The notes beneath the pieces were generated by a model. It was not told the DNA's origin and did no database searches. It saw only the letters and a program-made list of their open reading frames with translations. Source: a virus (taxonomy: Duplodnaviria; Caudoviricetes). Taken from it: a stretch of 53,677 nt of DNA. Below are positions 1 through 53,677 of this stretch, piece after piece; the first letter of the stretch is position 1, and each line of letters opens with the position of its first letter. A program made the position numbers and the translations under genes. Where the stretch lies: the IMG/VR virus record IMGVR_UViG_3300020195_000033, positions 1-53,677 of that record; one strand, given 5' to 3'.

Positions 1-867
1 GGTCCCTGCGCCACCGGCAGTCGGCGCGGTCGTCCCTGCTGTACCGCCAGCCCCCGAACTAGACACCCCGCCAGCACCGCCAACTTGGCCGACGTTCGCG
101 GAGCTGACCCCGCCGCCACCGCCGCCGCCAGCAGCAACTTCACCGAACCCCGAACCGCCTTTCGAGCCACCCGTGTTTGCCGTAGCCTGCCCGCCAACCC
201 CAGGCGGAGCGTCGACAGCTCCGAAGTTACCGTTACCGCTTTCGCCACCAACGATGATCGACCCGCTGCCGTCCCCGGCAGCCCCACCGCGTCCACCGCG
301 AGCGATGATCTTCGACCCGATGGACGAGTCTGTACCGGCAGCGCCCACGTTGCCGTTCGTCGAGTCGACAGCGACAGCGACACCACCTGCGCCGCCAGTT
401 GCCGAAACCGTAATAGCTTCCGACGCGGCGAGATCGGACAATCTGACTGTGCCGCTCATGCGCGCCCCGCCACCACCACCGCTGCCGCCCGCACGTTCCG
501 TCGACGTAGCCCCACGTCTACCCGACCCGCCACCGCCGCCAGCAGCACCGATAACGTAAGAACAGACGGTGTACCCAACCGGTTTCGTCCACGTCCCGAT
601 CCCGGTGAATATCTGAATGTTTGGAGCCACCGCAGCAGGAAGAACGATCGCGTTCACCAAACCCGCCTCGTCGGTGTACGACAGAGTGCTCGTCCCACCG
701 TTCCACTCCAACGTCGTCAGCCGCTCGCTGACCTTGCGACATACCCCACCCGTCGTCGCTACGAACTGGCTCGTCGACCCCGCAGGCGCAGTCGCATCAG
801 CGAACGCTTGAACGAACGCGCAAATCGCCGCGCTGTCAACATCGAGGGCTTCACCGCAACACGTCAT
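1..867 (-). CDS. Gly-rich minor tail/fibre protein, 5' part (runs off the left end; not in the ORF track)
   Basis: ATG at 867 (MTCCGEALD...), frame open to base 1. Contains IQIFTGIGTWTKPVG...GGGGGSGRRGA, paralogous to 52613..53563. Confidence 0.8.
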   Translation of the reverse strand, partial: MTCCGEALDVDSAAICAFVQAFADATAPAGSTSQFVATTGGVCRKVSERLTTLEWNGGTSTLSYTDEAGLVNAIVLPAAVAPNIQIFTGIGTWTKPVGYTVCSYVIGAAGGGGGSGRRGATSTERAGGSGGGGGARMSGTVRLSDLAASEAITVSATGGAGGVAVAVDSTNGNVGAAGTDSSIGSKIIARGGRGGAAGDGSGSIIVGGESGNGNFGAVDAPPGVGGQATANTGGSKGGSGFGEVAAGGGGGGGVSSANVGQVGGAGGVSSSGAGGTAGTTAPTAGGAGT

Positions 868-878
868 ATCAGCGGACT

Positions 879-1067
879 CTACACGACGACGGCACGCGCG
901 ACATGCGTAGCCCCCGCAACCGCGCGCGCTTCTAACTCCGTCGCATACGTCTCAGAGTGGTCGTCATACCCATCAAGATCGTCACGCGGGACAAGCACAT
1001 ACCGGATCGTGCGCCCTGACCGCAACACCCCAGCACCCCGCTGCACAGCACTTCCACAGCACGCCAT
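879..1067 (-). CDS. small Cys-leader virion-associated protein (MACCG...YATELEARA)
   Basis: Tightly packed in the tail operon; resembles 16238..16564. Confidence 0.6.
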   Translation of the reverse strand: MACCGSAVQRGAGVLRSGRTIRYVLVPRDDLDGYDDHSETYATELEARAVAGATHVARAVVV

Positions 1068-2168
1068 TCAGAGAACCTCCTCAAACCCGATCTTGCGAGT
1101 AGCAACCCCGTTGCTGACAGACCCCGACACGCTTGTCACCATCAGCTGCAAGTTACCGTGCGCGGTACTCACCGCCGCACACATACCAGGAGCGATACTG
1201 GTGAACTTCCAAGGCGCATCACACCCCACGACTGCCTCAAACGGCGAACTAGCTCCGTCTGTCGCGGTCGAGAACCGTGCCCGATCAGTCACCAAGGCCG
1301 TCGCAGCCGCTACGGCTGAATCGTCATCGAGATATGAGTCCTCTTCCAACAACCGCTCAATCAGCACCGGCCACACCGGGTGAACCCCACCAGCCGAACC
1401 TTCTACCCCGAGCGCCTCGTCGCCGTACACCGCGGCGTGTGTCGTGAAGGAATCCCCATCACGATTGAGAGAACTAAACTCCTTGAACTGATTGACGGTC
1501 ACAGGCGGCAACTGCGCAAGACAGTCATCAATGCAGAAGAACCGGATACTTCGACCGTGGACGCTCATGTGCATCAGCTTCCCGACGATCGTTTCCAGGT
1601 GCATTCTCCATGCCGTGTCGAACACGCCTCGCGACTTGCGTTCATGCAGAGTCGCGCACGGCGACACCACCATGTAAGCGAGCAGGTTCGGGTCGACGGG
1701 CGACAACGCGTTAGTCGCGATGAAGTTCACAATGTCTGATATCGGTTGCGGTGCCCCGGTGTAGTCGAAGTTGACATGAACGAACCTCAACGCGAACCAG
1801 TAGGGCGCGTCATACGCAACAATCTGCATCGTCCCCTTCCGTTGCAGCGGTAACGGCACATACCGACACGGCCCCGCGAACGCCAGCTCCCCATCGTCAG
1901 TAACACGCAGTTCGTGAGTGAACGGGTGCGCGTTCAACAGCGTGTCTGAACAGTTCTCGATCACCGCATTGGCAATGCCGAAACCATCGAGAGTGTGATC
2001 CCAAGTCAACGACTTGTAGGGCACGTCAGTTACTAACGCCGCATCTCCACCGACGTTGTAAACACCGACCTGAATACCAGATGATCGGCGGCGCGCCATT
2101 GAACGCGACGCCCCAGGGATAGGCGGCACGGTTCCAGCCCTTGGCCGGAACAGCAGCAGCAGGCTCAT
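1068..2168 (-). CDS. minor tail protein (siphovirus gp37-like hub)
   Basis: Tail-operon position and size; LTWDHTLDGFGIA...HELRVTDDGELAFAGP pattern typical of actinophage minor tail proteins. Confidence 0.65.
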   Translation of the reverse strand: MSLLLLFRPRAGTVPPIPGASRSMARRRSSGIQVGVYNVGGDAALVTDVPYKSLTWDHTLDGFGIANAVIENCSDTLLNAHPFTHELRVTDDGELAFAGPCRYVPLPLQRKGTMQIVAYDAPYWFALRFVHVNFDYTGAPQPISDIVNFIATNALSPVDPNLLAYMVVSPCATLHERKSRGVFDTAWRMHLETIVGKLMHMSVHGRSIRFFCIDDCLAQLPPVTVNQFKEFSSLNRDGDSFTTHAAVYGDEALGVEGSAGGVHPVWPVLIERLLEEDSYLDDDSAVAAATALVTDRARFSTATDGASSPFEAVVGCDAPWKFTSIAPGMCAAVSTAHGNLQLMVTSVSGSVSNGVATRKIGFEEVL

Positions 2169-2190
2169 CGGTTACCCACCAAACTCATTG

Positions 2191-2445
2191 CTACTCGGTA
2201 GCAGCGACAGCCACGGGGATGTCGGCTAGTTCCGACTTGTGGACAGCGACCGCTACACCAATGACCTGCAACGCTTCGTCTGACCGGGTGACACCCTCCG
2301 TGTTGTTGGTGGCCTCAGCGACCAGCCGGTTGAGGTGGTGTTGGTAGGCTTCGCTGGCGAATTGGAGTAGCCGCTGGTTCAGGATGTCGGTTTTCATTCC
2401 GTCCGTGAGCAGCGACACGTCGGGTGGTGCGATCTTGTCGGCCAT
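2191..2445 (-). CDS. small hypothetical protein downstream of the tail fibre
   Basis: AAGGAG SD before ATG 2445 (MADKIAPP), so start re-called from 2514. Confidence 0.6.
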   Translation of the reverse strand: MADKIAPPDVSLLTDGMKTDILNQRLLQFASEAYQHHLNRLVAEATNNTEGVTRSDEALQVIGVAVAVHKSELADIPVAVAATE

Positions 2446-2548
2446 CGCGGTCTCCTTCTTGGATTGTTGGGGTTTCATCGGGTGTACCAGGCGTAGGTCA
2501 TGCACAGCGACCATACGGCGGTTGAGAATCCGAGAGCGAACGCGATCA

Positions 2549-3667
2549 TCAGTTGACGGCGATGATATGCCAGTTGGCGTTATCGGAGACGACGGTCACG
2601 AACTTGTATTGTGCCGTCAGGACGTAGGTTGTTGCGCCGTCGATGGTTTGCGAGGCGGTTGTTGCGACGGTTGTGTTGTTGGCGGATGCGTCGGTTCGTT
2701 TGATTGTGTACTGCCGTCCGGTGCAACCGATTGCGGTGGGAAGGGTGACGGCGTGCGCTCCGGCGGTTGCGTCGGATGTGATGATCGAGTCTGTCGCTGT
2801 GATCGGGTAGGCGGCGATCTTGTGTGCGTAGGCGGTAGCGATCGGGCCTGCAACATGCAACCTGGATGTAGGTGCGGTTTGACCGATACCGGTGTTGCCT
2901 CGCAGCAACGTTTCTGTGACGGAACTATTTCCGAGCACCACCTGATTAGATGCCGTCGTGAACGCCTGATAACCCAACGCCATCGAGTTTGTGGCCGTCA
3001 CCAGTTGCGAAGCATTGTAGCCAGCGTCGGCACCCAGGAAAGAGTTGGTGGACCCTGTGGTTATTGAACGGCCAGCGTTCGCACCGACAGCAGCGTTGTT
3101 GGCACCGGTCGTGTTCAAGTTGAGAGCGCTCACACCGACAGCAGCGTTGTTGGCACCGGTCGTGTTCAAGTTGAGAGCGCTCACACCGACAGCAGCGTTG
3201 TTGGCACCGGTCGTGTTCAAGTTGAGAGCGCTCACACCGACAGCAGCGTTGTTGCTGCCGGTCGTGTTGTACCTGAGCGCGTTCACACCGACAGCAGCGT
3301 TGCTGCCGCCGGTCGTGTTCAAGTTGAGAGCGTTCACACCGACAGCCGAGTTGTTTGCACCGGTCATTGTCAGGTTGCCGGAATTACCGAAGAAAAAGCT
3401 GTTGAGCGCAGTCAACCCCCGCACAACGTTCACACCGTTATATCGGTAAGCCGAACCTGACACAATGTCGATCTCACCCGCAGCAGTGATCTTCGCCAGC
3501 ACCGTCGCCGCCGAACTCTGAACCTGCAACAGATCAGCCGATTGTGCAGCAGCACCCTGGACGATCACCGGGACGGCAGCCGCCGTCGCAGGCAGAAACG
3601 TGTTCGGTCCGGCAGTGAACGTGTTAGCCAACCCGAGGATCTGATCGTAGGGCGTGTAGACCGGCAT
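2549..3667 (-). CDS. tail fibre/spike with 17-aa beta-helix-type repeats
   Basis: Repeats TTGANNAAVGVSALNLN; GNTGIGQTAPTSRLHVAG shoulder motif; C-terminal VTLPTA...YTIKRTD...SQTIDG domain. Confidence 0.8.
   Translation of the reverse strand: MPVYTPYDQILGLANTFTAGPNTFLPATAAAVPVIVQGAAAQSADLLQVQSSAATVLAKITAAGEIDIVSGSAYRYNGVNVVRGLTALNSFFFGNSGNLTMTGANNSAVGVNALNLNTTGGSNAAVGVNALRYNTTGSNNAAVGVSALNLNTTGANNAAVGVSALNLNTTGANNAAVGVSALNLNTTGANNAAVGANAGRSITTGSTNSFLGADAGYNASQLVTATNSMALGYQAFTTASNQVVLGNSSVTETLLRGNTGIGQTAPTSRLHVAGPIATAYAHKIAAYPITATDSIITSDATAGAHAVTLPTAIGCTGRQYTIKRTDASANNTTVATTASQTIDGATTYVLTAQYKFVTVVSDNANWHIIAVN
3082..3365. repeat. 51-bp tandem repeat: 3 identical copies plus about 2.5 degenerate copies
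   Basis: Unit caccgacagcagcgttgttggcaccggtcgtgttcaagttgagagcgctca at 3082, 3133 and 3184. Confidence 0.9.
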
Positions 3668-4272
3668 CAGGCTGTCATCTCCGTGATGTACACCGAACCA
3701 GACGAATTAACAGACCAGATACCGTCAATCGCACCTGTGAACACGGGGCTGGGTAACTCCAAGATAGCTCCGGCAACCAGCTTGTACGTGTAACTTGTCA
3801 CGCTTGCTGTCGCACCAAACTTCACGTAAAGAACCGACGTGGAGTCGTTCGTGAAGATCGCCCCCATGCGAGACGTGTTCGCTCCCAACAACGAGACACT
3901 CGCTGCCGAATCAGGCACAGCGGACAACGTCGCGGTCGACGCACGACCCGGCAGCATGAACTGTTGACCACGACGATCAGCAGCCAGCGACACCATGTCA
4001 CCATCAGCGGACATTGCTGTCGGGTTCGCGTTCGACGCGCGAGCACCAACCCTGAGCGTGTTGCCGCTGATTGCAGCATCGTCGGCGACACCGGCAAGAA
4101 CACTCCCAGTCTCACCAGCAACCGGCATACCCGAACTGGTGGTGACTTTCGTGAACACCCCGTCCGCACCAAACTCGTTCTTCACATACTGATGCTGCGC
4201 AGTGCCGTCATCATCCGTGGCGACCGGGTAGTCGGTGAGAACACCATTGTCGACGAGAACGTTGTCAGCCAT
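3667..4272 (-). CDS. virion structural protein
   Basis: ATDDDGTAQHQYVKNEFGADG N-terminal motif; beta-rich C-terminal domain; tail-operon position. Confidence 0.6.
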   Translation of the reverse strand: MADNVLVDNGVLTDYPVATDDDGTAQHQYVKNEFGADGVFTKVTTSSGMPVAGETGSVLAGVADDAAISGNTLRVGARASNANPTAMSADGDMVSLAADRRGQQFMLPGRASTATLSAVPDSAASVSLLGANTSRMGAIFTNDSTSVLYVKFGATASVTSYTYKLVAGAILELPSPVFTGAIDGIWSVNSSGSVYITEMTA

Positions 4273-4291
4273 TGCGAAAATCTATCACGAC

Positions 4292-5614
4292 TTACGGCTC
4301 GACTTCGCGAGCAAGAATCTGGATCGTCGCATCCGGCCCGGTCGCCGCGCCATCAGAGCGGATACCGATGACGTACTTGCATGACGGGAGCCGTAGACAC
4401 GGATCGTGGAATCGGCCACCGACCCCAGCAAACACCGACGCACCGTTGACCGGTCTGATACCAGGCTGCTCGACACGCACTCCGCACATATCGCGCGTCA
4501 GTCGTGCACGCGCCGGAACGTAGGAAATCGAGAACCCGTTGCACGGGTTGCAGTCGTTGTAAAGCCCAGACGAATAGTCGTGCACCCCGAACTGTGGCCA
4601 GATCAGCACTTCCAAGTTCTGCAACTGCACCGACCCCGCGTTGACGATCACTTCCAGCTCGGAATCGAAAGTGCGGCCACCAAGATCAATGACGAAATAC
4701 TGCTCCGCACGGAACAGTGGCGGGCAGAAGCATGAAACTGTCGAATCCGCGGGCGGTACAAGAATGGGTGACGAGCAGTTCGGGTCCACCAAGAAGTCCG
4801 AAGCCTCGACACATTCAATCGTCGCGCAGGGCACCAGCACGCAATCGTTCAGCCCACCGACCGGTAACGCCGTCAGCGGCAGGAACTCGTAGCTGTCCAA
4901 GAACAGGTCCGCGTTAGCTTGCATCGTGAACATGATCCGAGTCAACGGCTTACACCCGCACGTCCCACACGAAATCCCCGACCCTTCAAGCACAGAAGGC
5001 TGCTCGACCATCTTCGCGTTCACCAACGTGCGCCACGGCGAAGTCGTCTCAGCCGGAGGCACCCACGACCCGCACGCAGACGGAACCTCTTGCGGGATAC
5101 ACGACATGAACCGCAACCGCGAACCTGAACACTGGGAGTCCCCGCAGCACCCGGCGAGTACCTTGCGGAGCGCGCGTAACCCAAACGCGACAGAGCAACA
5201 CGACAGCCCATGCAGGATCGCCTCGAAAGTCAGCGTGTACCCGTTCGACACGACAGGCTCGAACCCGATCGAGTTATCACAACGCGCGGTCGGATACGAC
5301 GTAACAGTCTGCGTGTTCGCTTCCAACCCGCTGACCTTTGTGACCTGCATCCCGAGGAAACTCGCGGACTCAGGACGGTTCACATCCCACCACCATGCGT
5401 CGTCGTCGACCGGATTCGTGTACGGCCCGAACGTGTACGGCGTCGACTCCCCCGCGGTCGGCATCCACGGCTCCACATCAGGGCAACACGCGTTACGAAC
5501 CTTCCCCGCGTTCACGCTATGAGCCTTCACATAGGCGAGGGTGCGCGCACAGTTCCACAGATCGAAGAACCCGTTGCGGTTACAACCGAAGAACCCGATC
5601 GCCTCAGCCGTCAC
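4292..5614 (-). CDS. Cys-rich minor (distal) tail protein
   Basis: Directly after the tape measure gene with GTGA coupling at 5611-5614; 26 Cys counted. Confidence 0.7.
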   Translation of the reverse strand: MTAEAIGFFGCNRNGFFDLWNCARTLAYVKAHSVNAGKVRNACCPDVEPWMPTAGESTPYTFGPYTNPVDDDAWWWDVNRPESASFLGMQVTKVSGLEANTQTVTSYPTARCDNSIGFEPVVSNGYTLTFEAILHGLSCCSVAFGLRALRKVLAGCCGDSQCSGSRLRFMSCIPQEVPSACGSWVPPAETTSPWRTLVNAKMVEQPSVLEGSGISCGTCGCKPLTRIMFTMQANADLFLDSYEFLPLTALPVGGLNDCVLVPCATIECVEASDFLVDPNCSSPILVPPADSTVSCFCPPLFRAEQYFVIDLGGRTFDSELEVIVNAGSVQLQNLEVLIWPQFGVHDYSSGLYNDCNPCNGFSISYVPARARLTRDMCGVRVEQPGIRPVNGASVFAGVGGRFHDPCLRLPSCKYVIGIRSDGAATGPDATIQILAREVEP

Positions 5615-8600
5615 CCGTCCACCATCCTCGCCTTGTTCGCCCACCAAATCTTAGCCGCAGCATTCTCCGCCGAACCCCCGACAGCCTGCACCGTAATCGG
5701 TGGCATCTTCGCGACCGCTTCCGCGACCTTCCCGAGTCTGCGTGTCATCGCATCCACACGCGCGACTAGCGGCGACAAGTCCTGCACCGCTACAGCCGCA
5801 GGCGTCGCGTGAGCCTGACCGAGCATTCGACCGGTCTCCTTCCAGATCGCTACCGAACGATCACGCCACTTCGGAGCCATCGAAATGAACGCCTCACCCT
5901 GTGTCGACGGTTCCCCATACATCCAATGCGGTCCCTGAGCAGCCTGTGCCGCGCCGATGAAATGCGGTGCTGTCGCCTGCAACAACCCGCCAGCCTCAAA
6001 CCGGCGGATGACACCGCCAGCCTCAAACGGACCGCCGAACCGCAAGTCCCTCATCTGCCGCTCAAACTTCGACGAATCAGCCTCTAGGACGACCCGTAGC
6101 GTCCGCTCTGCGGTGACCTGGGCTACCAACGCCAGAATCTTCCGTTCAACTTCAGCAGAGGCTTCAGGGTCCATTTCGGGAGTGATCTCAGGGAAGTAGC
6201 CGCCCTCATTGAGCTGTGCGAGCGCATCAAGTTGCGCCTGAGCATCATCGAGTTTCCCAGCGTCAATGTTCGCCTGAATCGACGCCGCGATCACCGGCGA
6301 CTGCTTCGCAAGCTCAGATACCGCCGCGGTCATCGCTATAGCAGATTGCTCGTCCAGCACAGTCTTGAACGTGACCTCGTTCGCCCCATACGCACCCGAC
6401 GCGAGCGCATCATTGAACGTCTGAACGTCACCGCCCGCCTTCACGAAGTCGGCGCGCAGTTGGTCGATATTCGCGCTGAACCGCGCCTCAGCTAAGAGCG
6501 GGTCGCCCGACTCGTCGTAAATCGCCTGCGCTTCAGCAGTGAACAGGCCGATCGCTGACGCTAACGCCGCCTGATTATCACGACCTACAGCGAATGTCGG
6601 GTCGAGCGTCACCCCGATCTTGCGCTGCTTCGTGAACACTGAGTCCTTGCCGTCTAGCTTGTCGATCAACTCCTCAACTGCTGCTGTCGCTTCACGCAAG
6701 CTGATCTTCTTCCCGTTCAGCTTGTCCAGTTCCTCACTCACGCCTTTCAACGCCACGGACGCACGCTCAGACGGTGTAGCGAGCGCGCCGACCGCCGTGA
6801 TAAGCCCCGTAAAATCAGTCGTGCGGGTGTCGTCCAGCAGCCCCTTTGCCTCAGCCAGTTTCGTGAGGAACAGATCAAGTTGCCCCTGTGTCGTGATGAA
6901 CTCGACGTTGCCGATCTCCTTGAAGTTCGCGAGCAGTTTCGCTGCAACCGGATCAGACGCAGCTAGCGCTTCGACTGACGATCGAATACCACTTCCGAGT
7001 AGCTCGAACGTCTCAGTCGTGAACAATCCCGCTACTTGCAGCGCGCCGAACGCGCCGGTCAGACGGCGCGTAGCATGGTCAGAGGCTATAACCCCGTTGT
7101 TCAGATCGGCGTAGGCGCGTACGGCGCTGGCAGCTTGAGCGTCAGTCGGGAACACTCCCGAGAAATCCGTACCGCCCTTGCGGACAGCTTCCAAGAAAGC
7201 CAACGTCTTGTCTTGCGGGACGCCAATGGCTATGAGCGCCTGCTCAGCAGACGTGAACCCTTCCCTGAGAGCTAATGAAGAGGCTCGTATATCTTCCGGG
7301 GTCCCGAAGATTGAAAGTCCCGCGCCTGAGGGAAGTTCGATCTCCCGCAAGCCGAGCAGAGCGTCGTTCAGAATCCCGAGTGTCGTCTTGGCAAGTTCCC
7401 CGTTCTCGACGAGCAGCGCCAGCGCGTCGGCATCACTACCTAACGCAGAAATGTTCTCGATCAGCGCGTCAGTGACGCCTTCAGTGGCGGCTCGAAACGC
7501 TTTCTGTTGCTCGCTGGGGCCGTCGTCGCGAAACAGAAGGAACGCTGTCGTTGCCCCAGCTATCAGCAGTGTCAGCGGCCCAAGTGCACTCGCCGCGAGG
7601 GTCGCCCCGGTAGCAAACTCCGCGCCGAGAGTGACCACAGCAGTCCCGAGAGCGACAGCCGAGAGCGTGGCCGCGATAGTAGCGACTTGCCATACGATCA
7701 AGGCGTAAGTAAGTGCTTCGATTACCCCAACAGGGATAATTCCGATCACAGTCCCAAGCGCTTCGACGACTGTTGCGAACACTTCCAAGATCGGCGCGCC
7801 CGCATCGACCGCTACGAGTAACACTTCCAAGACGGTGACGAGCGGGTCGATCAGACGCGTGAGCAGCGGCAGACCTTTAGTGATAAGCGGACCGATCACC
7901 GTGAGCAACCGTCCGAACCCGTCGCCTACAGCCTCAATGAACGGGATCAGACGCGGCGCGGCGTTAGTCACGATCGAAGTCAGCGCCTTGCTCACCGTCG
8001 AGAACACGCCTTCAAGCTCCCCACCAATCTGCGCCGCGGAACCGAATACGTCGACAACGGTGCCCACAGACAGCGCCAGCGGGGTGAACGATCCGCGTGC
8101 GAGGATGGAGATGTTGTCTTTCAAGGTCGAGATTCGACCGTTGAGCGTCACTGACTGTCGTTCCATCGCCCCAGCAGCGCCAGGAAACTCGCGCATCCCT
8201 TGAATGAGGGCTTTGATCGCAGTGTCAGCGTCGAGAGAACCTGACTCGATCTTCTTTGTAGTCTCCTGCAACGTCAGCCCAAGCCCGGTTGCGATCGCTT
8301 GCGCAGCGTTGAAACCGGGGAGTGCCTCACGGATCTGATTCAGTTCTTGCGTCGCGACTTTGCCTTTGCCCTGAATCTGAGAAATCGCCAAGATCACACG
8401 GTCTACCGCGACAGTTCCTTGACCGAGAGTCGCTGCTACGTCACCGATAACGCCGAGCGTCGGTATCAGTTCGTTTCGGAACCCGCGCCCAAACGACGAC
8501 AGTAGTTTCTGCGCTGCACCAGTCAACTGCTCGAACTCGAACGGAGTCTTAGCTGCGAACGTCTGCAGATCACCAAGGAAGTCGTTGGCGATATCAGCGT

Positions 8601-9117
8601 TCTGGAACAAGCCGGTGAACGCGACTTGTACCTGCTCGAACGATGCGACAGTCTGAACAGCAAAGGTGCCGATCGCCCGCGATGCGTTCTTCAACGCGTT
8701 CAGCAGAAACCCTGTACCGACTGTTATCGCCAACGTCTTCGCGATCGAAAGAACGCGAGATAGACCACCTTCAGCGGCATCGGTGTCAGCGGCGACATGC
8801 ACAATCGGACGAACACGATCGACACGCTCTGCGGTCTGCTCGACCCCTACGAGCTTCGCTTGCGCATCCCCGCCAAGAGTCGCAGACGGCTGAGCATGAA
8901 CACGATCGACCAGCCCGAGCGACTTCCGAAGATCATCAAGCCGCCGACTGGCAATATCGACCCTCGACGTATCGACCTGCGGCGTGATCTTCGCCGCACG
9001 GTCAATGTCTCTGACCGCGTTCGTGATGCGGTTCTTGATCGAGTCAATGTCGCCGCGCAGCCGCGTGTCATCCGTGCGCAGCGTGATAACTGCCTTGCCT
9101 ACTTCACGATCAGCCAC
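5611..9117 (-). CDS. tape measure protein
   Basis: 1168 aa, Ala/Gly/Leu-rich; FAAKTPFEF and LNGRISTLKDN motifs; C-terminal FEAGG...GEP..GEAFI. Confidence 0.92.
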   Translation of the reverse strand: MADREVGKAVITLRTDDTRLRGDIDSIKNRITNAVRDIDRAAKITPQVDTSRVDIASRRLDDLRKSLGLVDRVHAQPSATLGGDAQAKLVGVEQTAERVDRVRPIVHVAADTDAAEGGLSRVLSIAKTLAITVGTGFLLNALKNASRAIGTFAVQTVASFEQVQVAFTGLFQNADIANDFLGDLQTFAAKTPFEFEQLTGAAQKLLSSFGRGFRNELIPTLGVIGDVAATLGQGTVAVDRVILAISQIQGKGKVATQELNQIREALPGFNAAQAIATGLGLTLQETTKKIESGSLDADTAIKALIQGMREFPGAAGAMERQSVTLNGRISTLKDNISILARGSFTPLALSVGTVVDVFGSAAQIGGELEGVFSTVSKALTSIVTNAAPRLIPFIEAVGDGFGRLLTVIGPLITKGLPLLTRLIDPLVTVLEVLLVAVDAGAPILEVFATVVEALGTVIGIIPVGVIEALTYALIVWQVATIAATLSAVALGTAVVTLGAEFATGATLAASALGPLTLLIAGATTAFLLFRDDGPSEQQKAFRAATEGVTDALIENISALGSDADALALLVENGELAKTTLGILNDALLGLREIELPSGAGLSIFGTPEDIRASSLALREGFTSAEQALIAIGVPQDKTLAFLEAVRKGGTDFSGVFPTDAQAASAVRAYADLNNGVIASDHATRRLTGAFGALQVAGLFTTETFELLGSGIRSSVEALAASDPVAAKLLANFKEIGNVEFITTQGQLDLFLTKLAEAKGLLDDTRTTDFTGLITAVGALATPSERASVALKGVSEELDKLNGKKISLREATAAVEELIDKLDGKDSVFTKQRKIGVTLDPTFAVGRDNQAALASAIGLFTAEAQAIYDESGDPLLAEARFSANIDQLRADFVKAGGDVQTFNDALASGAYGANEVTFKTVLDEQSAIAMTAAVSELAKQSPVIAASIQANIDAGKLDDAQAQLDALAQLNEGGYFPEITPEMDPEASAEVERKILALVAQVTAERTLRVVLEADSSKFERQMRDLRFGGPFEAGGVIRRFEAGGLLQATAPHFIGAAQAAQGPHWMYGEPSTQGEAFISMAPKWRDRSVAIWKETGRMLGQAHATPAAVAVQDLSPLVARVDAMTRRLGKVAEAVAKMPPITVQAVGGSAENAAAKIWWANKARMVDG

Positions 9118-9424
9118 CAGTCACCCCCGGCATGGGCACCCCGAGTGACCGCAGCAGGTCCTCATCCTCGCGGGCGGTGATCTGCTCCACGGTCAATTGG
9201 CTATCAGGAATCGTCGAGAGCCAAGCCACTCGCTCACTGTAGGTCATCGGCTTCACTTCATCGTCGCTATCGGGCGTCGCGTTCTGCAACATGCGCATCA
9301 CAAGAACGTCAAGCGCGAGCACATTCGGAAGATCAAGCCAGCCGTCGACGTGCGGAATCATCGCCGCGTCGTAGGCGGGGTCCTGCGCTAGATCAGTTAG
9401 CCGCGGGACCCATTCTGAGGGAAA
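9110..9424 (-). CDS. tail assembly chaperone, -1 frameshift extension (gpT-like)
   Basis: Open -1 frame overlapping the end of 9397..9888 and ending at the tape measure start; slippery T TTC CCT at 9424-9418. Confidence 0.6.
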   Translation of the reverse strand, partial: FPSEWVPRLTDLAQDPAYDAAMIPHVDGWLDLPNVLALDVLVMRMLQNATPDSDDEVKPMTYSERVAWLSTIPDSQLTVEQITAREDEDLLRSLGVPMPGVTGG

Positions 9425-9888
9425 GCGCCAGTCAACGCCTCCGTCAACGACTTCCCGGTCACGTCTTTGGCAAACCTGAATAGTTGACCGAGAGACGAGA
9501 TCGACCATGTATCGAGCATCAGCGCCTCGGTGTCCGTCAGCATCGCATTGCATCCCCGCACCAGGTCATTCGCCAGTTCGTCCTCGAACCCGCGTGCAGC
9601 TTCCTCCTGCGCCAGATCGCTCATCCGTTCCGGCACCGGGACAGCCTTCTCGCCGCTGTCGATCGCATCCTTGTTAGCACGCTCGACAGCAGTAGCAGCA
9701 CGATCAGATTCGATCGCATCGGTCGAGAGTTTCTGCATCTTCCCCAAGAGCCTGCTGTGAGCAACCTCCACATCAGAAAGTGTGCGCTGCTGGCCCCGAG
9801 ACAGAACCCGACGAACCTTCACCGACACGCCTTCAGCGAACGGCACGATAGTCACGCCGAACATGGCATCAAGATCATCCTTGCTCAT
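9397..9888 (-). CDS. tail assembly chaperone (gpG-like)
   Basis: Upstream of the tape measure gene; AAGGAG SD; overlapping -1 frame ORF. Confidence 0.7.
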   Translation of the reverse strand: MSKDDLDAMFGVTIVPFAEGVSVKVRRVLSRGQQRTLSDVEVAHSRLLGKMQKLSTDAIESDRAATAVERANKDAIDSGEKAVPVPERMSDLAQEEAARGFEDELANDLVRGCNAMLTDTEALMLDTWSISSLGQLFRFAKDVTGKSLTEALTGAFPQNGSRG

Positions 9889-9912
9889 TTACAACTCTCC
9901 TTGTGTGTGGGA

Positions 9913-10281
9913 CTAGCGAGATTGTACTCGCAACCCGAATCTACGCGCACCCCGCACAAGATATCTATTCGCTGCTACCGGGCCGACACGTTTCGTAAAC
10001 ACCCGTTGACCGGTCAGCCGGTCGATCCACGTCAGCACCCCGCCAGGCTTCCGCGGCAGAATCACCCCATGACCCTCATGTACGACCACCGCGTACGACG
10101 CGTCAGCGAACAGCTCTGCTTGACGTTTCCCTGTACGAGACACGTTCACAGAACCGCGCAGCCCGCCCTGATCTACCGGTGTTTCAGCTTGCACCGCTTT
10201 GCGTAGATCAGCAGCGTTGTCGGCGTACCACTGATCCCACGCGATATTCGCGACCTTCTCGAAATCAATCTCTGTCGCCAT
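9913..10281 (-). CDS. HK97 gp10-like neck/tail-completion protein
   Basis: TPVDQGGLRGS...YAVVVHEGHG motif. Confidence 0.75.
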   Translation of the reverse strand: MATEIDFEKVANIAWDQWYADNAADLRKAVQAETPVDQGGLRGSVNVSRTGKRQAELFADASYAVVVHEGHGVILPRKPGGVLTWIDRLTGQRVFTKRVGPVAANRYLVRGARRFGLRVQSR

Positions 10282-10603
10282 CGGACATTTTCATGTTCAT
10301 CGACTCTAGAACCTCGTCGACAGTCGGATCGTTGGCGACACCCACGATCGGTGACGGCGCGAAGGTGTCATCAGCGGGCTGCTCTACCGCCTCAGCCTGC
10401 GCCTCACTGACGCTACGAGCCGTCTGCGACCGAGACACCCTCGCATCCGTTGAAGGCACTAGCCGCAACGTGGAGGGCCGATCAGCGACCTTTGTGACAC
10501 GATCCCCGTAGTTCGCGATGATCTTCGCGCCCTCGTCGTCCGAAACTTCGATCAGATCACCGTTGCGGCGACCCAAGATCGGGGCGTTCATTCTCAGCAG
10601 CAT
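10265..10603 (-). CDS. hypothetical structural-operon protein
   Basis: Overlap-coupled with both neighbours. Confidence 0.55.
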   Translation of the reverse strand: MLLRMNAPILGRRNGDLIEVSDDEGAKIIANYGDRVTKVADRPSTLRLVPSTDARVSRSQTARSVSEAQAEAVEQPADDTFAPSPIVGVANDPTVDEVLESMNMKMSDGDRD

Positions 10604-11106
10604 GGCAAAAACTCCCAAACAACCTCAGCCCAATATTGGGCGCAACCCTCTGTGAGCGAGTGATTAGCGATCGTCACGTTACCACAGCGGCACATTCCGG
10701 CGTCGTTGATGCAGCACCGCAACGCCTGAATCAGCAGCCACGCCTCTTCGACAAGCATCAGCGCGAGCGCGTTGCGAACCGTGTCGACCGGTGGCGCACC
10801 GTTGATGCTCTTACCGTCGAACGCTGGCGCACAGTCCTTCACCGTCACACGAAACGAGTTAGTCAGCACAAGGTCACACGGATCGCAGCCGGTGATAATC
10901 CCCGGCCCCACGTTAGGGCCACGGTCGAACGGGCCGAGCGACTCGACGACAAGCATCCGCGGGCAGCACCCGTACGGCGAATCCACACCTTCAGCACCTT
11001 GAAGAATCAGCGCCGGTACACCGTCAGGACGGCCAGCTAGATGCTCAGTCGCACAGTTCGTCAGAAACGCCAGGACCTCTAGCGGATCGTTGAGACAGTC
11101 CGCCAC
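10594..11106 (-). CDS. tail terminator-like protein (Cys-rich)
   Basis: GTG at 11106 just after the major tail stop; synteny with actinophage tail terminators. Confidence 0.55.
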   Translation of the reverse strand: MADCLNDPLEVLAFLTNCATEHLAGRPDGVPALILQGAEGVDSPYGCCPRMLVVESLGPFDRGPNVGPGIITGCDPCDLVLTNSFRVTVKDCAPAFDGKSINGAPPVDTVRNALALMLVEEAWLLIQALRCCINDAGMCRCGNVTIANHSLTEGCAQYWAEVVWEFLPCC

Positions 11107-11107
11107 G

Positions 11108-11824
11108 TTAGATGTTGTCGAGTGCCCGCAACTCGCAACCCTCAACAGGGTCGAGCGTCGGACAGTCCACCAAACGAATGTGGTCGTAACTGGTGCCCGC
11201 GGCGACGTTCGCGATCCACGGAGTCCAGTAATCCAACTCGTCGGGAGGCAAATCGAAGCTGGGGCCTGCCCCCGTCAACTCGAACAGCCGACCTGAAGGC
11301 ATCACAGCGCGAGCCGTGTACGCGCCACGAACCGTCGTCTTGCCGTCAGCGGTGCGCTCCTGAGTGTCCTTCCACAGCTTGATCTCAGGGATCAGCCATG
11401 CGAGACACTGCGAGTTACCCGTCGCGTCGCAAAGCGTCGGCGTGTCGAACAGAATCTCAGCGCCGAGCTTCGGGCAGGCGGCGAGCTTCTCCCGGTCGAA
11501 CCCGATCACGACCCCTGTGTCGAGCACAAGTGAGCCGTAACCGGTGAGCGCGTCAAGCGACCAGTTGTCTTTGCATTCGGTGAACGTCAACGTGCGGCCA
11601 CGGTCGATCGGGCACGCCTGATCGTCGACGCACGTTTCGCCCGTCACGTCAGTAATCGTCTCGTCAGTGCCGTCGTCGATCACGTTCGCCCACTTGATCG
11701 ACTCGAACCCCGTCCAGTCGAGAACCGTCGTCCCGGTTATCTTCATGCGTCCGCAGTCGTCCAACTCAAAGAGCCGGACGCGTCTGATCTTCTTCTTCTG
11801 GATGCAGGTCTCGTTCGTCATCAT
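11108..11824 (-). CDS. major tail protein
   Basis: IRRVRLFELDDCG N-terminal motif as in mycobacteriophage cluster-B-like tail tube proteins; AAGGAG SD. Confidence 0.75.
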   Translation of the reverse strand: MMTNETCIQKKKIRRVRLFELDDCGRMKITGTTVLDWTGFESIKWANVIDDGTDETITDVTGETCVDDQACPIDRGRTLTFTECKDNWSLDALTGYGSLVLDTGVVIGFDREKLAACPKLGAEILFDTPTLCDATGNSQCLAWLIPEIKLWKDTQERTADGKTTVRGAYTARAVMPSGRLFELTGAGPSFDLPPDELDYWTPWIANVAAGTSYDHIRLVDCPTLDPVEGCELRALDNI

Positions 11825-11885
11825 GCGCTCCTTGCGTAGTTGTTGTGGACTATACCGTGCCGGTCAAAGAGGCGCATGGATACCA

Positions 11886-12665
11886 TCACGGCGCTACCGG
11901 AACTGGAATCTCTGAAGCCTCGAACCATTCAGACGGGTCGAGCATGCGCGACCGGCGACCCTTCGGACACGGATACGCGTCCAACGCCATCTTCACCGAC
12001 TTGACCGCGAGCAACCCCGTTTCTAACCGCACCGTCACACCGTCACGCGTGACACTCACCGCGTTCTCCGGCACATCGCACACTTCACCAGCGCACGACT
12101 TCGCGAGCTGACACGCCAAGTCGACAGCCGCGAACAGCAACGCAGGACCAGGCATCTCACCGACAGTCACATCGACAGACCAAGTACCAGCCGCACCGTC
12201 AGGAACGTTCAAGTCCTGCGGGGGCCAACACCACAGCACACCCAAGATCGGCGGCAAAGCAGTCGCGTCAGCCTTCAACGGCACAAGATACTTCCCGCCG
12301 TTCGTGATCTCATACTCGGTCGCCGCGATCGCGACCCCATCAATTTTCACACCGTCGACCGAGATGATCGGGTAGGCGACATGCTCAGACAAGTCGTAGC
12401 GCTGCCAGTCGCAGCCGCCGTCGCAAATCTTCCCGCAGGAACACGTCTTAGTGCAAGGCCGGATACGCGTCGTGCAGATCGCGAACCGCTTGCACGTCTT
12501 ACGCCACAGCAGATCGACCGCGACCGCATAGAAACGATCGTCAACAGGGTCGATAGAGCAGGCACACAGATCGGTGTCAAGCGGCCAAATGATCTGCGTA
12601 GAAACAGGCTCAGCCGTGTTCGGCACCCAACCCTGAGACGAAGTGATCGGACAGTTCAATACCAC
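11886..12665 (-). CDS. head-to-tail adaptor
   Basis: LLWRKT...IRPC...VDGVKIDG...WPPQDL...GTWSV...LAKSCAGEVCDVP..VSVTRDGV pattern of cluster-B-like adaptors. Confidence 0.75.
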   Translation of the reverse strand: MVLNCPITSSQGWVPNTAEPVSTQIIWPLDTDLCACSIDPVDDRFYAVAVDLLWRKTCKRFAICTTRIRPCTKTCSCGKICDGGCDWQRYDLSEHVAYPIISVDGVKIDGVAIAATEYEITNGGKYLVPLKADATALPPILGVLWCWPPQDLNVPDGAAGTWSVDVTVGEMPGPALLFAAVDLACQLAKSCAGEVCDVPENAVSVTRDGVTVRLETGLLAVKSVKMALDAYPCPKGRRSRMLDPSEWFEASEIPVPVAP

Positions 12666-12698
12666 AGCCGGAACCTTACCCGCCGCTCGTCAAGCCGG

Positions 12699-13085
12699 TC
12701 ACGGAGCAACACCTAGCGCGTCACAGCTCTCGCCACGAGACGAGACTCTCTCGTCGATCACACTGAGAATCGGACCCGTAGTCGCAGAACCCGAATCAGC
12801 GGACAACACGATCATTCTGAGAACTAGCCACAGATCGTTACGGCCCTCAGCGGCCTCAACGCACGAATGATACGCAGCGCGATGCACAGCCTCACGCGCC
12901 TCGACAGCCGAACGTAAGTCCCCCTGACGACTCGACTCATCAAGCGTTTGTATCTGATAGATCACCGCCGAGAAAGCGAAAACAAGAAACGCGCTGATCC
13001 CAAGGACGTGTTTTACTCGCCCGGTCACTTCTCTGTCTAGCCACACTCTGACGCGACCGAGGATCATCGTAAGACTGCGAATCAT
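12699..13085 (-). CDS. membrane protein (1 TM)
   Basis: Hydrophobic VLGISAFLVFAFSAVIY followed by a helical domain with two Cys. Confidence 0.55.
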   Translation of the reverse strand: MIRSLTMILGRVRVWLDREVTGRVKHVLGISAFLVFAFSAVIYQIQTLDESSRQGDLRSAVEAREAVHRAAYHSCVEAAEGRNDLWLVLRMIVLSADSGSATTGPILSVIDERVSSRGESCDALGVAP

Positions 13086-13272
13086 CTTGACTCCCTCGCG
13101 CTGTAACCCCGAGCAGCAAAGTGACCACCGTGCCTGACAGCACAGCGATAGCGGACACGACAGTCGGGGTGAGCGCGTTCGGATTGACCGTCGTGAGATA
13201 GACGAGCACGAACACGACCGTCACAGCGAGCAGATACGCGATGCGACGCGACGCGATCCCCGGCCTGTTCAT
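12940..13272 (-). CDS. membrane protein (2 TM)
   Basis: Two hydrophobic stretches in the first 60 aa; 3' end overlaps the next gene. Confidence 0.5.
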   Translation of the reverse strand: MNRPGIASRRIAYLLAVTVVFVLVYLTTVNPNALTPTVVSAIAVLSGTVVTLLLGVTARGSQDDSQSYDDPRSRQSVARQRSDRASKTRPWDQRVSCFRFLGGDLSDTNA

Positions 13273-13305
13273 GTCTCATCATCCATACTCGCTGGACAAC
13301 TACCC

Positions 13306-14535
13306 TTAGGGCGCAATCCCGGCAACCCATGCCGCCCCATTCCAGTACGCGGTAGAAGCATCGCCCAGCACAACCCTCTGACCCGTCGTCCACGCAGCGC
13401 CGACGTACACGCCGTCACCGATCGTGAGACTCGCAGCCAAGTCAGCGAAGTTGTCAGGCGCAGTCGACCACGCAGGAACGAACACGCCCGGGATACCAGC
13501 AGTCACGTTCGTCGGCTCTGTCCGCGGGGCATCACCCACGATCCACGTCGACCCGTTCCAGTGAGCGTGAGACGCATCGCCTAGCAGAACGTACTGACCC
13601 AACGACCACGGATTCACCGGCGCAGCAGTACCACCGACACCGACAGTCGGATCAGCGATGAGCGCAGCCAACGACTCAGGAATCGTCGCTCTCGACGGAG
13701 TGAACGAACCCGGCGCGCCAGCCGTAACCCCTGCGATCGCCGGGAGAGCACACCCGTCGCACGCTGGGATACAGAACACGATCTTGAACGAACCGCACGG
13801 ATCGAACCGTACGACCGCTCGCCGCTCTGCGATCCTCTCGACCATGTTCTGTCGACGCTCGCTCAGCGAAGTCTCTTTCAACGCCGGAGCAGTCCCAACA
13901 CCGAGCGCATACTCGACGTTCCCGGTGATATACGCCCATCCAGCGGTTTCGTCGATCACAGCAGCCGCCAGAACCCCGTAACCGGTCCCGAACACGACAT
14001 TCACCAAGTCATTCACAGCAGACGACGAATCCCAGTACGGCGCAGCCCACGACGGGAAGTGAATCGTCGGCTTGTCAAAGATACCGACAGCCTGACGGGC
14101 CTGTAGCAGCGCCGTCACCGCGTTAGCCATGCACACCGCGCCAGCAGGCGTGATATCAGTCAAACCGACAAGCGACGGATTCGAGCAAACACCAACCTCT
14201 AACCCCGCGGTCACCCAGCCCTCAACGTTTGAGCGCAGCCAAGAATCAGCGACAGCCTGCCAGTTCCCAAGCGCCGAAGTACCAGCCGTGCACCCGATCA
14301 CCTGATACACGTCGAACGACGAGAAGGTCACGACACTCGACGCGAGCGGCGACTCCTTCAGCGTCGGAACTTCCCCACTCTCAGAGTCATCACAGCACCA
14401 AGTCCCACCGGCAGGACACGCAGAAAGAACCTGCCAACCGAACTGCCATTCCTCAGGATCAATGTCAGCCGCAGCGTCACGCGCTACAGAGAACAAGCCA
14501 CCCGCAGGGGGTGTTGCTTCGATGATCGGCTTCAC
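13306..14535 (-). CDS. capsid pentamer-type protein with duplicated C-terminal decoration domain
   Basis: GGLFSVA..W..G, IHFP, VVFGTGYG, WAYITG, N...IAERRAVVRFDPC motifs; directly after the main capsid gene. Confidence 0.7.
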   Translation of the reverse strand: MKPIIEATPPAGGLFSVARDAAADIDPEEWQFGWQVLSACPAGGTWCCDDSESGEVPTLKESPLASSVVTFSSFDVYQVIGCTAGTSALGNWQAVADSWLRSNVEGWVTAGLEVGVCSNPSLVGLTDITPAGAVCMANAVTALLQARQAVGIFDKPTIHFPSWAAPYWDSSSAVNDLVNVVFGTGYGVLAAAVIDETAGWAYITGNVEYALGVGTAPALKETSLSERRQNMVERIAERRAVVRFDPCGSFKIVFCIPACDGCALPAIAGVTAGAPGSFTPSRATIPESLAALIADPTVGVGGTAAPVNPWSLGQYVLLGDASHAHWNGSTWIVGDAPRTEPTNVTAGIPGVFVPAWSTAPDNFADLAASLTIGDGVYVGAAWTTGQRVVLGDASTAYWNGAAWVAGIAP

Positions 14536-14557
14536 GCGCTACCCCTTTCAGTAAGGC

Positions 14558-14587
14558 CCCCTCGCCCGTCGCGTGGACGGACGAGGG
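14558..14587 (-). terminator. GC-rich hairpin between the capsid hexamer and pentamer genes
   Basis: ccctcgcccgtc-gcgtg-gacggacgaggg inverted repeat; no U-tract. Confidence 0.4.
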
Positions 14588-14601
14588 AGACGCTCACAGT
14601 G

Positions 14602-16245
14602 TTAGACGCAGGCGGCGCGCTTGCCGTTAGCAGCAAGGCCAGAGAACACGACCGTCGCAGCAGGCTTGCATCCGAGCTTCGCGAGGCCCTGGGACAGCTC
14701 ACCGAACCATGTCACCTTGTTCTGGCGCTTGTTCGCCAAGTCGGGGATGATGCCGAACGTGTCCCCGCCAGGACTCATCATCGCGAAGTCGTTGCTGTCG
14801 AAGAGGCGGATACGCCACGTCGTCGGACGAGCCGGGACGGCGATAGCGACACCGCCGGGGGGGTTGATCGGCAAGAACGGCGACCACGGCCCGGTGCCAA
14901 CAGCGTCGGAGAAGTCCGGCGTGACAGCGATGCGACCGAACCCGAGGTCCCTGAACAGTTCCTCAGCAGCCTCAGCAGCCTCACGCCCGTTGCATGCCAT
15001 CGCGTTGTCAAGATGCAAGTGCTGCAACAGACCGGCCTCGATGCCGATGGTGTAGCCCGACATGTCGAGCTGACGGTTCGCCGCAGCGAAAGCGCCCATG
15101 AGCCGCCCGATCACGTCATACACCGTGATCGTCGCACCGAACGTGCCAGCCGCCTGCGTGTAACTCGACGAAAGATCGTCGAACATGCGCAACAGCTGGC
15201 CGTCACCAACGCGAGCGGTCGCTGCACGAACCGCCGAGATAGCGGAACCGACAGCCTCCGGCGAGGTCATCGACTGGAACACTGGCATCGAAATGCACTG
15301 TGTGACAGCTTCGACCCCAGCGGTCACTGTGGGCAGACAGCCAATGTCCAGGCAGTCCTTCCAAGTCGTCGGGTCGGCAGGGTCAACAAGGTCCTGCTGC
15401 GTCTGATCCCAGGTGTTCACGCCGCCGATCACGTCAGCGATGCCGAACCCGCGGTAGAACTGGATTTGACCGTGAGTCGACTGAACCTGACGGAACCACG
15501 ACGGGACGTACCGCTCAGCGTTGTCGCATTGCGGAACGTCGCGCAGAATGTCAGCGGGACCGCAAATGTCGAACGGGTCAGCCGCAGCGACCAAACCGGT
15601 CGGCGTTGACTGTGCCGTCGCGTTACGAACCTGCTCAGCGAAGATGCGAGTGTTCTCGCTACGCGAGTTGTCCGACGACACGATGCCTGCCGAAGCCTGC
15701 ATCGCCGGGGCCAACGTGACGAGCGGAAGCGACTTGCCGTTCTGCCCCTTGTCGTGAGCGAACTGACGCACCATCGCGCCAACATCGTCGAGCGTCACAG
15801 CCTCGTTGGCGCGGAACGCTCCGAGAGTCGCCGCCGCCGAAGCAACAAGCGTCTGACGTGGCGCTGCAACATCGTCAGCGGTCACCGGCTCATGTCGAAC
15901 CGACACAGCAGCCGAGAGCGCAGCAGCAGCAGCCATCGCTTCAGCCATGTCAGCTTCCTGACCGACTACGAACGTCTCCGTAGCAGCATCCGAAGCAACA
16001 GCCTCAGGAACCGGGACAGTGGGCAGGTCGTTGACCGCCTCGACCGGTGCAAGCACAACGGTCAGAGCCTCAACGACAGCGTTGGTGTCGATCGCCAAAC
16101 GGCGATGCTCTTGCGCTTCAGCGAGAGTCAACGTCCCCGCCTCGCGTGCGGCAGCCAGTTCAGCCAACCGTGCAGTGTTCGCGGCGTGACGATCACGCAA
16201 CGCGTCCGCGCTCAGGGCCTCAAGCCCAAGGATTTCATCACTCAT
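14602..16245 (-). CDS. major capsid (hexamer-type) protein with N-terminal scaffold region
   Basis: Ala/Glu coiled-coil N-terminus, then GLVAAADPFDICGP... capsid body ending LAANGKRAAC; start re-called at MSDEILG. Confidence 0.85.
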   Translation of the reverse strand: MSDEILGLEALSADALRDRHAANTARLAELAAAREAGTLTLAEAQEHRRLAIDTNAVVEALTVVLAPVEAVNDLPTVPVPEAVASDAATETFVVGQEADMAEAMAAAAALSAAVSVRHEPVTADDVAAPRQTLVASAAATLGAFRANEAVTLDDVGAMVRQFAHDKGQNGKSLPLVTLAPAMQASAGIVSSDNSRSENTRIFAEQVRNATAQSTPTGLVAAADPFDICGPADILRDVPQCDNAERYVPSWFRQVQSTHGQIQFYRGFGIADVIGGVNTWDQTQQDLVDPADPTTWKDCLDIGCLPTVTAGVEAVTQCISMPVFQSMTSPEAVGSAISAVRAATARVGDGQLLRMFDDLSSSYTQAAGTFGATITVYDVIGRLMGAFAAANRQLDMSGYTIGIEAGLLQHLHLDNAMACNGREAAEAAEELFRDLGFGRIAVTPDFSDAVGTGPWSPFLPINPPGGVAIAVPARPTTWRIRLFDSNDFAMMSPGGDTFGIIPDLANKRQNKVTWFGELSQGLAKLGCKPAATVVFSGLAANGKRAACV

Positions 16246-16564
16246 TTGGGGCCTCCGCCTCATCGGTTGGTGCTTCTTCTTCAGATGGCGGGGCGTCGTC
16301 CGCTAGTACTTCTTCTTCGGTCACTTCTTCTTCGGGCACTTCAACAGCTTGCGCCGCTCTCTGTGACCTCGACTTCTTCACTGAAGTCCCCGGCCCTTCG
16401 AGAATCTCAGCGCCGTACATAGCAACAGCGTCGTCAGCTTCAGCCTGAGTGCTCGCACGCGAAAGATCGCCGTTCTTGTAACGGAGCAGAAACGTTCCGT
16501 GTACCGGATCGACCGGACTCATACGCAGCGCACCCGAGCCGCCGCAGCCCTTGCAGCCGCTCAC
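16238..16564 (-). CDS. small Cys-leader protein (MSGCKGCGG) with acidic tail
   Basis: Coupled to both neighbours; immediately upstream of the capsid gene. Confidence 0.65.
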   Translation of the reverse strand: MSGCKGCGGSGALRMSPVDPVHGTFLLRYKNGDLSRASTQAEADDAVAMYGAEILEGPGTSVKKSRSQRAAQAVEVPEEEVTEEEVLADDAPPSEEEAPTDEAEAPNE

Positions 16565-16809
16565 AGACTCGCCACTTCTACTTCAGACGCGATGATGTTT
16601 GCCAGCGCAGCCTCAAGGTCATTGATTCGCGCTTCGAGTAGAGCTAAGCGCTCATCCCCTTGCGCTCCCGCAGCCGTGAGAGCTCCATTGACAACTCGAT
16701 CAATCCGCTCGCCTGCAGCCGCAGTGATTTCAGCGACAGCAGCTTCGAGTGGATCAGTGTTCTTACAATCGCACGTCATAGCGCGCAGGCTAACAGCACA
16801 GCCCGTCAC
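16561..16809 (-). CDS. small coiled-coil, scaffold-like protein
   Basis: RLALLEARINDLEAALA coiled coil; contains an LTAA motif; start uncertain (MTCDC at 16779 possible). Confidence 0.5.
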   Translation of the reverse strand: MTGCAVSLRAMTCDCKNTDPLEAAVAEITAAAGERIDRVVNGALTAAGAQGDERLALLEARINDLEAALANIIASEVEVASL

Positions 16810-16830
16810 TAACCGCGCATGGTCGCGCGA

Positions 16831-17229
16831 TCAGACGTGAGCGAGAGCTTCAGCACCCGGATCAAAGTCGGGGTCGATCCCCGCACGATCGCAGAACGCG
16901 ACCCACATCGCACGCTTCGGGACTTCCTTCGGGCCGCGGAACGCAGCCACTTCGAGATTCTCGAAGTCCTCCTTCGACTCGACGAACTTCGCCGGGTCAG
17001 CGTAGAAACGTGAACGTGCGACACCCGCGGCCATCAGATCCGCGAACGGTTCCAGCCCGTCCTCTGCGGTAACAACGTCGATCCCCGCCTGCGTGTACCG
17101 ATCCCACGCGGCGACAGCAGCCGGGGTATCGGCAGCGGTCTGCGACCATTCATCGCGTGCGTCTTGCTCGACGCTCAACGCCTGAGCCACCTTCTGACGT
17201 GCATCTAGGTAACCGGAAACGTCACTCAT
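16831..17229 (-). CDS. hypothetical helical protein
   Basis: AAGGAG SD; 132 aa. Confidence 0.65.
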   Translation of the reverse strand: MSDVSGYLDARQKVAQALSVEQDARDEWSQTAADTPAAVAAWDRYTQAGIDVVTAEDGLEPFADLMAAGVARSRFYADPAKFVESKEDFENLEVAAFRGPKEVPKRAMWVAFCDRAGIDPDFDPGAEALAHV

Positions 17230-17256
17230 CCATTGCTCCTTGTCTTTGAGGGGTGT

Positions 17257-17484
17257 TCATCCGAACGGGAGAGAGGCGTCGCGACCACTAGCGAGAGTTT
17301 CAGCCCACCATTCCACGGCCACAGCGTAAACCTTGTCACGCTCAGCAGACGGCGGGATCATTGACTCAGAGAGCGGGATACCCAGCTCAGCTTCGACGTA
17401 CAGACGTACCACCTGCTCAGTGGTCAGATCAGACGGCTCAGCCTCACCGTCGCCCTCGAATATCGCCGGGTCAAACGTCACCAT
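17257..17484 (-). CDS. small acidic protein, candidate immunity/antitoxin
   Basis: GAAGGAG SD; own promoter; directly after the zeta-toxin-like domain. Confidence 0.6.
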   Translation of the reverse strand: MVTFDPAIFEGDGEAEPSDLTTEQVVRLYVEAELGIPLSESMIPPSAERDKVYAVAVEWWAETLASGRDASLPFG

Positions 17485-17506
17485 ACAGAATCTCCTTCGC
17501 TCAACT

Positions 17507-17526
17507 TACAACGCTCATTGTATCAC
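17507..17526 (-). promoter_or_regulatory. extended -10 promoter (TGaTACAAT) overlapping operator TACAAt-N4-GTTGTA
   Basis: Minus strand reads gTGaTACAATgagcGTTGTAag; matches the operator family at 24536, 28191, 38583 and 44358. Confidence 0.6.
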
Positions 17527-19745
17527 GGATTGGGGCGTTTGCGGGGCCGTTTCGCCATAAACGACTTCCAAGCCGCCGGGTCGTCGATCACGAGTTTCCC
17601 GCCCTCAGAGTGAGCGATGCCGACGAGCGACTTCCCGCTCATGTTCTCCGTCAGCGAGATACCGTCGAACAGCGGGACCATCTTCTCAAAGTTCCCAGCG
17701 ACCTGCGCGTGACCGTGACGAAGAACAGCCTGAGGAACAGTCCTTGATCGCGCCCGATTCCGACCGAGCGCGTCATTGACTGACGTGGTGACGTACACGC
17801 CTTCGGCCCGATAGCCGTGCGAACGGGCTTCAGCGACCTTCGATGCCACCGACCCGACGTTCCCGCCAACACCGTCGATCGTCACGTCGAACCGTTCACC
17901 GAGGCCGCGAGTCGCGATCTGCTTCGCTATGTACGAGGATTCTTCATGCGTGAAAGCGACACCCTTCTTGGGGTTGTACTCAGGCAGTTCCGCTTTGATC
18001 GCATCAGGGTCGACCTTGAGCCCGGTCGTTTTCAACACCGTCGATTTCCCTGACGCCGCGCCACCACCAAGCATCGTGAACGACGGCGGCGGTGAGTCTG
18101 AGACTCGACCTTGCGCGAGCGTATCCCCGATGATCCGTTCGTGTAGCGCGTGACGTTCAGCCGTGAACCGCGTCCCACCTTTGCCGTCCGATTCGAGATG
18201 CGCCATCGCTGAACCTTTGGCGAACGTGGCGAGCGTCTGATCGTCGAGCGTCGGACGGTTCTTGCGCGTGAACACCGGGGCAGTCGTCGAAACCTTCCCG
18301 CGCCCAGGGACACGGCGACCGCCCAAACCGAAACGGCCACCCGGCTGCCCCGTCGCCCCCGCGAGGAAGGCGGCGACAGCGGACTCGCCAGGATTCTGTG
18401 CAGCAGCGAGAAACGCTCGCGTAGCTGACGGCGCTACTTGAACGCTTGAACGCGCGAGTCGTTCAAGCAGCTCGCCACGCCAATCGAGCGGCTCCCAAGA
18501 CGTGACCAGCGCGTTAGCCGAAGCGGCCATCGCGAACTGCCGCCGCCCCGCCGTGTACGCCGAACGGAACCCTGGCGTGTTCACGACCTGCGCCGCGATC
18601 ATCCGATAGCGGCCCTCTTCCTCGATCCACCGCCAATCACCCGACAACGCAGCCTTCGAGATCACGAACCGGTCGCGCTCTGACAGACCAGGAACTAGAT
18701 CACCGGAAGCCCAAATGCCGTGCTCATCTTCGCGGTAGGTGACGACCGCAGCGGCGTACCCGGTGTCGGCATAATGCTGAACCGCCGCGGACACCGGCAG
18801 CCGAATGTCGGCGTGCGGTAACCCCATCGGGATGATTGCCTGCGAACCCGCAACATGCGCGTAGCGGTAGCCGTCACCGTCGACGGGCGGTTGCACACAT
18901 TTCCCGCGGCCTTCGCCGCCGTTCAAGATGCACGAACCCCACGGTGCGACCAGCGCATCAAACGACCCAAGGTGGCGGGCATCCAAGATGATGAGCGGGT
19001 GCGACGAGTCGACAAGCGGCGACCAACCGGCAGGCGCAGCGGTCAACGGCTTCTTCGCTCGCGTCACGTTCGGCTTGTCAGCCACCACTATCGCTGACCG
19101 ATCAAACACGACATAGTAAGACTCCGAACCGCCCACAACCCCAGCCGGAGGAATCCGCATAATCTGCGCGCCCGCGGTCATCGCCCGCAACCCTTGCTGG
19201 GCTTTGCTCTCAGGGGCATTCGGTGAGTAGTCCACGATCCGCGCATCACTCTTGATACCGATGGTAGTGACCAGCCCACCGGTGCCGCTTTCCGTAGACG
19301 GGAATCGCACCATCCGCCCATACGCGTCCGCTTCAGTCATCGACGGCGTTGTGTAAGTCCCATCACCGAACCGGCCTGAGCCAACCCAATGATCTCCGTG
19401 AACAAACTCGTCGTGAAACTCAAACGCTGACCCGGGCTGACCCGGCGAATCAGCATTCCCGCGATGCACGACGATCGCAATGTCACGTCGCGCTCGCACT
19501 TCGTCAGGAGTACCGACGACTTCAGGCTTCGACTTGTCAAACCCGAGTCGCTGATACGCCCACGCGGTCGGCTGCTTGCTCGGCGTGTCGGCATAGCGAG
19601 TGCCAGCGAAGTGCGCAGCAAGCCCAGCCTCATCCGGCATCTCATCGAGATTGAACCCGCGCCCCGGGTTACGCACACCGCCCTTACCGAACCGCCCACC
19701 AGGCTGCCCCGTCGCTCCCGCAAGGTACGCGAGAGTCGCGCTCAT
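17523..19745 (-). CDS. ART-like domain / capsid maturation protease / zeta-toxin-like kinase fusion
   Basis: ATGA coupling to the portal stop. VHRG..GRFGDGTYTT..A.AYG..YYVVFDRSAI (ART-like); APWGSCI..PP..EDEHGIWASG..LSGDWR..VNTPGF (actinophage prohead protease); MLGGGAASGKST..VDPDAIK..HEESS..IDG (zeta-toxin-like P-loop). Confidence 0.8.
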   Translation of the reverse strand: MSATLAYLAGATGQPGGRFGKGGVRNPGRGFNLDEMPDEAGLAAHFAGTRYADTPSKQPTAWAYQRLGFDKSKPEVVGTPDEVRARRDIAIVVHRGNADSPGQPGSAFEFHDEFVHGDHWVGSGRFGDGTYTTPSMTEADAYGRMVRFPSTESGTGGLVTTIGIKSDARIVDYSPNAPESKAQQGLRAMTAGAQIMRIPPAGVVGGSESYYVVFDRSAIVVADKPNVTRAKKPLTAAPAGWSPLVDSSHPLIILDARHLGSFDALVAPWGSCILNGGEGRGKCVQPPVDGDGYRYAHVAGSQAIIPMGLPHADIRLPVSAAVQHYADTGYAAAVVTYREDEHGIWASGDLVPGLSERDRFVISKAALSGDWRWIEEEGRYRMIAAQVVNTPGFRSAYTAGRRQFAMAASANALVTSWEPLDWRGELLERLARSSVQVAPSATRAFLAAAQNPGESAVAAFLAGATGQPGGRFGLGGRRVPGRGKVSTTAPVFTRKNRPTLDDQTLATFAKGSAMAHLESDGKGGTRFTAERHALHERIIGDTLAQGRVSDSPPPSFTMLGGGAASGKSTVLKTTGLKVDPDAIKAELPEYNPKKGVAFTHEESSYIAKQIATRGLGERFDVTIDGVGGNVGSVASKVAEARSHGYRAEGVYVTTSVNDALGRNRARSRTVPQAVLRHGHAQVAGNFEKMVPLFDGISLTENMSGKSLVGIAHSEGGKLVIDDPAAWKSFMAKRPRKRPNP

Positions 19746-22699
19746 GCCAAGCCGAGAGTGATCGCACACGTACAGTTATGAACTACGATGGATTCGGCCA
19801 GATACCATCCAGTCACCGTTTGGAGATTGTAGACATGCCCCGCAAACCACCGCCGATTGACCTTGACGATCTGATCGAACGCTACGCAACCGGCGAGTCC
19901 CTCAAGACTCTCTCCCAAACGCTCAGCATCGACCGAACCACGCTCACCCGCAGACTCCGTGCTAACGGAGTCAGAATCAGAACTATCACCGAGCAGACCA
20001 TGATCTTCGCCGCTGCTCAGACTCCCGAGTACAGAGCCGCCAGAGCTGTCAACGCTCACGCCGCCAAACGTGGCGTTCCGAACTCTCCCGAGCACCTTGC
20101 CCGAGCTGCTATCGCTCGGCAGGCCAACCCGCGATGCAGCGCCAACGAAGTCAGACTCGCTGGCTGGCTCGCTGAACGCGGAATCGTCACTGTCCCGCAA
20201 GTAGCGGTCGGCCCATACAGTTGCGACCTCGCTGCCCACCCCGTCGCCGTGGAAGTCTTTGGTGGCAACTGGCACGCTACGGGACACCACGCCCGCCGAT
20301 TCTCCGAACGCACGCGTTACTTCCTCGATCACGGTTGGGCTTTGGTAATCGCCTGGGATCAGACCCGCGACCCGCTCAGCGTCCACGCAGCGGACTACAT
20401 CGCTGCCTTCGTCGAGCAAGCCCGCAGCGACCCATCCGTGGTCGGTGAGTATCGGATGATTCGGGGTTGCGGTGAGGAACTGTCCCGAGGCCGTGGTCAA
20501 CTCGATGACATCCCCCTCGTAATATCGCAGCGTCGCCCCCCGAGGCCCCGGTCCTGACACCACAGTCGAGCCGATGAAACAGTTGTAGTGATCGCCAGGG
20601 TATTGGGAACCGAACTCGTCGAACGACGACGCTGTGTACCCGTTGAACGACAGATGCACCGCGTCAGGCACCTTCGGAGTCCGGTAGTAGCCGTGTCGCC
20701 ATGTGTACGTCAATGCAGGGCTACCAACGCTGTCGACGATCGAGTCGCGCGTCATCGGCCCACCAGCGGCACCGGCCTGGATTGTCGCCTCCAAGTCTTG
20801 CCCGCCAGTCACAGAGAGAGCGCGACGGACGACCCCCGTTGGTAGCTCAGCTTCGGCGTTGGTCTGATGCCCGCCTGAGCCGACACGAAACCGGGTGTAA
20901 TCACGCATCGAGTCAGCGAGAGCCTGCCCGCCAGCCCGATACCGGTACTTGGGTGCGAACCCGCCGACCGCGGCCAGCAGAGCAACAGTGAACGCTCCAA
21001 GGGCGTGTTTCAAGTCCTGCTCAGCCTGCGTCGCGAGCGCCTTGTAATCGTCGTCAGTCACCAGCATTTCAGGGGTGATCCCGTACGCGGCAATGTCAGC
21101 CTCGGTGACAAGCGCAAGTTTCTCGGTCGACGTGTCGACAGTCGCCAGCCGTTTCTTCAAGTCTGACCCTGACGGCGCGATACGTGCGAGCCTGCGCGCC
21201 GCGTTGTCGATCGTCGCCGCGTATGCCATCCCCGCAGCCGCGGTCAACGCTACGACGAGCATGTGATCGACCTGAGATGCTTCCTCTAAGAGACGCTCAA
21301 TCGGTGTCTGACGTGGCGCTGCGGTGAGCTGTCGCGGTCCTGCTGTCACCGCGGCCGCGACGCCGACCGGCTCTGTGACAGCAGGACGCGCGCCCGCGTC
21401 AGCAGCCGGGGCTGCCGCGTCGGCTTTGAGTCCAAAGGCCATAGCCCACAGATCAAACTCTGACATACCCTCAGGAAGCGGGATCGGGTCCGCGTCGACA
21501 GCCTCAGCGACAGCTTGACGAGTAGCCGCGCCGACTTTATACGCCTCCATCAGATGCGCAGAGTTATCGACCTTCGAGCGAATCCGGTCAAGATCAGGAC
21601 CGATCGTGAACTGGCCTCTCGGCACTTCCCCAGTGATCGTCGTGTAAGCGTCCGTGAACACCTTGCGCATGACGACCCGCCAGATATCCGTAAGCATCAG
21701 AGTCGCAGTCGGTTCCACCGCGTCAGTAATCAGCGCTTCGAGAACGAACGCCTCATTCTCGAACTTCGCGACTCCCGGGCCGGAATGAATGTACTGCAAC
21801 GGGGTGCGAACCGATCGGGCGAACGCGTAGATCGCTGAATCCTCGAGAGTTTGCGACTGCGGGTCAGACACGCGCCCTAGATCGACCGTTTCGAGTTTGT
21901 CGCCCAGCATCGGGAACGGCACCGAGTCAACGCCGCGCCGCTTGTCGTGATAGCGGCGGGTGTCAGCTTTCTGAGCGAGCTTCAAGTAGTCAACGAACGC
22001 GTCAGGCATCCCGTTATACGGCGAACCGTCCTCGTCCTGGTAGACCTCTGTGCCCTGCCCGAATAGCAGAATCTTGTTTCGCACCAGCGGCGAAGTCGTA
22101 TCCGAATCTTGCCGAAGCTTCACATTGACGTACTCGCGAATGTGCGGCAACGCCCGCTTCAGATCGCAAGTCGGCTCACGCGGATCGCGGTCAAGCGGCT
22201 CCCAAGAACGCCACACCCGCTGGCCTTCGACCGGGACTTCGACCCATTTCTCAGTCATAGGGTCGCGGAACTTCACGATACGGTTTTCCCACTTCAGCTC
22301 GTCGCGGTGAGCGACAACGTAACGCCCATCGTCGAGACGCAGAATGAACGCCTCCCCATGCTTCAGCAGCAACCGAGAGTGACGATTCAGCAGCCCAGTC
22401 GTATCGCTGTACGGGCCGCGCCACGTTCGCCACACCCCAGCGAAAATCGACTGCGCTCTCTCGTCTGAGGAAACACGATCGCCGTCGTACAGCACAGCGC
22501 CACACGCGGCCACCTTCGCCGCCAGCAGATCGAGATACGAACCGACGAACCCTGGCCCCCACTCGTCGTACATATCCACTTCGGTCTGCCACGGAGCAAG
22601 AGCCGTCGCACGGTTCTGAGCGTTGTTCAAGTGCGCGCGAGAAACAGGCCCAGCCGCCGCTGTGATCGCTTGAGGCTGCTTAGCGCGCCATAGGCCCAA
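19742..22699 (-). CDS. portal protein fused to a MuF-like domain, interrupted by an intein
   Basis: Head-module position; LKHGEAFIL and VWRSWEP portal motifs; C-terminal YTWRHG...H...G...PGDHYN|CTC. TTG start after an AGAAGGA SD. Confidence 0.85.
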   Translation of the reverse strand: MGLWRAKQPQAITAAAGPVSRAHLNNAQNRATALAPWQTEVDMYDEWGPGFVGSYLDLLAAKVAACGAVLYDGDRVSSDERAQSIFAGVWRTWRGPYSDTTGLLNRHSRLLLKHGEAFILRLDDGRYVVAHRDELKWENRIVKFRDPMTEKWVEVPVEGQRVWRSWEPLDRDPREPTCDLKRALPHIREYVNVKLRQDSDTTSPLVRNKILLFGQGTEVYQDEDGSPYNGMPDAFVDYLKLAQKADTRRYHDKRRGVDSVPFPMLGDKLETVDLGRVSDPQSQTLEDSAIYAFARSVRTPLQYIHSGPGVAKFENEAFVLEALITDAVEPTATLMLTDIWRVVMRKVFTDAYTTITGEVPRGQFTIGPDLDRIRSKVDNSAHLMEAYKVGAATRQAVAEAVDADPIPLPEGMSEFDLWAMAFGLKADAAAPAADAGARPAVTEPVGVAAAVTAGPRQLTAAPRQTPIERLLEEASQVDHMLVVALTAAAGMAYAATIDNAARRLARIAPSGSDLKKRLATVDTSTEKLALVTEADIAAYGITPEMLVTDDDYKALATQAEQDLKHALGAFTVALLAAVGGFAPKYRYRAGGQALADSMRDYTRFRVGSGGHQTNAEAELPTGVVRRALSVTGGQDLEATIQAGAAGGPMTRDSIVDSVGSPALTYTWRHGYYRTPKVPDAVHLSFNGYTASSFDEFGSQYPGDHYNCFIGSTVVSGPGPRGATLRYYEGDVIELTTASGQFLTATPNHPILTDHGWVAAGLLDEGSDVVRCVDAERVAGLIPGDYQSPTVIEEVTRAFGESAGVVSRSVPVATKDFHGDGVGSEVATVWADRYLRDSDDSAFSEPASESDFVGAASRVGLPSDSSSGKVLGRVRNATFGGVSVDSSGGSVLGSLSSGEDHGLLGDSSDSDSVSTESAGERGSVDAERLGESLEGLAGCVAFDQIVKVNRRWFAGHVYNLQTVTGWYLAESIVVHNCTCAITLGLA
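19775..20581 (-). mobile_element. 269-aa class 1 intein with no sense-strand endonuclease
   Basis: Block A CFIGSTVV; block B LTATPNHPILT..GW; block F GHVYNLQT; block G IVVHN followed by Cys+1. Confidence 0.93.
19835..20557 (+). CDS. antisense endonuclease inside the intein: HTH + NUMOD3-like + Vsr/DUF559-like (EDxHD-type) nuclease
   Basis: GGAG SD at 19822-19825 before ATG 19835. HTH LIERYATGESLKTLSQTLSIDRTTLTRRLRANGV; KRGVPNSPEHLAR; SANEVRLAGWL..G....Q..VGPYSCDL....VAVEVFGGNWH...GW. Confidence 0.82.
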   Translation: MPRKPPPIDLDDLIERYATGESLKTLSQTLSIDRTTLTRRLRANGVRIRTITEQTMIFAAAQTPEYRAARAVNAHAAKRGVPNSPEHLARAAIARQANPRCSANEVRLAGWLAERGIVTVPQVAVGPYSCDLAAHPVAVEVFGGNWHATGHHARRFSERTRYFLDHGWALVIAWDQTRDPLSVHAADYIAAFVEQARSDPSVVGEYRMIRGCGEELSRGRGQLDDIPLVISQRRPPRPRS

Positions 22700-22865
22700 C
22701 TCGGTTGTCCTTCTCGTCACGTCCCTAAGCGGTTGCGCGCAGGCTATCAGCCGACGCGGGCGCGAACATGGACGTGACGCGCAACCGCCCCGACGCTGGC
22801 TCGTGAGAGCGATGGGATCGGGGCGGTCTTGCATGACAACTTCACTGAAGTCGTTAGCAGCAACT

Positions 22866-23204
22866 CTACCGTTGTGGCGGGAAACTCACACCATCAGGCA
22901 AGTCTCGCTGGGCAGCTTCGTTGAGCCACCGCAACAGTCCGTACCCGACGATCCTCGCGGCCATGACGACAGCGATACCACGACCGACTTCAGTATCCCG
23001 CGAGAGATACAGCGCGAGTGAAGCCCACATGGGGAAGCACATAGCGCAGCCGATGACGTACTGCAAATGGTACGGGAGCCAGCCGCCCGCCTTTGAGAGT
23101 GTCTTGAAGTAGCGGTATCGCCACCATTGCGTGATCCGGTCTGAGATAGCGAGCTTCCAGATCGACGCCGCCGCCAGCCCGATAACGAGGACTTGTTCTA
23201 TCAC
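22866..23204 (-). CDS. DUF1360-like membrane protein
   Basis: KLAISDRITQWWR...IGCAMCFPMW motif; usual position upstream of portal. Confidence 0.7.
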   Translation of the reverse strand: MIEQVLVIGLAAASIWKLAISDRITQWWRYRYFKTLSKAGGWLPYHLQYVIGCAMCFPMWASLALYLSRDTEVGRGIAVVMAARIVGYGLLRWLNEAAQRDLPDGVSFPPQR

Positions 23205-23392
23205 GACGGCTCAGTCGCGACAACGAGTGGTAGCTCGCGAATCCGTGCGAGCGCGTCGTCAACGCACAAGCTGGCTTCAGTCGAGTCGAACACCCCTGTC
23301 GGCTTTGGCTCCCAGCACACGCTGGCAGCCCCGGCTAGTTGGCCGACGACTTCTTCGATTGTCGATGCGTCTGCGAATCGGTTGGTGGTCAT
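23201..23392 (-). CDS. conserved small phage protein
   Basis: GAASVCW..PTGVFDS motif; GAAGGAG SD. Confidence 0.65.
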   Translation of the reverse strand: MTTNRFADASTIEEVVGQLAGAASVCWEPKPTGVFDSTEASLCVDDALARIRELPLVVATEPS

Positions 23393-23433
23393 TGATTGCT
23401 CCTTCGTCGTGTGGGTGTTATCGCAATGCTATC

Positions 23434-24291
23434 TCAGGCGGCGACAGCGAGCGGCACAGCGCGCTCGACGAGCCATGTCGTGGCCTTCTGAGCAGCCTGC
23501 GCCGCGGTCAGCAGCAGCGACGGATCGGCTTTCAAGACTGCGGCCCAATGTTTGATGTAGCGGGCGTGGTCGTCACGCTGCGGTAGCTCCCCGAAGTTGA
23601 ATGTCGCCGCGGTCAGCGACGCGCTGATCTCTGCGACCAGTTCCTCGGCAGCGTAGCTGTCAGACCCGAATCGCCCGGTTAGATCACGCTTCAGTCGTGA
23701 CTCATGGCCCGACCAATGAGCCAGTTCGTGAGCGACAGTTCCTACGAAACCCTCAGATGAGTGGAAGTTCTCGCGATCAGGCCAGCACACGGTGTCAGTC
23801 GCCGGTCGATAGCAAGGGCGGTCGACAGCGTACTTGAAGCTGAGATTTGCGATCGCTGCAACGAACCGGGTTTCGGCTTCAGTCACTTCGATCGGAGTCG
23901 CCGGGGTTGCTTCCCATCCGTCCTGTTGCGCCGCGTTGAACACGGTGAAACCGACCGGGATGAGTCCACCCTTCGACTTCACGCCGTCGACAGCTTCCGA
24001 CTTCGCAACCTCGACCCACTTGACCCCGCTCGTCCCGCGCTCACCCTTTCGGACTTGACCGCCGATCGCTGACCATTGCTTGTACGTCGCCCAGCGAGCT
24101 GTCGGATACTCATGCTCGATCTGACTCGCCCACAAGAGCAGAACGTTCACCCCGCGGTACGAGTTTCCGGTGCTCGCGTTTGTCGGGATCGACCCGCCGC
24201 CCGTCCAGCATGGCTTCCACGTTCCAGTCACGGTGTCGAGCGACCCGATCAGCGAGTCGACGAGCGCCTCAAGCGTGTCTTTCACCCTCAT
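23434..24291 (-). CDS. ardC: ArdC-family anti-restriction ssDNA-binding protein with zincin-like domain
   Basis: YRGVNVLLL, WATYKQW..GGQVRKGE, FTVFN, HELAHWSGHESRL, FGSDSYAAEELVAE. Confidence 0.9.
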   Translation of the reverse strand: MRVKDTLEALVDSLIGSLDTVTGTWKPCWTGGGSIPTNASTGNSYRGVNVLLLWASQIEHEYPTARWATYKQWSAIGGQVRKGERGTSGVKWVEVAKSEAVDGVKSKGGLIPVGFTVFNAAQQDGWEATPATPIEVTEAETRFVAAIANLSFKYAVDRPCYRPATDTVCWPDRENFHSSEGFVGTVAHELAHWSGHESRLKRDLTGRFGSDSYAAEELVAEISASLTAATFNFGELPQRDDHARYIKHWAAVLKADPSLLLTAAQAAQKATTWLVERAVPLAVAA

Positions 24292-24506
24292 GCGGGCGAC
24301 ACCGCCAGCAGGAAGATTCCGAATGGGGTGCAGTTCCTCACGACGTTGACAAGCGCGTCGTCGGGCAGTCCCGCGGTCGCTTCCGCGTCGCGTGTCGTCC
24401 AGATGACTTGGCGGGCCTTCACCGCGCCGAGTTTCTCGACGGTCACTGAATAGGTTGAATCGGCTGGCGGAAGCGTCAGCGTCTTGGGCTTCTTAGTCGT
24501 TGTCAT
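24288..24506 (-). CDS. hypothetical protein (leaderless)
   Basis: ATG 7 nt after a TACAAT -10; ATGA coupling to ardC. Confidence 0.6.
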   Translation of the reverse strand: MTTTKKPKTLTLPPADSTYSVTVEKLGAVKARQVIWTTRDAEATAGLPDDALVNVVRNCTPFGIFLLAVSPA

Positions 24507-24555
24507 ACTGGTGATTGTACCACCGAATCACCCCCGTTACAACGCTAGTTGTAAC
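24507..24555 (-). promoter_or_regulatory. sigmaA-type leaderless promoter with palindromic operator
   Basis: TTGTAA-17-TACAAT-7-ATG; GTTACAAC-N4-GTTGTAAC at 24536-24555 covers the -35. Confidence 0.8.
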
Positions 24556-24695
24556 GTCTGATTGGGGACGAGTATGAAAGTTCATATCAGCAAATGCAAG
24601 AGTGCTAGCTGACACTTAGACCTCGCTGAGCGTCGATCTCAGCCGGGTCTACGCCCGTTAGCCGGTGACAAGCGCCCAAGACGCTGAACGGCGTG

Positions 24696-26099
24696 CTAGA
24701 GAGCGCTGAGCGAGCCTGCACGACTGATACCAGTGCCGCCAGCCTTGATCCCGAGGCCGTGTAACACCCAAACGAGCGCGTCGAGCCGGTCAGGTGAACC
24801 GTCGCCCGCCTTCTCCTCACCAAACACCCAGGAAGTCATCATTTCTTCAAGCAGATCGAGTCCCTTGACGTGCCAGATACGAAACGGAGGATTCGGTGCT
24901 GCCGCCCGTTCGTAGGCTGTCGCCGCCGGGATCGTCCGCTGCTCCTTCGACTTCGACGCGCTCACCGGGGACAGCCGAACGTCAGTGTGATCGCCACCGC
25001 CCGCTTCTTTCCACACTGACAGCCAAGTGTCCTTGCCTTGATTGTCCTCGATCACGACAGTACGCGCCCCGTACTTCACCGCGGCGGCGAGACAGATGCG
25101 CGCAGCCCCGACCGGGGAAGTCTTGCAAGTCAGATCGTCGATCACGAACACGTCACCGTTCGCTGTCTTGCCAGCCACGACGATGCCGTGAGCGTCAGAC
25201 TTGTCTTTCGACGTGACCGCCGGGTCCCAGCCGATCACGACTTTCGTGAACACAGCCGGGAGCGCGTTCTGAACGATCCACTCTGTACGCCACTGCGCTC
25301 CCTCAACGTCATCCAACTCGCGACCATGAATCTCCTGCAAACCGAGCCGAGTCCCTTCGTACCGGTCAAGGACAAGACGAACGAACGACGGCGCAAGATT
25401 CGAGATGTTCTCATACGTCGACCCCTCCGTGAGTACCGTCCGCGTGTCGCGCGCTAGGACACGCAGCCAACGCCTACGCTTCGGTGTGCCAGTCAGGATC
25501 GCTTTCGGATTCCCCAACCGGTTGCCGAGCATCGCGTTGTTCCACGCATCCTCACCGTAGGACCAACTTGACGGCTCATCCCCAGCGACAAGATCAGACT
25601 GCAACCCGCGCAGCGCGTCAGGGTCCTCGCCGGAACGTATGTGACCGATCGCCCCGTTCGGCCACGTCAACAACCGCTTCGACGGCTCATACAACGGACG
25701 CGACTCCGGCGGATGAACAGCGAGCAGCCCGGAGAGCGGACCTTCGATCATCACGTCGCGCGCTTCAGCCGCGGTCGGCCCGATGAACGTCACCGCTTTC
25801 GACAACCCGCGCGACACCCGGTTCCGAACGGTCTCCGACAACGTTCTCGACTTCCCAGCCCCTCGACCTGCACGAATATACCAAGTGTCCCAATCATCAT
25901 GATCGGGTGGTAGCTGCGACGGGCGCGCCCATAGCGACTCCCAAGAGTACGGAAGCACGTCAGCGCGTTCATGCGCAGTGAACGTGTCAATGAACGCCGC
26001 TACAGCTTCAGCGTGATCTTCCGGTGAGATCAGCGCCAGCAGACTGCGCTCGATAGGCGAGAACGTCGCCGGGTCCCTCGTCAGCACCGTGTCGGTCAC
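24696..26099 (-). CDS. terL: terminase large subunit
   Basis: AGRGAGKS Walker A; LRGLQ..GDE Walker B; TGTP; STYEN..NL; IGWDPA; SPDRLDALVW. Confidence 0.95.
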   Translation of the reverse strand: MTDTVLTRDPATFSPIERSLLALISPEDHAEAVAAFIDTFTAHERADVLPYSWESLWARPSQLPPDHDDWDTWYIRAGRGAGKSRTLSETVRNRVSRGLSKAVTFIGPTAAEARDVMIEGPLSGLLAVHPPESRPLYEPSKRLLTWPNGAIGHIRSGEDPDALRGLQSDLVAGDEPSSWSYGEDAWNNAMLGNRLGNPKAILTGTPKRRRWLRVLARDTRTVLTEGSTYENISNLAPSFVRLVLDRYEGTRLGLQEIHGRELDDVEGAQWRTEWIVQNALPAVFTKVVIGWDPAVTSKDKSDAHGIVVAGKTANGDVFVIDDLTCKTSPVGAARICLAAAVKYGARTVVIEDNQGKDTWLSVWKEAGGGDHTDVRLSPVSASKSKEQRTIPAATAYERAAAPNPPFRIWHVKGLDLLEEMMTSWVFGEEKAGDGSPDRLDALVWVLHGLGIKAGGTGISRAGSLSAL

Positions 26100-26215
26100 G
26101 ACAACGATGCTAGCTAGTGGGGCCGTCGCCCCGCACAGCCCAATGGATCAAATGACTGTGCGGGGACGGCTGCGACCGTTCAATAGGAAACTGAGGTCGG
26201 CCCCTTGTGCAGCCG

Positions 26216-26641
26216 TTACGCTTGCCAGCACGCTTCAGCGAGCTTGCCGAGATGGTACTCGTCGAGACACGCATCAATGTCAGCCGGTCGCCACCATCGT
26301 TGACGGCACCCTGGCGGCGCGCAGGACGACGGGGGACGTGATTCTCGTTGTAGTGAGCGCAGCGACTCAATCGACCACGGACGCGCCCCAGTCCACAACG
26401 GCTCAACGTCGACCGGGAGCGGGCGTGCGCCGAGCGTCGCCCACTTCGCCAACCGGACGGGCATCCCGTCTAGTTCGGCGCAATCTTCCATCAGTAGCGC
26501 GAGCGGACGCGGGTCTTTCACGACTGAGCGCGCTTTCAGGTTCGACTCGACTACGACCCAGCCGTCGCCGCGGTCAGCGAACGCAGCGAGACGTTGCACC
26601 GGGTCTGAGTAGCTCACCCACAGGAACCGTGCCCCGATCAT
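26216..26641 (-). CDS. hypothetical protein
   Basis: ATGA coupling to the upstream gene. Confidence 0.45.
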   Translation of the reverse strand: MIGARFLWVSYSDPVQRLAAFADRGDGWVVVESNLKARSVVKDPRPLALLMEDCAELDGMPVRLAKWATLGARPLPVDVEPLWTGARPWSIESLRSLQRESRPPSSCAPPGCRQRWWRPADIDACLDEYHLGKLAEACWQA

Positions 26642-26979
26642 CGTCGGAGAAACCCTCGACATGAGCCGTCACAGTGAATGGTCGTACCGATCGCTTCGTT
26701 CTCGTAGCCGGGGCCTGAGTCGATCGCTGAGTGCCCTTCGCAAGCTGCTGAAGCGCAGTCCTCGCACACCAGCCGCCCATCAGCGAGCCGGTAAGCGTCA
26801 GCCCACTGGCCCTTATCGTGGCCGGTGTTCCGGTCGACGATGATGTACTCCCCGACCTTCGCGCCGCCCTCAGTGTCGCACTCAGGGTCAGAGCATCGCG
26901 TCTCGTCAAAGTTCATGTCGTCGGGCAGGGTGTCATTGGCCCAGTAGCGCGGCTGACCAATCCGAACAGCGGCAGTCAT
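26638..26979 (-). CDS. hypothetical Cys-rich (zinc-binding?) protein
   Basis: ATGA-coupled start MTAAVRIG; CSDPEC, CEDC, HCDGSC. Confidence 0.55.
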   Translation of the reverse strand: MTAAVRIGQPRYWANDTLPDDMNFDETRCSDPECDTEGGAKVGEYIIVDRNTGHDKGQWADAYRLADGRLVCEDCASAACEGHSAIDSGPGYENEAIGTTIHCDGSCRGFLRR

Positions 26980-27374
26980 TCGACTTCCAGCATTCCTGGG
27001 TGCTTCTCTTGCCCGAACAGCGGCTCCACAGGAATCGCGGCGAGAACGAGCAGCGTCGACAGCGCGTTCAGAAAGCACGCCAGCACAGCGCCGGTATGCA
27101 AGTTCCTATTCCCGACGAACTTCTCAGTGACGTACTCCGGCTGTAGGTGAAACGTTCCAGCCCACTGATAAGCGCGACCGAAGTTCGATGCGACCCACCA
27201 ACCGTTCGGATGTGCCACGACTCGCCCGTGCGACATGCGACCGCCGCCGACAAGAACGACGTACTGAGTCATATCCCGCGGCGAGAACGACGTACACGAC
27301 GCACCCGACGCGAGGATCGACCGTGCTGCATCCTCCGCCGCCGCCGCGACTTCCTCAGAATCGAACTGGCTCAT
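26976..27374 (-). CDS. hypothetical protein
   Basis: Operon packing. Confidence 0.55.
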   Translation of the reverse strand: MSQFDSEEVAAAAEDAARSILASGASCTSFSPRDMTQYVVLVGGGRMSHGRVVAHPNGWWVASNFGRAYQWAGTFHLQPEYVTEKFVGNRNLHTGAVLACFLNALSTLLVLAAIPVEPLFGQEKHPGMLEVE

Positions 27375-27393
27375 GCTGCCGACGACTTGACAG

Positions 27394-27909
27394 TCACTTC
27401 GCGCCGACTTCGATGAAGCGGTCAGTGGTCAACACTTCGATCGGCTTTTCCCACGGCTGATCGGTCGCTTTCGCGATCACACGAACTGACGTAGTACCGC
27501 TCATGCCGCGAGCGCCCGGGGGTGCCCACAAGTCTGCGCGGGCGGGGCGAAGAACATATCCCTCGGCGTAGCCCTTGTCGCCCAGCGTCGTCCGACGTTT
27601 CGGGAAGTAACTCAGATACTTGCCGGTGCGAACACCGTTCAAGTCGAGCAGCATCCAACGTGTCCCGTACGGCCCGTCGAACGGTCGAGCCGGTACGAAG
27701 TCGCCGTCAGTGGTGAACAGCGCGGGGAACGTAGCCGTCCCGCCGTCGTCGACGATCCGAGCGTCGAGCCGAGCTTTCTGAGCGGACAGATCAGATGCCC
27801 ATTGGCTCAGCGCCCCGTCAGTTCCGCAGCGCTCGAAAGAATCGGCTGCGTCTTGGGCGTGAGCGGCGGCGGTTGCCCGAAGTTCTGCCGCGGTAGTCGT
27901 CGTAGTCAT
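27394..27909 (-). CDS. conserved hypothetical phage protein
   Basis: DSFERCGTDGALSQWAS motif; coupled start. Confidence 0.65.
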   Translation of the reverse strand: MTTTTTAAELRATAAAHAQDAADSFERCGTDGALSQWASDLSAQKARLDARIVDDGGTATFPALFTTDGDFVPARPFDGPYGTRWMLLDLNGVRTGKYLSYFPKRRTTLGDKGYAEGYVLRPARADLWAPPGARGMSGTTSVRVIAKATDQPWEKPIEVLTTDRFIEVGAK

Positions 27910-28160
27910 TTCGTCACCGACCGCGAACTGATCTTGCCTGTTTCGAGTAGGAGACGCTCAAGGCCGACTCGCGCAGCGGTCACCTTGACGAACGACTCGC
28001 TAACGAAGTCGACAGCGACAGCCACAGCCACAGCGTCACGCGCTGCACACAGTTCGTCGACAGCATCTTCCCAAGCGGACACCGCCTCAGCTATCGCCGT
28101 GTCGTCACGGTTCGCTGATGCCAGCAACTCTTTGATGGACTTCGGTTCAGTAGTTGTCAT
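27906..28160 (-). CDS. hypothetical protein (leaderless, MTTTEPK)
   Basis: ATG 6 nt after TACAAT; start re-called from 28622. Confidence 0.6.
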   Translation of the reverse strand: MTTTEPKSIKELLASANRDDTAIAEAVSAWEDAVDELCAARDAVAVAVAVDFVSESFVKVTAARVGLERLLLETGKISSRSVTK

Positions 28161-28206
28161 ACCGTCATTGTACCACCCCACAACGACAGTTACAACGCTA
28201 GTTGTA
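28161..28206 (-). promoter_or_regulatory. leaderless promoter with operator
   Basis: TTGTAA-17-TACAAT-6-ATG; TACAAC-N4-GTTGTA at 28191-28206. Confidence 0.8.
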
Positions 28207-28653
28207 GGGGTTTCGTTTGCGGCGGTGAGCGAACGACTGAAGCGCCAGCCCAGCGACAGACAAGAACGCCGCAACCCCGACGAGCCAGAACAGCTCGATG
28301 CCAGTCTTGGGTAGCCCCTCGCCGTTCGGTCGATGCGTGCAGTTCGGGTGACTCGCGAACTTCTTGCACCACTGAGCGTATGACAGCGTGGAAGGCGTGC
28401 AAGGCTGAGCGAAGTACGCGCCTGACGGGTAGGTGGCGTCGGGATTGATGCAGAAGTCGGGGAACTGGTAACGACACGGCCAGACACCGCTGAATATGTC
28501 CTGGTAGTAGCAGCCGTTCGGGTCAGCGCGCATTGCTTCCGCTGGGTACCCGGTTCCGGGCGGGGCCTTCTGAGAATCGGCAGCGACCGGAGCGGAGAAC
28601 GCAACCGGGACGAGCAGAGCAAGAACGACAGCTAGCCGCATTGTCTTAGTCAT
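28198..28653 (-). CDS. secreted LPXTG cell-wall-anchored protein
   Basis: Signal peptide MTKTMRLAVVLALLVPVAFSAPVAA; six-Cys core; LPKTG + TM + HRRKR tail. Confidence 0.8.
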   Translation of the reverse strand: MTKTMRLAVVLALLVPVAFSAPVAADSQKAPPGTGYPAEAMRADPNGCYYQDIFSGVWPCRYQFPDFCINPDATYPSGAYFAQPCTPSTLSYAQWCKKFASHPNCTHRPNGEGLPKTGIELFWLVGVAAFLSVAGLALQSFAHRRKRNPYN

Positions 28654-28729
28654 TGGAACACCTTTCGTGTGGGAGTTTCTAGACTAGAACACTACTCCGT
28701 AGTAGCGGGGGAAGCTACTACCGTTGTAA

Positions 28730-28987
28730 TCAGTCCCAGCCGTCGCAGCCGCAGTAGAAAATGTCCGTCAGCGTCGCCGGGTCTGTCTGCTCGAAGTCGT
28801 GCCCGTCGCGCATCGCTTTCACCATGTGCGGGCGGTTGCGAACGTCGACGTGATGCGCTATCGGGGCGTAGCGACAGTGTTGACACCGGGAAGCGGCGCG
28901 ACGTTCAGCAGTGTCAAAGAACGCCAGCGAAGTCGACGAGGGCCGTTTCTCCCCACAGTGACAGACCGCCATACGAGTCGTGCTCAC
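28730..28987 (-). CDS. small Cys-rich protein
   Basis: CHCG, CQHC and YCGCDGWD; ATGA coupling. Confidence 0.65.
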   Translation of the reverse strand: MSTTRMAVCHCGEKRPSSTSLAFFDTAERRAASRCQHCRYAPIAHHVDVRNRPHMVKAMRDGHDFEQTDPATLTDIFYCGCDGWD

Positions 28988-29256
28988 GCGAACCGCCTAC
29001 GTCCATACGGGGTCCACTCTGGGCCTGCCCCGATCACTCGGACAGCGCCTTCGATCGACAACGCTCCGCAGGCCACCTTGCGCCACAGAAGGTCGTCAGG
29101 GGCGCACCAACCGCCGCTACGAGAGCCGAAGCCAGTAACCCTGTCAGCCTGCTCTACAGTGACCCCAGCACGCACCAGCGCCGCTCTGGCCTCAGCTTCA
29201 GACCACGATTCGACAGTCAGCGGGTAGCAGGCGTGATCTTCGACCCAATCGAACAC
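28984..29256 (-). CDS. hypothetical protein
   Basis: Coupled to the downstream gene. Confidence 0.45.
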   Translation of the reverse strand: MFDWVEDHACYPLTVESWSEAEARAALVRAGVTVEQADRVTGFGSRSGGWCAPDDLLWRKVACGALSIEGAVRVIGAGPEWTPYGRRRFA

Positions 29257-29319
29257 TGATGCGTGTTCGTCGCAGACGTGACCGGCCCAGCCGCCCGCAC
29301 CCTTGTCGAGTCCGTAGCA

Positions 29320-29642
29320 GGTCGCTTCTGTTCGGATTAGACGTTCGACGACACAGACAGTTCATTTCTAACTATCTCCTTCTACAGCCTGATTGTCAGC
29401 ACCATCTACAAGCTCCCGGGCGCTTCCAGTCGCTCAACAATCAGAGTCGGATCGCGGGGCGACGGGCGGCAGTCGTCGGTGTCCACGGCAGTCTGAACTA
29501 CCACGGAGAGGCAGCAATACGAAACGCGGCGATGGGGATCGATTGGATGAGCCAGCCTGAGTTAGCGCAGGCGATACCGCCAGCATATTCGTACTGGATC
29601 GGGACTCAGATCACAATGCCATTGAGAACCTCAGCTAGCTGA
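29320..29642 (+). pseudogene. 3' remnant of a phage DNA-cytosine methyltransferase-like gene
   Basis: FGLDVRRHRQF.SN and AMGIDWM..ELAQAIPPAYSYWIG are present; the N-terminal SAM-binding and PC motifs are absent. Confidence 0.7.
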
Positions 29643-30031
29643 GCACGTAGTCGACGGTTCGCGACCTGTAGCCGCTTGTAGCTCGCCTCCCAATACGCCG
29701 CCCCATGCCCGCCAGCCTTGTGTAGCCGCGCACCGTCAGGCCAGCGCACAGCGAGATGACGAACGACTTCGACGATCGCCTGCTCGATATCACCCGGGCA
29801 TCCACACTGAGCCGCCTGACGGGCCAGCCAGTCTCTCACGTCGACCGGTAGCTGCTCGCGGCGTTGCTCGCGCTGCACAAGCCGCTGCAGCCACGCTGCC
29901 GGTCTGATCTTCGCTAACTCAGCCTGGTCGCGCACCCACGCCGCGGTCGACGGCGGACAGCGGAACCCGAGCATGATCGACGACCGGCGTACCGGGGGCG
30001 GTGGTGCTGTCCCGTCAAGATCGAGAGTCAC
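29606..30031 (-). CDS. RHH-like DNA-binding protein
   Basis: GTGA-coupled start; MLGFRCPPSTAAWVRDQAE...AAWLQRLV. Confidence 0.5.
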   Translation of the reverse strand: MTLDLDGTAPPPPVRRSSIMLGFRCPPSTAAWVRDQAELAKIRPAAWLQRLVQREQRREQLPVDVRDWLARQAAQCGCPGDIEQAIVEVVRHLAVRWPDGARLHKAGGHGAAYWEASYKRLQVANRRLRAQLAEVLNGIVI

Positions 30032-30195
30032 AGTTCCGCTCTCCCGCATGACGTGCAGATCACCTTCGACGTGCCGAGCGTCAAGTTCCGTTCTACACCA
30101 GTGAACAGATGAGGTAGACCGCGACGCATCCGACACGCCGATGCCTGAACGGTACGACGCTTCTCCCGGTTCGCTATGCGCGCCTGCTTGCCCAT
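30028..30195 (-). CDS. 55-aa basic Cys protein, paralog of 34663..34851 (not in the ORF track)
   Basis: Translates MGKQARIANREKRRTVQASACRMRRGLPHLFTGVERNLTLGTSKVICTSCGRAEL; coupled at both ends. Confidence 0.75.
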   Translation of the reverse strand: MGKQARIANREKRRTVQASACRMRRGLPHLFTGVERNLTLGTSKVICTSCGRAEL

Positions 30196-30362
30196 CAGTC
30201 GACACAGCGCGGGCAGAACGGGAGCGGACGTTCATCGCCGCGCTGCTGCAACACCCAACCGCGAGCGCTCAACGCCGACATGATCGACCCAAGAGCCGCA
30301 GGGATATGCACCGTCGTCTGCGCAGCGCACGACGGGCTAGCGCAAGTGAATACCGTGTTCAT
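30195..30362 (-). CDS. small zinc-finger protein
   Basis: CASPSC...RGW...FCPRC; ATGA-coupled start. Confidence 0.6.
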   Translation of the reverse strand: MNTVFTCASPSCAAQTTVHIPAALGSIMSALSARGWVLQQRGDERPLPFCPRCVD

Positions 30363-30532
30363 GACACTTCGACAAGGTGATGACGTTTCACCCACAGCCA
30401 CGTCGACAGCGATGCTGAGTCGACCCGTAGCAACTCCCCTGCGCTTCCAGTGATCTGCCAGTCGCGTGCGTCGCCAGGGAGATCGCACATGGCGAGCCGG
30501 AAACGAAGATGACGTTCGCTGACCCTCTTCAT
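30359..30532 (-). CDS. 57-aa hypothetical protein (not in the ORF track)
   Basis: ATGA overlaps at both ends (MKRVSERHLRF...). Confidence 0.5.
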   Translation of the reverse strand: MKRVSERHLRFRLAMCDLPGDARDWQITGSAGELLRVDSASLSTWLWVKRHHLVEVS

Positions 30533-31182
30533 TCGGTTGCAGTCGTTTCGATCGCAGGCTGAGAGAACCGGGAGACGATCTGAGCCATCCGTTCAGCAAC
30601 AAGATCAGCGACAGCCGACGAATCGGTTTGATCGTGAACCGTGATCGCCAACGTCGCCTTCTTCCCGTACACAGACGGCTCCAAATGTTCCAGCCGCCAT
30701 TGCACCATCCCCGAATCGGGCAGCGTCCGCTCAACAGTCTCGACCGTTTCGACGAGCGCGCCAGCCGAGTCTTTCTTGATACGTGTCGACTTGACTTCGA
30801 CACCGCCGCGTGCGATCTGCTCCGAAACAACGGTGAGACGGGCCACCTGAGAGCCGTGCGCTCGCACGGTACGCTCAGCGAAGATCGCCATGTCCTGCTG
30901 ATCGGGGGTGAAGTCTGTCTCCCACCCTGCGCCGGAGTTGAGTCGGGCGACGACGAGCTGGCCTTCGCGCATCCACGTCAGATACTCAGACGCTACGACT
31001 CCCGCTGCTGCTGCCGCGGTGACCGGGTGAACACCTGCGTCGATCTGCGACACGATGTAGTCACCGATCGTTGTCGGTTTCCCAGCGGTCAGATCGGACG
31101 GTAGGAGCGTCGAGATTGTCGGGCGTAGCGGGCGCGGCGGTGTCAGCCTGAACGACTGCGAACGATCCAACGTGTCAGTCAT
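30529..31182 (-). CDS. terminase small subunit-like HTH protein
   Basis: I..GVHPVTAAAAAGV....TWMREG...FAE..VRA...WRLEHLEPSVYGK; follows the ParB-MTase gene. Confidence 0.6.
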   Translation of the reverse strand: MTDTLDRSQSFRLTPPRPLRPTISTLLPSDLTAGKPTTIGDYIVSQIDAGVHPVTAAAAAGVVASEYLTWMREGQLVVARLNSGAGWETDFTPDQQDMAIFAERTVRAHGSQVARLTVVSEQIARGGVEVKSTRIKKDSAGALVETVETVERTLPDSGMVQWRLEHLEPSVYGKKATLAITVHDQTDSSAVADLVAERMAQIVSRFSQPAIETTATE

Positions 31183-32684
31183 TTTTGTTGACCTATCAAG
31201 AAATCACCCAACGTCGTCCGCTTCAACACATGGCCGGGGTCTGTCGCTGCTGCGGCGAAGTCGTGAGACTGGCCGGTCGATTCCAACACAGGTTTGATCC
31301 CGGTAGTGAGCTGGAACCGCTTGCAGATTATGTCGCAGTAGCCCTTCGAGATTTCCGTGCCGAAGCCGACTCGCGACTGATTGTGAGCGGCGAGCAACGT
31401 CGACCCTGAACCCATGAACGGGTCGAACACGTTGTCGCCAGCGTCGGTGTATGCGCGGATGAACCATTCGGGCAGGCCGACCGGGAACGCCGCAGTGTGG
31501 CCAGTCGCATCATGGGAGCCGTTGAACGTCGGTAGCCGGTTACTCGGATACGCCATCCCATGCTCCGTGTATTCGCCTGGGGCAGTGTTCTGGCCTTGTG
31601 TCTTAGACATTCCGCTTGACGAACCGTTCCGGCGTTTCTTGCGACCCGCACCGATCGCAGCGAACCCGTTGCCTTGAGCGTCCTGCCATGAAGTGTTGCC
31701 GCCGCCAGGGCCGACGTTGATCGGCACATTGTCGGACGGGTGGCGCACCTCGTCGGGTCGCATCTTCCATTCGCCTCGGGCGAACTGGTAGATCGGCTCA
31801 AAATTGTTCTTGAACCGGCGAGTCACGCTCTTCGGGACACCGTTACGTTCCCAACAAAACTCGGTCGCGAAATGCCAACCCCACTCACGAACATGAGCAA
31901 TCACCAAGTCGAACACGTAGAGGCTCGTATCGAGTCCATCCGCCGAGGTTTTGATGTTCACGAACCAAGAACCGTCAACCGTCAGATTCGCTGCCACATT
32001 CGCCGCGACCGCCGCGAACCATTCGACATACTCGTCGGGCTTGATCGGTGTGAACCCCGATCCGGGGTCGTAGACCCGCTGCTCCGCGTACGGCGGTGAA
32101 GTGAACGCAAGATTGATCTTCGCCCCCGCCAACAACCGCGTCACGTCCTGCTCGTCGCGTGAAGAACCGCAAAGTAGCCGGTGAGGGCCGAGTAGCCACA
32201 GATCGCCAGGCACAGTGATAGCGGGCGCATAATCGACCTCGATCACATCAGGCGTGGACGTTTCAGGCTCAGCAGCAGCGAGTTGCGCCATCAGATCGGA
32301 CAGGTCACCCGCGGCGAACCCTGTGCCAGCGAACCCCGCCGCCGTCTCACTGAGCTGGGACAGAAGCCCAACGAGAGTCGACGAATCGTAGGTGCCGCTG
32401 TCGCTTGTCTGATTGTCGTTCAGCAGGATTCTGAGCGCCTCTTCGTCGTCAACGTCAAGGAACATGACCGGCACGAACAGATCGCCGCCACGCTTCAACA
32501 TGCGATGCCGATGATTCCCGGCGATGATCGACCGCGACGATTCTTGAACGATCACCGCACCGTAGAAACCGTGCGCGTCGATCGACGCTTCAATCGCAGT
32601 CTCATCACCACGCCGCGGATTCAGGGGATGCTCCCCGATCGAGTCGATCAGTACTGCCGGGTCGTACCGTTGCGCGACGATCAT
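31179..32684 (-). CDS. ParB-like domain + N4/N6 DNA methyltransferase (beta class)
   Basis: HPLNPRRGD..IIAGNHR; GDLWLLGPHRLLCG; FTSPPY; HTAAFP; DPFMGSGST. Confidence 0.92.
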   Translation of the reverse strand: MIVAQRYDPAVLIDSIGEHPLNPRRGDETAIEASIDAHGFYGAVIVQESSRSIIAGNHRHRMLKRGGDLFVPVMFLDVDDEEALRILLNDNQTSDSGTYDSSTLVGLLSQLSETAAGFAGTGFAAGDLSDLMAQLAAAEPETSTPDVIEVDYAPAITVPGDLWLLGPHRLLCGSSRDEQDVTRLLAGAKINLAFTSPPYAEQRVYDPGSGFTPIKPDEYVEWFAAVAANVAANLTVDGSWFVNIKTSADGLDTSLYVFDLVIAHVREWGWHFATEFCWERNGVPKSVTRRFKNNFEPIYQFARGEWKMRPDEVRHPSDNVPINVGPGGGNTSWQDAQGNGFAAIGAGRKKRRNGSSSGMSKTQGQNTAPGEYTEHGMAYPSNRLPTFNGSHDATGHTAAFPVGLPEWFIRAYTDAGDNVFDPFMGSGSTLLAAHNQSRVGFGTEISKGYCDIICKRFQLTTGIKPVLESTGQSHDFAAAATDPGHVLKRTTLGDFLIGQQK

Positions 32685-32965
32685 CGGACGCTCTTGGGTC
32701 TGGCAACAATCGGGCGGCGCGTCCGACCGACGACGACTTCCGTTTCGCCGCGAGGAATCGGATGCGCGACCATCGGCTCGAACTGACCAAACTCATTGAT
32801 CGGCGCGGCCCTACCCATTTGCTGACGTGCCAGCATCGTCATCGTGTTCCGCACATGCACCTGAGGATTCACCCCAGCACAGAGCGCACGCTCGACAATG
32901 AAGTCGTCAACGTCCTGATCGAACCGCATCGTTCTCGCTGGCCCCTGCGTCTTAGGTCGTGCCAT
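32681..32965 (-). CDS. RHH-like DNA-binding protein (leaderless MARPKT)
   Basis: TGaTACGGT 7 nt before the ATG; RTMRFDQDVDDFIVERA. Confidence 0.55.
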   Translation of the reverse strand: MARPKTQGPARTMRFDQDVDDFIVERALCAGVNPQVHVRNTMTMLARQQMGRAAPINEFGQFEPMVAHPIPRGETEVVVGRTRRPIVARPKSVR

Positions 32966-33015
32966 GCGAGACACCGTATCAGGGGTTAGCGCGCTCGCAT
33001 TCGTTCCGAGCGCGC

Positions 33016-33390
33016 TCATACAACGACTTCGCCGCCAAAGATTTCTCGGTAAGTCGCGACTTCGTTGCGTTCCCAATCCGCTGACTCCGGCGCAGGAATC
33101 CTCGCTGCTGCCCGCACAGCACGTTCTGCTGCCCGTTCAGAGTCAAGTAGCGATTGACGTTCGGCGTTATCGACTGCCCGTTGAGCGTCAGTAGCCGCGG
33201 ATTCATTGAGGACTAGCTGTGCGAGGTCGAGCATTGACGCGTCGGCGGGGGCTGTGAAGGTGCCGGTGTTGCGGTGGGAGTCTGACCATTGGTGTCGGCG
33301 GTTTCGGTCTTGGTCGGGTGTTCCGAGTGTTGAAGCGTGGGCTTGGTAGGTGATGATTCCGTTGGTGGCGAGTTGTATGTCGAGTTTCAT
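33016..33390 (-). CDS. hypothetical protein
   Basis: ATGA coupling. Confidence 0.55.
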   Translation of the reverse strand: MKLDIQLATNGIITYQAHASTLGTPDQDRNRRHQWSDSHRNTGTFTAPADASMLDLAQLVLNESAATDAQRAVDNAERQSLLDSERAAERAVRAAARIPAPESADWERNEVATYREIFGGEVVV

Positions 33391-33653
33391 GGGGTCGTTT
33401 CTGTGTGTGGAGTGAGTGTGCTGGTCGGGGTGTTGCTCGTCGTGTGGATGTTATCGGTGGGGTTTCGCGTGAGTGTTAGTTCGTTGAGTGGGATGAGGCG
33501 GTCAAGGAAGTCTTTGACGGCGTGATTGATGATCGAGTTTGCTGACACTTCGCGTTCTGCTGCGACGGCGCGCAGTCTGTCGTTCATCTCGACGGGTAGC
33601 CGTACATTCTTTTGGTGGCGTTCGGCGTATTCTCTCGGTCGGCCCACGCTCAT
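33387..33653 (-). CDS. Arc-like ribbon-helix-helix regulator
   Basis: GRPR...NVRLPVEMNDRLRAVAAEREVSANSIINHAV. Confidence 0.8.
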   Translation of the reverse strand: MSVGRPREYAERHQKNVRLPVEMNDRLRAVAAEREVSANSIINHAVKDFLDRLIPLNELTLTRNPTDNIHTTSNTPTSTLTPHTETTP

Positions 33654-33705
33654 GTTGGCTCTTGACGAGACGCTAGAAGGTCGTCGGGGCGGGCGACTGA
33701 CATTC

Positions 33706-33984
33706 CTAGTTGGCCTTCCGTAACGCCGAGTAAAATGGATCGAAGCGTTGCGTCACATGAGATCGTAGCCAAATGCGTCGGCGTGCGTAGGCTAGTTGAC
33801 GGTTGATCGGCCACGCCATCCGCCGCCGTCCTTGCCGTCGCACCCCACGCTCTGTATAGGCCCGAGGGCACCACGGACACATATCCCATTCGGCCTGCCA
33901 TGTTTTCCCATACCACGCTTTACGCACAGCCCGATCAGGGTGAGATCTGGATTCTCGGACCCGGTACACCTGCATATCGTTCAT
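33706..33984 (-). CDS. hypothetical protein
   Basis: GGAGG SD; coupled start. Confidence 0.5.
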   Translation of the reverse strand: MNDMQVYRVRESRSHPDRAVRKAWYGKTWQAEWDMCPWCPRAYTERGVRRQGRRRMAWPINRQLAYARRRIWLRSHVTQRFDPFYSALRKAN

Positions 33985-34175
33985 GTCGGTTCCTCCGTTC
34001 CCGACCGGGCCGGGAACCCGATGCGAAGCTCTAACTCTCGTAGGACAAGTTCAAGGGCCGCAACACGACCGCACGCCATGCTGTATTGATGCTGGCCGAA
34101 CGGCGCGTGCTTGTCCCTTTCGGAGTTCGCTACATCAAGTTGCGTTTCAATCCAACCGAACAATGTCGACGCCAT
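33981..34175 (-). CDS. hypothetical protein
   Basis: TGATG coupling (MASTLFG). Confidence 0.5.
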   Translation of the reverse strand: MASTLFGWIETQLDVANSERDKHAPFGQHQYSMACGRVAALELVLRELELRIGFPARSGTEEPT

Positions 34176-34666
34176 CAGTCCTCGACTCCAAGCCACCCGA
34201 GAAGATCAAACAGCGACGGCGCTAGGTAGTCGCACATGAGGTACATCAACTCCGGTTCGACCGGGTTCTCTAGCAAGATGGCGGTGCGCTTGCCTGCACC
34301 AACAGCCCAGCCGAGTTCAAGGTGTGCGGACTTGCCGCACGGCAGCACCATGACGAACGTGTCAGCGCGCTGCATCGCAGCAAAGTCAGCGTTGAAGCCT
34401 TCGGTAGCGCGAGGGTGATGCACCATTGCTAGGTACTCGTCAACATCTTCCCAGTCGCTGCCTTTCGCCGCGATTGGGGCAGATGGCACGCCGTCAGACT
34501 TGACCTGCTTCCACGAGAACCCGGTGCCACCTGGCGGGTTCTTGAAGTCGTAGTGTTCAATGCCTGCCGAGCGAAGTGCTGCACAGACGCCCGTGTGCAT
34601 CATGTTGCGCCAGGAACTAGCGACGTAGATGTAGTTGGGGATCATTCCGGTTCTTTCTCCGCTCAT
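34175..34666 (-). CDS. nucleoside 2-deoxyribosyltransferase-like protein
   Basis: IYVASSWRN..YDFKNP..D..AMQRADTFVMVLPCGKSAHLELGWAVGAGK. Confidence 0.8.
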   Translation of the reverse strand: MSGERTGMIPNYIYVASSWRNMMHTGVCAALRSAGIEHYDFKNPPGGTGFSWKQVKSDGVPSAPIAAKGSDWEDVDEYLAMVHHPRATEGFNADFAAMQRADTFVMVLPCGKSAHLELGWAVGAGKRTAILLENPVEPELMYLMCDYLAPSLFDLLGWLGVED

Positions 34667-34851
34667 GTCGTTTCCTCCGTTACTCGACTTCGGGCTGCGC
34701 ATCCGCACCAACTACAAATTACCTTTGATGTGCCGAGCGTCAGATTGCGCTCAACACCCGAGAACAAGTGCGGCAAACCGCCACGCACACGGCACCCGGT
34801 CGCGCTGCGGGCCTTCTTCCTAGCCTTCACGGCGTCCCCGATTCTGCCCAA
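34663..34851 (-). CDS. small basic Cys protein, paralog of 30028..30195
   Basis: GLPHLFSGVERNLTLGTSKVICSWCG. Confidence 0.7.
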   Translation of the reverse strand: MGRIGDAVKARKKARSATGCRVRGGLPHLFSGVERNLTLGTSKVICSWCGCAARSRVTEETT

Positions 34852-35057
34852 CGCACCCGCTGGTCACTAGTCGGCTCACAGAACCACAGCACCCCATGAG
34901 GGCACACCAGGTTTGAAGGTCCGAACGGTGTCGGGAATATCGGTGGAACGGTTGTGGCGTGTATCTCAATGTCAAGACCGGCCATAAAGCCAACAAGCGC
35001 CGCCTTACACATCAAGGCGCAGCCGCATCTGACCTGCTCATCCGAACGCTCACTCAC
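34827..35057 (-). CDS. hypothetical protein
   Basis: GTGA-coupled; CPHG..W.CEPT. Confidence 0.55.
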   Translation of the reverse strand: MSERSDEQVRCGCALMCKAALVGFMAGLDIEIHATTVPPIFPTPFGPSNLVCPHGVLWFCEPTSDQRVRWAESGTP

Positions 35058-35257
35058 GGCTTGCCCCGTTCTGCTACCGCGGTCGCAAGGGACGCTGCCG
35101 CTTGTCGCACGGCCGCACGACGGGTGAACGTGAACCCGACCTCATAGCGGTCGCCGCCGAGGTGCTGCGTCCAACACCAACGGCGAGGCAGAAGCGCACG
35201 CCACGACATTCGCATCAGGTCTACAGGATCGGCCACCAACTCTGACATGTCGCTCAC
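35054..35257 (-). CDS. hypothetical protein
   Basis: Starts and ends within junction repeats. Confidence 0.5.
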   Translation of the reverse strand: MSDMSELVADPVDLMRMSWRALLPRRWCWTQHLGGDRYEVGFTFTRRAAVRQAAASLATAVAERGKP

Positions 35258-35946
35258 GGCTTGCCCCGTTCTGCGGGTTGCCACGACGACGACGACGACG
35301 TGTCGTCGGGGTGAACAGGACCGCACACAGACACCCACGGCCCGACCAGTAAATCGTAGTGGTGTTGTGTGAAGCCGTGAAGTCCGATCAGGTCACGCAT
35401 AACCAAAGCCCCTGCAGCATCCGCAGCCGCCCGCCCAGCCGCGATCATGTCCCCACTCGCAGCATCCATCGCAGCCGCCGTCGCAGCGTTCGCAGCATCC
35501 ATCGCAGCCGCCGTCGCAGCGTTCGTAGCATCCATCGCAGCCCACGTAGCCCACGTAGACGCCGCAGACGCCGCGGCAGCCAATCGGGAAGTCTCGTCTA
35601 CGGGCAGGCCCGCCACCCGACGCACCAAAGCGACAACCTGCTCCCACTGTGGCCCGAACGTCGCCGCCAACATCTCATCGGTGATCTCACTATTTGCTAC
35701 CAGCGCAGATTCGATTTGATCGAACTCGAAAGTTTGGTCGTTGAACTGTGTGCCGAACCCAAACCGTGCCCCGACCTGCTCCACCAGAAAGGCGTCACCC
35801 GGAACCGGTTGACAATATCGGATAGCCCCAAACATGCACGTCGGGGTATCGGCATGCTCCCAGTCGCCCCAACCGTGTGTCCATAGCCGCCCGTGGTCGA
35901 GCCTTTCCACAACCTGCGCAACCGGGATCGTGATAATCGTTGTCAC
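35254..35946 (-). CDS. Ala-rich repeat phage protein
   Basis: GPQWEQVVALV..(AAMDAANAATA)n..ALVMRDLIG..GFTQHHYDLL..PW; 33-bp tandem repeat at about 35458-35541. Confidence 0.7.
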   Translation of the reverse strand: MTTIITIPVAQVVERLDHGRLWTHGWGDWEHADTPTCMFGAIRYCQPVPGDAFLVEQVGARFGFGTQFNDQTFEFDQIESALVANSEITDEMLAATFGPQWEQVVALVRRVAGLPVDETSRLAAAASAASTWATWAAMDATNAATAAAMDAANAATAAAMDAASGDMIAAGRAAADAAGALVMRDLIGLHGFTQHHYDLLVGPWVSVCGPVHPDDTSSSSSWQPAERGKP

Positions 35947-36362
35947 GGCTTGCTCCGTTCTGCGGGTTGCCACGACGACGACACCGGCGCAAGCTGCACC
36001 ACGCCGAGCCACCCATGCAATGCGGCGTGGATCGCTCCCTCTCTTGAGGGGTGCACCCGACTGAACCAACCGTCAGCGTGCACGCTCACCCAATGCTCCT
36101 CAGTCATCGTCGGCATCGCTGCCGGAGGCTCCGGCAGACGCACCCAGGCGTCGAGAGTGGACAGCGAGAGCACACCCGGAGAGTCGTCAGTCTCGTAGAC
36201 GACATACCACAGACCGAGCAGACCAATGTGCCCAGGAAACACGCCGACCACACGCACGGTTTCGCAGGAACCGGCAGGTTGCCAGCGGCTCCCCACCAAC
36301 GCCTCCGGGTGATCCGTGCATGCTTTCAGTTGCTCACATCGTTCACACTTGGTGTCGTTCAT
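35943..36362 (-). CDS. hypothetical protein; N-terminal domain paralogous to 36359..36835
   Basis: KCERCEQLKACTDHPEALVGSRWQ. Confidence 0.7.
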   Translation of the reverse strand: MNDTKCERCEQLKACTDHPEALVGSRWQPAGSCETVRVVGVFPGHIGLLGLWYVVYETDDSPGVLSLSTLDAWVRLPEPPAAMPTMTEEHWVSVHADGWFSRVHPSREGAIHAALHGWLGVVQLAPVSSSWQPAERSKP

Positions 36363-36835
36363 CGGTTCTCCTGTACTGCTAAAGCGGCTTCAAGTTGTTC
36401 AAGCAATCGGCCACGACGCAGCCAGCGATGCAACATGTTGATGGCCTCAAAGTCGTCATGATCTTCGGGATCGAGGTTGGCGATGCAACTGATGCCGTCG
36501 CATTCTTGGTCGCCGCAGAATCCGCAAACGTCGGTGCTGGGGCATGACAACTCAAACAACTCAAACGGGTCAGCGATGACCGGCGGCGTCGGCATCGGTG
36601 CCGGAGCCTCCGGCAGACGCACCCACCGATCGAAAGTGACTAGCGAGAGCACACCCACAGAGCCGCCGTCAGGCTCAAAGACGACACACCAACAGTCGGT
36701 GCGCCCAGGAAACCCGGCAACGACTCGCACAACAGGAAGGACACCAGATTGCCAGCGGGAACCCACCAACGCCTCAGGATGATCGCTGCACGCTTTCAGT
36801 TGCTCACATCGTTCACACTTCACATCGTCGCTCAT
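36359..36835 (-). CDS. hypothetical protein with a Cys-rich C-terminal domain
   Basis: KCERCEQLKACSDHPEALVGSRWQ; CGFCGDQECDGISC. Confidence 0.7.
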   Translation of the reverse strand: MSDDVKCERCEQLKACSDHPEALVGSRWQSGVLPVVRVVAGFPGRTDCWCVVFEPDGGSVGVLSLVTFDRWVRLPEAPAPMPTPPVIADPFELFELSCPSTDVCGFCGDQECDGISCIANLDPEDHDDFEAINMLHRWLRRGRLLEQLEAALAVQENR

Positions 36836-37224
36836 GTTGATCCCCCGACGACCAACACCGTTCCGTCCATGTGCTCAACGCGGTACTCGTCGACTTCGTG
36901 CCGTTCAGCGTTGCGGCCTTCGATAAGCCCCACGCCGTCGACGAAAATCGAGTAGCCGCGAGAGTCGAGACAATCAGCGATTAGACCGCCGAGTAGGTCA
37001 TGAACTGAGCCGTCCGGTACCACCGGCACAATCGCTGACCGGTTGAATTGAATAAACCGGCGGCGCGTCTTAGCGTCATGCGGAATCGGGAGCAACCCCA
37101 AGTACACGCCCTCGGTGAGAGAGATACGAACCTCGTCGACGTAGAACACGTCATCGTCGTACCACACCCGTTCGCCGGGTCTGACCTGCTGTGCTTCTTT
37201 CGCCTGACTGACTGTGATCCTCAT
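36832..37224 (-). CDS. hypothetical protein
   Basis: GGAGG SD; ATGA coupling. Confidence 0.6.
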   Translation of the reverse strand: MRITVSQAKEAQQVRPGERVWYDDDVFYVDEVRISLTEGVYLGLLPIPHDAKTRRRFIQFNRSAIVPVVPDGSVHDLLGGLIADCLDSRGYSIFVDGVGLIEGRNAERHEVDEYRVEHMDGTVLVVGGST

Positions 37225-37907
37225 TCTTCTTCCTCCATGTAGGGGTCCTTTGAGCAGAGCAGCAGCACTTCAGCGTCGACGCGACGCTCACGGTTCGCTC
37301 CGTACTTCCACCGTTTCGTTGAGACTGGGATCGCTGACACGTCCCAACCGGCAGCCGCCAGTAGACGAGTCCAGCCTGCTACTACCGGTTCTTGACGGTC
37401 GCCAGCGATGAAGTCGGACACGTTGACGATCGCAGCGTCAGCGTCTTGCCAGCAGCCGATGACACGTTCAGCTATCGACCAGTAGACAGCTCGCGCCGGT
37501 GACGACAACGGAGTCCCGCGATAGCCCCACCGACCCTGATTGTCAGGATGCAACTCGCGGTCGTGCCCGACGATCTTGGCAAGCGCGCTGCGATAGGTGC
37601 GCCTCTTCGAGTTATCGCGCGCCTCAAACGAGTCCGCGATGCCGTTCGGATAGACAGGGCTTGTGACGATCGTGTACGGCTCGACCGGATATGTGGAGCC
37701 GTCAGTCGAGTTACCTTGAACGACTCGCGAGTCGACAATGAACGCCGCTTCTATCTCTGTACCGGAAAACTCGCAGCCGATCTCGTCGCAGAGCGCACCG
37801 AGCCGTTCCCCGGCCCCAGCAAACGGGTCGTGAACGAGAATCGTGTCGTCGATCAGACCGCGGATCGCGTCAAGAACCTCAGGGGAATACTGTGCTGGAT
37901 GAGTCAC
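37221..37907 (-). CDS. putative DNA methyltransferase
   Basis: HPAQYS, HDPFAGAG, GTEIE and IVTSPVY motifs. Confidence 0.75.
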   Translation of the reverse strand: MTHPAQYSPEVLDAIRGLIDDTILVHDPFAGAGERLGALCDEIGCEFSGTEIEAAFIVDSRVVQGNSTDGSTYPVEPYTIVTSPVYPNGIADSFEARDNSKRRTYRSALAKIVGHDRELHPDNQGRWGYRGTPLSSPARAVYWSIAERVIGCWQDADAAIVNVSDFIAGDRQEPVVAGWTRLLAAAGWDVSAIPVSTKRWKYGANRERRVDAEVLLLCSKDPYMEEEE

Positions 37908-38233
37908 GACGGATACCCGCTCGCTCGCACTGTCACGTCGAGCGCAAGGTCGCTTAGCCAGCTCTGCGTGTCTAGCCCGTTCAGCCGAGCGAAGTCTGCA
38001 AGGCCGTTGAGAGCACCGAGAATCAATCCGACAGCGAGAAACTTCTGCCTATCGCTCAACGGTACCCACACGTCAGCGAGTGCCGCCTCGTCTATCTCTG
38101 CGAGTACCTGCGTCACCATCGAGAACCCTGCTTGCACCGCGACTACAACGTCAGCACCTTGCGGGACTTTCATTCGGTATCCAATGGGAACAGGCCGCTC
38201 CGTCCGACGAGACGGCCTTGGGGTGTCGCACAA
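37904..38233 (-). CDS. hypothetical protein
   Basis: ATGA coupling to the methyltransferase; start uncertain. Confidence 0.5.
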   Translation of the reverse strand: MCDTPRPSRRTERPVPIGYRMKVPQGADVVVAVQAGFSMVTQVLAEIDEAALADVWVPLSDRQKFLAVGLILGALNGLADFARLNGLDTQSWLSDLALDVTVRASGYPS

Positions 38234-38449
38234 CGTGACTCGTCGTTCTGTGAGCTAGATAGCCGTTCGTCGTTGTACCACCACACGAGACGCACCCCGA
38301 TCAGCACGATCAGCGGTAACGCCGGAGCAGGAACCCCCGAAACCATTAGCGGGGCGGTACAGATGCCGAACACTGCGAGCCAACGGCGTTCCGACCGGCG
38401 CGCTACACGCACCCGCTGACGACACTCGAACGAGACGCTCACGACAGAC

Positions 38450-38551
38450 TCATGGCGCGTCGAGAGCATCGTCGCGCAGCGCGTGCCGTTCTTCCCAATA
38501 CGCCTCAGCGCGATCCTCGAAAGCCGCATATTCCTCGTCAGTCATTGTCAT
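38450..38551 (-). CDS. 33-aa acidic leaderless micro-protein (not in the ORF track)
   Basis: MTMTDEEYAAFEDRAEAYWEERHALRDDALDAP, 6 nt after TACAAT. Confidence 0.6.
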   Translation of the reverse strand: MTMTDEEYAAFEDRAEAYWEERHALRDDALDAP

Positions 38552-38598
38552 AGGCCAATTGTACCACGGAACGACACCGGTTTACAACTACGGTTGTA
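38552..38598 (-). promoter_or_regulatory. leaderless promoter with operator
   Basis: TTGTAA-18-TACAAT-6-ATG; TACAAC-N4-GTTGTA at 38583-38598. Confidence 0.75.
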
Positions 38599-39457
38599 GC
38601 GGGTATTGGCGGATTCTTAGACCAGGCGGGAACCCGTCGATATCGCTCCCAGCGCGGTCAGCGCAGCCCCATACACGCCCCAAGACGCTCCCAGCCTGCT
38701 TCAAGTAGAAAGCGACAGGGACAGAGCCAGAGTTGCTGCAACGCTCGCACGAAGTCGTCGACCCGTCAGCTTCATGGCTTTCGTAATACCCGACTTCCAT
38801 GCAAGAACAAGGAACGTCGTGCGCGCAGAGGTCAGCAAGGTCGCGCGCCCATTGTTCTTGCATTGGGCGCGCGTTCGGGCCTGACTCGCCACCAACGATC
38901 AGCCAGTCGATGCCGGTCAGGTCGAGTGACGGCAACGGCCCCAACAGCGGCTCGGCACTCAGGAACCGGATCGGGGCTGGAATAGTCCGCAAGATCGGTA
39001 CACGCTCGACAGCACGCTGGTCATCTTCCACGGTTGTGCCCATCCAACAGTTCAACGGCCACTCCCCCAACCAGTGAGCGGGAATGAGACTAACCACGTT
39101 CTCTGGGCGTTTCGTGAGCAACTGCCAGTGCAGCCAGGGTGTCACTTCGATCAGCGCGAACAAACGCGTACGATCAGCGTCAAGGTCACGACGGTCCTCG
39201 AACACGTCGGCCATCGACGCACAGAACACACGCTGTGGAATACCAGCAGATTCGGCTTTTGTGTTCCACCTGACCGGCTCGGCCCAGTGCTTGTCCCCGA
39301 AGTGGCGGCGGTCGGCGTTCTTACCCCACACGATGTTGCCAGTACGTTTCGCAAAGGCTTCGGCATAACATTTTTGGCAGCCAGCGCTCACCCTCTCGCA
39401 GCCCCACCAGGGATTGAATGTCGCGTCTGTCCAACTGATTGCGGTCGTCGCTCCCAA
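38588..39457 (-). CDS. phage Gp37/Gp68 (DUF5131) family protein
   Basis: ISWTDATFNPWWGCERVSAGCQKCYAE; VFCASMADVF; LLTKRP; RFLSAEPLLG; IVGGESGPNARPM. TTG start after GGGAGG. Confidence 0.92.
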   Translation of the reverse strand: MGATTAISWTDATFNPWWGCERVSAGCQKCYAEAFAKRTGNIVWGKNADRRHFGDKHWAEPVRWNTKAESAGIPQRVFCASMADVFEDRRDLDADRTRLFALIEVTPWLHWQLLTKRPENVVSLIPAHWLGEWPLNCWMGTTVEDDQRAVERVPILRTIPAPIRFLSAEPLLGPLPSLDLTGIDWLIVGGESGPNARPMQEQWARDLADLCAHDVPCSCMEVGYYESHEADGSTTSCERCSNSGSVPVAFYLKQAGSVLGRVWGCADRAGSDIDGFPPGLRIRQYPLQP

Positions 39458-39459
39458 TG

Positions 39460-39612
39460 CTAGTCCCTCCCATTTGCTAGTCGTCTGAGTGTGTCGCTGA
39501 GGTCGTTCAGCCGTTGCTGATAATGCCGCAGGCACAGCCATTGAACTGGGTTCCCGTAGCCGACGAGCGACTCGCTAGCACAGCCTTCGACTTCACACTG
39601 ACGTTCGGTCAT
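39460..39612 (-). CDS. 50-aa zinc-finger protein (not in the ORF track)
   Basis: MTERQCEVEGC...WLCLRHYQ; ATGA-coupled. Confidence 0.6.
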   Translation of the reverse strand: MTERQCEVEGCASESLVGYGNPVQWLCLRHYQQRLNDLSDTLRRLANGRD

Positions 39613-40247
39613 GCTGCCCCCGTAGCGCGTAGCAGGTCGTACGCGGTCTGCACCCGATCAAACTCATCGGCATCGCCGCCAGCATCAGGATGAGTCGATT
39701 TCACTGCACGCCGGTAAAGCGTCTGCCAGTCATTCGTGCCCGCAATCTCCATCCATCCCATCAGCAGTGTGCGAGCGTCAGCGACAGTCATCGCAGCAGG
39801 CATCGGTCGACCTGAGCCGAGCGCGTTGAATCCGGTGTATTGCTCGCCACGATGCGACGAGCCGTAACGGTCGACCTTTCGGAGCGCTTCGAGCGTCAGC
39901 GCAATAGCGCGCACGTTCGCCTGCCACCCCGACAGTCGCCAACCGGAGCCGGTGAACGCGTCGCATGCGTAACGCAACGGGCCGTGTATCGAGTCAAACG
40001 AGATCACTACCCCGTCGCCTGTCACCTTCGCGTCAGCCCTGATACCGCCGTCCCTGCGCATCCAGTGGTCCGACGTTTGCACTTGCAGCACGACCTCGAC
40101 TTCCTCATATCGCCCGTTTAGTTGCGCGACTTCGCGTTCAAGCAGGTTCGTCGAGTCGAGCCAGCTAGCACGGAACGGATGGTAGGCCGGGTGCGATACC
40201 GGATCAGTCCATGCCGCGAGCGGACGGAACACGATGCGAGCGCTCAT
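39609..40247 (-). CDS. phage protein with a C-terminal J-domain
   Basis: ANVRAIALTLEALRKVDRYG; LYRRAVKSTHPDAGG. Confidence 0.85.
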   Translation of the reverse strand: MSARIVFRPLAAWTDPVSHPAYHPFRASWLDSTNLLEREVAQLNGRYEEVEVVLQVQTSDHWMRRDGGIRADAKVTGDGVVISFDSIHGPLRYACDAFTGSGWRLSGWQANVRAIALTLEALRKVDRYGSSHRGEQYTGFNALGSGRPMPAAMTVADARTLLMGWMEIAGTNDWQTLYRRAVKSTHPDAGGDADEFDRVQTAYDLLRATGAA

Positions 40248-40681
40248 TTCTGCACCAGCGGGTTAGCGGCTGTCTCACCCTCACAAGACCGCCGATAGGT
40301 GCGAAGTTCGGGATCGAACTGATACCAGCAGAACTGCACCTCGACATCGCCAGAAACCAGCGCCGTGAAGCCAACCCGGTCGCCTACCTTTGAGCAAAAA
40401 TCTTCAAGTACGGTCGCTCGTCCACAGTGAGTGCATGTGCCATCGTCGATGAGCAGCTCTGCGAGCACATGGGTCGCCTGTAGTGGGGTTGCGCCAGCGC
40501 CCGCTGACGGGATCGGTTTGCCGTTACGTTGATGGTGCTGGGCGATCGCGATCCACATGACGACACCGTTATCAGGGTCGGTGTACTCGATGCGGTAGTC
40601 GCTCGCTCCGGTGCGTCCGATGAGGTCGATGAGCGCCAGGTATCGCCCCATCACTTCCGGTGGCATATCAAGGCCACTCAT
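40244..40681 (-). CDS. hypothetical protein
   Basis: CTHCGR and WYQFDPELRTYRRSCEG; AAGGA SD. Confidence 0.65.
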   Translation of the reverse strand: MSGLDMPPEVMGRYLALIDLIGRTGASDYRIEYTDPDNGVVMWIAIAQHHQRNGKPIPSAGAGATPLQATHVLAELLIDDGTCTHCGRATVLEDFCSKVGDRVGFTALVSGDVEVQFCWYQFDPELRTYRRSCEGETAANPLVQK

Positions 40682-41001
40682 TTCGTTTCCTTGACTAGCC
40701 GGAAATGGTGGGCGATGTGACGACGTAGCGCCCAATACCACACCTTGCGACGTATCCCAAACAGCAGCCGAACGTCACACCACAAAATATGAACCGCTAG
40801 TCGGCGGGCTTGACTGCGAGGCATGTGAGTGTGCCACTCACTCTTCATCCCAAGCCACAGTTCATAGCCGTCGTTGTTCCATACCGCTATTTCAGGGTAG
40901 GAGTCCTTGCCGAAGTCTTTGCGCCAATGGTCGCCCGGTGGGCTCGGGCTACCACCCCAGTCGGTGCCCCAATGCTGGTAGATGTACTCGCTTGGCCTCA
41001 T
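40678..41001 (-). CDS. hypothetical Trp-rich protein
   Basis: ATGA overlaps at both ends. Confidence 0.55.
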   Translation of the reverse strand: MRPSEYIYQHWGTDWGGSPSPPGDHWRKDFGKDSYPEIAVWNNDGYELWLGMKSEWHTHMPRSQARRLAVHILWCDVRLLFGIRRKVWYWALRRHIAHHFRLVKETK

Positions 41002-41081
41002 CGTTGCGCCTGCTCCACCGGGAACACCTCGCCAAGACTTCTCGACTCTATGGCCATGTTCGTTTCTCCTTCGTGTGGGTT

Positions 41082-41453
41082 TCAGTTTCGTCGTCGTTGT
41101 AACTCAGCTAGTCGGGCACTCAGCATGTCCGACACTTCACCTTTCGTCGCGCCCGGGTCTATCTCAATCTTCAACTGCTCAGCACGTTCGCGTTGTGCAA
41201 CCGTCGCCCGTAGTCGCCGCCACGGCGACCCAATCAAAGCTTTCGCCCTAGCCTCCGTCGAGCGTTGCCCCCATTCCAGCCCGCCAGCGTTGACCAGCAC
41301 AGTCTTAGACCCGTCCGGTTCGATCATCCCAGCGCGCCACTGCCCGTCGTCACGTTGCACGATCACGAACGTCGTCGCACCGACATGAAGCTCGTAGCGG
41401 GGAACCGGCCCGCTGATCTGTACCCAGTCGTGACCGTCGACCCCGCTACGCAC
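41082..41453 (-). CDS. hypothetical protein
   Basis: PWRRLRATVAQ...GATKGEVSD motif. Confidence 0.5.
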   Translation of the reverse strand: MRSGVDGHDWVQISGPVPRYELHVGATTFVIVQRDDGQWRAGMIEPDGSKTVLVNAGGLEWGQRSTEARAKALIGSPWRRLRATVAQRERAEQLKIEIDPGATKGEVSDMLSARLAELQRRRN

Positions 41454-41454
41454 T

Positions 41455-41697
41455 TCACGTTCCCTGGGCTTTGTTTATCATCCGGTATTCCTGCTGCTGA
41501 ATCGCAGCCTGCGTGACCTCGAATAGCGCCGCGAGCGCCTTGTACGTCATTGGCGGGTCAAGTGCGCGAGCACGCTGAACGAGAGCGCCGCGCTGCACCT
41601 TCAGTTTCTCCATCGCGTCGCTAATCACTCTGTACCCCGGCTGAAAGGTTCGGATTTCGACTTCGAGCGCAGCGTGGTCTGGTGACGGTTCTCTCAT
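41455..41697 (-). CDS. HTH DNA-binding protein
   Basis: MTYKALAALFEVTQAAIQQ. Confidence 0.65.
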   Translation of the reverse strand: MREPSPDHAALEVEIRTFQPGYRVISDAMEKLKVQRGALVQRARALDPPMTYKALAALFEVTQAAIQQQEYRMINKAQGT

Positions 41698-42053
41698 TCG
41701 TTGCCTGCGTCGTCGTCTGCGTCGTCGTCGAAGTTGAGCCGGGAAACACCCTTGGCTTCTTCGATCTTCACGGCCTGCGCGTCCAGAATCTCACCGACGA
41801 GCGAACGGTCGATGAGCGACGCGGTGCCCGCCTTCAACCGCTGCACGCGCACCAGCTTGTCGGTGTCCTTGATCTTCTCGTAGGTGATCTTGTCGACGGT
41901 CGTTTCGAGAACGACGATCACAATGTCCCCGAGCTTCAACTCCTGCGGCTCGATCGCGAGAGCCTGCGAAAGTCCGTCGCCTGCATTAGAGACAGCGATA
42001 CGAGTCGCGATCACTTCGCGACCCTCGAACGAGTGAAGAACTATCTCAGTCAT
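41694..42053 (-). CDS. conserved hypothetical phage protein
   Basis: FEGREV..ISNAGDGLSQAL-like motif. Confidence 0.7.
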   Translation of the reverse strand: MTEIVLHSFEGREVIATRIAVSNAGDGLSQALAIEPQELKLGDIVIVVLETTVDKITYEKIKDTDKLVRVQRLKAGTASLIDRSLVGEILDAQAVKIEEAKGVSRLNFDDDADDDAGNE

Positions 42054-42108
42054 AATGATTCTGCTTCCTGTGGGTGTAGATAGTGAGATTGTAATACTAG
42101 CAGCGTTG

Positions 42109-42360
42109 TCATCGCGAGCGCGTCCTAGCCCCGCTCTTATAGTCCATCTTCACCGAGGCCACATATTTCGCGCCCTCGAAAGCATCGAGAACGCGGGCAA
42201 GCTCGAACGGGCCTAGCTGATTGAACGTCTCGATTTCTTGACCGAGGACGTAAGAGGCGACCTCGATACGTTCCCCGCGCGTCAGCCCGAAGTCGGCGCA
42301 GATGCAGAAAATCTGCTCGCGCATCCGCATCACAGACGACTTCACAGTCGAGTTAGCCAA
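42109..42360 (-). CDS. hypothetical protein
   Basis: Operon packing. Confidence 0.5.
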   Translation of the reverse strand: MANSTVKSSVMRMREQIFCICADFGLTRGERIEVASYVLGQEIETFNQLGPFELARVLDAFEGAKYVASVKMDYKSGARTRSR

Positions 42361-42442
42361 GCGTGAAGGGCGCAGATCGCGACGATCGTGAGAGCTGCGA
42401 GCGCTATGAACACGATCTCACCTTGCGATAGATCGCCGCCGC

Positions 42443-43012
42443 TCATTTCGACCACCCTGTTTGACGTAGCAAGTCGACAGCTACGCGCCCACTGCCGCTA
42501 CAACGCCAGACGATCGCTTCGTCAGGTGACCCCGCTGATCGCTCGCGACGCCCCGAGTTATGAATGAACCCGGCTTGTGCCAGTTCGCTCACCCGTTTGC
42601 GCGCTGTCTCTGTACTGATCGGGGTGTTCTTCCCCGATGCTTCGCGAGCGGCGTCGAGCGCGGTCATGTCGCGGTTAGCGAGCACGAACAGAACGCGCGC
42701 AGCCGTTGAGCGGTAGCGGAACTTGCTCACATCACGCTTCGCGTGTCTCACCGCTGCCAGTTGCGAAGTCGACGGATCGTGAGCACGCGCCGGGAAACTG
42801 TCTGAGCGTTGCGGGTCAAAAATCTCCGGCCAGAGTTGCTTGACGACCAACACGATTAGCGACGGCGGGAACGTGTCGGTCAGTTCAAGCAGGTGTTGCC
42901 CGCAGCGTATGCGCTCGGCGGCGACGCGTTCGACTCGCACTCGCACTCGCGCAGCCAACGCATCCTCCGCTTGCCTGCCAATCACTGTCTCCATCTGAGG
43001 TCCCTTTCTCAT
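42443..43012 (-). CDS. winged-HTH DNA-binding protein
   Basis: ARAHDPSTSQLAA...RKRVSELAQAGFI..SG.R. Confidence 0.7.
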   Translation of the reverse strand: MRKGPQMETVIGRQAEDALAARVRVRVERVAAERIRCGQHLLELTDTFPPSLIVLVVKQLWPEIFDPQRSDSFPARAHDPSTSQLAAVRHAKRDVSKFRYRSTAARVLFVLANRDMTALDAAREASGKNTPISTETARKRVSELAQAGFIHNSGRRERSAGSPDEAIVWRCSGSGRVAVDLLRQTGWSK

Positions 43013-43278
43013 CTGAGGTCGAGAGCATGTTGCTCAACGACCGGCTTCTTGCGGCGCTTCAACGCTGGGCACGTCACCCAGTGCGAGACGTAGGCGACAC
43101 CTTCCGGTTCCGGTTCGCCCTTGCGCGCGACAGTCGCGACCAGTTGGCCGTACTCGTACGCGAGATAGACGGTCCCTTCCGCGGGCTGCGGGTCGACCGG
43201 CATACGCCGACCGGTCGCGGTCAGCACCAGCGCTATCGGACGATGACAATGCTTACAAGGACGCGACGGCAAGCTCAC
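43009..43278 (-). CDS. zinc-binding hypothetical protein
   Basis: CKHCHRPI..T.TGRRMPVD..SHWVTCP; GTGA-coupled. Confidence 0.7.
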   Translation of the reverse strand: MSLPSRPCKHCHRPIALVLTATGRRMPVDPQPAEGTVYLAYEYGQLVATVARKGEPEPEGVAYVSHWVTCPALKRRKKPVVEQHALDLR

Positions 43279-43802
43279 AGTTCCAGCCCAGCAGCCAACG
43301 GTTCTTGCACCGCAGTCGCGTAGTCGGGTGTCGACCATCTCTTGAACGTCGGGATCAGATCAAGCGAAGTGACGCGCACCGTCGCCCCGATCCACGCCTG
43401 CCACACTTCGATCTTCGCTATCCGCCACACGACGATCTTCGCGTCGTCCTCAATCAGCCCGCTCTCAGTCAGCGAGTCACCGAGACTGCGCGCCAACTTG
43501 TCGCTGTCGGGCGCTTCGATCTTCCAGCGTCCGAACAGACGAAACCTTTTCGGCCTCGACGCGGGCATAGGTAGCCGGAAGAACACGTCGACTTGCACCG
43601 GCCCAGCGATGCAACCGAACCCGCCAGCAGCCGCTTCGCGTGCTTTCTCAGCGACAGCGGCACGCCACGCTTTCAAGTTCTGACGCGATGACGCGTCGCC
43701 AGCGTCGACAACGATCGCCCGCCCCGTCTTACGATTCACGAACGCCGACTTCGATCCTTGCGGTTTCGGTTCGCCCACAACATCGAACTGCACGCTCGTC
43801 AT
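43275..43802 (-). CDS. rusA: RusA-family Holliday junction resolvase
   Basis: GEPKPQGSK; PDSDKLARSLGDSL..G..EDDAKIV...K. Confidence 0.9.
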   Translation of the reverse strand: MTSVQFDVVGEPKPQGSKSAFVNRKTGRAIVVDAGDASSRQNLKAWRAAVAEKAREAAAGGFGCIAGPVQVDVFFRLPMPASRPKRFRLFGRWKIEAPDSDKLARSLGDSLTESGLIEDDAKIVVWRIAKIEVWQAWIGATVRVTSLDLIPTFKRWSTPDYATAVQEPLAAGLEL

Positions 43803-44031
43803 AGCGCAGCGCGTTCTTCGGCCTTCGCGGCCTCTATTGACTCGACCAGCCGACGACCAACAGCAATCGTTTCCGTCGAGATCGGGCCACGCCGACCGAT
43901 AGCTGTCACGACCACCTGCGCTTTACTCGCGCAGTTCGGGCATCGAGCGACGAACGACGACACAGACGACACGACCGCCGGGTCATCCTGATAGAACGTG
44001 CAGCCGCACTCGCATCGAACCTGAACAACCG

Positions 44032-44337
44032 TCAGCACGAAACCGCCTCCCACAGCCGTTGACGAAGTACGGGCTGATTCGCCATGTAGTTAGCCTCAAT
44101 CACGCCGTCCACCATGTCAGCGAGCACGTCGGCCTTCGCTCTGCCTTTCAACGTCACCGCGATGAACACATGACCGTTCGGCGCTCGACGTAACGACCGG
44201 TCATCTCCAACCCGCAGCGGCGGTGAACGGAAACTCGGAACGACTAGCCCGTTGTGGCGCGCCTCGCGCCCAAGAACACGCGCCGCGTCCGCGAAGTCGA
44301 GCGAGGTCATTGAAACGATCTCCGGTTCCGTTGTCAT
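44032..44337 (-). CDS. hypothetical protein (leaderless MTTEPE)
   Basis: ATG 6 nt after TGGTACAAT; PSFRSPP..DRSLRR..ADMVDGVIEAN. Confidence 0.7.
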   Translation of the reverse strand: MTTEPEIVSMTSLDFADAARVLGREARHNGLVVPSFRSPPLRVGDDRSLRRAPNGHVFIAVTLKGRAKADVLADMVDGVIEANYMANQPVLRQRLWEAVSC

Positions 44338-44373
44338 GCGCCCATTGTACCACGGATGACAACGTTCGTTGTA
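44338..44373 (-). promoter_or_regulatory. extended -10 leaderless promoter with operator
   Basis: TACAAC-gaac-GTTGTC at 44373-44358, then TGGTACAAT-6-ATG. Confidence 0.7.
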
Positions 44374-44377
44374 AACG

Positions 44378-44743
44378 TCAGCATCGGGCGGGGTCAAACG
44401 CCACGTCAGCCGGAACGACATTGCAGTTAGGGCACGGAAGCCAACCTGCGCCGTCGTCGACTGCTACTAACCGTTCATCAGAGCAGACCCGGCACAAGAA
44501 CCGTGCGCGTATGACCGTCAGCTCAGCGGAATGAGTCGCGGTGATCCCGTCGATCTTCGACTTGTCAACGCCGTACGCCTTCGCCATAGCCGTCAGCGAG
44601 TCAAGCGTCATGTCCTCGAACCCGACCGCGGACAGATCAGCCTCAATGCGGGCGCGCAGATCACGGTCAGCGCGAGCAGCGAGCGTGATCTCTCGAGCGA
44701 GAGCAACTCGACGCGGTGAAGTCTGATCGGCCAATCCGGGCAT
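44378..44743 (-). CDS. hypothetical zinc-finger protein
   Basis: TAGAAT 7 nt before ATG; CRVC..CPNC. Confidence 0.55.
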   Translation of the reverse strand: MPGLADQTSPRRVALAREITLAARADRDLRARIEADLSAVGFEDMTLDSLTAMAKAYGVDKSKIDGITATHSAELTVIRARFLCRVCSDERLVAVDDGAGWLPCPNCNVVPADVAFDPARC

Positions 44744-44776
44744 GCCGCTCATTCTACACGATGAGTTACAACCGCG

Positions 44777-45577
44777 CTAGTCACTTATCACCTGGCCGTT
44801 GTCGTCGAACCGAAGATCAGCAAGCGTCTTTAGAACCCCTGACGACTGCCCGGGCCATAGCGGTCGAGTTAGCTCATGGTCAAGGCTCGACAGTGACAAC
44901 GTTCTGCCTCTGTCGTGCAACGACTTCAAGCCGTCCTGAATCTGTCGCCGCGAATGACCAGCAGCTAACGCTCGCCGCACGATGTTCGTGTAGCCGTTGA
45001 AGTTGACCAATGGAGCGACCCCGCCGTGGCGTTCCTTGTACCACGTCCAGTAGCCGTCACAGATACGTTTCGCTATCTGAGCATCAGTCTCCCCCGCGAC
45101 GAGCGCAAGCTCGGTGCCAGGTTCTCCCGGCTCAGAATCGAACATGTCAACAGAATCATGCGCGCGCTGTTTTCGCGCGGGTAGTTCTAAGGACAGTTCA
45201 TTGGACTGTTCGGGTGACATCTGTGGTACCACACTTGTCACCCCGTCTGCCCTAGTTGTCACCCCGTTGATTCTGTTTCGTTTGACCGGGAGCACCACGC
45301 CATCAAGGTGAAGATGATAGAGATTCGGTCGTCGGTCGTCGGGCGTGTGAGCGTTTCCTCCCTCGTTGACACGCACCGTGACCCAGCCTTGCTTCACAAG
45401 CTCAGCGATTGCTCTTTGGACTGTGCGCTCGGTCGCTGAAGCGTAGGTCGCCAGCGTTCGGACTGACGGCCATGCGCCGCCATCACCGTCGTGGCTTGCA
45501 ATCCCGACAAGGACGAGCTTCTCTGTTGAAGTCAAGCCTTGTACTTGGAGTGCTCGCGCTGACGTTTCCCAACTCAT
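44777..45577 (-). CDS. replication initiator-like protein (N-terminal wHTH)
   Basis: EKLVLVGIASH..GGAWPSVRTLA...TERTVQRAIAELVKQGWV..RPNLY. Confidence 0.8.
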   Translation of the reverse strand: MSWETSARALQVQGLTSTEKLVLVGIASHDGDGGAWPSVRTLATYASATERTVQRAIAELVKQGWVTVRVNEGGNAHTPDDRRPNLYHLHLDGVVLPVKRNRINGVTTRADGVTSVVPQMSPEQSNELSLELPARKQRAHDSVDMFDSEPGEPGTELALVAGETDAQIAKRICDGYWTWYKERHGGVAPLVNFNGYTNIVRRALAAGHSRRQIQDGLKSLHDRGRTLSLSSLDHELTRPLWPGQSSGVLKTLADLRFDDNGQVISD

Positions 45578-45770
45578 GGTGCTCCCTTTCGGTTGGCCCG
45601 ACCAGGTAAGCTCCTGGCGGGTTTCTTAGCCGAGTCCCACTGTACCAGTCCCCTGGGCCGGAAGCCGCGGAAGCGTCCCGGTCCTGGGGGCTGCGTCGTT
45701 TGATAGCCCGGTTGTATCCGCGTTCACAATGCTGCTAGTGTTCTCGTTCCACACACGGAACGAGGAGAAC

Positions 45771-46472
45771 ATGAACATCGACAAGATCGTTGGGGTAGTC
45801 GCGCCAGTTGACGAGGCTGCAGTCGAAGCAGAACTGGTGGCGTACATCACCGGTATGGACGTTGAAACGGCGGGAGAGCCGTGGCGGATCGAGAATGTCG
45901 GTCAAGCGGATTGGGCGTTACGCAAGCTCATTGAGACGCAGGCCGCGTATGGTCAGTACGCCGACGAAATCAGTCTGTGGGAGGCCGCGCGGAAGCGTGC
46001 GAAACACGCGATCGACTTCTTCACAGAGCTGTTGCAGGCTTGGGCTATCGGGGCGCGCACGAAGGACACCAAGTCGTTCGCGCTCGCGCATGGCACCGTG
46101 TCGACTCGTCAGTCGGCGGCGCGTCTGTCGATCAGCGACAAGGACGCGATTCTCGAATGGGCCGCTACGAACGCCCCCGACGCGATCAAAGTCACGTCTG
46201 AAGTTCAGCTTTCGTTGCTCACGAACGTCACGATCGAAGTAATGCTCGTCGGTGAACGACGGACGAACATGGCAACCGGTGAGATTGTCGTCGACAATCG
46301 TGAGCCGGTGCTACTGACAGACGAGGCGCTCGCCACAGTCGGCGGGGCCGGTTCAGGGTGGCAGGTTGAGCCGATCACGCTTCAGATGGCTGTCGCTGAC
46401 GGCAAGGTCGTGCCGGGGATGACAGTCGTACCGGCGAAAGTCACCGCGAGCGTGACCGCGTTGGGGGTCTGA
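45771..46472 (+). CDS. Mu Gam-like host-nuclease inhibitor
   Basis: WRIENVGQADWALRKL..KSFALAHGTVSTR..ILEWA; GAGGAG SD. Confidence 0.7.
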   Translation: MNIDKIVGVVAPVDEAAVEAELVAYITGMDVETAGEPWRIENVGQADWALRKLIETQAAYGQYADEISLWEAARKRAKHAIDFFTELLQAWAIGARTKDTKSFALAHGTVSTRQSAARLSISDKDAILEWAATNAPDAIKVTSEVQLSLLTNVTIEVMLVGERRTNMATGEIVVDNREPVLLTDEALATVGGAGSGWQVEPITLQMAVADGKVVPGMTVVPAKVTASVTALGV

Positions 46473-46828
46473 TGCCGCGCCGAATGTCGTGTGCGTTCAC
46501 TGTCTCAGCGGTACACGATCGGTCTAAGACAGTCACACGACGCGACGTGACGACATGGCTCGACCTGCGCCCCGGCGACCCGCTGACGTTAGTAGAGAAA
46601 GCGATGGGCTTGAAGAAAGGCGCGAAGCAGGTAGTGCTCGCGCAGGTCGAGATCGTCAGCACACGGATGGAACCGCTCTCCGCTATCGACTATGAGCCGG
46701 GTGGGTGTTTGCGCGAGGGTTTCCCCGAGATGAGCGTCTACCAGTTCATGGACTTCTGGCGTGAGTCCCACTGCTACCCGGCAGGGACTGACCCGGTGGT
46801 ACGTCGGATCGAGTGGCGCTACTTGTGA
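46472..46828 (+). CDS. ASCH/PUA-like protein
   Basis: SKTVTRR..W..LRPGD..VEKAMGLKKG..REGFP..VRRIEWRY. Confidence 0.7.
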   Translation: MPRRMSCAFTVSAVHDRSKTVTRRDVTTWLDLRPGDPLTLVEKAMGLKKGAKQVVLAQVEIVSTRMEPLSAIDYEPGGCLREGFPEMSVYQFMDFWRESHCYPAGTDPVVRRIEWRYL

Positions 46829-47340
46829 CACCGCAGGACGCTCAGAAACTCGTCGCGGCGTGGCGGGTCTGCTGGCCTTCCGCACCGTGGCGCGCCGAAG
46901 ATATGCGTCTCACCGTCAACGCGTGGGCCACGATCCTCGCAGACGTGACATACGACGAAGCTGAACAGGCCATGATCGGCTACGCCCGCTCCGGTGCAGC
47001 GTTCCCGCCAGCACCAGGGCAACTCGCTGAACGTGCGCTCGATGAACGCGCCCGCCGCGCCGGGACACGCCCACCCGATCTTGACCAGGCTCTCTCTGAA
47101 GTTCGTCACTACGTCACGACGAAAGGCTCACGTCGCGGTCAGCCGCCCGCCGAGTGGTCGCACACTGTCGTAGCAGAGGCCGTGAGAGCTATCGGCTGGG
47201 GCGAGTTGTGCGAGGGCGGCGACACGACACGCGCACACTTCCGCGCCGCCTACGAGAGCGCTAGAGCACGCTGGACGCTCAGCCAAACCGATAATCGACC
47301 GACATTGAGCGAACCTTGTCAGACCCCTGCGCTACACTAG
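46825..47340 (+). CDS. replicative helicase loader/inhibitor-like protein
   Basis: AWATILADVTYDEAEQAM..FPPAPGQL..AVRAIGW..LC..RAHFRAAY; GTGA-coupled. Confidence 0.65.
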   Translation: MTPQDAQKLVAAWRVCWPSAPWRAEDMRLTVNAWATILADVTYDEAEQAMIGYARSGAAFPPAPGQLAERALDERARRAGTRPPDLDQALSEVRHYVTTKGSRRGQPPAEWSHTVVAEAVRAIGWGELCEGGDTTRAHFRAAYESARARWTLSQTDNRPTLSEPCQTPALH

Positions 47341-47376
47341 GGGCGTTGTAACTTCCCACACGAAGGAGAAAGAAAC

Positions 47377-48600
47377 ATGGCCTATCAGCCAACAATCCGC
47401 CGACCGACAGGCATCGCTACTGCGCCGCTCATCATGGTGTCAGGGCTTCCGAAGTCAGGGAAGTCGACGCTTGCATATCTGCTTGGTCAGTCTCAGATCA
47501 TTCACCGATCGTGGGTGATTGACTTGGGTGAAGGTTCTGCTGACGAGTACGGGACAGATGATTCAGGCTACGAAGTCGTCGAGTGGGGCCGGTCGTTCGC
47601 TGACTTGAAGGACACGATTCGCTTCCTGATCGCAGAGCCGTGCCCGCCGAAGCTAATGAACGTCATCACGATCGACAGCGGGACAGAGCTGTGGGACAGT
47701 CTGAAGGATCGTGCGAGTAGTCGCGCGCGACGGTCGAAGAAGAACGCTGCGGCGCTCGAAACGGACCCCGACTATGAAGTCGACGTGTCGATGCCGTTCT
47801 GGAATGACGCGAAGGACACTTGGGCCGGGATCATCTCGCCGCTGAAACTCGCGCCGCACATCGTCGGGATCGTCACAGTCGCGACTGACATGGTGGCTGA
47901 AGTCGTGAACGGTGTCCCGACGAACCGCAAGGTCACGTCATATCAGTGTGAAAAGACGCTGACGCGAGTCGTGACTGCGCACGTCGCTGTCAGGCCCGAC
48001 CACACTTCGCATCTGATCGAAGTACGCTCGAAACTCATCAGTGTCGGCGTGAACGGTCTGCCGTTGAAGTCTGATAACCCGCTCGACGAGCTACTTCAGA
48101 TGCTCTCACCATCCGGCGATTTCTCAGCACCGGAAGCTGTCGAGCTGCAAGACGACGAGCGTGGCGGGCCGGTCGCTGACACGATCAGCCCTGAGCAGAA
48201 ACAGCAGCTATTCGACACTGTGAAGTCGATCGAGAGCGACGACACCTTCCAGGCCGCGGTCAAGACGGCGTTCACTCGCCAGTTCGGGCTACTCGCTGAT
48301 CTTCCACTGTCACGATTCGATGAGGCTGTCAAGTGGCTCGGTGATCGACTCTCACGGTTCGATGATGAGCTTGTCTGCAACGTGTGCGGCGCACCGCTCG
48401 CGGTCAACATGCACGCGAACTGCGGGACGACGACGAAACCGAAGCGGGGGAAGAACAAGGCGCAGCCGCCCGAAACGCCAGCCGATGAGCTTCCCGGTGA
48501 TGACATGCCGGTGCAGGCGACGCTCGCAGACCTGATCGGCACGCACGCTGACCAGCTAGACGACGAAGAGGCGCTCGCTGACGTTGGGGCGACGTCGTGA
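47377..48600 (+). CDS. AAA_24/Sak4-like ATPase (recombination)
   Basis: SGLPKSGKS; IDLGEGSADEY; ITIDSGT; GAAGGAG SD. Confidence 0.75.
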   Translation: MAYQPTIRRPTGIATAPLIMVSGLPKSGKSTLAYLLGQSQIIHRSWVIDLGEGSADEYGTDDSGYEVVEWGRSFADLKDTIRFLIAEPCPPKLMNVITIDSGTELWDSLKDRASSRARRSKKNAAALETDPDYEVDVSMPFWNDAKDTWAGIISPLKLAPHIVGIVTVATDMVAEVVNGVPTNRKVTSYQCEKTLTRVVTAHVAVRPDHTSHLIEVRSKLISVGVNGLPLKSDNPLDELLQMLSPSGDFSAPEAVELQDDERGGPVADTISPEQKQQLFDTVKSIESDDTFQAAVKTAFTRQFGLLADLPLSRFDEAVKWLGDRLSRFDDELVCNVCGAPLAVNMHANCGTTTKPKRGKNKAQPPETPADELPGDDMPVQATLADLIGTHADQLDDEEALADVGATS

Positions 48601-48942
48601 GCGACTCATGCCAGCACGGTCGCGGTCCTGGCTGCAATCTCTGTCGGCTACTCGCTAGCAGCCGTCACGCACAGCTCTCCCCGTTCACACCGCTCGTCGC
48701 GCGCTGCGCTAACTGCGGCCAGACGAAGCGTCACTGGGCTGGCTGTACTCGCCGCAAACTCACGGTCAGACCCGATGGCAGTGACGCTGAGAGTCTCGCA
48801 GAGTGGCGACAGCAGCGACTCGGCGGCAGACTCGAATGACAGAGCGCGACGTCAGGGCTGACCTGGTCCGACGCGGTAAAGCCCCTGATAACCCGACAAG
48901 CGCGACGACAGACGCAACAACGCGAAAGCGAGAGGTAAACAG

Positions 48943-49176
48943 ATGAACGTGGACCAAATCTTGAACGACACACTCGGGGCGCTCGAATTGCCAGACGGTG
49001 CGATCCCGGTGTCAGTGATCGTGCTCTGCGAGTACGCCGAACCTGGCGCTGACAACGCGCCCGGCAGACTCCGGCTCGCTATGTGCAGCGACGAAAACAT
49101 GCCACCGTGGACTTCGCTCGGGATGATGCGCTACGCCACCGAGATTGAGATAGCCGAAATATGCGCGACTGAATGA
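48943..49176 (+). CDS. hypothetical protein
   Basis: GAGGT SD; PWTSLGMMRYA motif. Confidence 0.6.
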   Translation: MNVDQILNDTLGALELPDGAIPVSVIVLCEYAEPGADNAPGRLRLAMCSDENMPPWTSLGMMRYATEIEIAEICATE

Positions 49177-49511
49177 GGCAAGTCTCGAAGAAGCGGGCGA
49201 AGCTACTCCCGACGCGTGCGAAGGTCTGCGCCGCGGTCAGACAACGAGACTCGAACCGCTGCCAAGCCGTAGACCGGCTGTACGGGGCGACCCTGCCCGT
49301 CGCCGCTGTAGCGGCGCTCCCGAAAGCCTGCGGCGGGCCACTCGACTGCCATGAGATCATCCCAAAGTCAGCTTGGGCTGGCGGCTGGCTCGTCGAATCG
49401 AACGTCATCCTCGTCTGCCGTAGTCACCATGATTTCATCGGGAACTGGCCGGAGGCGGCAGCATTAGCAGGCCTTCACGCCTTCTCCTGGTCGCCGCGAC
49501 CGCTAGAATGA
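49173..49511 (+). CDS. small HNH-type endonuclease
   Basis: RDSNRCQ...CGGPLDCHEII...GG...NVILVCRSHH. Confidence 0.7.
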   Translation: MRQVSKKRAKLLPTRAKVCAAVRQRDSNRCQAVDRLYGATLPVAAVAALPKACGGPLDCHEIIPKSAWAGGWLVESNVILVCRSHHDFIGNWPEAAALAGLHAFSWSPRPLE

Positions 49512-49591
49512 TTGAGCCGGGCGCGACTTCAATCGCCCCGGCTCCGATCCCAACCTTTACAGGAGGCCGAGATGAGTGAGATGGTAGCCCG

Positions 49592-50440
49592 ATGAGCGCC
49601 GCACCCGTTCCACCAGAAGTTAGGTTCTGGTCCCGAGTGGCCAAAGGGACTAACGACGAATGTTGGCTCTGGCAAGGACCGCGTAGTCCGCTGATGGGAT
49701 ACGGACGATTCAACGACGGCACAAGAATAATAATGACGCACCGCTACTCCTACGAGCTAACTATCGGGCCAATCCCTGAAGGACTGTCCGTCTGCCATTC
49801 CTGCGACACTGGATCGTGCGTCAACCCTGCCCACTTGTGGCTTGGGACGCATCTCGACAACATGCGGGATATGTCAACGAAGGGACGATCACTAGTCGGG
49901 ACTCGTAGCCCGCGGGCGTACCCCACCGAGGTCGTTGTGGCTATCAGGGCAGCAGTAGCAGCGGGCGCTACGCTCAGAGAAACAGCAGAGAGGTTCGGGG
50001 TCCACCACAACACTGTCTACCGGTACGTCAAACGGTTGCGCCACCGTGACGTCGTGCCTGCGCCAACGTCTGCCCCCGCTCGCGCTGCCATCACTGAACA
50101 CAACCGCAACGCGGCGGAGCGCGAAGTTGCGCGCTTTGATCGAGTCCGTGATGAAGCCGTGAGGTTGTACCGGTCTGGACTCAGTACTGTCGGAGTAGCC
50201 ACCGCGTTAGGGACTCACCCTGGGAACGTTTCACGGATGCTTAGGGATCGTGGAGTGAAGGCCAGACCGCAGCGGTTGTGGACTGACGAGCAGGAAGCCG
50301 AGATAGCAGATGACTTGCGGCGACTAGGTTCAGTGCGGCCAGTGATGGAGAAGTGGCCGATGAGCCGAGCAGTTGTTTCTCGGATTGGGCGCGATCATGG
50401 CGTGCATTTAGTCGTTGGTCGACGTAAACAGACTCCCTAG
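49592..50440 (+). CDS. free-standing HNH homing endonuclease with C-terminal HTH domains
   Basis: RFWSRV..ECWLWQG..GYG..THRYSY..VCHSCD..CVNPAHL.LGT..DNMRDM. Confidence 0.92.
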   Translation: MSAAPVPPEVRFWSRVAKGTNDECWLWQGPRSPLMGYGRFNDGTRIIMTHRYSYELTIGPIPEGLSVCHSCDTGSCVNPAHLWLGTHLDNMRDMSTKGRSLVGTRSPRAYPTEVVVAIRAAVAAGATLRETAERFGVHHNTVYRYVKRLRHRDVVPAPTSAPARAAITEHNRNAAEREVARFDRVRDEAVRLYRSGLSTVGVATALGTHPGNVSRMLRDRGVKARPQRLWTDEQEAEIADDLRRLGSVRPVMEKWPMSRAVVSRIGRDHGVHLVVGRRKQTP

Positions 50441-50566
50441 ACGGCTACAGCTACGAAGTACCCGGCAGATACCCGCGAGACGACCAGCCCTAGAAGCTCA
50501 CCACAAGCGCCCAGCGCTCGCCAGCCGCGTGTAACCCCGATTCCGGTACCAAACTAGCGGAACGAC

Positions 50567-50600
50567 CAGCGCCCGCCCCCTGGGCAGAGGACGGGCGCTG
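50567..50600. terminator. hairpin between convergent transcription units
   Basis: cagcgcccg...cgggcgctg inverted repeat. Confidence 0.5.
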
Positions 50601-50662
50601 TACTTCCCACACGGAAGTCGATCAGGACGCTATCGCGCTGGACGTTAGCCGCGCATCATCCT

Positions 50663-51001
50663 CTAGGGCGCAATCCGTTCGATCGTGTCCCCGTTCGGGC
50701 CGAGTAGCCATGCACGCTCAACGAGCGCGTAGTGACTCTCATGGTCACTAAACAGCGGGCCGACCCAATATGCGAGCAGCGTGAGAAGCCGAGGCTCAGT
50801 GAACGTGCAATCCATCGCTGTCGCCACCAATAGACCACCATGTCGATCGGTAACGTCATTAGGCGACGCGTACCAATCCTGGCTGATGCGCTTCACCTGT
50901 GAAACGCTAGCGACCCACAGCGTGTGATCGAACGGCACGAATGGGCGGTCTGGCCCGTTGCTGCCGTCCTTGACTTCATGCGCGAGTTTCAGTGTGAACA
51001 T
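50663..51001 (-). CDS. hypothetical protein
   Basis: GAGGT SD; AWLLGPNGDTIERI motif. Confidence 0.65.
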   Translation of the reverse strand: MFTLKLAHEVKDGSNGPDRPFVPFDHTLWVASVSQVKRISQDWYASPNDVTDRHGGLLVATAMDCTFTEPRLLTLLAYWVGPLFSDHESHYALVERAWLLGPNGDTIERIAP

Positions 51002-51117
51002 TTTCTAGCCCTACCTCTCGGTTGTCTTGCTCGACCACCGCTGGCCGACGAACAGAAGCCTACCTACGCCACCTTGCGCGCGGCCACCATGAAGTCAGAA
51101 CGCGCGCTCAGCGACCG

Positions 51118-51153
51118 AAAACGGCGAACGCCCCGACCCGAAAGTCGGAGCGC
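51118..51153 (-). terminator. intrinsic terminator after the lysis genes
   Basis: cgctccgac-tttcgg-gtcggggcg followed by ttcgccgtttt on the minus strand. Confidence 0.55.
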
Positions 51154-51185
51154 GCACCGCTTCCCCCGAAGTCTCTCGAACGCGT

Positions 51186-51593
51186 TTAGCCAAGCCCAAG
51201 TTTCGGTGCAAGCTCAGCCGCGTCAGACGACTTGTCCCACAGCTTGTACGCCGTCTGAGAGCTGACCACCAACACCATCACGTCAATGAACGCCGTTCGC
51301 GTCAACACCGCCGACCCGTCAGGGAGCAACACAGCACGCTCGACGAGCGCCGTAGCGACAGTCACGACGATCGCGACGATCACCTTCACCCGCGGACTGG
51401 CAGACACCTTCAACAGCAACCCGATCGCCACCGGCAACGCAACAGCGGTGAGGACAGTCCACACCGGCTGCGAGAACGTCACCGAGTGACTCTCCGCCGC
51501 CGGGGCAACTTCCTGCGCGTGAACGACACCGGGAAGCGCGAGTACCGACACAGCAACAGCTACACCGGCAAGTAACCGCTTGAAGAACCTCAT
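51186..51593 (-). CDS. holin-like membrane protein
   Basis: Three to four TM segments directly after the endolysin. Confidence 0.7.
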   Translation of the reverse strand: MRFFKRLLAGVAVAVSVLALPGVVHAQEVAPAAESHSVTFSQPVWTVLTAVALPVAIGLLLKVSASPRVKVIVAIVVTVATALVERAVLLPDGSAVLTRTAFIDVMVLVVSSQTAYKLWDKSSDAAELAPKLGLG

Positions 51594-51647
51594 AAAGCAA
51601 CCTCTTTCGTTTGGGTTACTCGCAACGCTAGACGAGGCTCCGCGAAC

Positions 51648-52601
51648 CTACGGGTGATGAGCAAGGAAGTGCGCGGCGGTGATGTTCAACGGCGCACCCG
51701 GTAACGGAGCCGGGGTTGGCACAGGCCCTTCAAGAATCTCTCCACGCAACGCACGTAGATCGAAGTGCTCCGCAGGCAACGGAATCCGACCGCTAGCCGA
51801 GTTTTGGAACGGGATACGCCCCGTCACAGCCAACGCATTCAACACGTTGCCGTCCGATATCCATTGCACTTTCTCGCCCAACGTGAAGTGCGCCGTCGAC
51901 GGCTGCGGCGGAACAGTCGAGTAGTCAACCGGTTGTATGAGTCGCTTCACTATTCCCTCCAATGCGGGCGGTATCGAGTCGCCCGCTATCCAATGAACGT
52001 GCGGCGGGTCAGCGGCAGTCTGCCACGCCCACCCGTATGTAGGCGCGATCTCCCAAAGCAGCAGCGCCGTCGACCGACGCAACGCGACGCGACGCGTGTC
52101 GACGATCTCTGCGATGTCGTCAGCACACCAGTCGCCGTGACGTGACGTGAACGGCACAGCAGCGTTGTACGGCCATGACCCGTTCTGATTCTGAATCTTG
52201 CACCAGTACGTCGCGTCGGGCACCGCGAACTGCTGCGCGCCAAGCCTCGCGATCGCTAGCGCGCGTTCAGTCGGTCGCCACAGCGCCGCGCGTTTCAGCC
52301 TCTTCGCCGCGTTGTATTCGTCGATCGAGCAGGGCCGATAGCGCTTGAATCGTCCGCCGAAGATATCCCACTGGCTTTGACCGGAACGCCCGCGCCCGGT
52401 GGTGGTCATCGTGACCCCATGCTCGCGCATCACCAAATGCAGATGCCACATAGCGAACGCGGGGAACGCGACCAGCATTCTCAGATAGCTCGTCGAGCCG
52501 GTAGGGCCGACAGGAGCGAGAAGCGCCGGGTCGATCGCCCCGTTGAGTTGACCTTTGATGCAGCTCGGCGGCAGATACGGGAGAATCGTCGGGCCAGCCA
52601 A
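51648..52601 (-). CDS. endolysin, peptidase M15-like
   Basis: NGAIDPALL; R...Q; AAVPFTSRHGDWCADD (SxH-x5-AxD-like); YGWAW..DPPHVHW. Confidence 0.75.
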   Translation of the reverse strand: MAGPTILPYLPPSCIKGQLNGAIDPALLAPVGPTGSTSYLRMLVAFPAFAMWHLHLVMREHGVTMTTTGRGRSGQSQWDIFGGRFKRYRPCSIDEYNAAKRLKRAALWRPTERALAIARLGAQQFAVPDATYWCKIQNQNGSWPYNAAVPFTSRHGDWCADDIAEIVDTRRVALRRSTALLLWEIAPTYGWAWQTAADPPHVHWIAGDSIPPALEGIVKRLIQPVDYSTVPPQPSTAHFTLGEKVQWISDGNVLNALAVTGRIPFQNSASGRIPLPAEHFDLRALRGEILEGPVPTPAPLPGAPLNITAAHFLAHHP

Positions 52602-52612
52602 CAGATCGGCTC

Positions 52613-53563
52613 TCAGTACGACACGATGACGACGATACCCGCGCCGCCAGCGCCGCCAGCGCCGGATGCGGAACCGTTCACAGATGCGCCACCACCACCG
52701 CCGCCGCCGCCGTACAAGCCGCCATTTCCGCCCGCTGACGACGCCCCAGCGCCAGAGTTAGAACCCCCGCCACCACCAGCACCGGTGTTGGGAAGGTTCG
52801 CTACAACCGATCCACCGTCACCACCCGCAGTCGGTGTCGTCGTACCGGCGATGCCACCTGCCGCAAATCCCGACAATCCGCCTGCGCCGCCAGGCGTCCC
52901 GACGTTCAATGCGCTGATGTCACCCGCGCCAGCGCCGCCGCCCGCGACCGAGTTGCCGCCTTGTCCACCAGGGCGACCGCCAATATCGGCAACGGTGTTG
53001 CCGCCCACACCAGGAGGGGGACCAACGATCTGACCTGTCGGCACGGGTTGGTCGCCATTGCCGGATACCCCGCCCGCGACATTGGTTGTGTTGCCGCCGC
53101 TACCGTTACCGCCTCCGAACGCTTTGACCCACACGCCGATCGACGAGAACCCGCCGACAGCGCCAGCGTTACCGTTTGTATCGTTCGCCGCGATTGCCAC
53201 GCCACCCGCGCCACCCGCGCCGACGACAACGGTTTCGCTAGCCGCTAACGCAGAGAGATTGAGAACGCCTGACAGACGTGCGCCACCGCCGCCGCCGCTG
53301 CCGCCGATGCGCGCGGACCCCGCAGCACCACGTCGGCCTGACCCGCCGCCCCCGCCAGCGCCGATGATGACGTACTCAGCGACCTTCGCCCCAGCAGGTT
53401 TCACGAAGTTACCGTTCGCGGTGAACACCTGAATGTCGACAACACCCTCGAACCACAGACAGTTCGACGCGTCAAGGCGAAACGGATTCTTATAGTTCGC
53501 CGGTGGTGCAGACGTTGGCGGGCACCCACAACCAAGTCCTGGCCCGTCAGCTACGAATCCCAT
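52613..53563 (-). CDS. Gly-rich minor tail protein
   Basis: IQVFTANGNFVKPAGAK..IIGAGGGGGSGRRG..GGAGGAGIVVIVSY; AGGAGG SD. Confidence 0.8.
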   Translation of the reverse strand: MGFVADGPGLGCGCPPTSAPPANYKNPFRLDASNCLWFEGVVDIQVFTANGNFVKPAGAKVAEYVIIGAGGGGGSGRRGAAGSARIGGSGGGGGARLSGVLNLSALAASETVVVGAGGAGGVAIAANDTNGNAGAVGGFSSIGVWVKAFGGGNGSGGNTTNVAGGVSGNGDQPVPTGQIVGPPPGVGGNTVADIGGRPGGQGGNSVAGGGAGAGDISALNVGTPGGAGGLSGFAAGGIAGTTTPTAGGDGGSVVANLPNTGAGGGGGSNSGAGASSAGGNGGLYGGGGGGGGASVNGSASGAGGAGGAGIVVIVSY

Positions 53564-53572
53564 GTGTTCCTC

Positions 53573-53677
53573 CTAGTAGCAGACCATGATGACAATGCCA
53601 GCGCCGCCAGCGCCGCCAGCGCCGGATGCAGAACCGTTCAATGACGCGCCGCCGCCGCCGCCGCCGCCGCCGTAGAT
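53573..53677 (-). CDS. 3' end of the Gly-rich tail gene whose 5' part is at 1..867
   Basis: IYGGGGGGGGASLNGSASGAGGAGGAGIVIMVCY*. Confidence 0.8.
   Translation of the reverse strand: MYGGGGGGGGASLNGSASGAGGAGGAGIVIMVCY

What the first reader, a model, noticed from the sequence alone, without database searches (positions are those of the whole stretch)
17523..19745. Prohead protease sandwiched between an ART-like domain and a zeta-toxin-like kinase
Seen: one ORF holds an ART-like domain (~19565-19083; HRG, GxGxY, YVVFDR), an actinophage capsid maturation protease (~18975-18560) and a zeta-toxin-like P-loop kinase (~18165-17560; GGGAASGKST, DPDAIK, HEESS). Established: MuF and polyvalent phage head proteins carry toxin or effector domains; classical zeta toxins phosphorylate UDP-GlcNAc. 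Inference: here the protease rather than MuF is the carrier, so two enzymatic effectors may be packaged into the head, released by self-cleavage and injected for host takeover or anti-defence. Substrates are unknown.
Basis: partly seen in the sequence, partly recalled or inferred. Interest (0 to 1): 0.8.

Follow-up and report, generated by a model that had tools for sequence, protein, structure and literature searches.

The report
Phage head protease carrying two enzymes
An uncultured phage fuses its capsid-maturation protease to an ADP-ribosyltransferase-like domain and a zeta-toxin-like kinase, most likely so that both enzymes are packed into the capsid; this is a new arrangement of a known phage strategy.

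Summary
One 740-aa gene (19745-17526, minus strand, stop 17523-17525) holds three domains in the order reported. They are an ART-fold domain, a T4-gp21/assemblin-like prohead protease, and a zeta/AvrRxo1-like P-loop kinase.

Two details need correcting. In the ART-like family the conserved residues are R-Y-(N/D)R, not the H of 'HRG'. The kinase lacks the zeta-toxin residues at the position where zeta has EGTGR, and it shares H[SE]ESS with the NAD kinase AvrRxo1.

Each cargo domain follows the same 25-aa tag (...AGATGQPGGRFGxGG...). In a relative that is 45-70% identical by segment (P0004), the ART module sits after the protease instead of before it.

The idea itself is in print. Iyer et al. 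2017 and 2022 describe polyvalent, MuF-, portal- and peptidase-fused head effectors, including ARTs and zeta-like kinases. Cyanophage P-SS2 ORF030 combines MuF with the same kinase and ART-like families, and it was found in purified virions.

Self-cleavage, injection and the substrates are still only inferred. This scan has reported similar head cargo proteins and junction tags on other DNA.

Verdict: a real feature and a new variant of a known kind, of moderate interest.

The parts
17523..19745 (-). Whole gene: 740-aa tag-ART-like-protease-tag-kinase protein (stop codon 17523-17525).
   Evidence: ORF list, translation, database entry P0003 of 740 aa, ATGA overlap with the portal stop, no stops inside.
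19656..19733 (-). Tag 1 (residues 5-30, LAYLAGATGQPGGRFGKGGVRNPGRG), directly before the ART-like domain.
   Evidence: A 76-nt direct repeat, 80% identical to 18297-18372. The tag occurs only twice in the six frames of the window. Coordinates.
19062..19643 (-). ART-fold domain (residues ~35-228). Motifs: HRG 94-96, GDGTYTT within 122-134, YYVVFDR 210-216.
   Evidence: AF2 model, pLDDT 89.2. Foldseek and VIA matches to ParT, diphtheria toxin, exotoxin A and PARPs. Family motif counts. BFVD hits.
18546..19040 (-). Prohead (capsid maturation) serine protease core (residues ~236-400). Candidate catalytic residues H311 (18813-18815) and S368 (18642-18644).
   Evidence: PHROG hits. Invariant H and S in 18 sequences. 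Model pLDDT 73. T4 gp21 at Z 6.6 is the only chain with Z>=5 among 48,161. Herpesvirus assemblins among the Foldseek hits.
18378..18545 (-). Post-protease segment (residues 401-456): a low-confidence loop followed by two helices. Possibly the capsid-binding tail of the protease (inference).
   Evidence: Model secondary structure and pLDDT. Conserved between P0003 and P0004.
18297..18377 (-). Tag 2 (residues 457-483, VAAFLAGATGQPGGRFGLGGRRVPGRG), directly before the kinase.
   Evidence: Direct repeat. The same tag stands before the kinase in P0004. Similar junction tags lie upstream of the kinase in 29 of 91 relatives.
17541..18248 (-). Zeta/AvrRxo1-like P-loop kinase (residues ~500-735). Motifs: Walker A GGGAASGKST 560-569, VDPDAIK 578-584 (candidate catalytic Asp), HEESS 600-604.
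   Evidence: Pfam Zeta_toxin E 1.2e-8. Profile against PDB: zeta toxin 5.3e-12, AvrRxo1 5.5e-8. 92 relatives. Coordinates.
19742..22834 (-). Upstream gene, translationally coupled: portal protein with a C-terminal MuF-like motif interrupted by a 269-aa intein (19775-20581).
   Evidence: phrog_776 portal. Intein hits. Motif pieces aligned to a MuF protein. ATGA overlap.

Best explanation
This is a phage 'polyvalent' head protein in which the phage's only recognisable capsid-maturation protease carries two enzyme cargos.

Shown:
- The gene lies between the portal gene and the major capsid gene.
- It is translationally coupled to the portal gene.
- It encodes tag - ART-fold domain - gp21/assemblin-like serine protease - tag - zeta/AvrRxo1-like kinase.

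Inferred, step by step:
1. The protease part is built into the procapsid, as prohead proteases are, and takes the two enzymes with it.
2. Once active, it trims the scaffold and capsid protein and cuts its own polypeptide at or near the two identical tags, which frees a ~22-kDa ART-like enzyme and a ~28-kDa kinase.
3. These stay in the head and enter the next host with the DNA.
4. There the kinase phosphorylates a nucleotide-type small molecule. NAD-like or UDP-sugar substrates are the best candidates.
5. The ART-fold enzyme uses NAD+ to modify a host target. Both actions would favour takeover or blunt defence.

The tags also act as recombination points that let cargo modules move.
For: Domain identities:
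- Pfam Zeta_toxin scores above its cut-off.
- A kinase profile hits zeta toxin at 5.3e-12 and AvrRxo1 at 5.5e-8.
- The ART-fold model (pLDDT 89.2) matches ParT at Z 8.1, rmsd 3.4, 133 aligned, and diphtheria toxin at Z 7.5. Of 1000 chains, 407 reach Z>=5, and 49 of the 50 rows shown are ART enzymes.
- The protease model matches T4 gp21 at Z 6.6, rmsd 3.6, 122 of 165 residues. It is the only chain with Z>=5 among 48,161. H311 and S368 are invariant in 18 sequences.

Context:
- The gene order is terminase, ArdC-N+MPTase-PolyVal, portal, this gene, two small ORFs, major capsid protein.
- No other protease was found in the 25 ORFs scanned with PHROGs or the 36 scanned with Pfam.

Recurrence:
- Of the 92 proteins in the kinase-family search, 13 carry MuF, 10 a portal family and 9 Peptidase_S78_2. 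Adding P0003 and P0004 gives 34 of 92.
- P0095 has ART - S78_2 protease - zeta in the same order, built from unrelated ART and protease families.

Virion evidence from a relative:
- P-SS2 ORF030 consists of MuF, this kinase family (E 1.6e-86) and this ART-like family (E 4.3e-30).
- It gave 96.5 peptides on average from purified virions (Table 2 of PMC2784084).
- It has no capsid-protein PHROG.

Tags:
- The two copies are encoded by a 76-nt repeat.
- The ART module has moved between tags in P0004.
- Junction tags lie upstream of the kinase in 29 of 91 relatives, against 19 of 589 control windows.
Against: - No data on this phage's virions, cleavage or injection exist. It is an uncultured record, 71% complete by CheckV.
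- Prohead proteases often digest themselves and leave the capsid, so fused domains could be lost rather than kept.
- The ART-like family lacks both canonical triads: R replaces H, and N is commoner than D/E at the third position. It fails Pfam ART-PolyVal: no hit at E<=1 for this protein, and only 3 of 35 relatives give sub-threshold hits. Catalysis is therefore not assured.
- The P-SS2 peptides were not mapped to domains in the text I read.
- The structural Z-scores (6.6-8.1) are middling by the tool's own calibration.
- Iyer 2017 states that assemblin-like peptidases always sit at the C-terminus of polyvalent proteins. Here the peptidase is internal.
Confidence: 0.6

Rival explanations
1. 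The enzymes act in the producing cell, not in the next host. The fusion only co-expresses them late with the head genes. The kinase could weaken the wall or drain a nucleotide pool to help lysis or shut-off, and the fragments are degraded or expelled from the prohead like the protease itself.
For: Classical zeta toxins cause lysis by phosphorylating UDP-GlcNAc (PMC5923241, passages; PMC5512222). Prohead proteases are known to self-digest and leave the capsid (recalled knowledge of HK97 and T4). Nothing in this window shows retention.
Against: The same kinase family is fused to portals (10 of 92) and MuF (13 of 92), which stay in the virion. P-SS2 ORF030, with both families, is abundant in purified virions. 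There is a dedicated tag before each cargo.
Confidence: 0.15
2. The N-terminal ART-fold domain is not an enzyme. It is a structural or ligand-binding module, for example one that anchors cargo inside the capsid or senses NAD+. Only the kinase would then be an effector.
For: Neither the canonical H-Y-E/D nor the R-S-E triad is present: H in 7 of 45 copies, N rather than D/E in 36 of 45. There is no Pfam ART hit at E<=1. hhalign against single ART-PolyVal and ADPrib_exo_Tox proteins gave probabilities below 2%.
Against: Very strong conservation of R (42 of 42), GxGxYGxGxY (Y in 43 of 45) and the final R (45 of 45) looks like an active site. Tandem arrays of 2-3 copies match what is reported for polyvalent ARTs (PMC5512222). 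One relative fuses the domain to NUDIX (P0036). The best structural match, ParT, also belongs to an Arg-type ART group (the Arg type is recalled).
Confidence: 0.2
3. The kinase is an RNA (polynucleotide 5') kinase of a repair module that counters host anticodon or RNA nucleases. It would not be a small-molecule kinase.
For: The kinase profile also hits the RNA-repair kinase Pnkp1 (E 1.5e-4). Five of 92 relatives carry a 2H/LigT phosphoesterase in the same protein. Pfam AAA_33 also matches.
Against: Hits to zeta toxin (5.3e-12) and AvrRxo1 (5.5e-8) are stronger, and the family shares ERxxLH, (N/D)PDxxK and H[SE]ESS with AvrRxo1. AvrRxo1 itself did not use a dinucleotide RNA analogue (PMC5087710, passages). 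No ligase is encoded next to the gene.
Confidence: 0.12
4. The three-domain fusion is an assembly chimera or a frameshifted join of separate genes.
For: It is a metagenomic record. Only one close relative (P0004) exists, and it has a different domain order.
Against: A second assembler's contig (32,262 nt, depth 23) covers 17300-20300 with 0 differences and no joints, though possibly from the same sample. Pieces 95-99% identical occur in a second study. The two tag repeats are only 80% identical, too unlike to mis-join. P0004 is also one open frame with all three domains.
Confidence: 0.03

Closest known systems
Polyvalent proteins and MuF/portal/peptidase-fused head effectors of phages (Iyer, Burroughs, Anand, de Souza, Aravind 2017, PMC5512222; Iyer et al. 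2022, PMC9503650)
   Same: Several effector domains in one polypeptide encoded among head genes of a portal-terminase phage. ARTs are the commonest protein-modifying domain. Zeta-like kinases fused to MuF are explicitly mentioned, as are assemblin-like peptidases in such proteins. Nudix domains fused to the capsid-processing serine peptidase are noted. The proteins are predicted to be packaged and injected. The neighbouring gene here is ArdC-N + MPTase-PolyVal, the hub pair of that class.
   Different: The peptidase here is internal (N-terminal in P0004), not C-terminal as stated for polyvalent proteins. The ART-like domain is not recognised by Pfam ART-PolyVal and has R-Y-(N/D)R instead of H-Y-D. 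Identical 25-aa tags flank the cargos, and the ART module is permuted between close relatives.
Cyanophage P-SS2 ORF030 (GQ334450 17648-22147, 1499 aa; Sullivan et al. 2009, PMC2784084)
   Same: It carries the same kinase family (35.8% identity over 209 aa; profile E 1.6e-86) and the same ART-like family (E 4.3e-30) in one head-module protein. It was detected in purified virions with 96.5 peptides on average.
   Different: The carrier is MuF (Pfam), not the protease. The order is MuF - kinase - ... - ART-like. The paper labels it 'major capsid protein' and does not discuss the enzymes (sections and passages read).
Phage T4 Alt and internal proteins
   Same: An ART is packed in the head, carries a leader that the prohead protease gp21 removes, and is injected with the DNA (as summarised in PMC5512222). 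The protease here resembles gp21 in fold.
   Different: In T4 the cargo and the protease are separate proteins, and Alt is an R-S-E ART. Here the cargos are covalently joined to the protease, and the leader is a different G-rich GRF-type tag.
Zeta/PezT toxins and the type III effector AvrRxo1
   Same: P-loop kinase fold family (Pfam PF06414), with the Walker A motif and the Asp aligned to zeta D67 (D67 role from PMC5923241). The ERxxLH, (N/D)PDxxK and H[SE]ESS motifs are shared with AvrRxo1.
   Different: There is no epsilon- or AvrRxo2-like partner recognised next to it. Zeta's EGTGR segment reads DGVGG here. The domain is fused into a virion protein instead of forming a toxin-antitoxin pair or a secreted effector.
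MuF polymorphic toxins of temperate phages (Jamet et al. 2017, PMC5576092; seen in a search listing only)
   Same: A head-protein carrier with swappable C-terminal toxin domains.
   Different: There is no MuF domain inside this polypeptide, and no immunity gene was identified downstream.

Membership tests
ADP-ribosyltransferase superfamily (fold level) | ART fold recognisable by structure comparison | tested here: met
   Model pLDDT 89.2. Foldseek PDB gave 20 matches at E<=1e-3, among them PARP1/2, ParT, diphtheria toxin and exotoxin A. VIA: ParT Z 8.1, rmsd 3.4, 133 aligned; 407 of 1000 chains at Z>=5. The Atlas structure neighbours include PARP and RES clusters.
ADP-ribosyltransferase superfamily (fold level) | Canonical NAD+-site triad (H-Y-E/D or R-S-E) | tested here: not met
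   Counts over 45 domain copies in 37 proteins. First position: R in 42 of 42 ungapped copies (the H just before it in only 7 of 45). Second position: Y in 43 of 45. Third position: N in 36 and D in 9, followed by R in 45 of 45. The hybrid is R-Y-(N/D)R. The placement on strands follows the model's secondary structure and is inferred.
ADP-ribosyltransferase superfamily (fold level) | NAD+-dependent transfer or NADase activity | not testable with these tools
   This needs an enzyme assay.
Pfam ART-PolyVal (PF18760) | Match to the family HMM above the gathering score (31.2 bits) | tested here: not met
   No hit at E<=1 for this protein. Three of 35 relatives gave 21.4-24.0 bits. The nearest Atlas cluster carries PF18760 on 20% of its members. 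hhalign against one ART-PolyVal protein gave probability 1.6%.
Prohead/capsid maturation serine proteases (T4 gp21, HK97 gp4, herpesvirus assemblin superfamily) | Assemblin-like fold | tested here: met
   VIA against 48,161 chains: T4 gp21 (5jbl_A) at Z 6.6, rmsd 3.6, 122 aligned, the only chain with Z>=5. VZV protease 4.7, HCMV protease 4.1. Foldseek ranks 2-13 are mostly herpesvirus proteases at E 0.08-0.3. Model pLDDT is only 73.
Prohead/capsid maturation serine proteases (T4 gp21, HK97 gp4, herpesvirus assemblin superfamily) | Conserved His then Ser catalytic residues | tested here: inconclusive
   H311 and S368 are invariant in 18 aligned sequences, 57 residues apart. Their equivalence to the gp21 catalytic residues could not be read from the tools and is inferred from order and spacing (recalled).
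Prohead/capsid maturation serine proteases (T4 gp21, HK97 gp4, herpesvirus assemblin superfamily) | Gene between portal and major capsid gene; family annotated as maturation protease | tested here: met
   Gene order. phrog_18402 'head maturation protease' at E 8.2e-15. tblastn hits lie under genes annotated as capsid maturation protease in Arthrobacter and Microbacterium phages.
Prohead/capsid maturation serine proteases (T4 gp21, HK97 gp4, herpesvirus assemblin superfamily) | Match to a Pfam prohead protease model | tested here: not met
   No Pfam family covers residues 230-460 at E<=1, and none is found in 24 relatives carrying the domain.
Zeta toxin family (Pfam PF06414) | HMM match above the gathering score; Walker A; Asp equivalent to zeta D67 | tested here: met
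   35 bits against 22.3. GGGAASGKST at 560-569 and VDPDAIK at 578-584. The family profile aligns vdPDaiK with zeta iDnDtfK. The role of D67 is from PMC5923241.
Zeta toxin family (Pfam PF06414) | UDP-GlcNAc-binding residues of classical zeta/PezT | tested here: inconclusive
   Where zeta has EGTGRTT the family has DGTGD and this protein DGVGGN. That this segment is the UNAG motif is recalled. PMC5087710 states only that AvrRxo1 lacks the UNAG-binding residues.
Zeta toxin family (Pfam PF06414) | Cognate antitoxin (epsilon/PezA/AvrRxo2-type) encoded beside it | tested here: inconclusive
   The two small downstream ORFs (75 and 132 aa) have no Pfam or PHROG family.
Polyvalent proteins (Iyer et al. 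2017) | Two or more effector-type domains in one polypeptide, encoded with the virion genes of a portal-terminase phage | tested here: met
   Three enzyme domains. Terminase, portal and major capsid protein around it.
Polyvalent proteins (Iyer et al. 2017) | Assemblin-like peptidase, when present, at the C-terminus | tested here: not met
   The peptidase is at residues 236-400 of 740 here, and at 13-240 of 750 in P0004. The statement is in PMC5512222, section 'Peptidases'.
MuF polymorphic toxins | N-terminal Phage_Mu_F domain in the same protein | tested here: not met
   No PF04233 hit in this protein. The upstream portal gene has only a motif-level resemblance, and my own MuF profile scored 2.9 bits.

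The most novel reading that the evidence does not exclude
The repeated G-rich 'GRF' tag (here AGATGQPGGRFGxGG; elsewhere RDxxGR[FW], HPRxxGxF or HLxGKHDQ) is a portable boundary signal. It would serve for loading cargo into the capsid and/or for cutting by the prohead protease. Any enzyme cassette placed behind it would then be packed and released, and recombination between tags would shuffle cargos around head proteins. That is what happened to the ART module between this phage and P0004. The payload itself may be directed at NAD+, pairing an AvrRxo1-type kinase with an unusual R-Y-N ART-fold enzyme.
Probability: 0.3. Interest if true: 0.65.

Novelty: new variant of a known kind. Interest (0 to 1): 0.45.

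Why it matters
It adds a clear case in which the capsid-maturation protease itself carries enzyme cargo.

It defines an ART-fold family with an unusual R-Y-(N/D)R site. That family escapes the current Pfam models and gave no match by tblastn (E<=1e-3) in 50,697 deposited phage records, although a profile of the family finds it in cyanophage P-SS2 ORF030.

It shows a cargo module moved between two identical tags in close relatives. If the tags are loading or cleavage signals, they would give a simple rule for finding virion-delivered effectors in metagenomes. They would also offer a handle for packing chosen proteins into phage capsids.

The kinase's likeness to AvrRxo1 raises the testable idea that phages inject NAD-modifying kinases.

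Tried and rejected
- Megablast of 15000-25000 against 50,697 phage records: no match.
- tblastn of the ART-like domain against the same records: no match at E<=1e-3.
- phmmer of the whole protein against PDB sequences: only two chance-level hits. A profile of the ART-like family against PDB sequences gave none at E<=10.
- NCBIfam: nothing useful for this protein.
- The search for related loci: 3 weak protease-only loci in IMG/VR and none in GTDB genomes. These loci were not studied further.
- hhalign of the ART-like profile against one ART-PolyVal protein and one ADPrib_exo_Tox protein: probabilities 1.6% and 1.0%.
- MuF identity of the portal's C-terminal part: BLASTP against two MuF proteins gave only short motif pieces. 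My own MuF profile gave 2.9 bits, so MuF is left as a motif-level lead.
- Complex prediction of the kinase domain with the 75-aa downstream ORF (a possible antitoxin): no answer, score 0.01.
- No RNA holder was listed for the stretch.
- Short joints between 19600 and 20218 in two runs rest on 18- and 25-nt sides and were not interpreted.
- The cyanophage A4 paper has no occurrence of 'ADP-ribosyl', 'ribosyltransferase' or 'PARP' in its main text. The match to its pre-ejectosome chain is therefore only a lead.
- Literature searches for the tag motif and for prohead protease with zeta toxin found nothing specific. One search found only general capsid-targeting papers.
- The scan's notes hold nothing for this genome.
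Full report
**What is there**

The window is a whole IMG/VR virus record of 53,677 bases. It is linear and 71% complete by CheckV, about 60% G+C, with most genes on the minus strand. The head module reads, on the minus strand:
- large terminase, 24696-26099
- a 72-aa ORF
- ArdC-N + MPTase-PolyVal, 23434-24291
- a 112-aa ORF
- portal, 19742-22834
- the gene in question
- ORFs of 75 and 132 aa
- major capsid protein, 14602-16263
- head-tail adaptor, major tail protein and tape measure

The frame in question is open from 19769 to 17523. The protein collection holds it as 740 aa starting at the ATG at 19745 (P0003). That ATG overlaps the portal's TGA as ATGA, and no clear ribosome-binding site lies before it, which suggests translational coupling.

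**Is the fusion real?**

Logan's independent assembly of run X1 gives one contig of 32,262 nt at depth 23. It covers 17300-20300 without a single difference or joint, although X1 may be the sample the record came from. Three runs of another study hold short pieces at 95-99% identity. The closest relative, P0004 (750 aa, from another contig), is also a single frame with all three domains. I therefore reject an assembly artefact.

**Kinase (residues ~500-735)**

Pfam Zeta_toxin matches at E 1.2e-8, 35 bits against a cut-off of 22.3. A search of the large protein collection found 92 proteins at E<=1e-3 among 7,998 scored candidates, P0003 itself and P0004 included.

A profile of 18 of these hits zeta toxin 1gvn_B (5.3e-12), AvrRxo1 (5.5e-8), the RNA-repair kinase Pnkp1 (1.5e-4) and PezT (2.8e-4). 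The Walker A motif (GGGAASGKST) and the Asp of VDPDAIK are invariant. That Asp aligns with zeta's D67, the residue that activates the substrate hydroxyl (PMC5923241 passages).

Zeta's EGTGR segment reads DGVGG here. The family's ERxxLH, (N/D)PDxxK and HEESS motifs are matched by AvrRxo1 (ERRKLH, NPDVFK, HSESS) and not by zeta. AvrRxo1 phosphorylates NAD and lacks the UNAG-binding residues of zeta kinases (PMC5087710 passages). I conclude that this is a zeta-superfamily kinase whose substrate is open. A nucleotide-type small molecule is the most likely substrate.

**Where this kinase family occurs**

By the precomputed Pfam column:
- 13 of the 92 proteins carry Phage_Mu_F
- 10 carry one of four portal families
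- 9 carry the prohead protease model Peptidase_S78_2
- 5 carry a 2H/LigT domain
- 5 carry a Pfam ART domain

I re-scanned 20 of the 92 with Pfam to get domain order. P0095 reads ART (163-255) - S78_2 protease (469-594) - Zeta (937-1125). That is the same three-part order as here, built from unrelated ART and protease families. Protease-kinase fusions are thus recurrent.

**Protease (residues ~236-400)**

There is no Pfam match. PHROGs labelled portal, virion structural or head maturation protease match residues 274-432 at E down to 2.2e-24. tblastn finds the domain in 399 phage records, all below 60% identity and none covering 80% of the query. They are mostly Gordonia (193), Microbacterium (103), Mycobacterium (68) and Arthrobacter (15) phages, often under genes annotated as capsid maturation protease.

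Of 25 relatives scanned with Pfam, 6 carry MuF (2 above the cut-off), 4 carry DUF6582, 1 carries Zeta (P0004) and 14 carry nothing. In most of them the protease sits near the C-terminus.

In an alignment of 18 sequences, H311, S368, D370, W371, R372 and two Cys are invariant. The model is moderate (pLDDT 73.3). Foldseek gave no match at E<=1e-3, but herpesvirus assemblins fill most of ranks 2-13. The search that does not depend on Foldseek put T4 gp21 first, at Z 6.6, rmsd 3.6 and 122 aligned residues. It is the only one of 48,161 chains with Z>=5. VZV (4.7) and HCMV (4.1) proteases follow.

No other protease was seen in the ORFs scanned. I take this domain to be the phage's capsid maturation protease.

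**ART-like domain (residues ~35-228)**

There is no Pfam, NCBIfam or PDB-sequence hit. An exhaustive HMMER search of 1.84 billion representatives found 37 proteins at E<=1e-3. I scanned 35 of them with Pfam:
- 3 have sub-threshold ART-PolyVal hits
- 3 have MuF
- P0041 is MuF + three copies of this domain + two zeta domains
- P0036 adds NUDIX

The model built with 20 sequences is confident (pLDDT 89.2, pTM 0.86). Foldseek against PDB gives 20 matches at E<=1e-3: a cyanophage A4 pre-ejectosome chain, PARP1/2, ParT, diphtheria toxin and exotoxin A. VIA gives ParT Z 8.1 (rmsd 3.4, 133 aligned) and diphtheria toxin 7.5. Of 1000 chains, 407 reach Z>=5, and every row shown but one is an ART enzyme.

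BFVD gives 30 matches at E<=1e-3. Uncharacterised phage proteins lead the list (1.1e-11). It also includes 'Capsid maturation protease and MuF-like fusion protein' of Microbacterium phage Schubert and several proteins named ART-PolyVal. The ESM Atlas agrees, as a lead only.

The fold is therefore ART, but the site is unusual. Counts over 45 copies in 37 proteins:
- the motif is [YFHW]-R-G, with R in 42 of 42 ungapped copies and H before it in 7 of 45
- GxGx[YF]GxGxY, with Y in 43 of 45
- hhh[N/D]R, with N in 36, D in 9 and R in 45 of 45

The family matches neither H-Y-D (the ART-PolyVal type described in PMC5512222) nor R-S-E.

**The tags and the moved module**

Residues 5-30 and 457-483 are near-identical: (L/F)LAGATGQPGGRFG(K/L)GG(V/R)R(N/V)PGRG. 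They are encoded by a 76-nt direct repeat of 80% identity and occur nowhere else in the six frames of the window. One stands before the ART-like domain and the other before the kinase.

P0004 matches in three blocks: kinase 70%, protease 61% and ART-like 45% identity. Its order is protease (13-240) - ART-like (244-453) - tag - kinase (468-747). The ART module has moved from one side of the protease to the other, with tag-like GGRF sequence at the junctions.

Related G-rich tags are RDxxGR[FW], [HQ]PRxxGx[FW], HLxGKHDQ and KGGQFAKGGGRVPGRG. Such a tag lies within 75 residues upstream of the kinase in 29 of 91 relatives, against 19 of 589 control windows of the same proteins. My pattern did not count P0004's own tag. 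My two literature searches for such motifs found nothing relevant.

**Evidence for packaging from a cultured phage**

Cyanophage P-SS2 ORF030 (1499 aa) has Pfam MuF (154-270) and Zeta_toxin. With my profiles it has this kinase family (347-642, E 1.6e-86) and this ART-like family (1163-1380, E 4.3e-30). It has no capsid-protein PHROG. Table 2 of Sullivan et al. 2009 lists ORF 030 (17648-22147, 1500 aa) with 96.5 peptides on average from purified virions, under the label 'major capsid protein'. A protein joining the same two enzyme families is therefore a virion component. The text I read does not say which parts the peptides cover.

**Mechanism**

The gene's position, its coupling to the portal gene, the domain identities, the tags and the recurrence of fusions to head proteins are shown. 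The rest is inferred: co-assembly through the protease, cutting at the tags, retention in the head, injection, and action on a nucleotide-type substrate and a host target. I put 0.6 on this reading.

The rivals are:
- action in the producing cell only (0.15)
- a non-catalytic ART-like module (0.2; compatible with the main reading for the kinase)
- an RNA-repair kinase (0.12; a rival for the substrate only)
- an artefact (0.03)

**Comparison and novelty**

Iyer et al. 2017 already describe polyvalent head proteins with ARTs, zeta-like kinases fused to MuF, and assemblin-like peptidases. Iyer et al. 2022 note effectors fused to the capsid-processing serine peptidase. What is new here:
- the peptidase is internal or N-terminal
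- the ART-fold family has an R-Y-(N/D)R site and is unrecognised by Pfam
- twin tags flank the cargos, and the ART module is permuted between close relatives
- the kinase has AvrRxo1-like features

This makes it a new variant of a known kind. The scan has reported comparable head cargo proteins before on other DNA (e1-5845931, e1-5905208, e1-5712002).

Noticed in passing
window 19775-20581 (minus strand), inside the portal gene 19742-22834: A 269-aa intein (C752 ... HN1020, followed by C1021) sits 10 residues before the end of the portal protein. It splits a MuF-like 'HxN|CxC' motif. It hits the M. tuberculosis RecA intein at E 8e-6, Pfam Intein_splicing at E 3.4e-4 (below the cut-off) and NCBIfam intein_Nterm at E 8e-4. 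No homing endonuclease domain was seen. The MuF identity of the host region is only motif-level.
   Followed up: partly
window 23434-24291 (minus strand): ArdC-N (E 2.4e-27) + MPTase-PolyVal (E 3.7e-36), the hub pair of polyvalent proteins, is encoded as a separate 285-aa gene between terminase and portal. PHROGs label it anti-restriction protein.
   Followed up: no
window 31179-32684 (minus strand): A ParB-N-like domain fused to an N6/N4 DNA methylase (501 aa), another architecture typical of phage counter-defence proteins.
   Followed up: no
L005 4795-9294 (Cyanophage P-SS2, GQ334450 17648-22147): ORF030 is annotated 'minor head protein' in GenBank and 'major capsid protein' in the 2009 paper. 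It is really MuF + zeta-like kinase + long spacer + the R-Y-(N/D)R ART-like domain. It gave 96.5 peptides on average in the virion proteome table.
   Followed up: partly
window 19522-19669, run X2 (tables 7 and 8): A 201-nt contig from a second study matches 19522-19669 exactly (the tag end and the start of the ART-like domain). It then runs on for 53 nt unlike the window, towards lower coordinates. This may be a relative with different sequence behind the tag, but the piece is too short to tell.
   Followed up: no
P0005 (721 aa): A relative whose protease domain aligns strongly with this one (phmmer E 1.3e-82) has the protease at its N-terminus, followed by ~500 residues with no Pfam family and internal repeats (GY[TA]GPTSY..L REIAG). 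This is a different, unknown cargo on the same carrier.
   Followed up: no
PDB 9k3a_B residues 1264-1610: A chain of the cyanophage A4 pre-ejectosome resembles the ART-like model (Foldseek E 1.5e-4; VIA Z 7.5, rmsd 4.7, 132 aligned). The paper's main text has no occurrence of ADP-ribosyl, ribosyltransferase or PARP.
   Followed up: partly
window 38588-39541, 43275-43802, 45729-46472, 49592-50440: DUF5131 (E 2.8e-71), RusA resolvase, a Mu Gam-like protein and an HNH + HTH protein. These are ordinary phage replication and recombination genes. No integrase was seen among the ORFs scanned.
   Followed up: no
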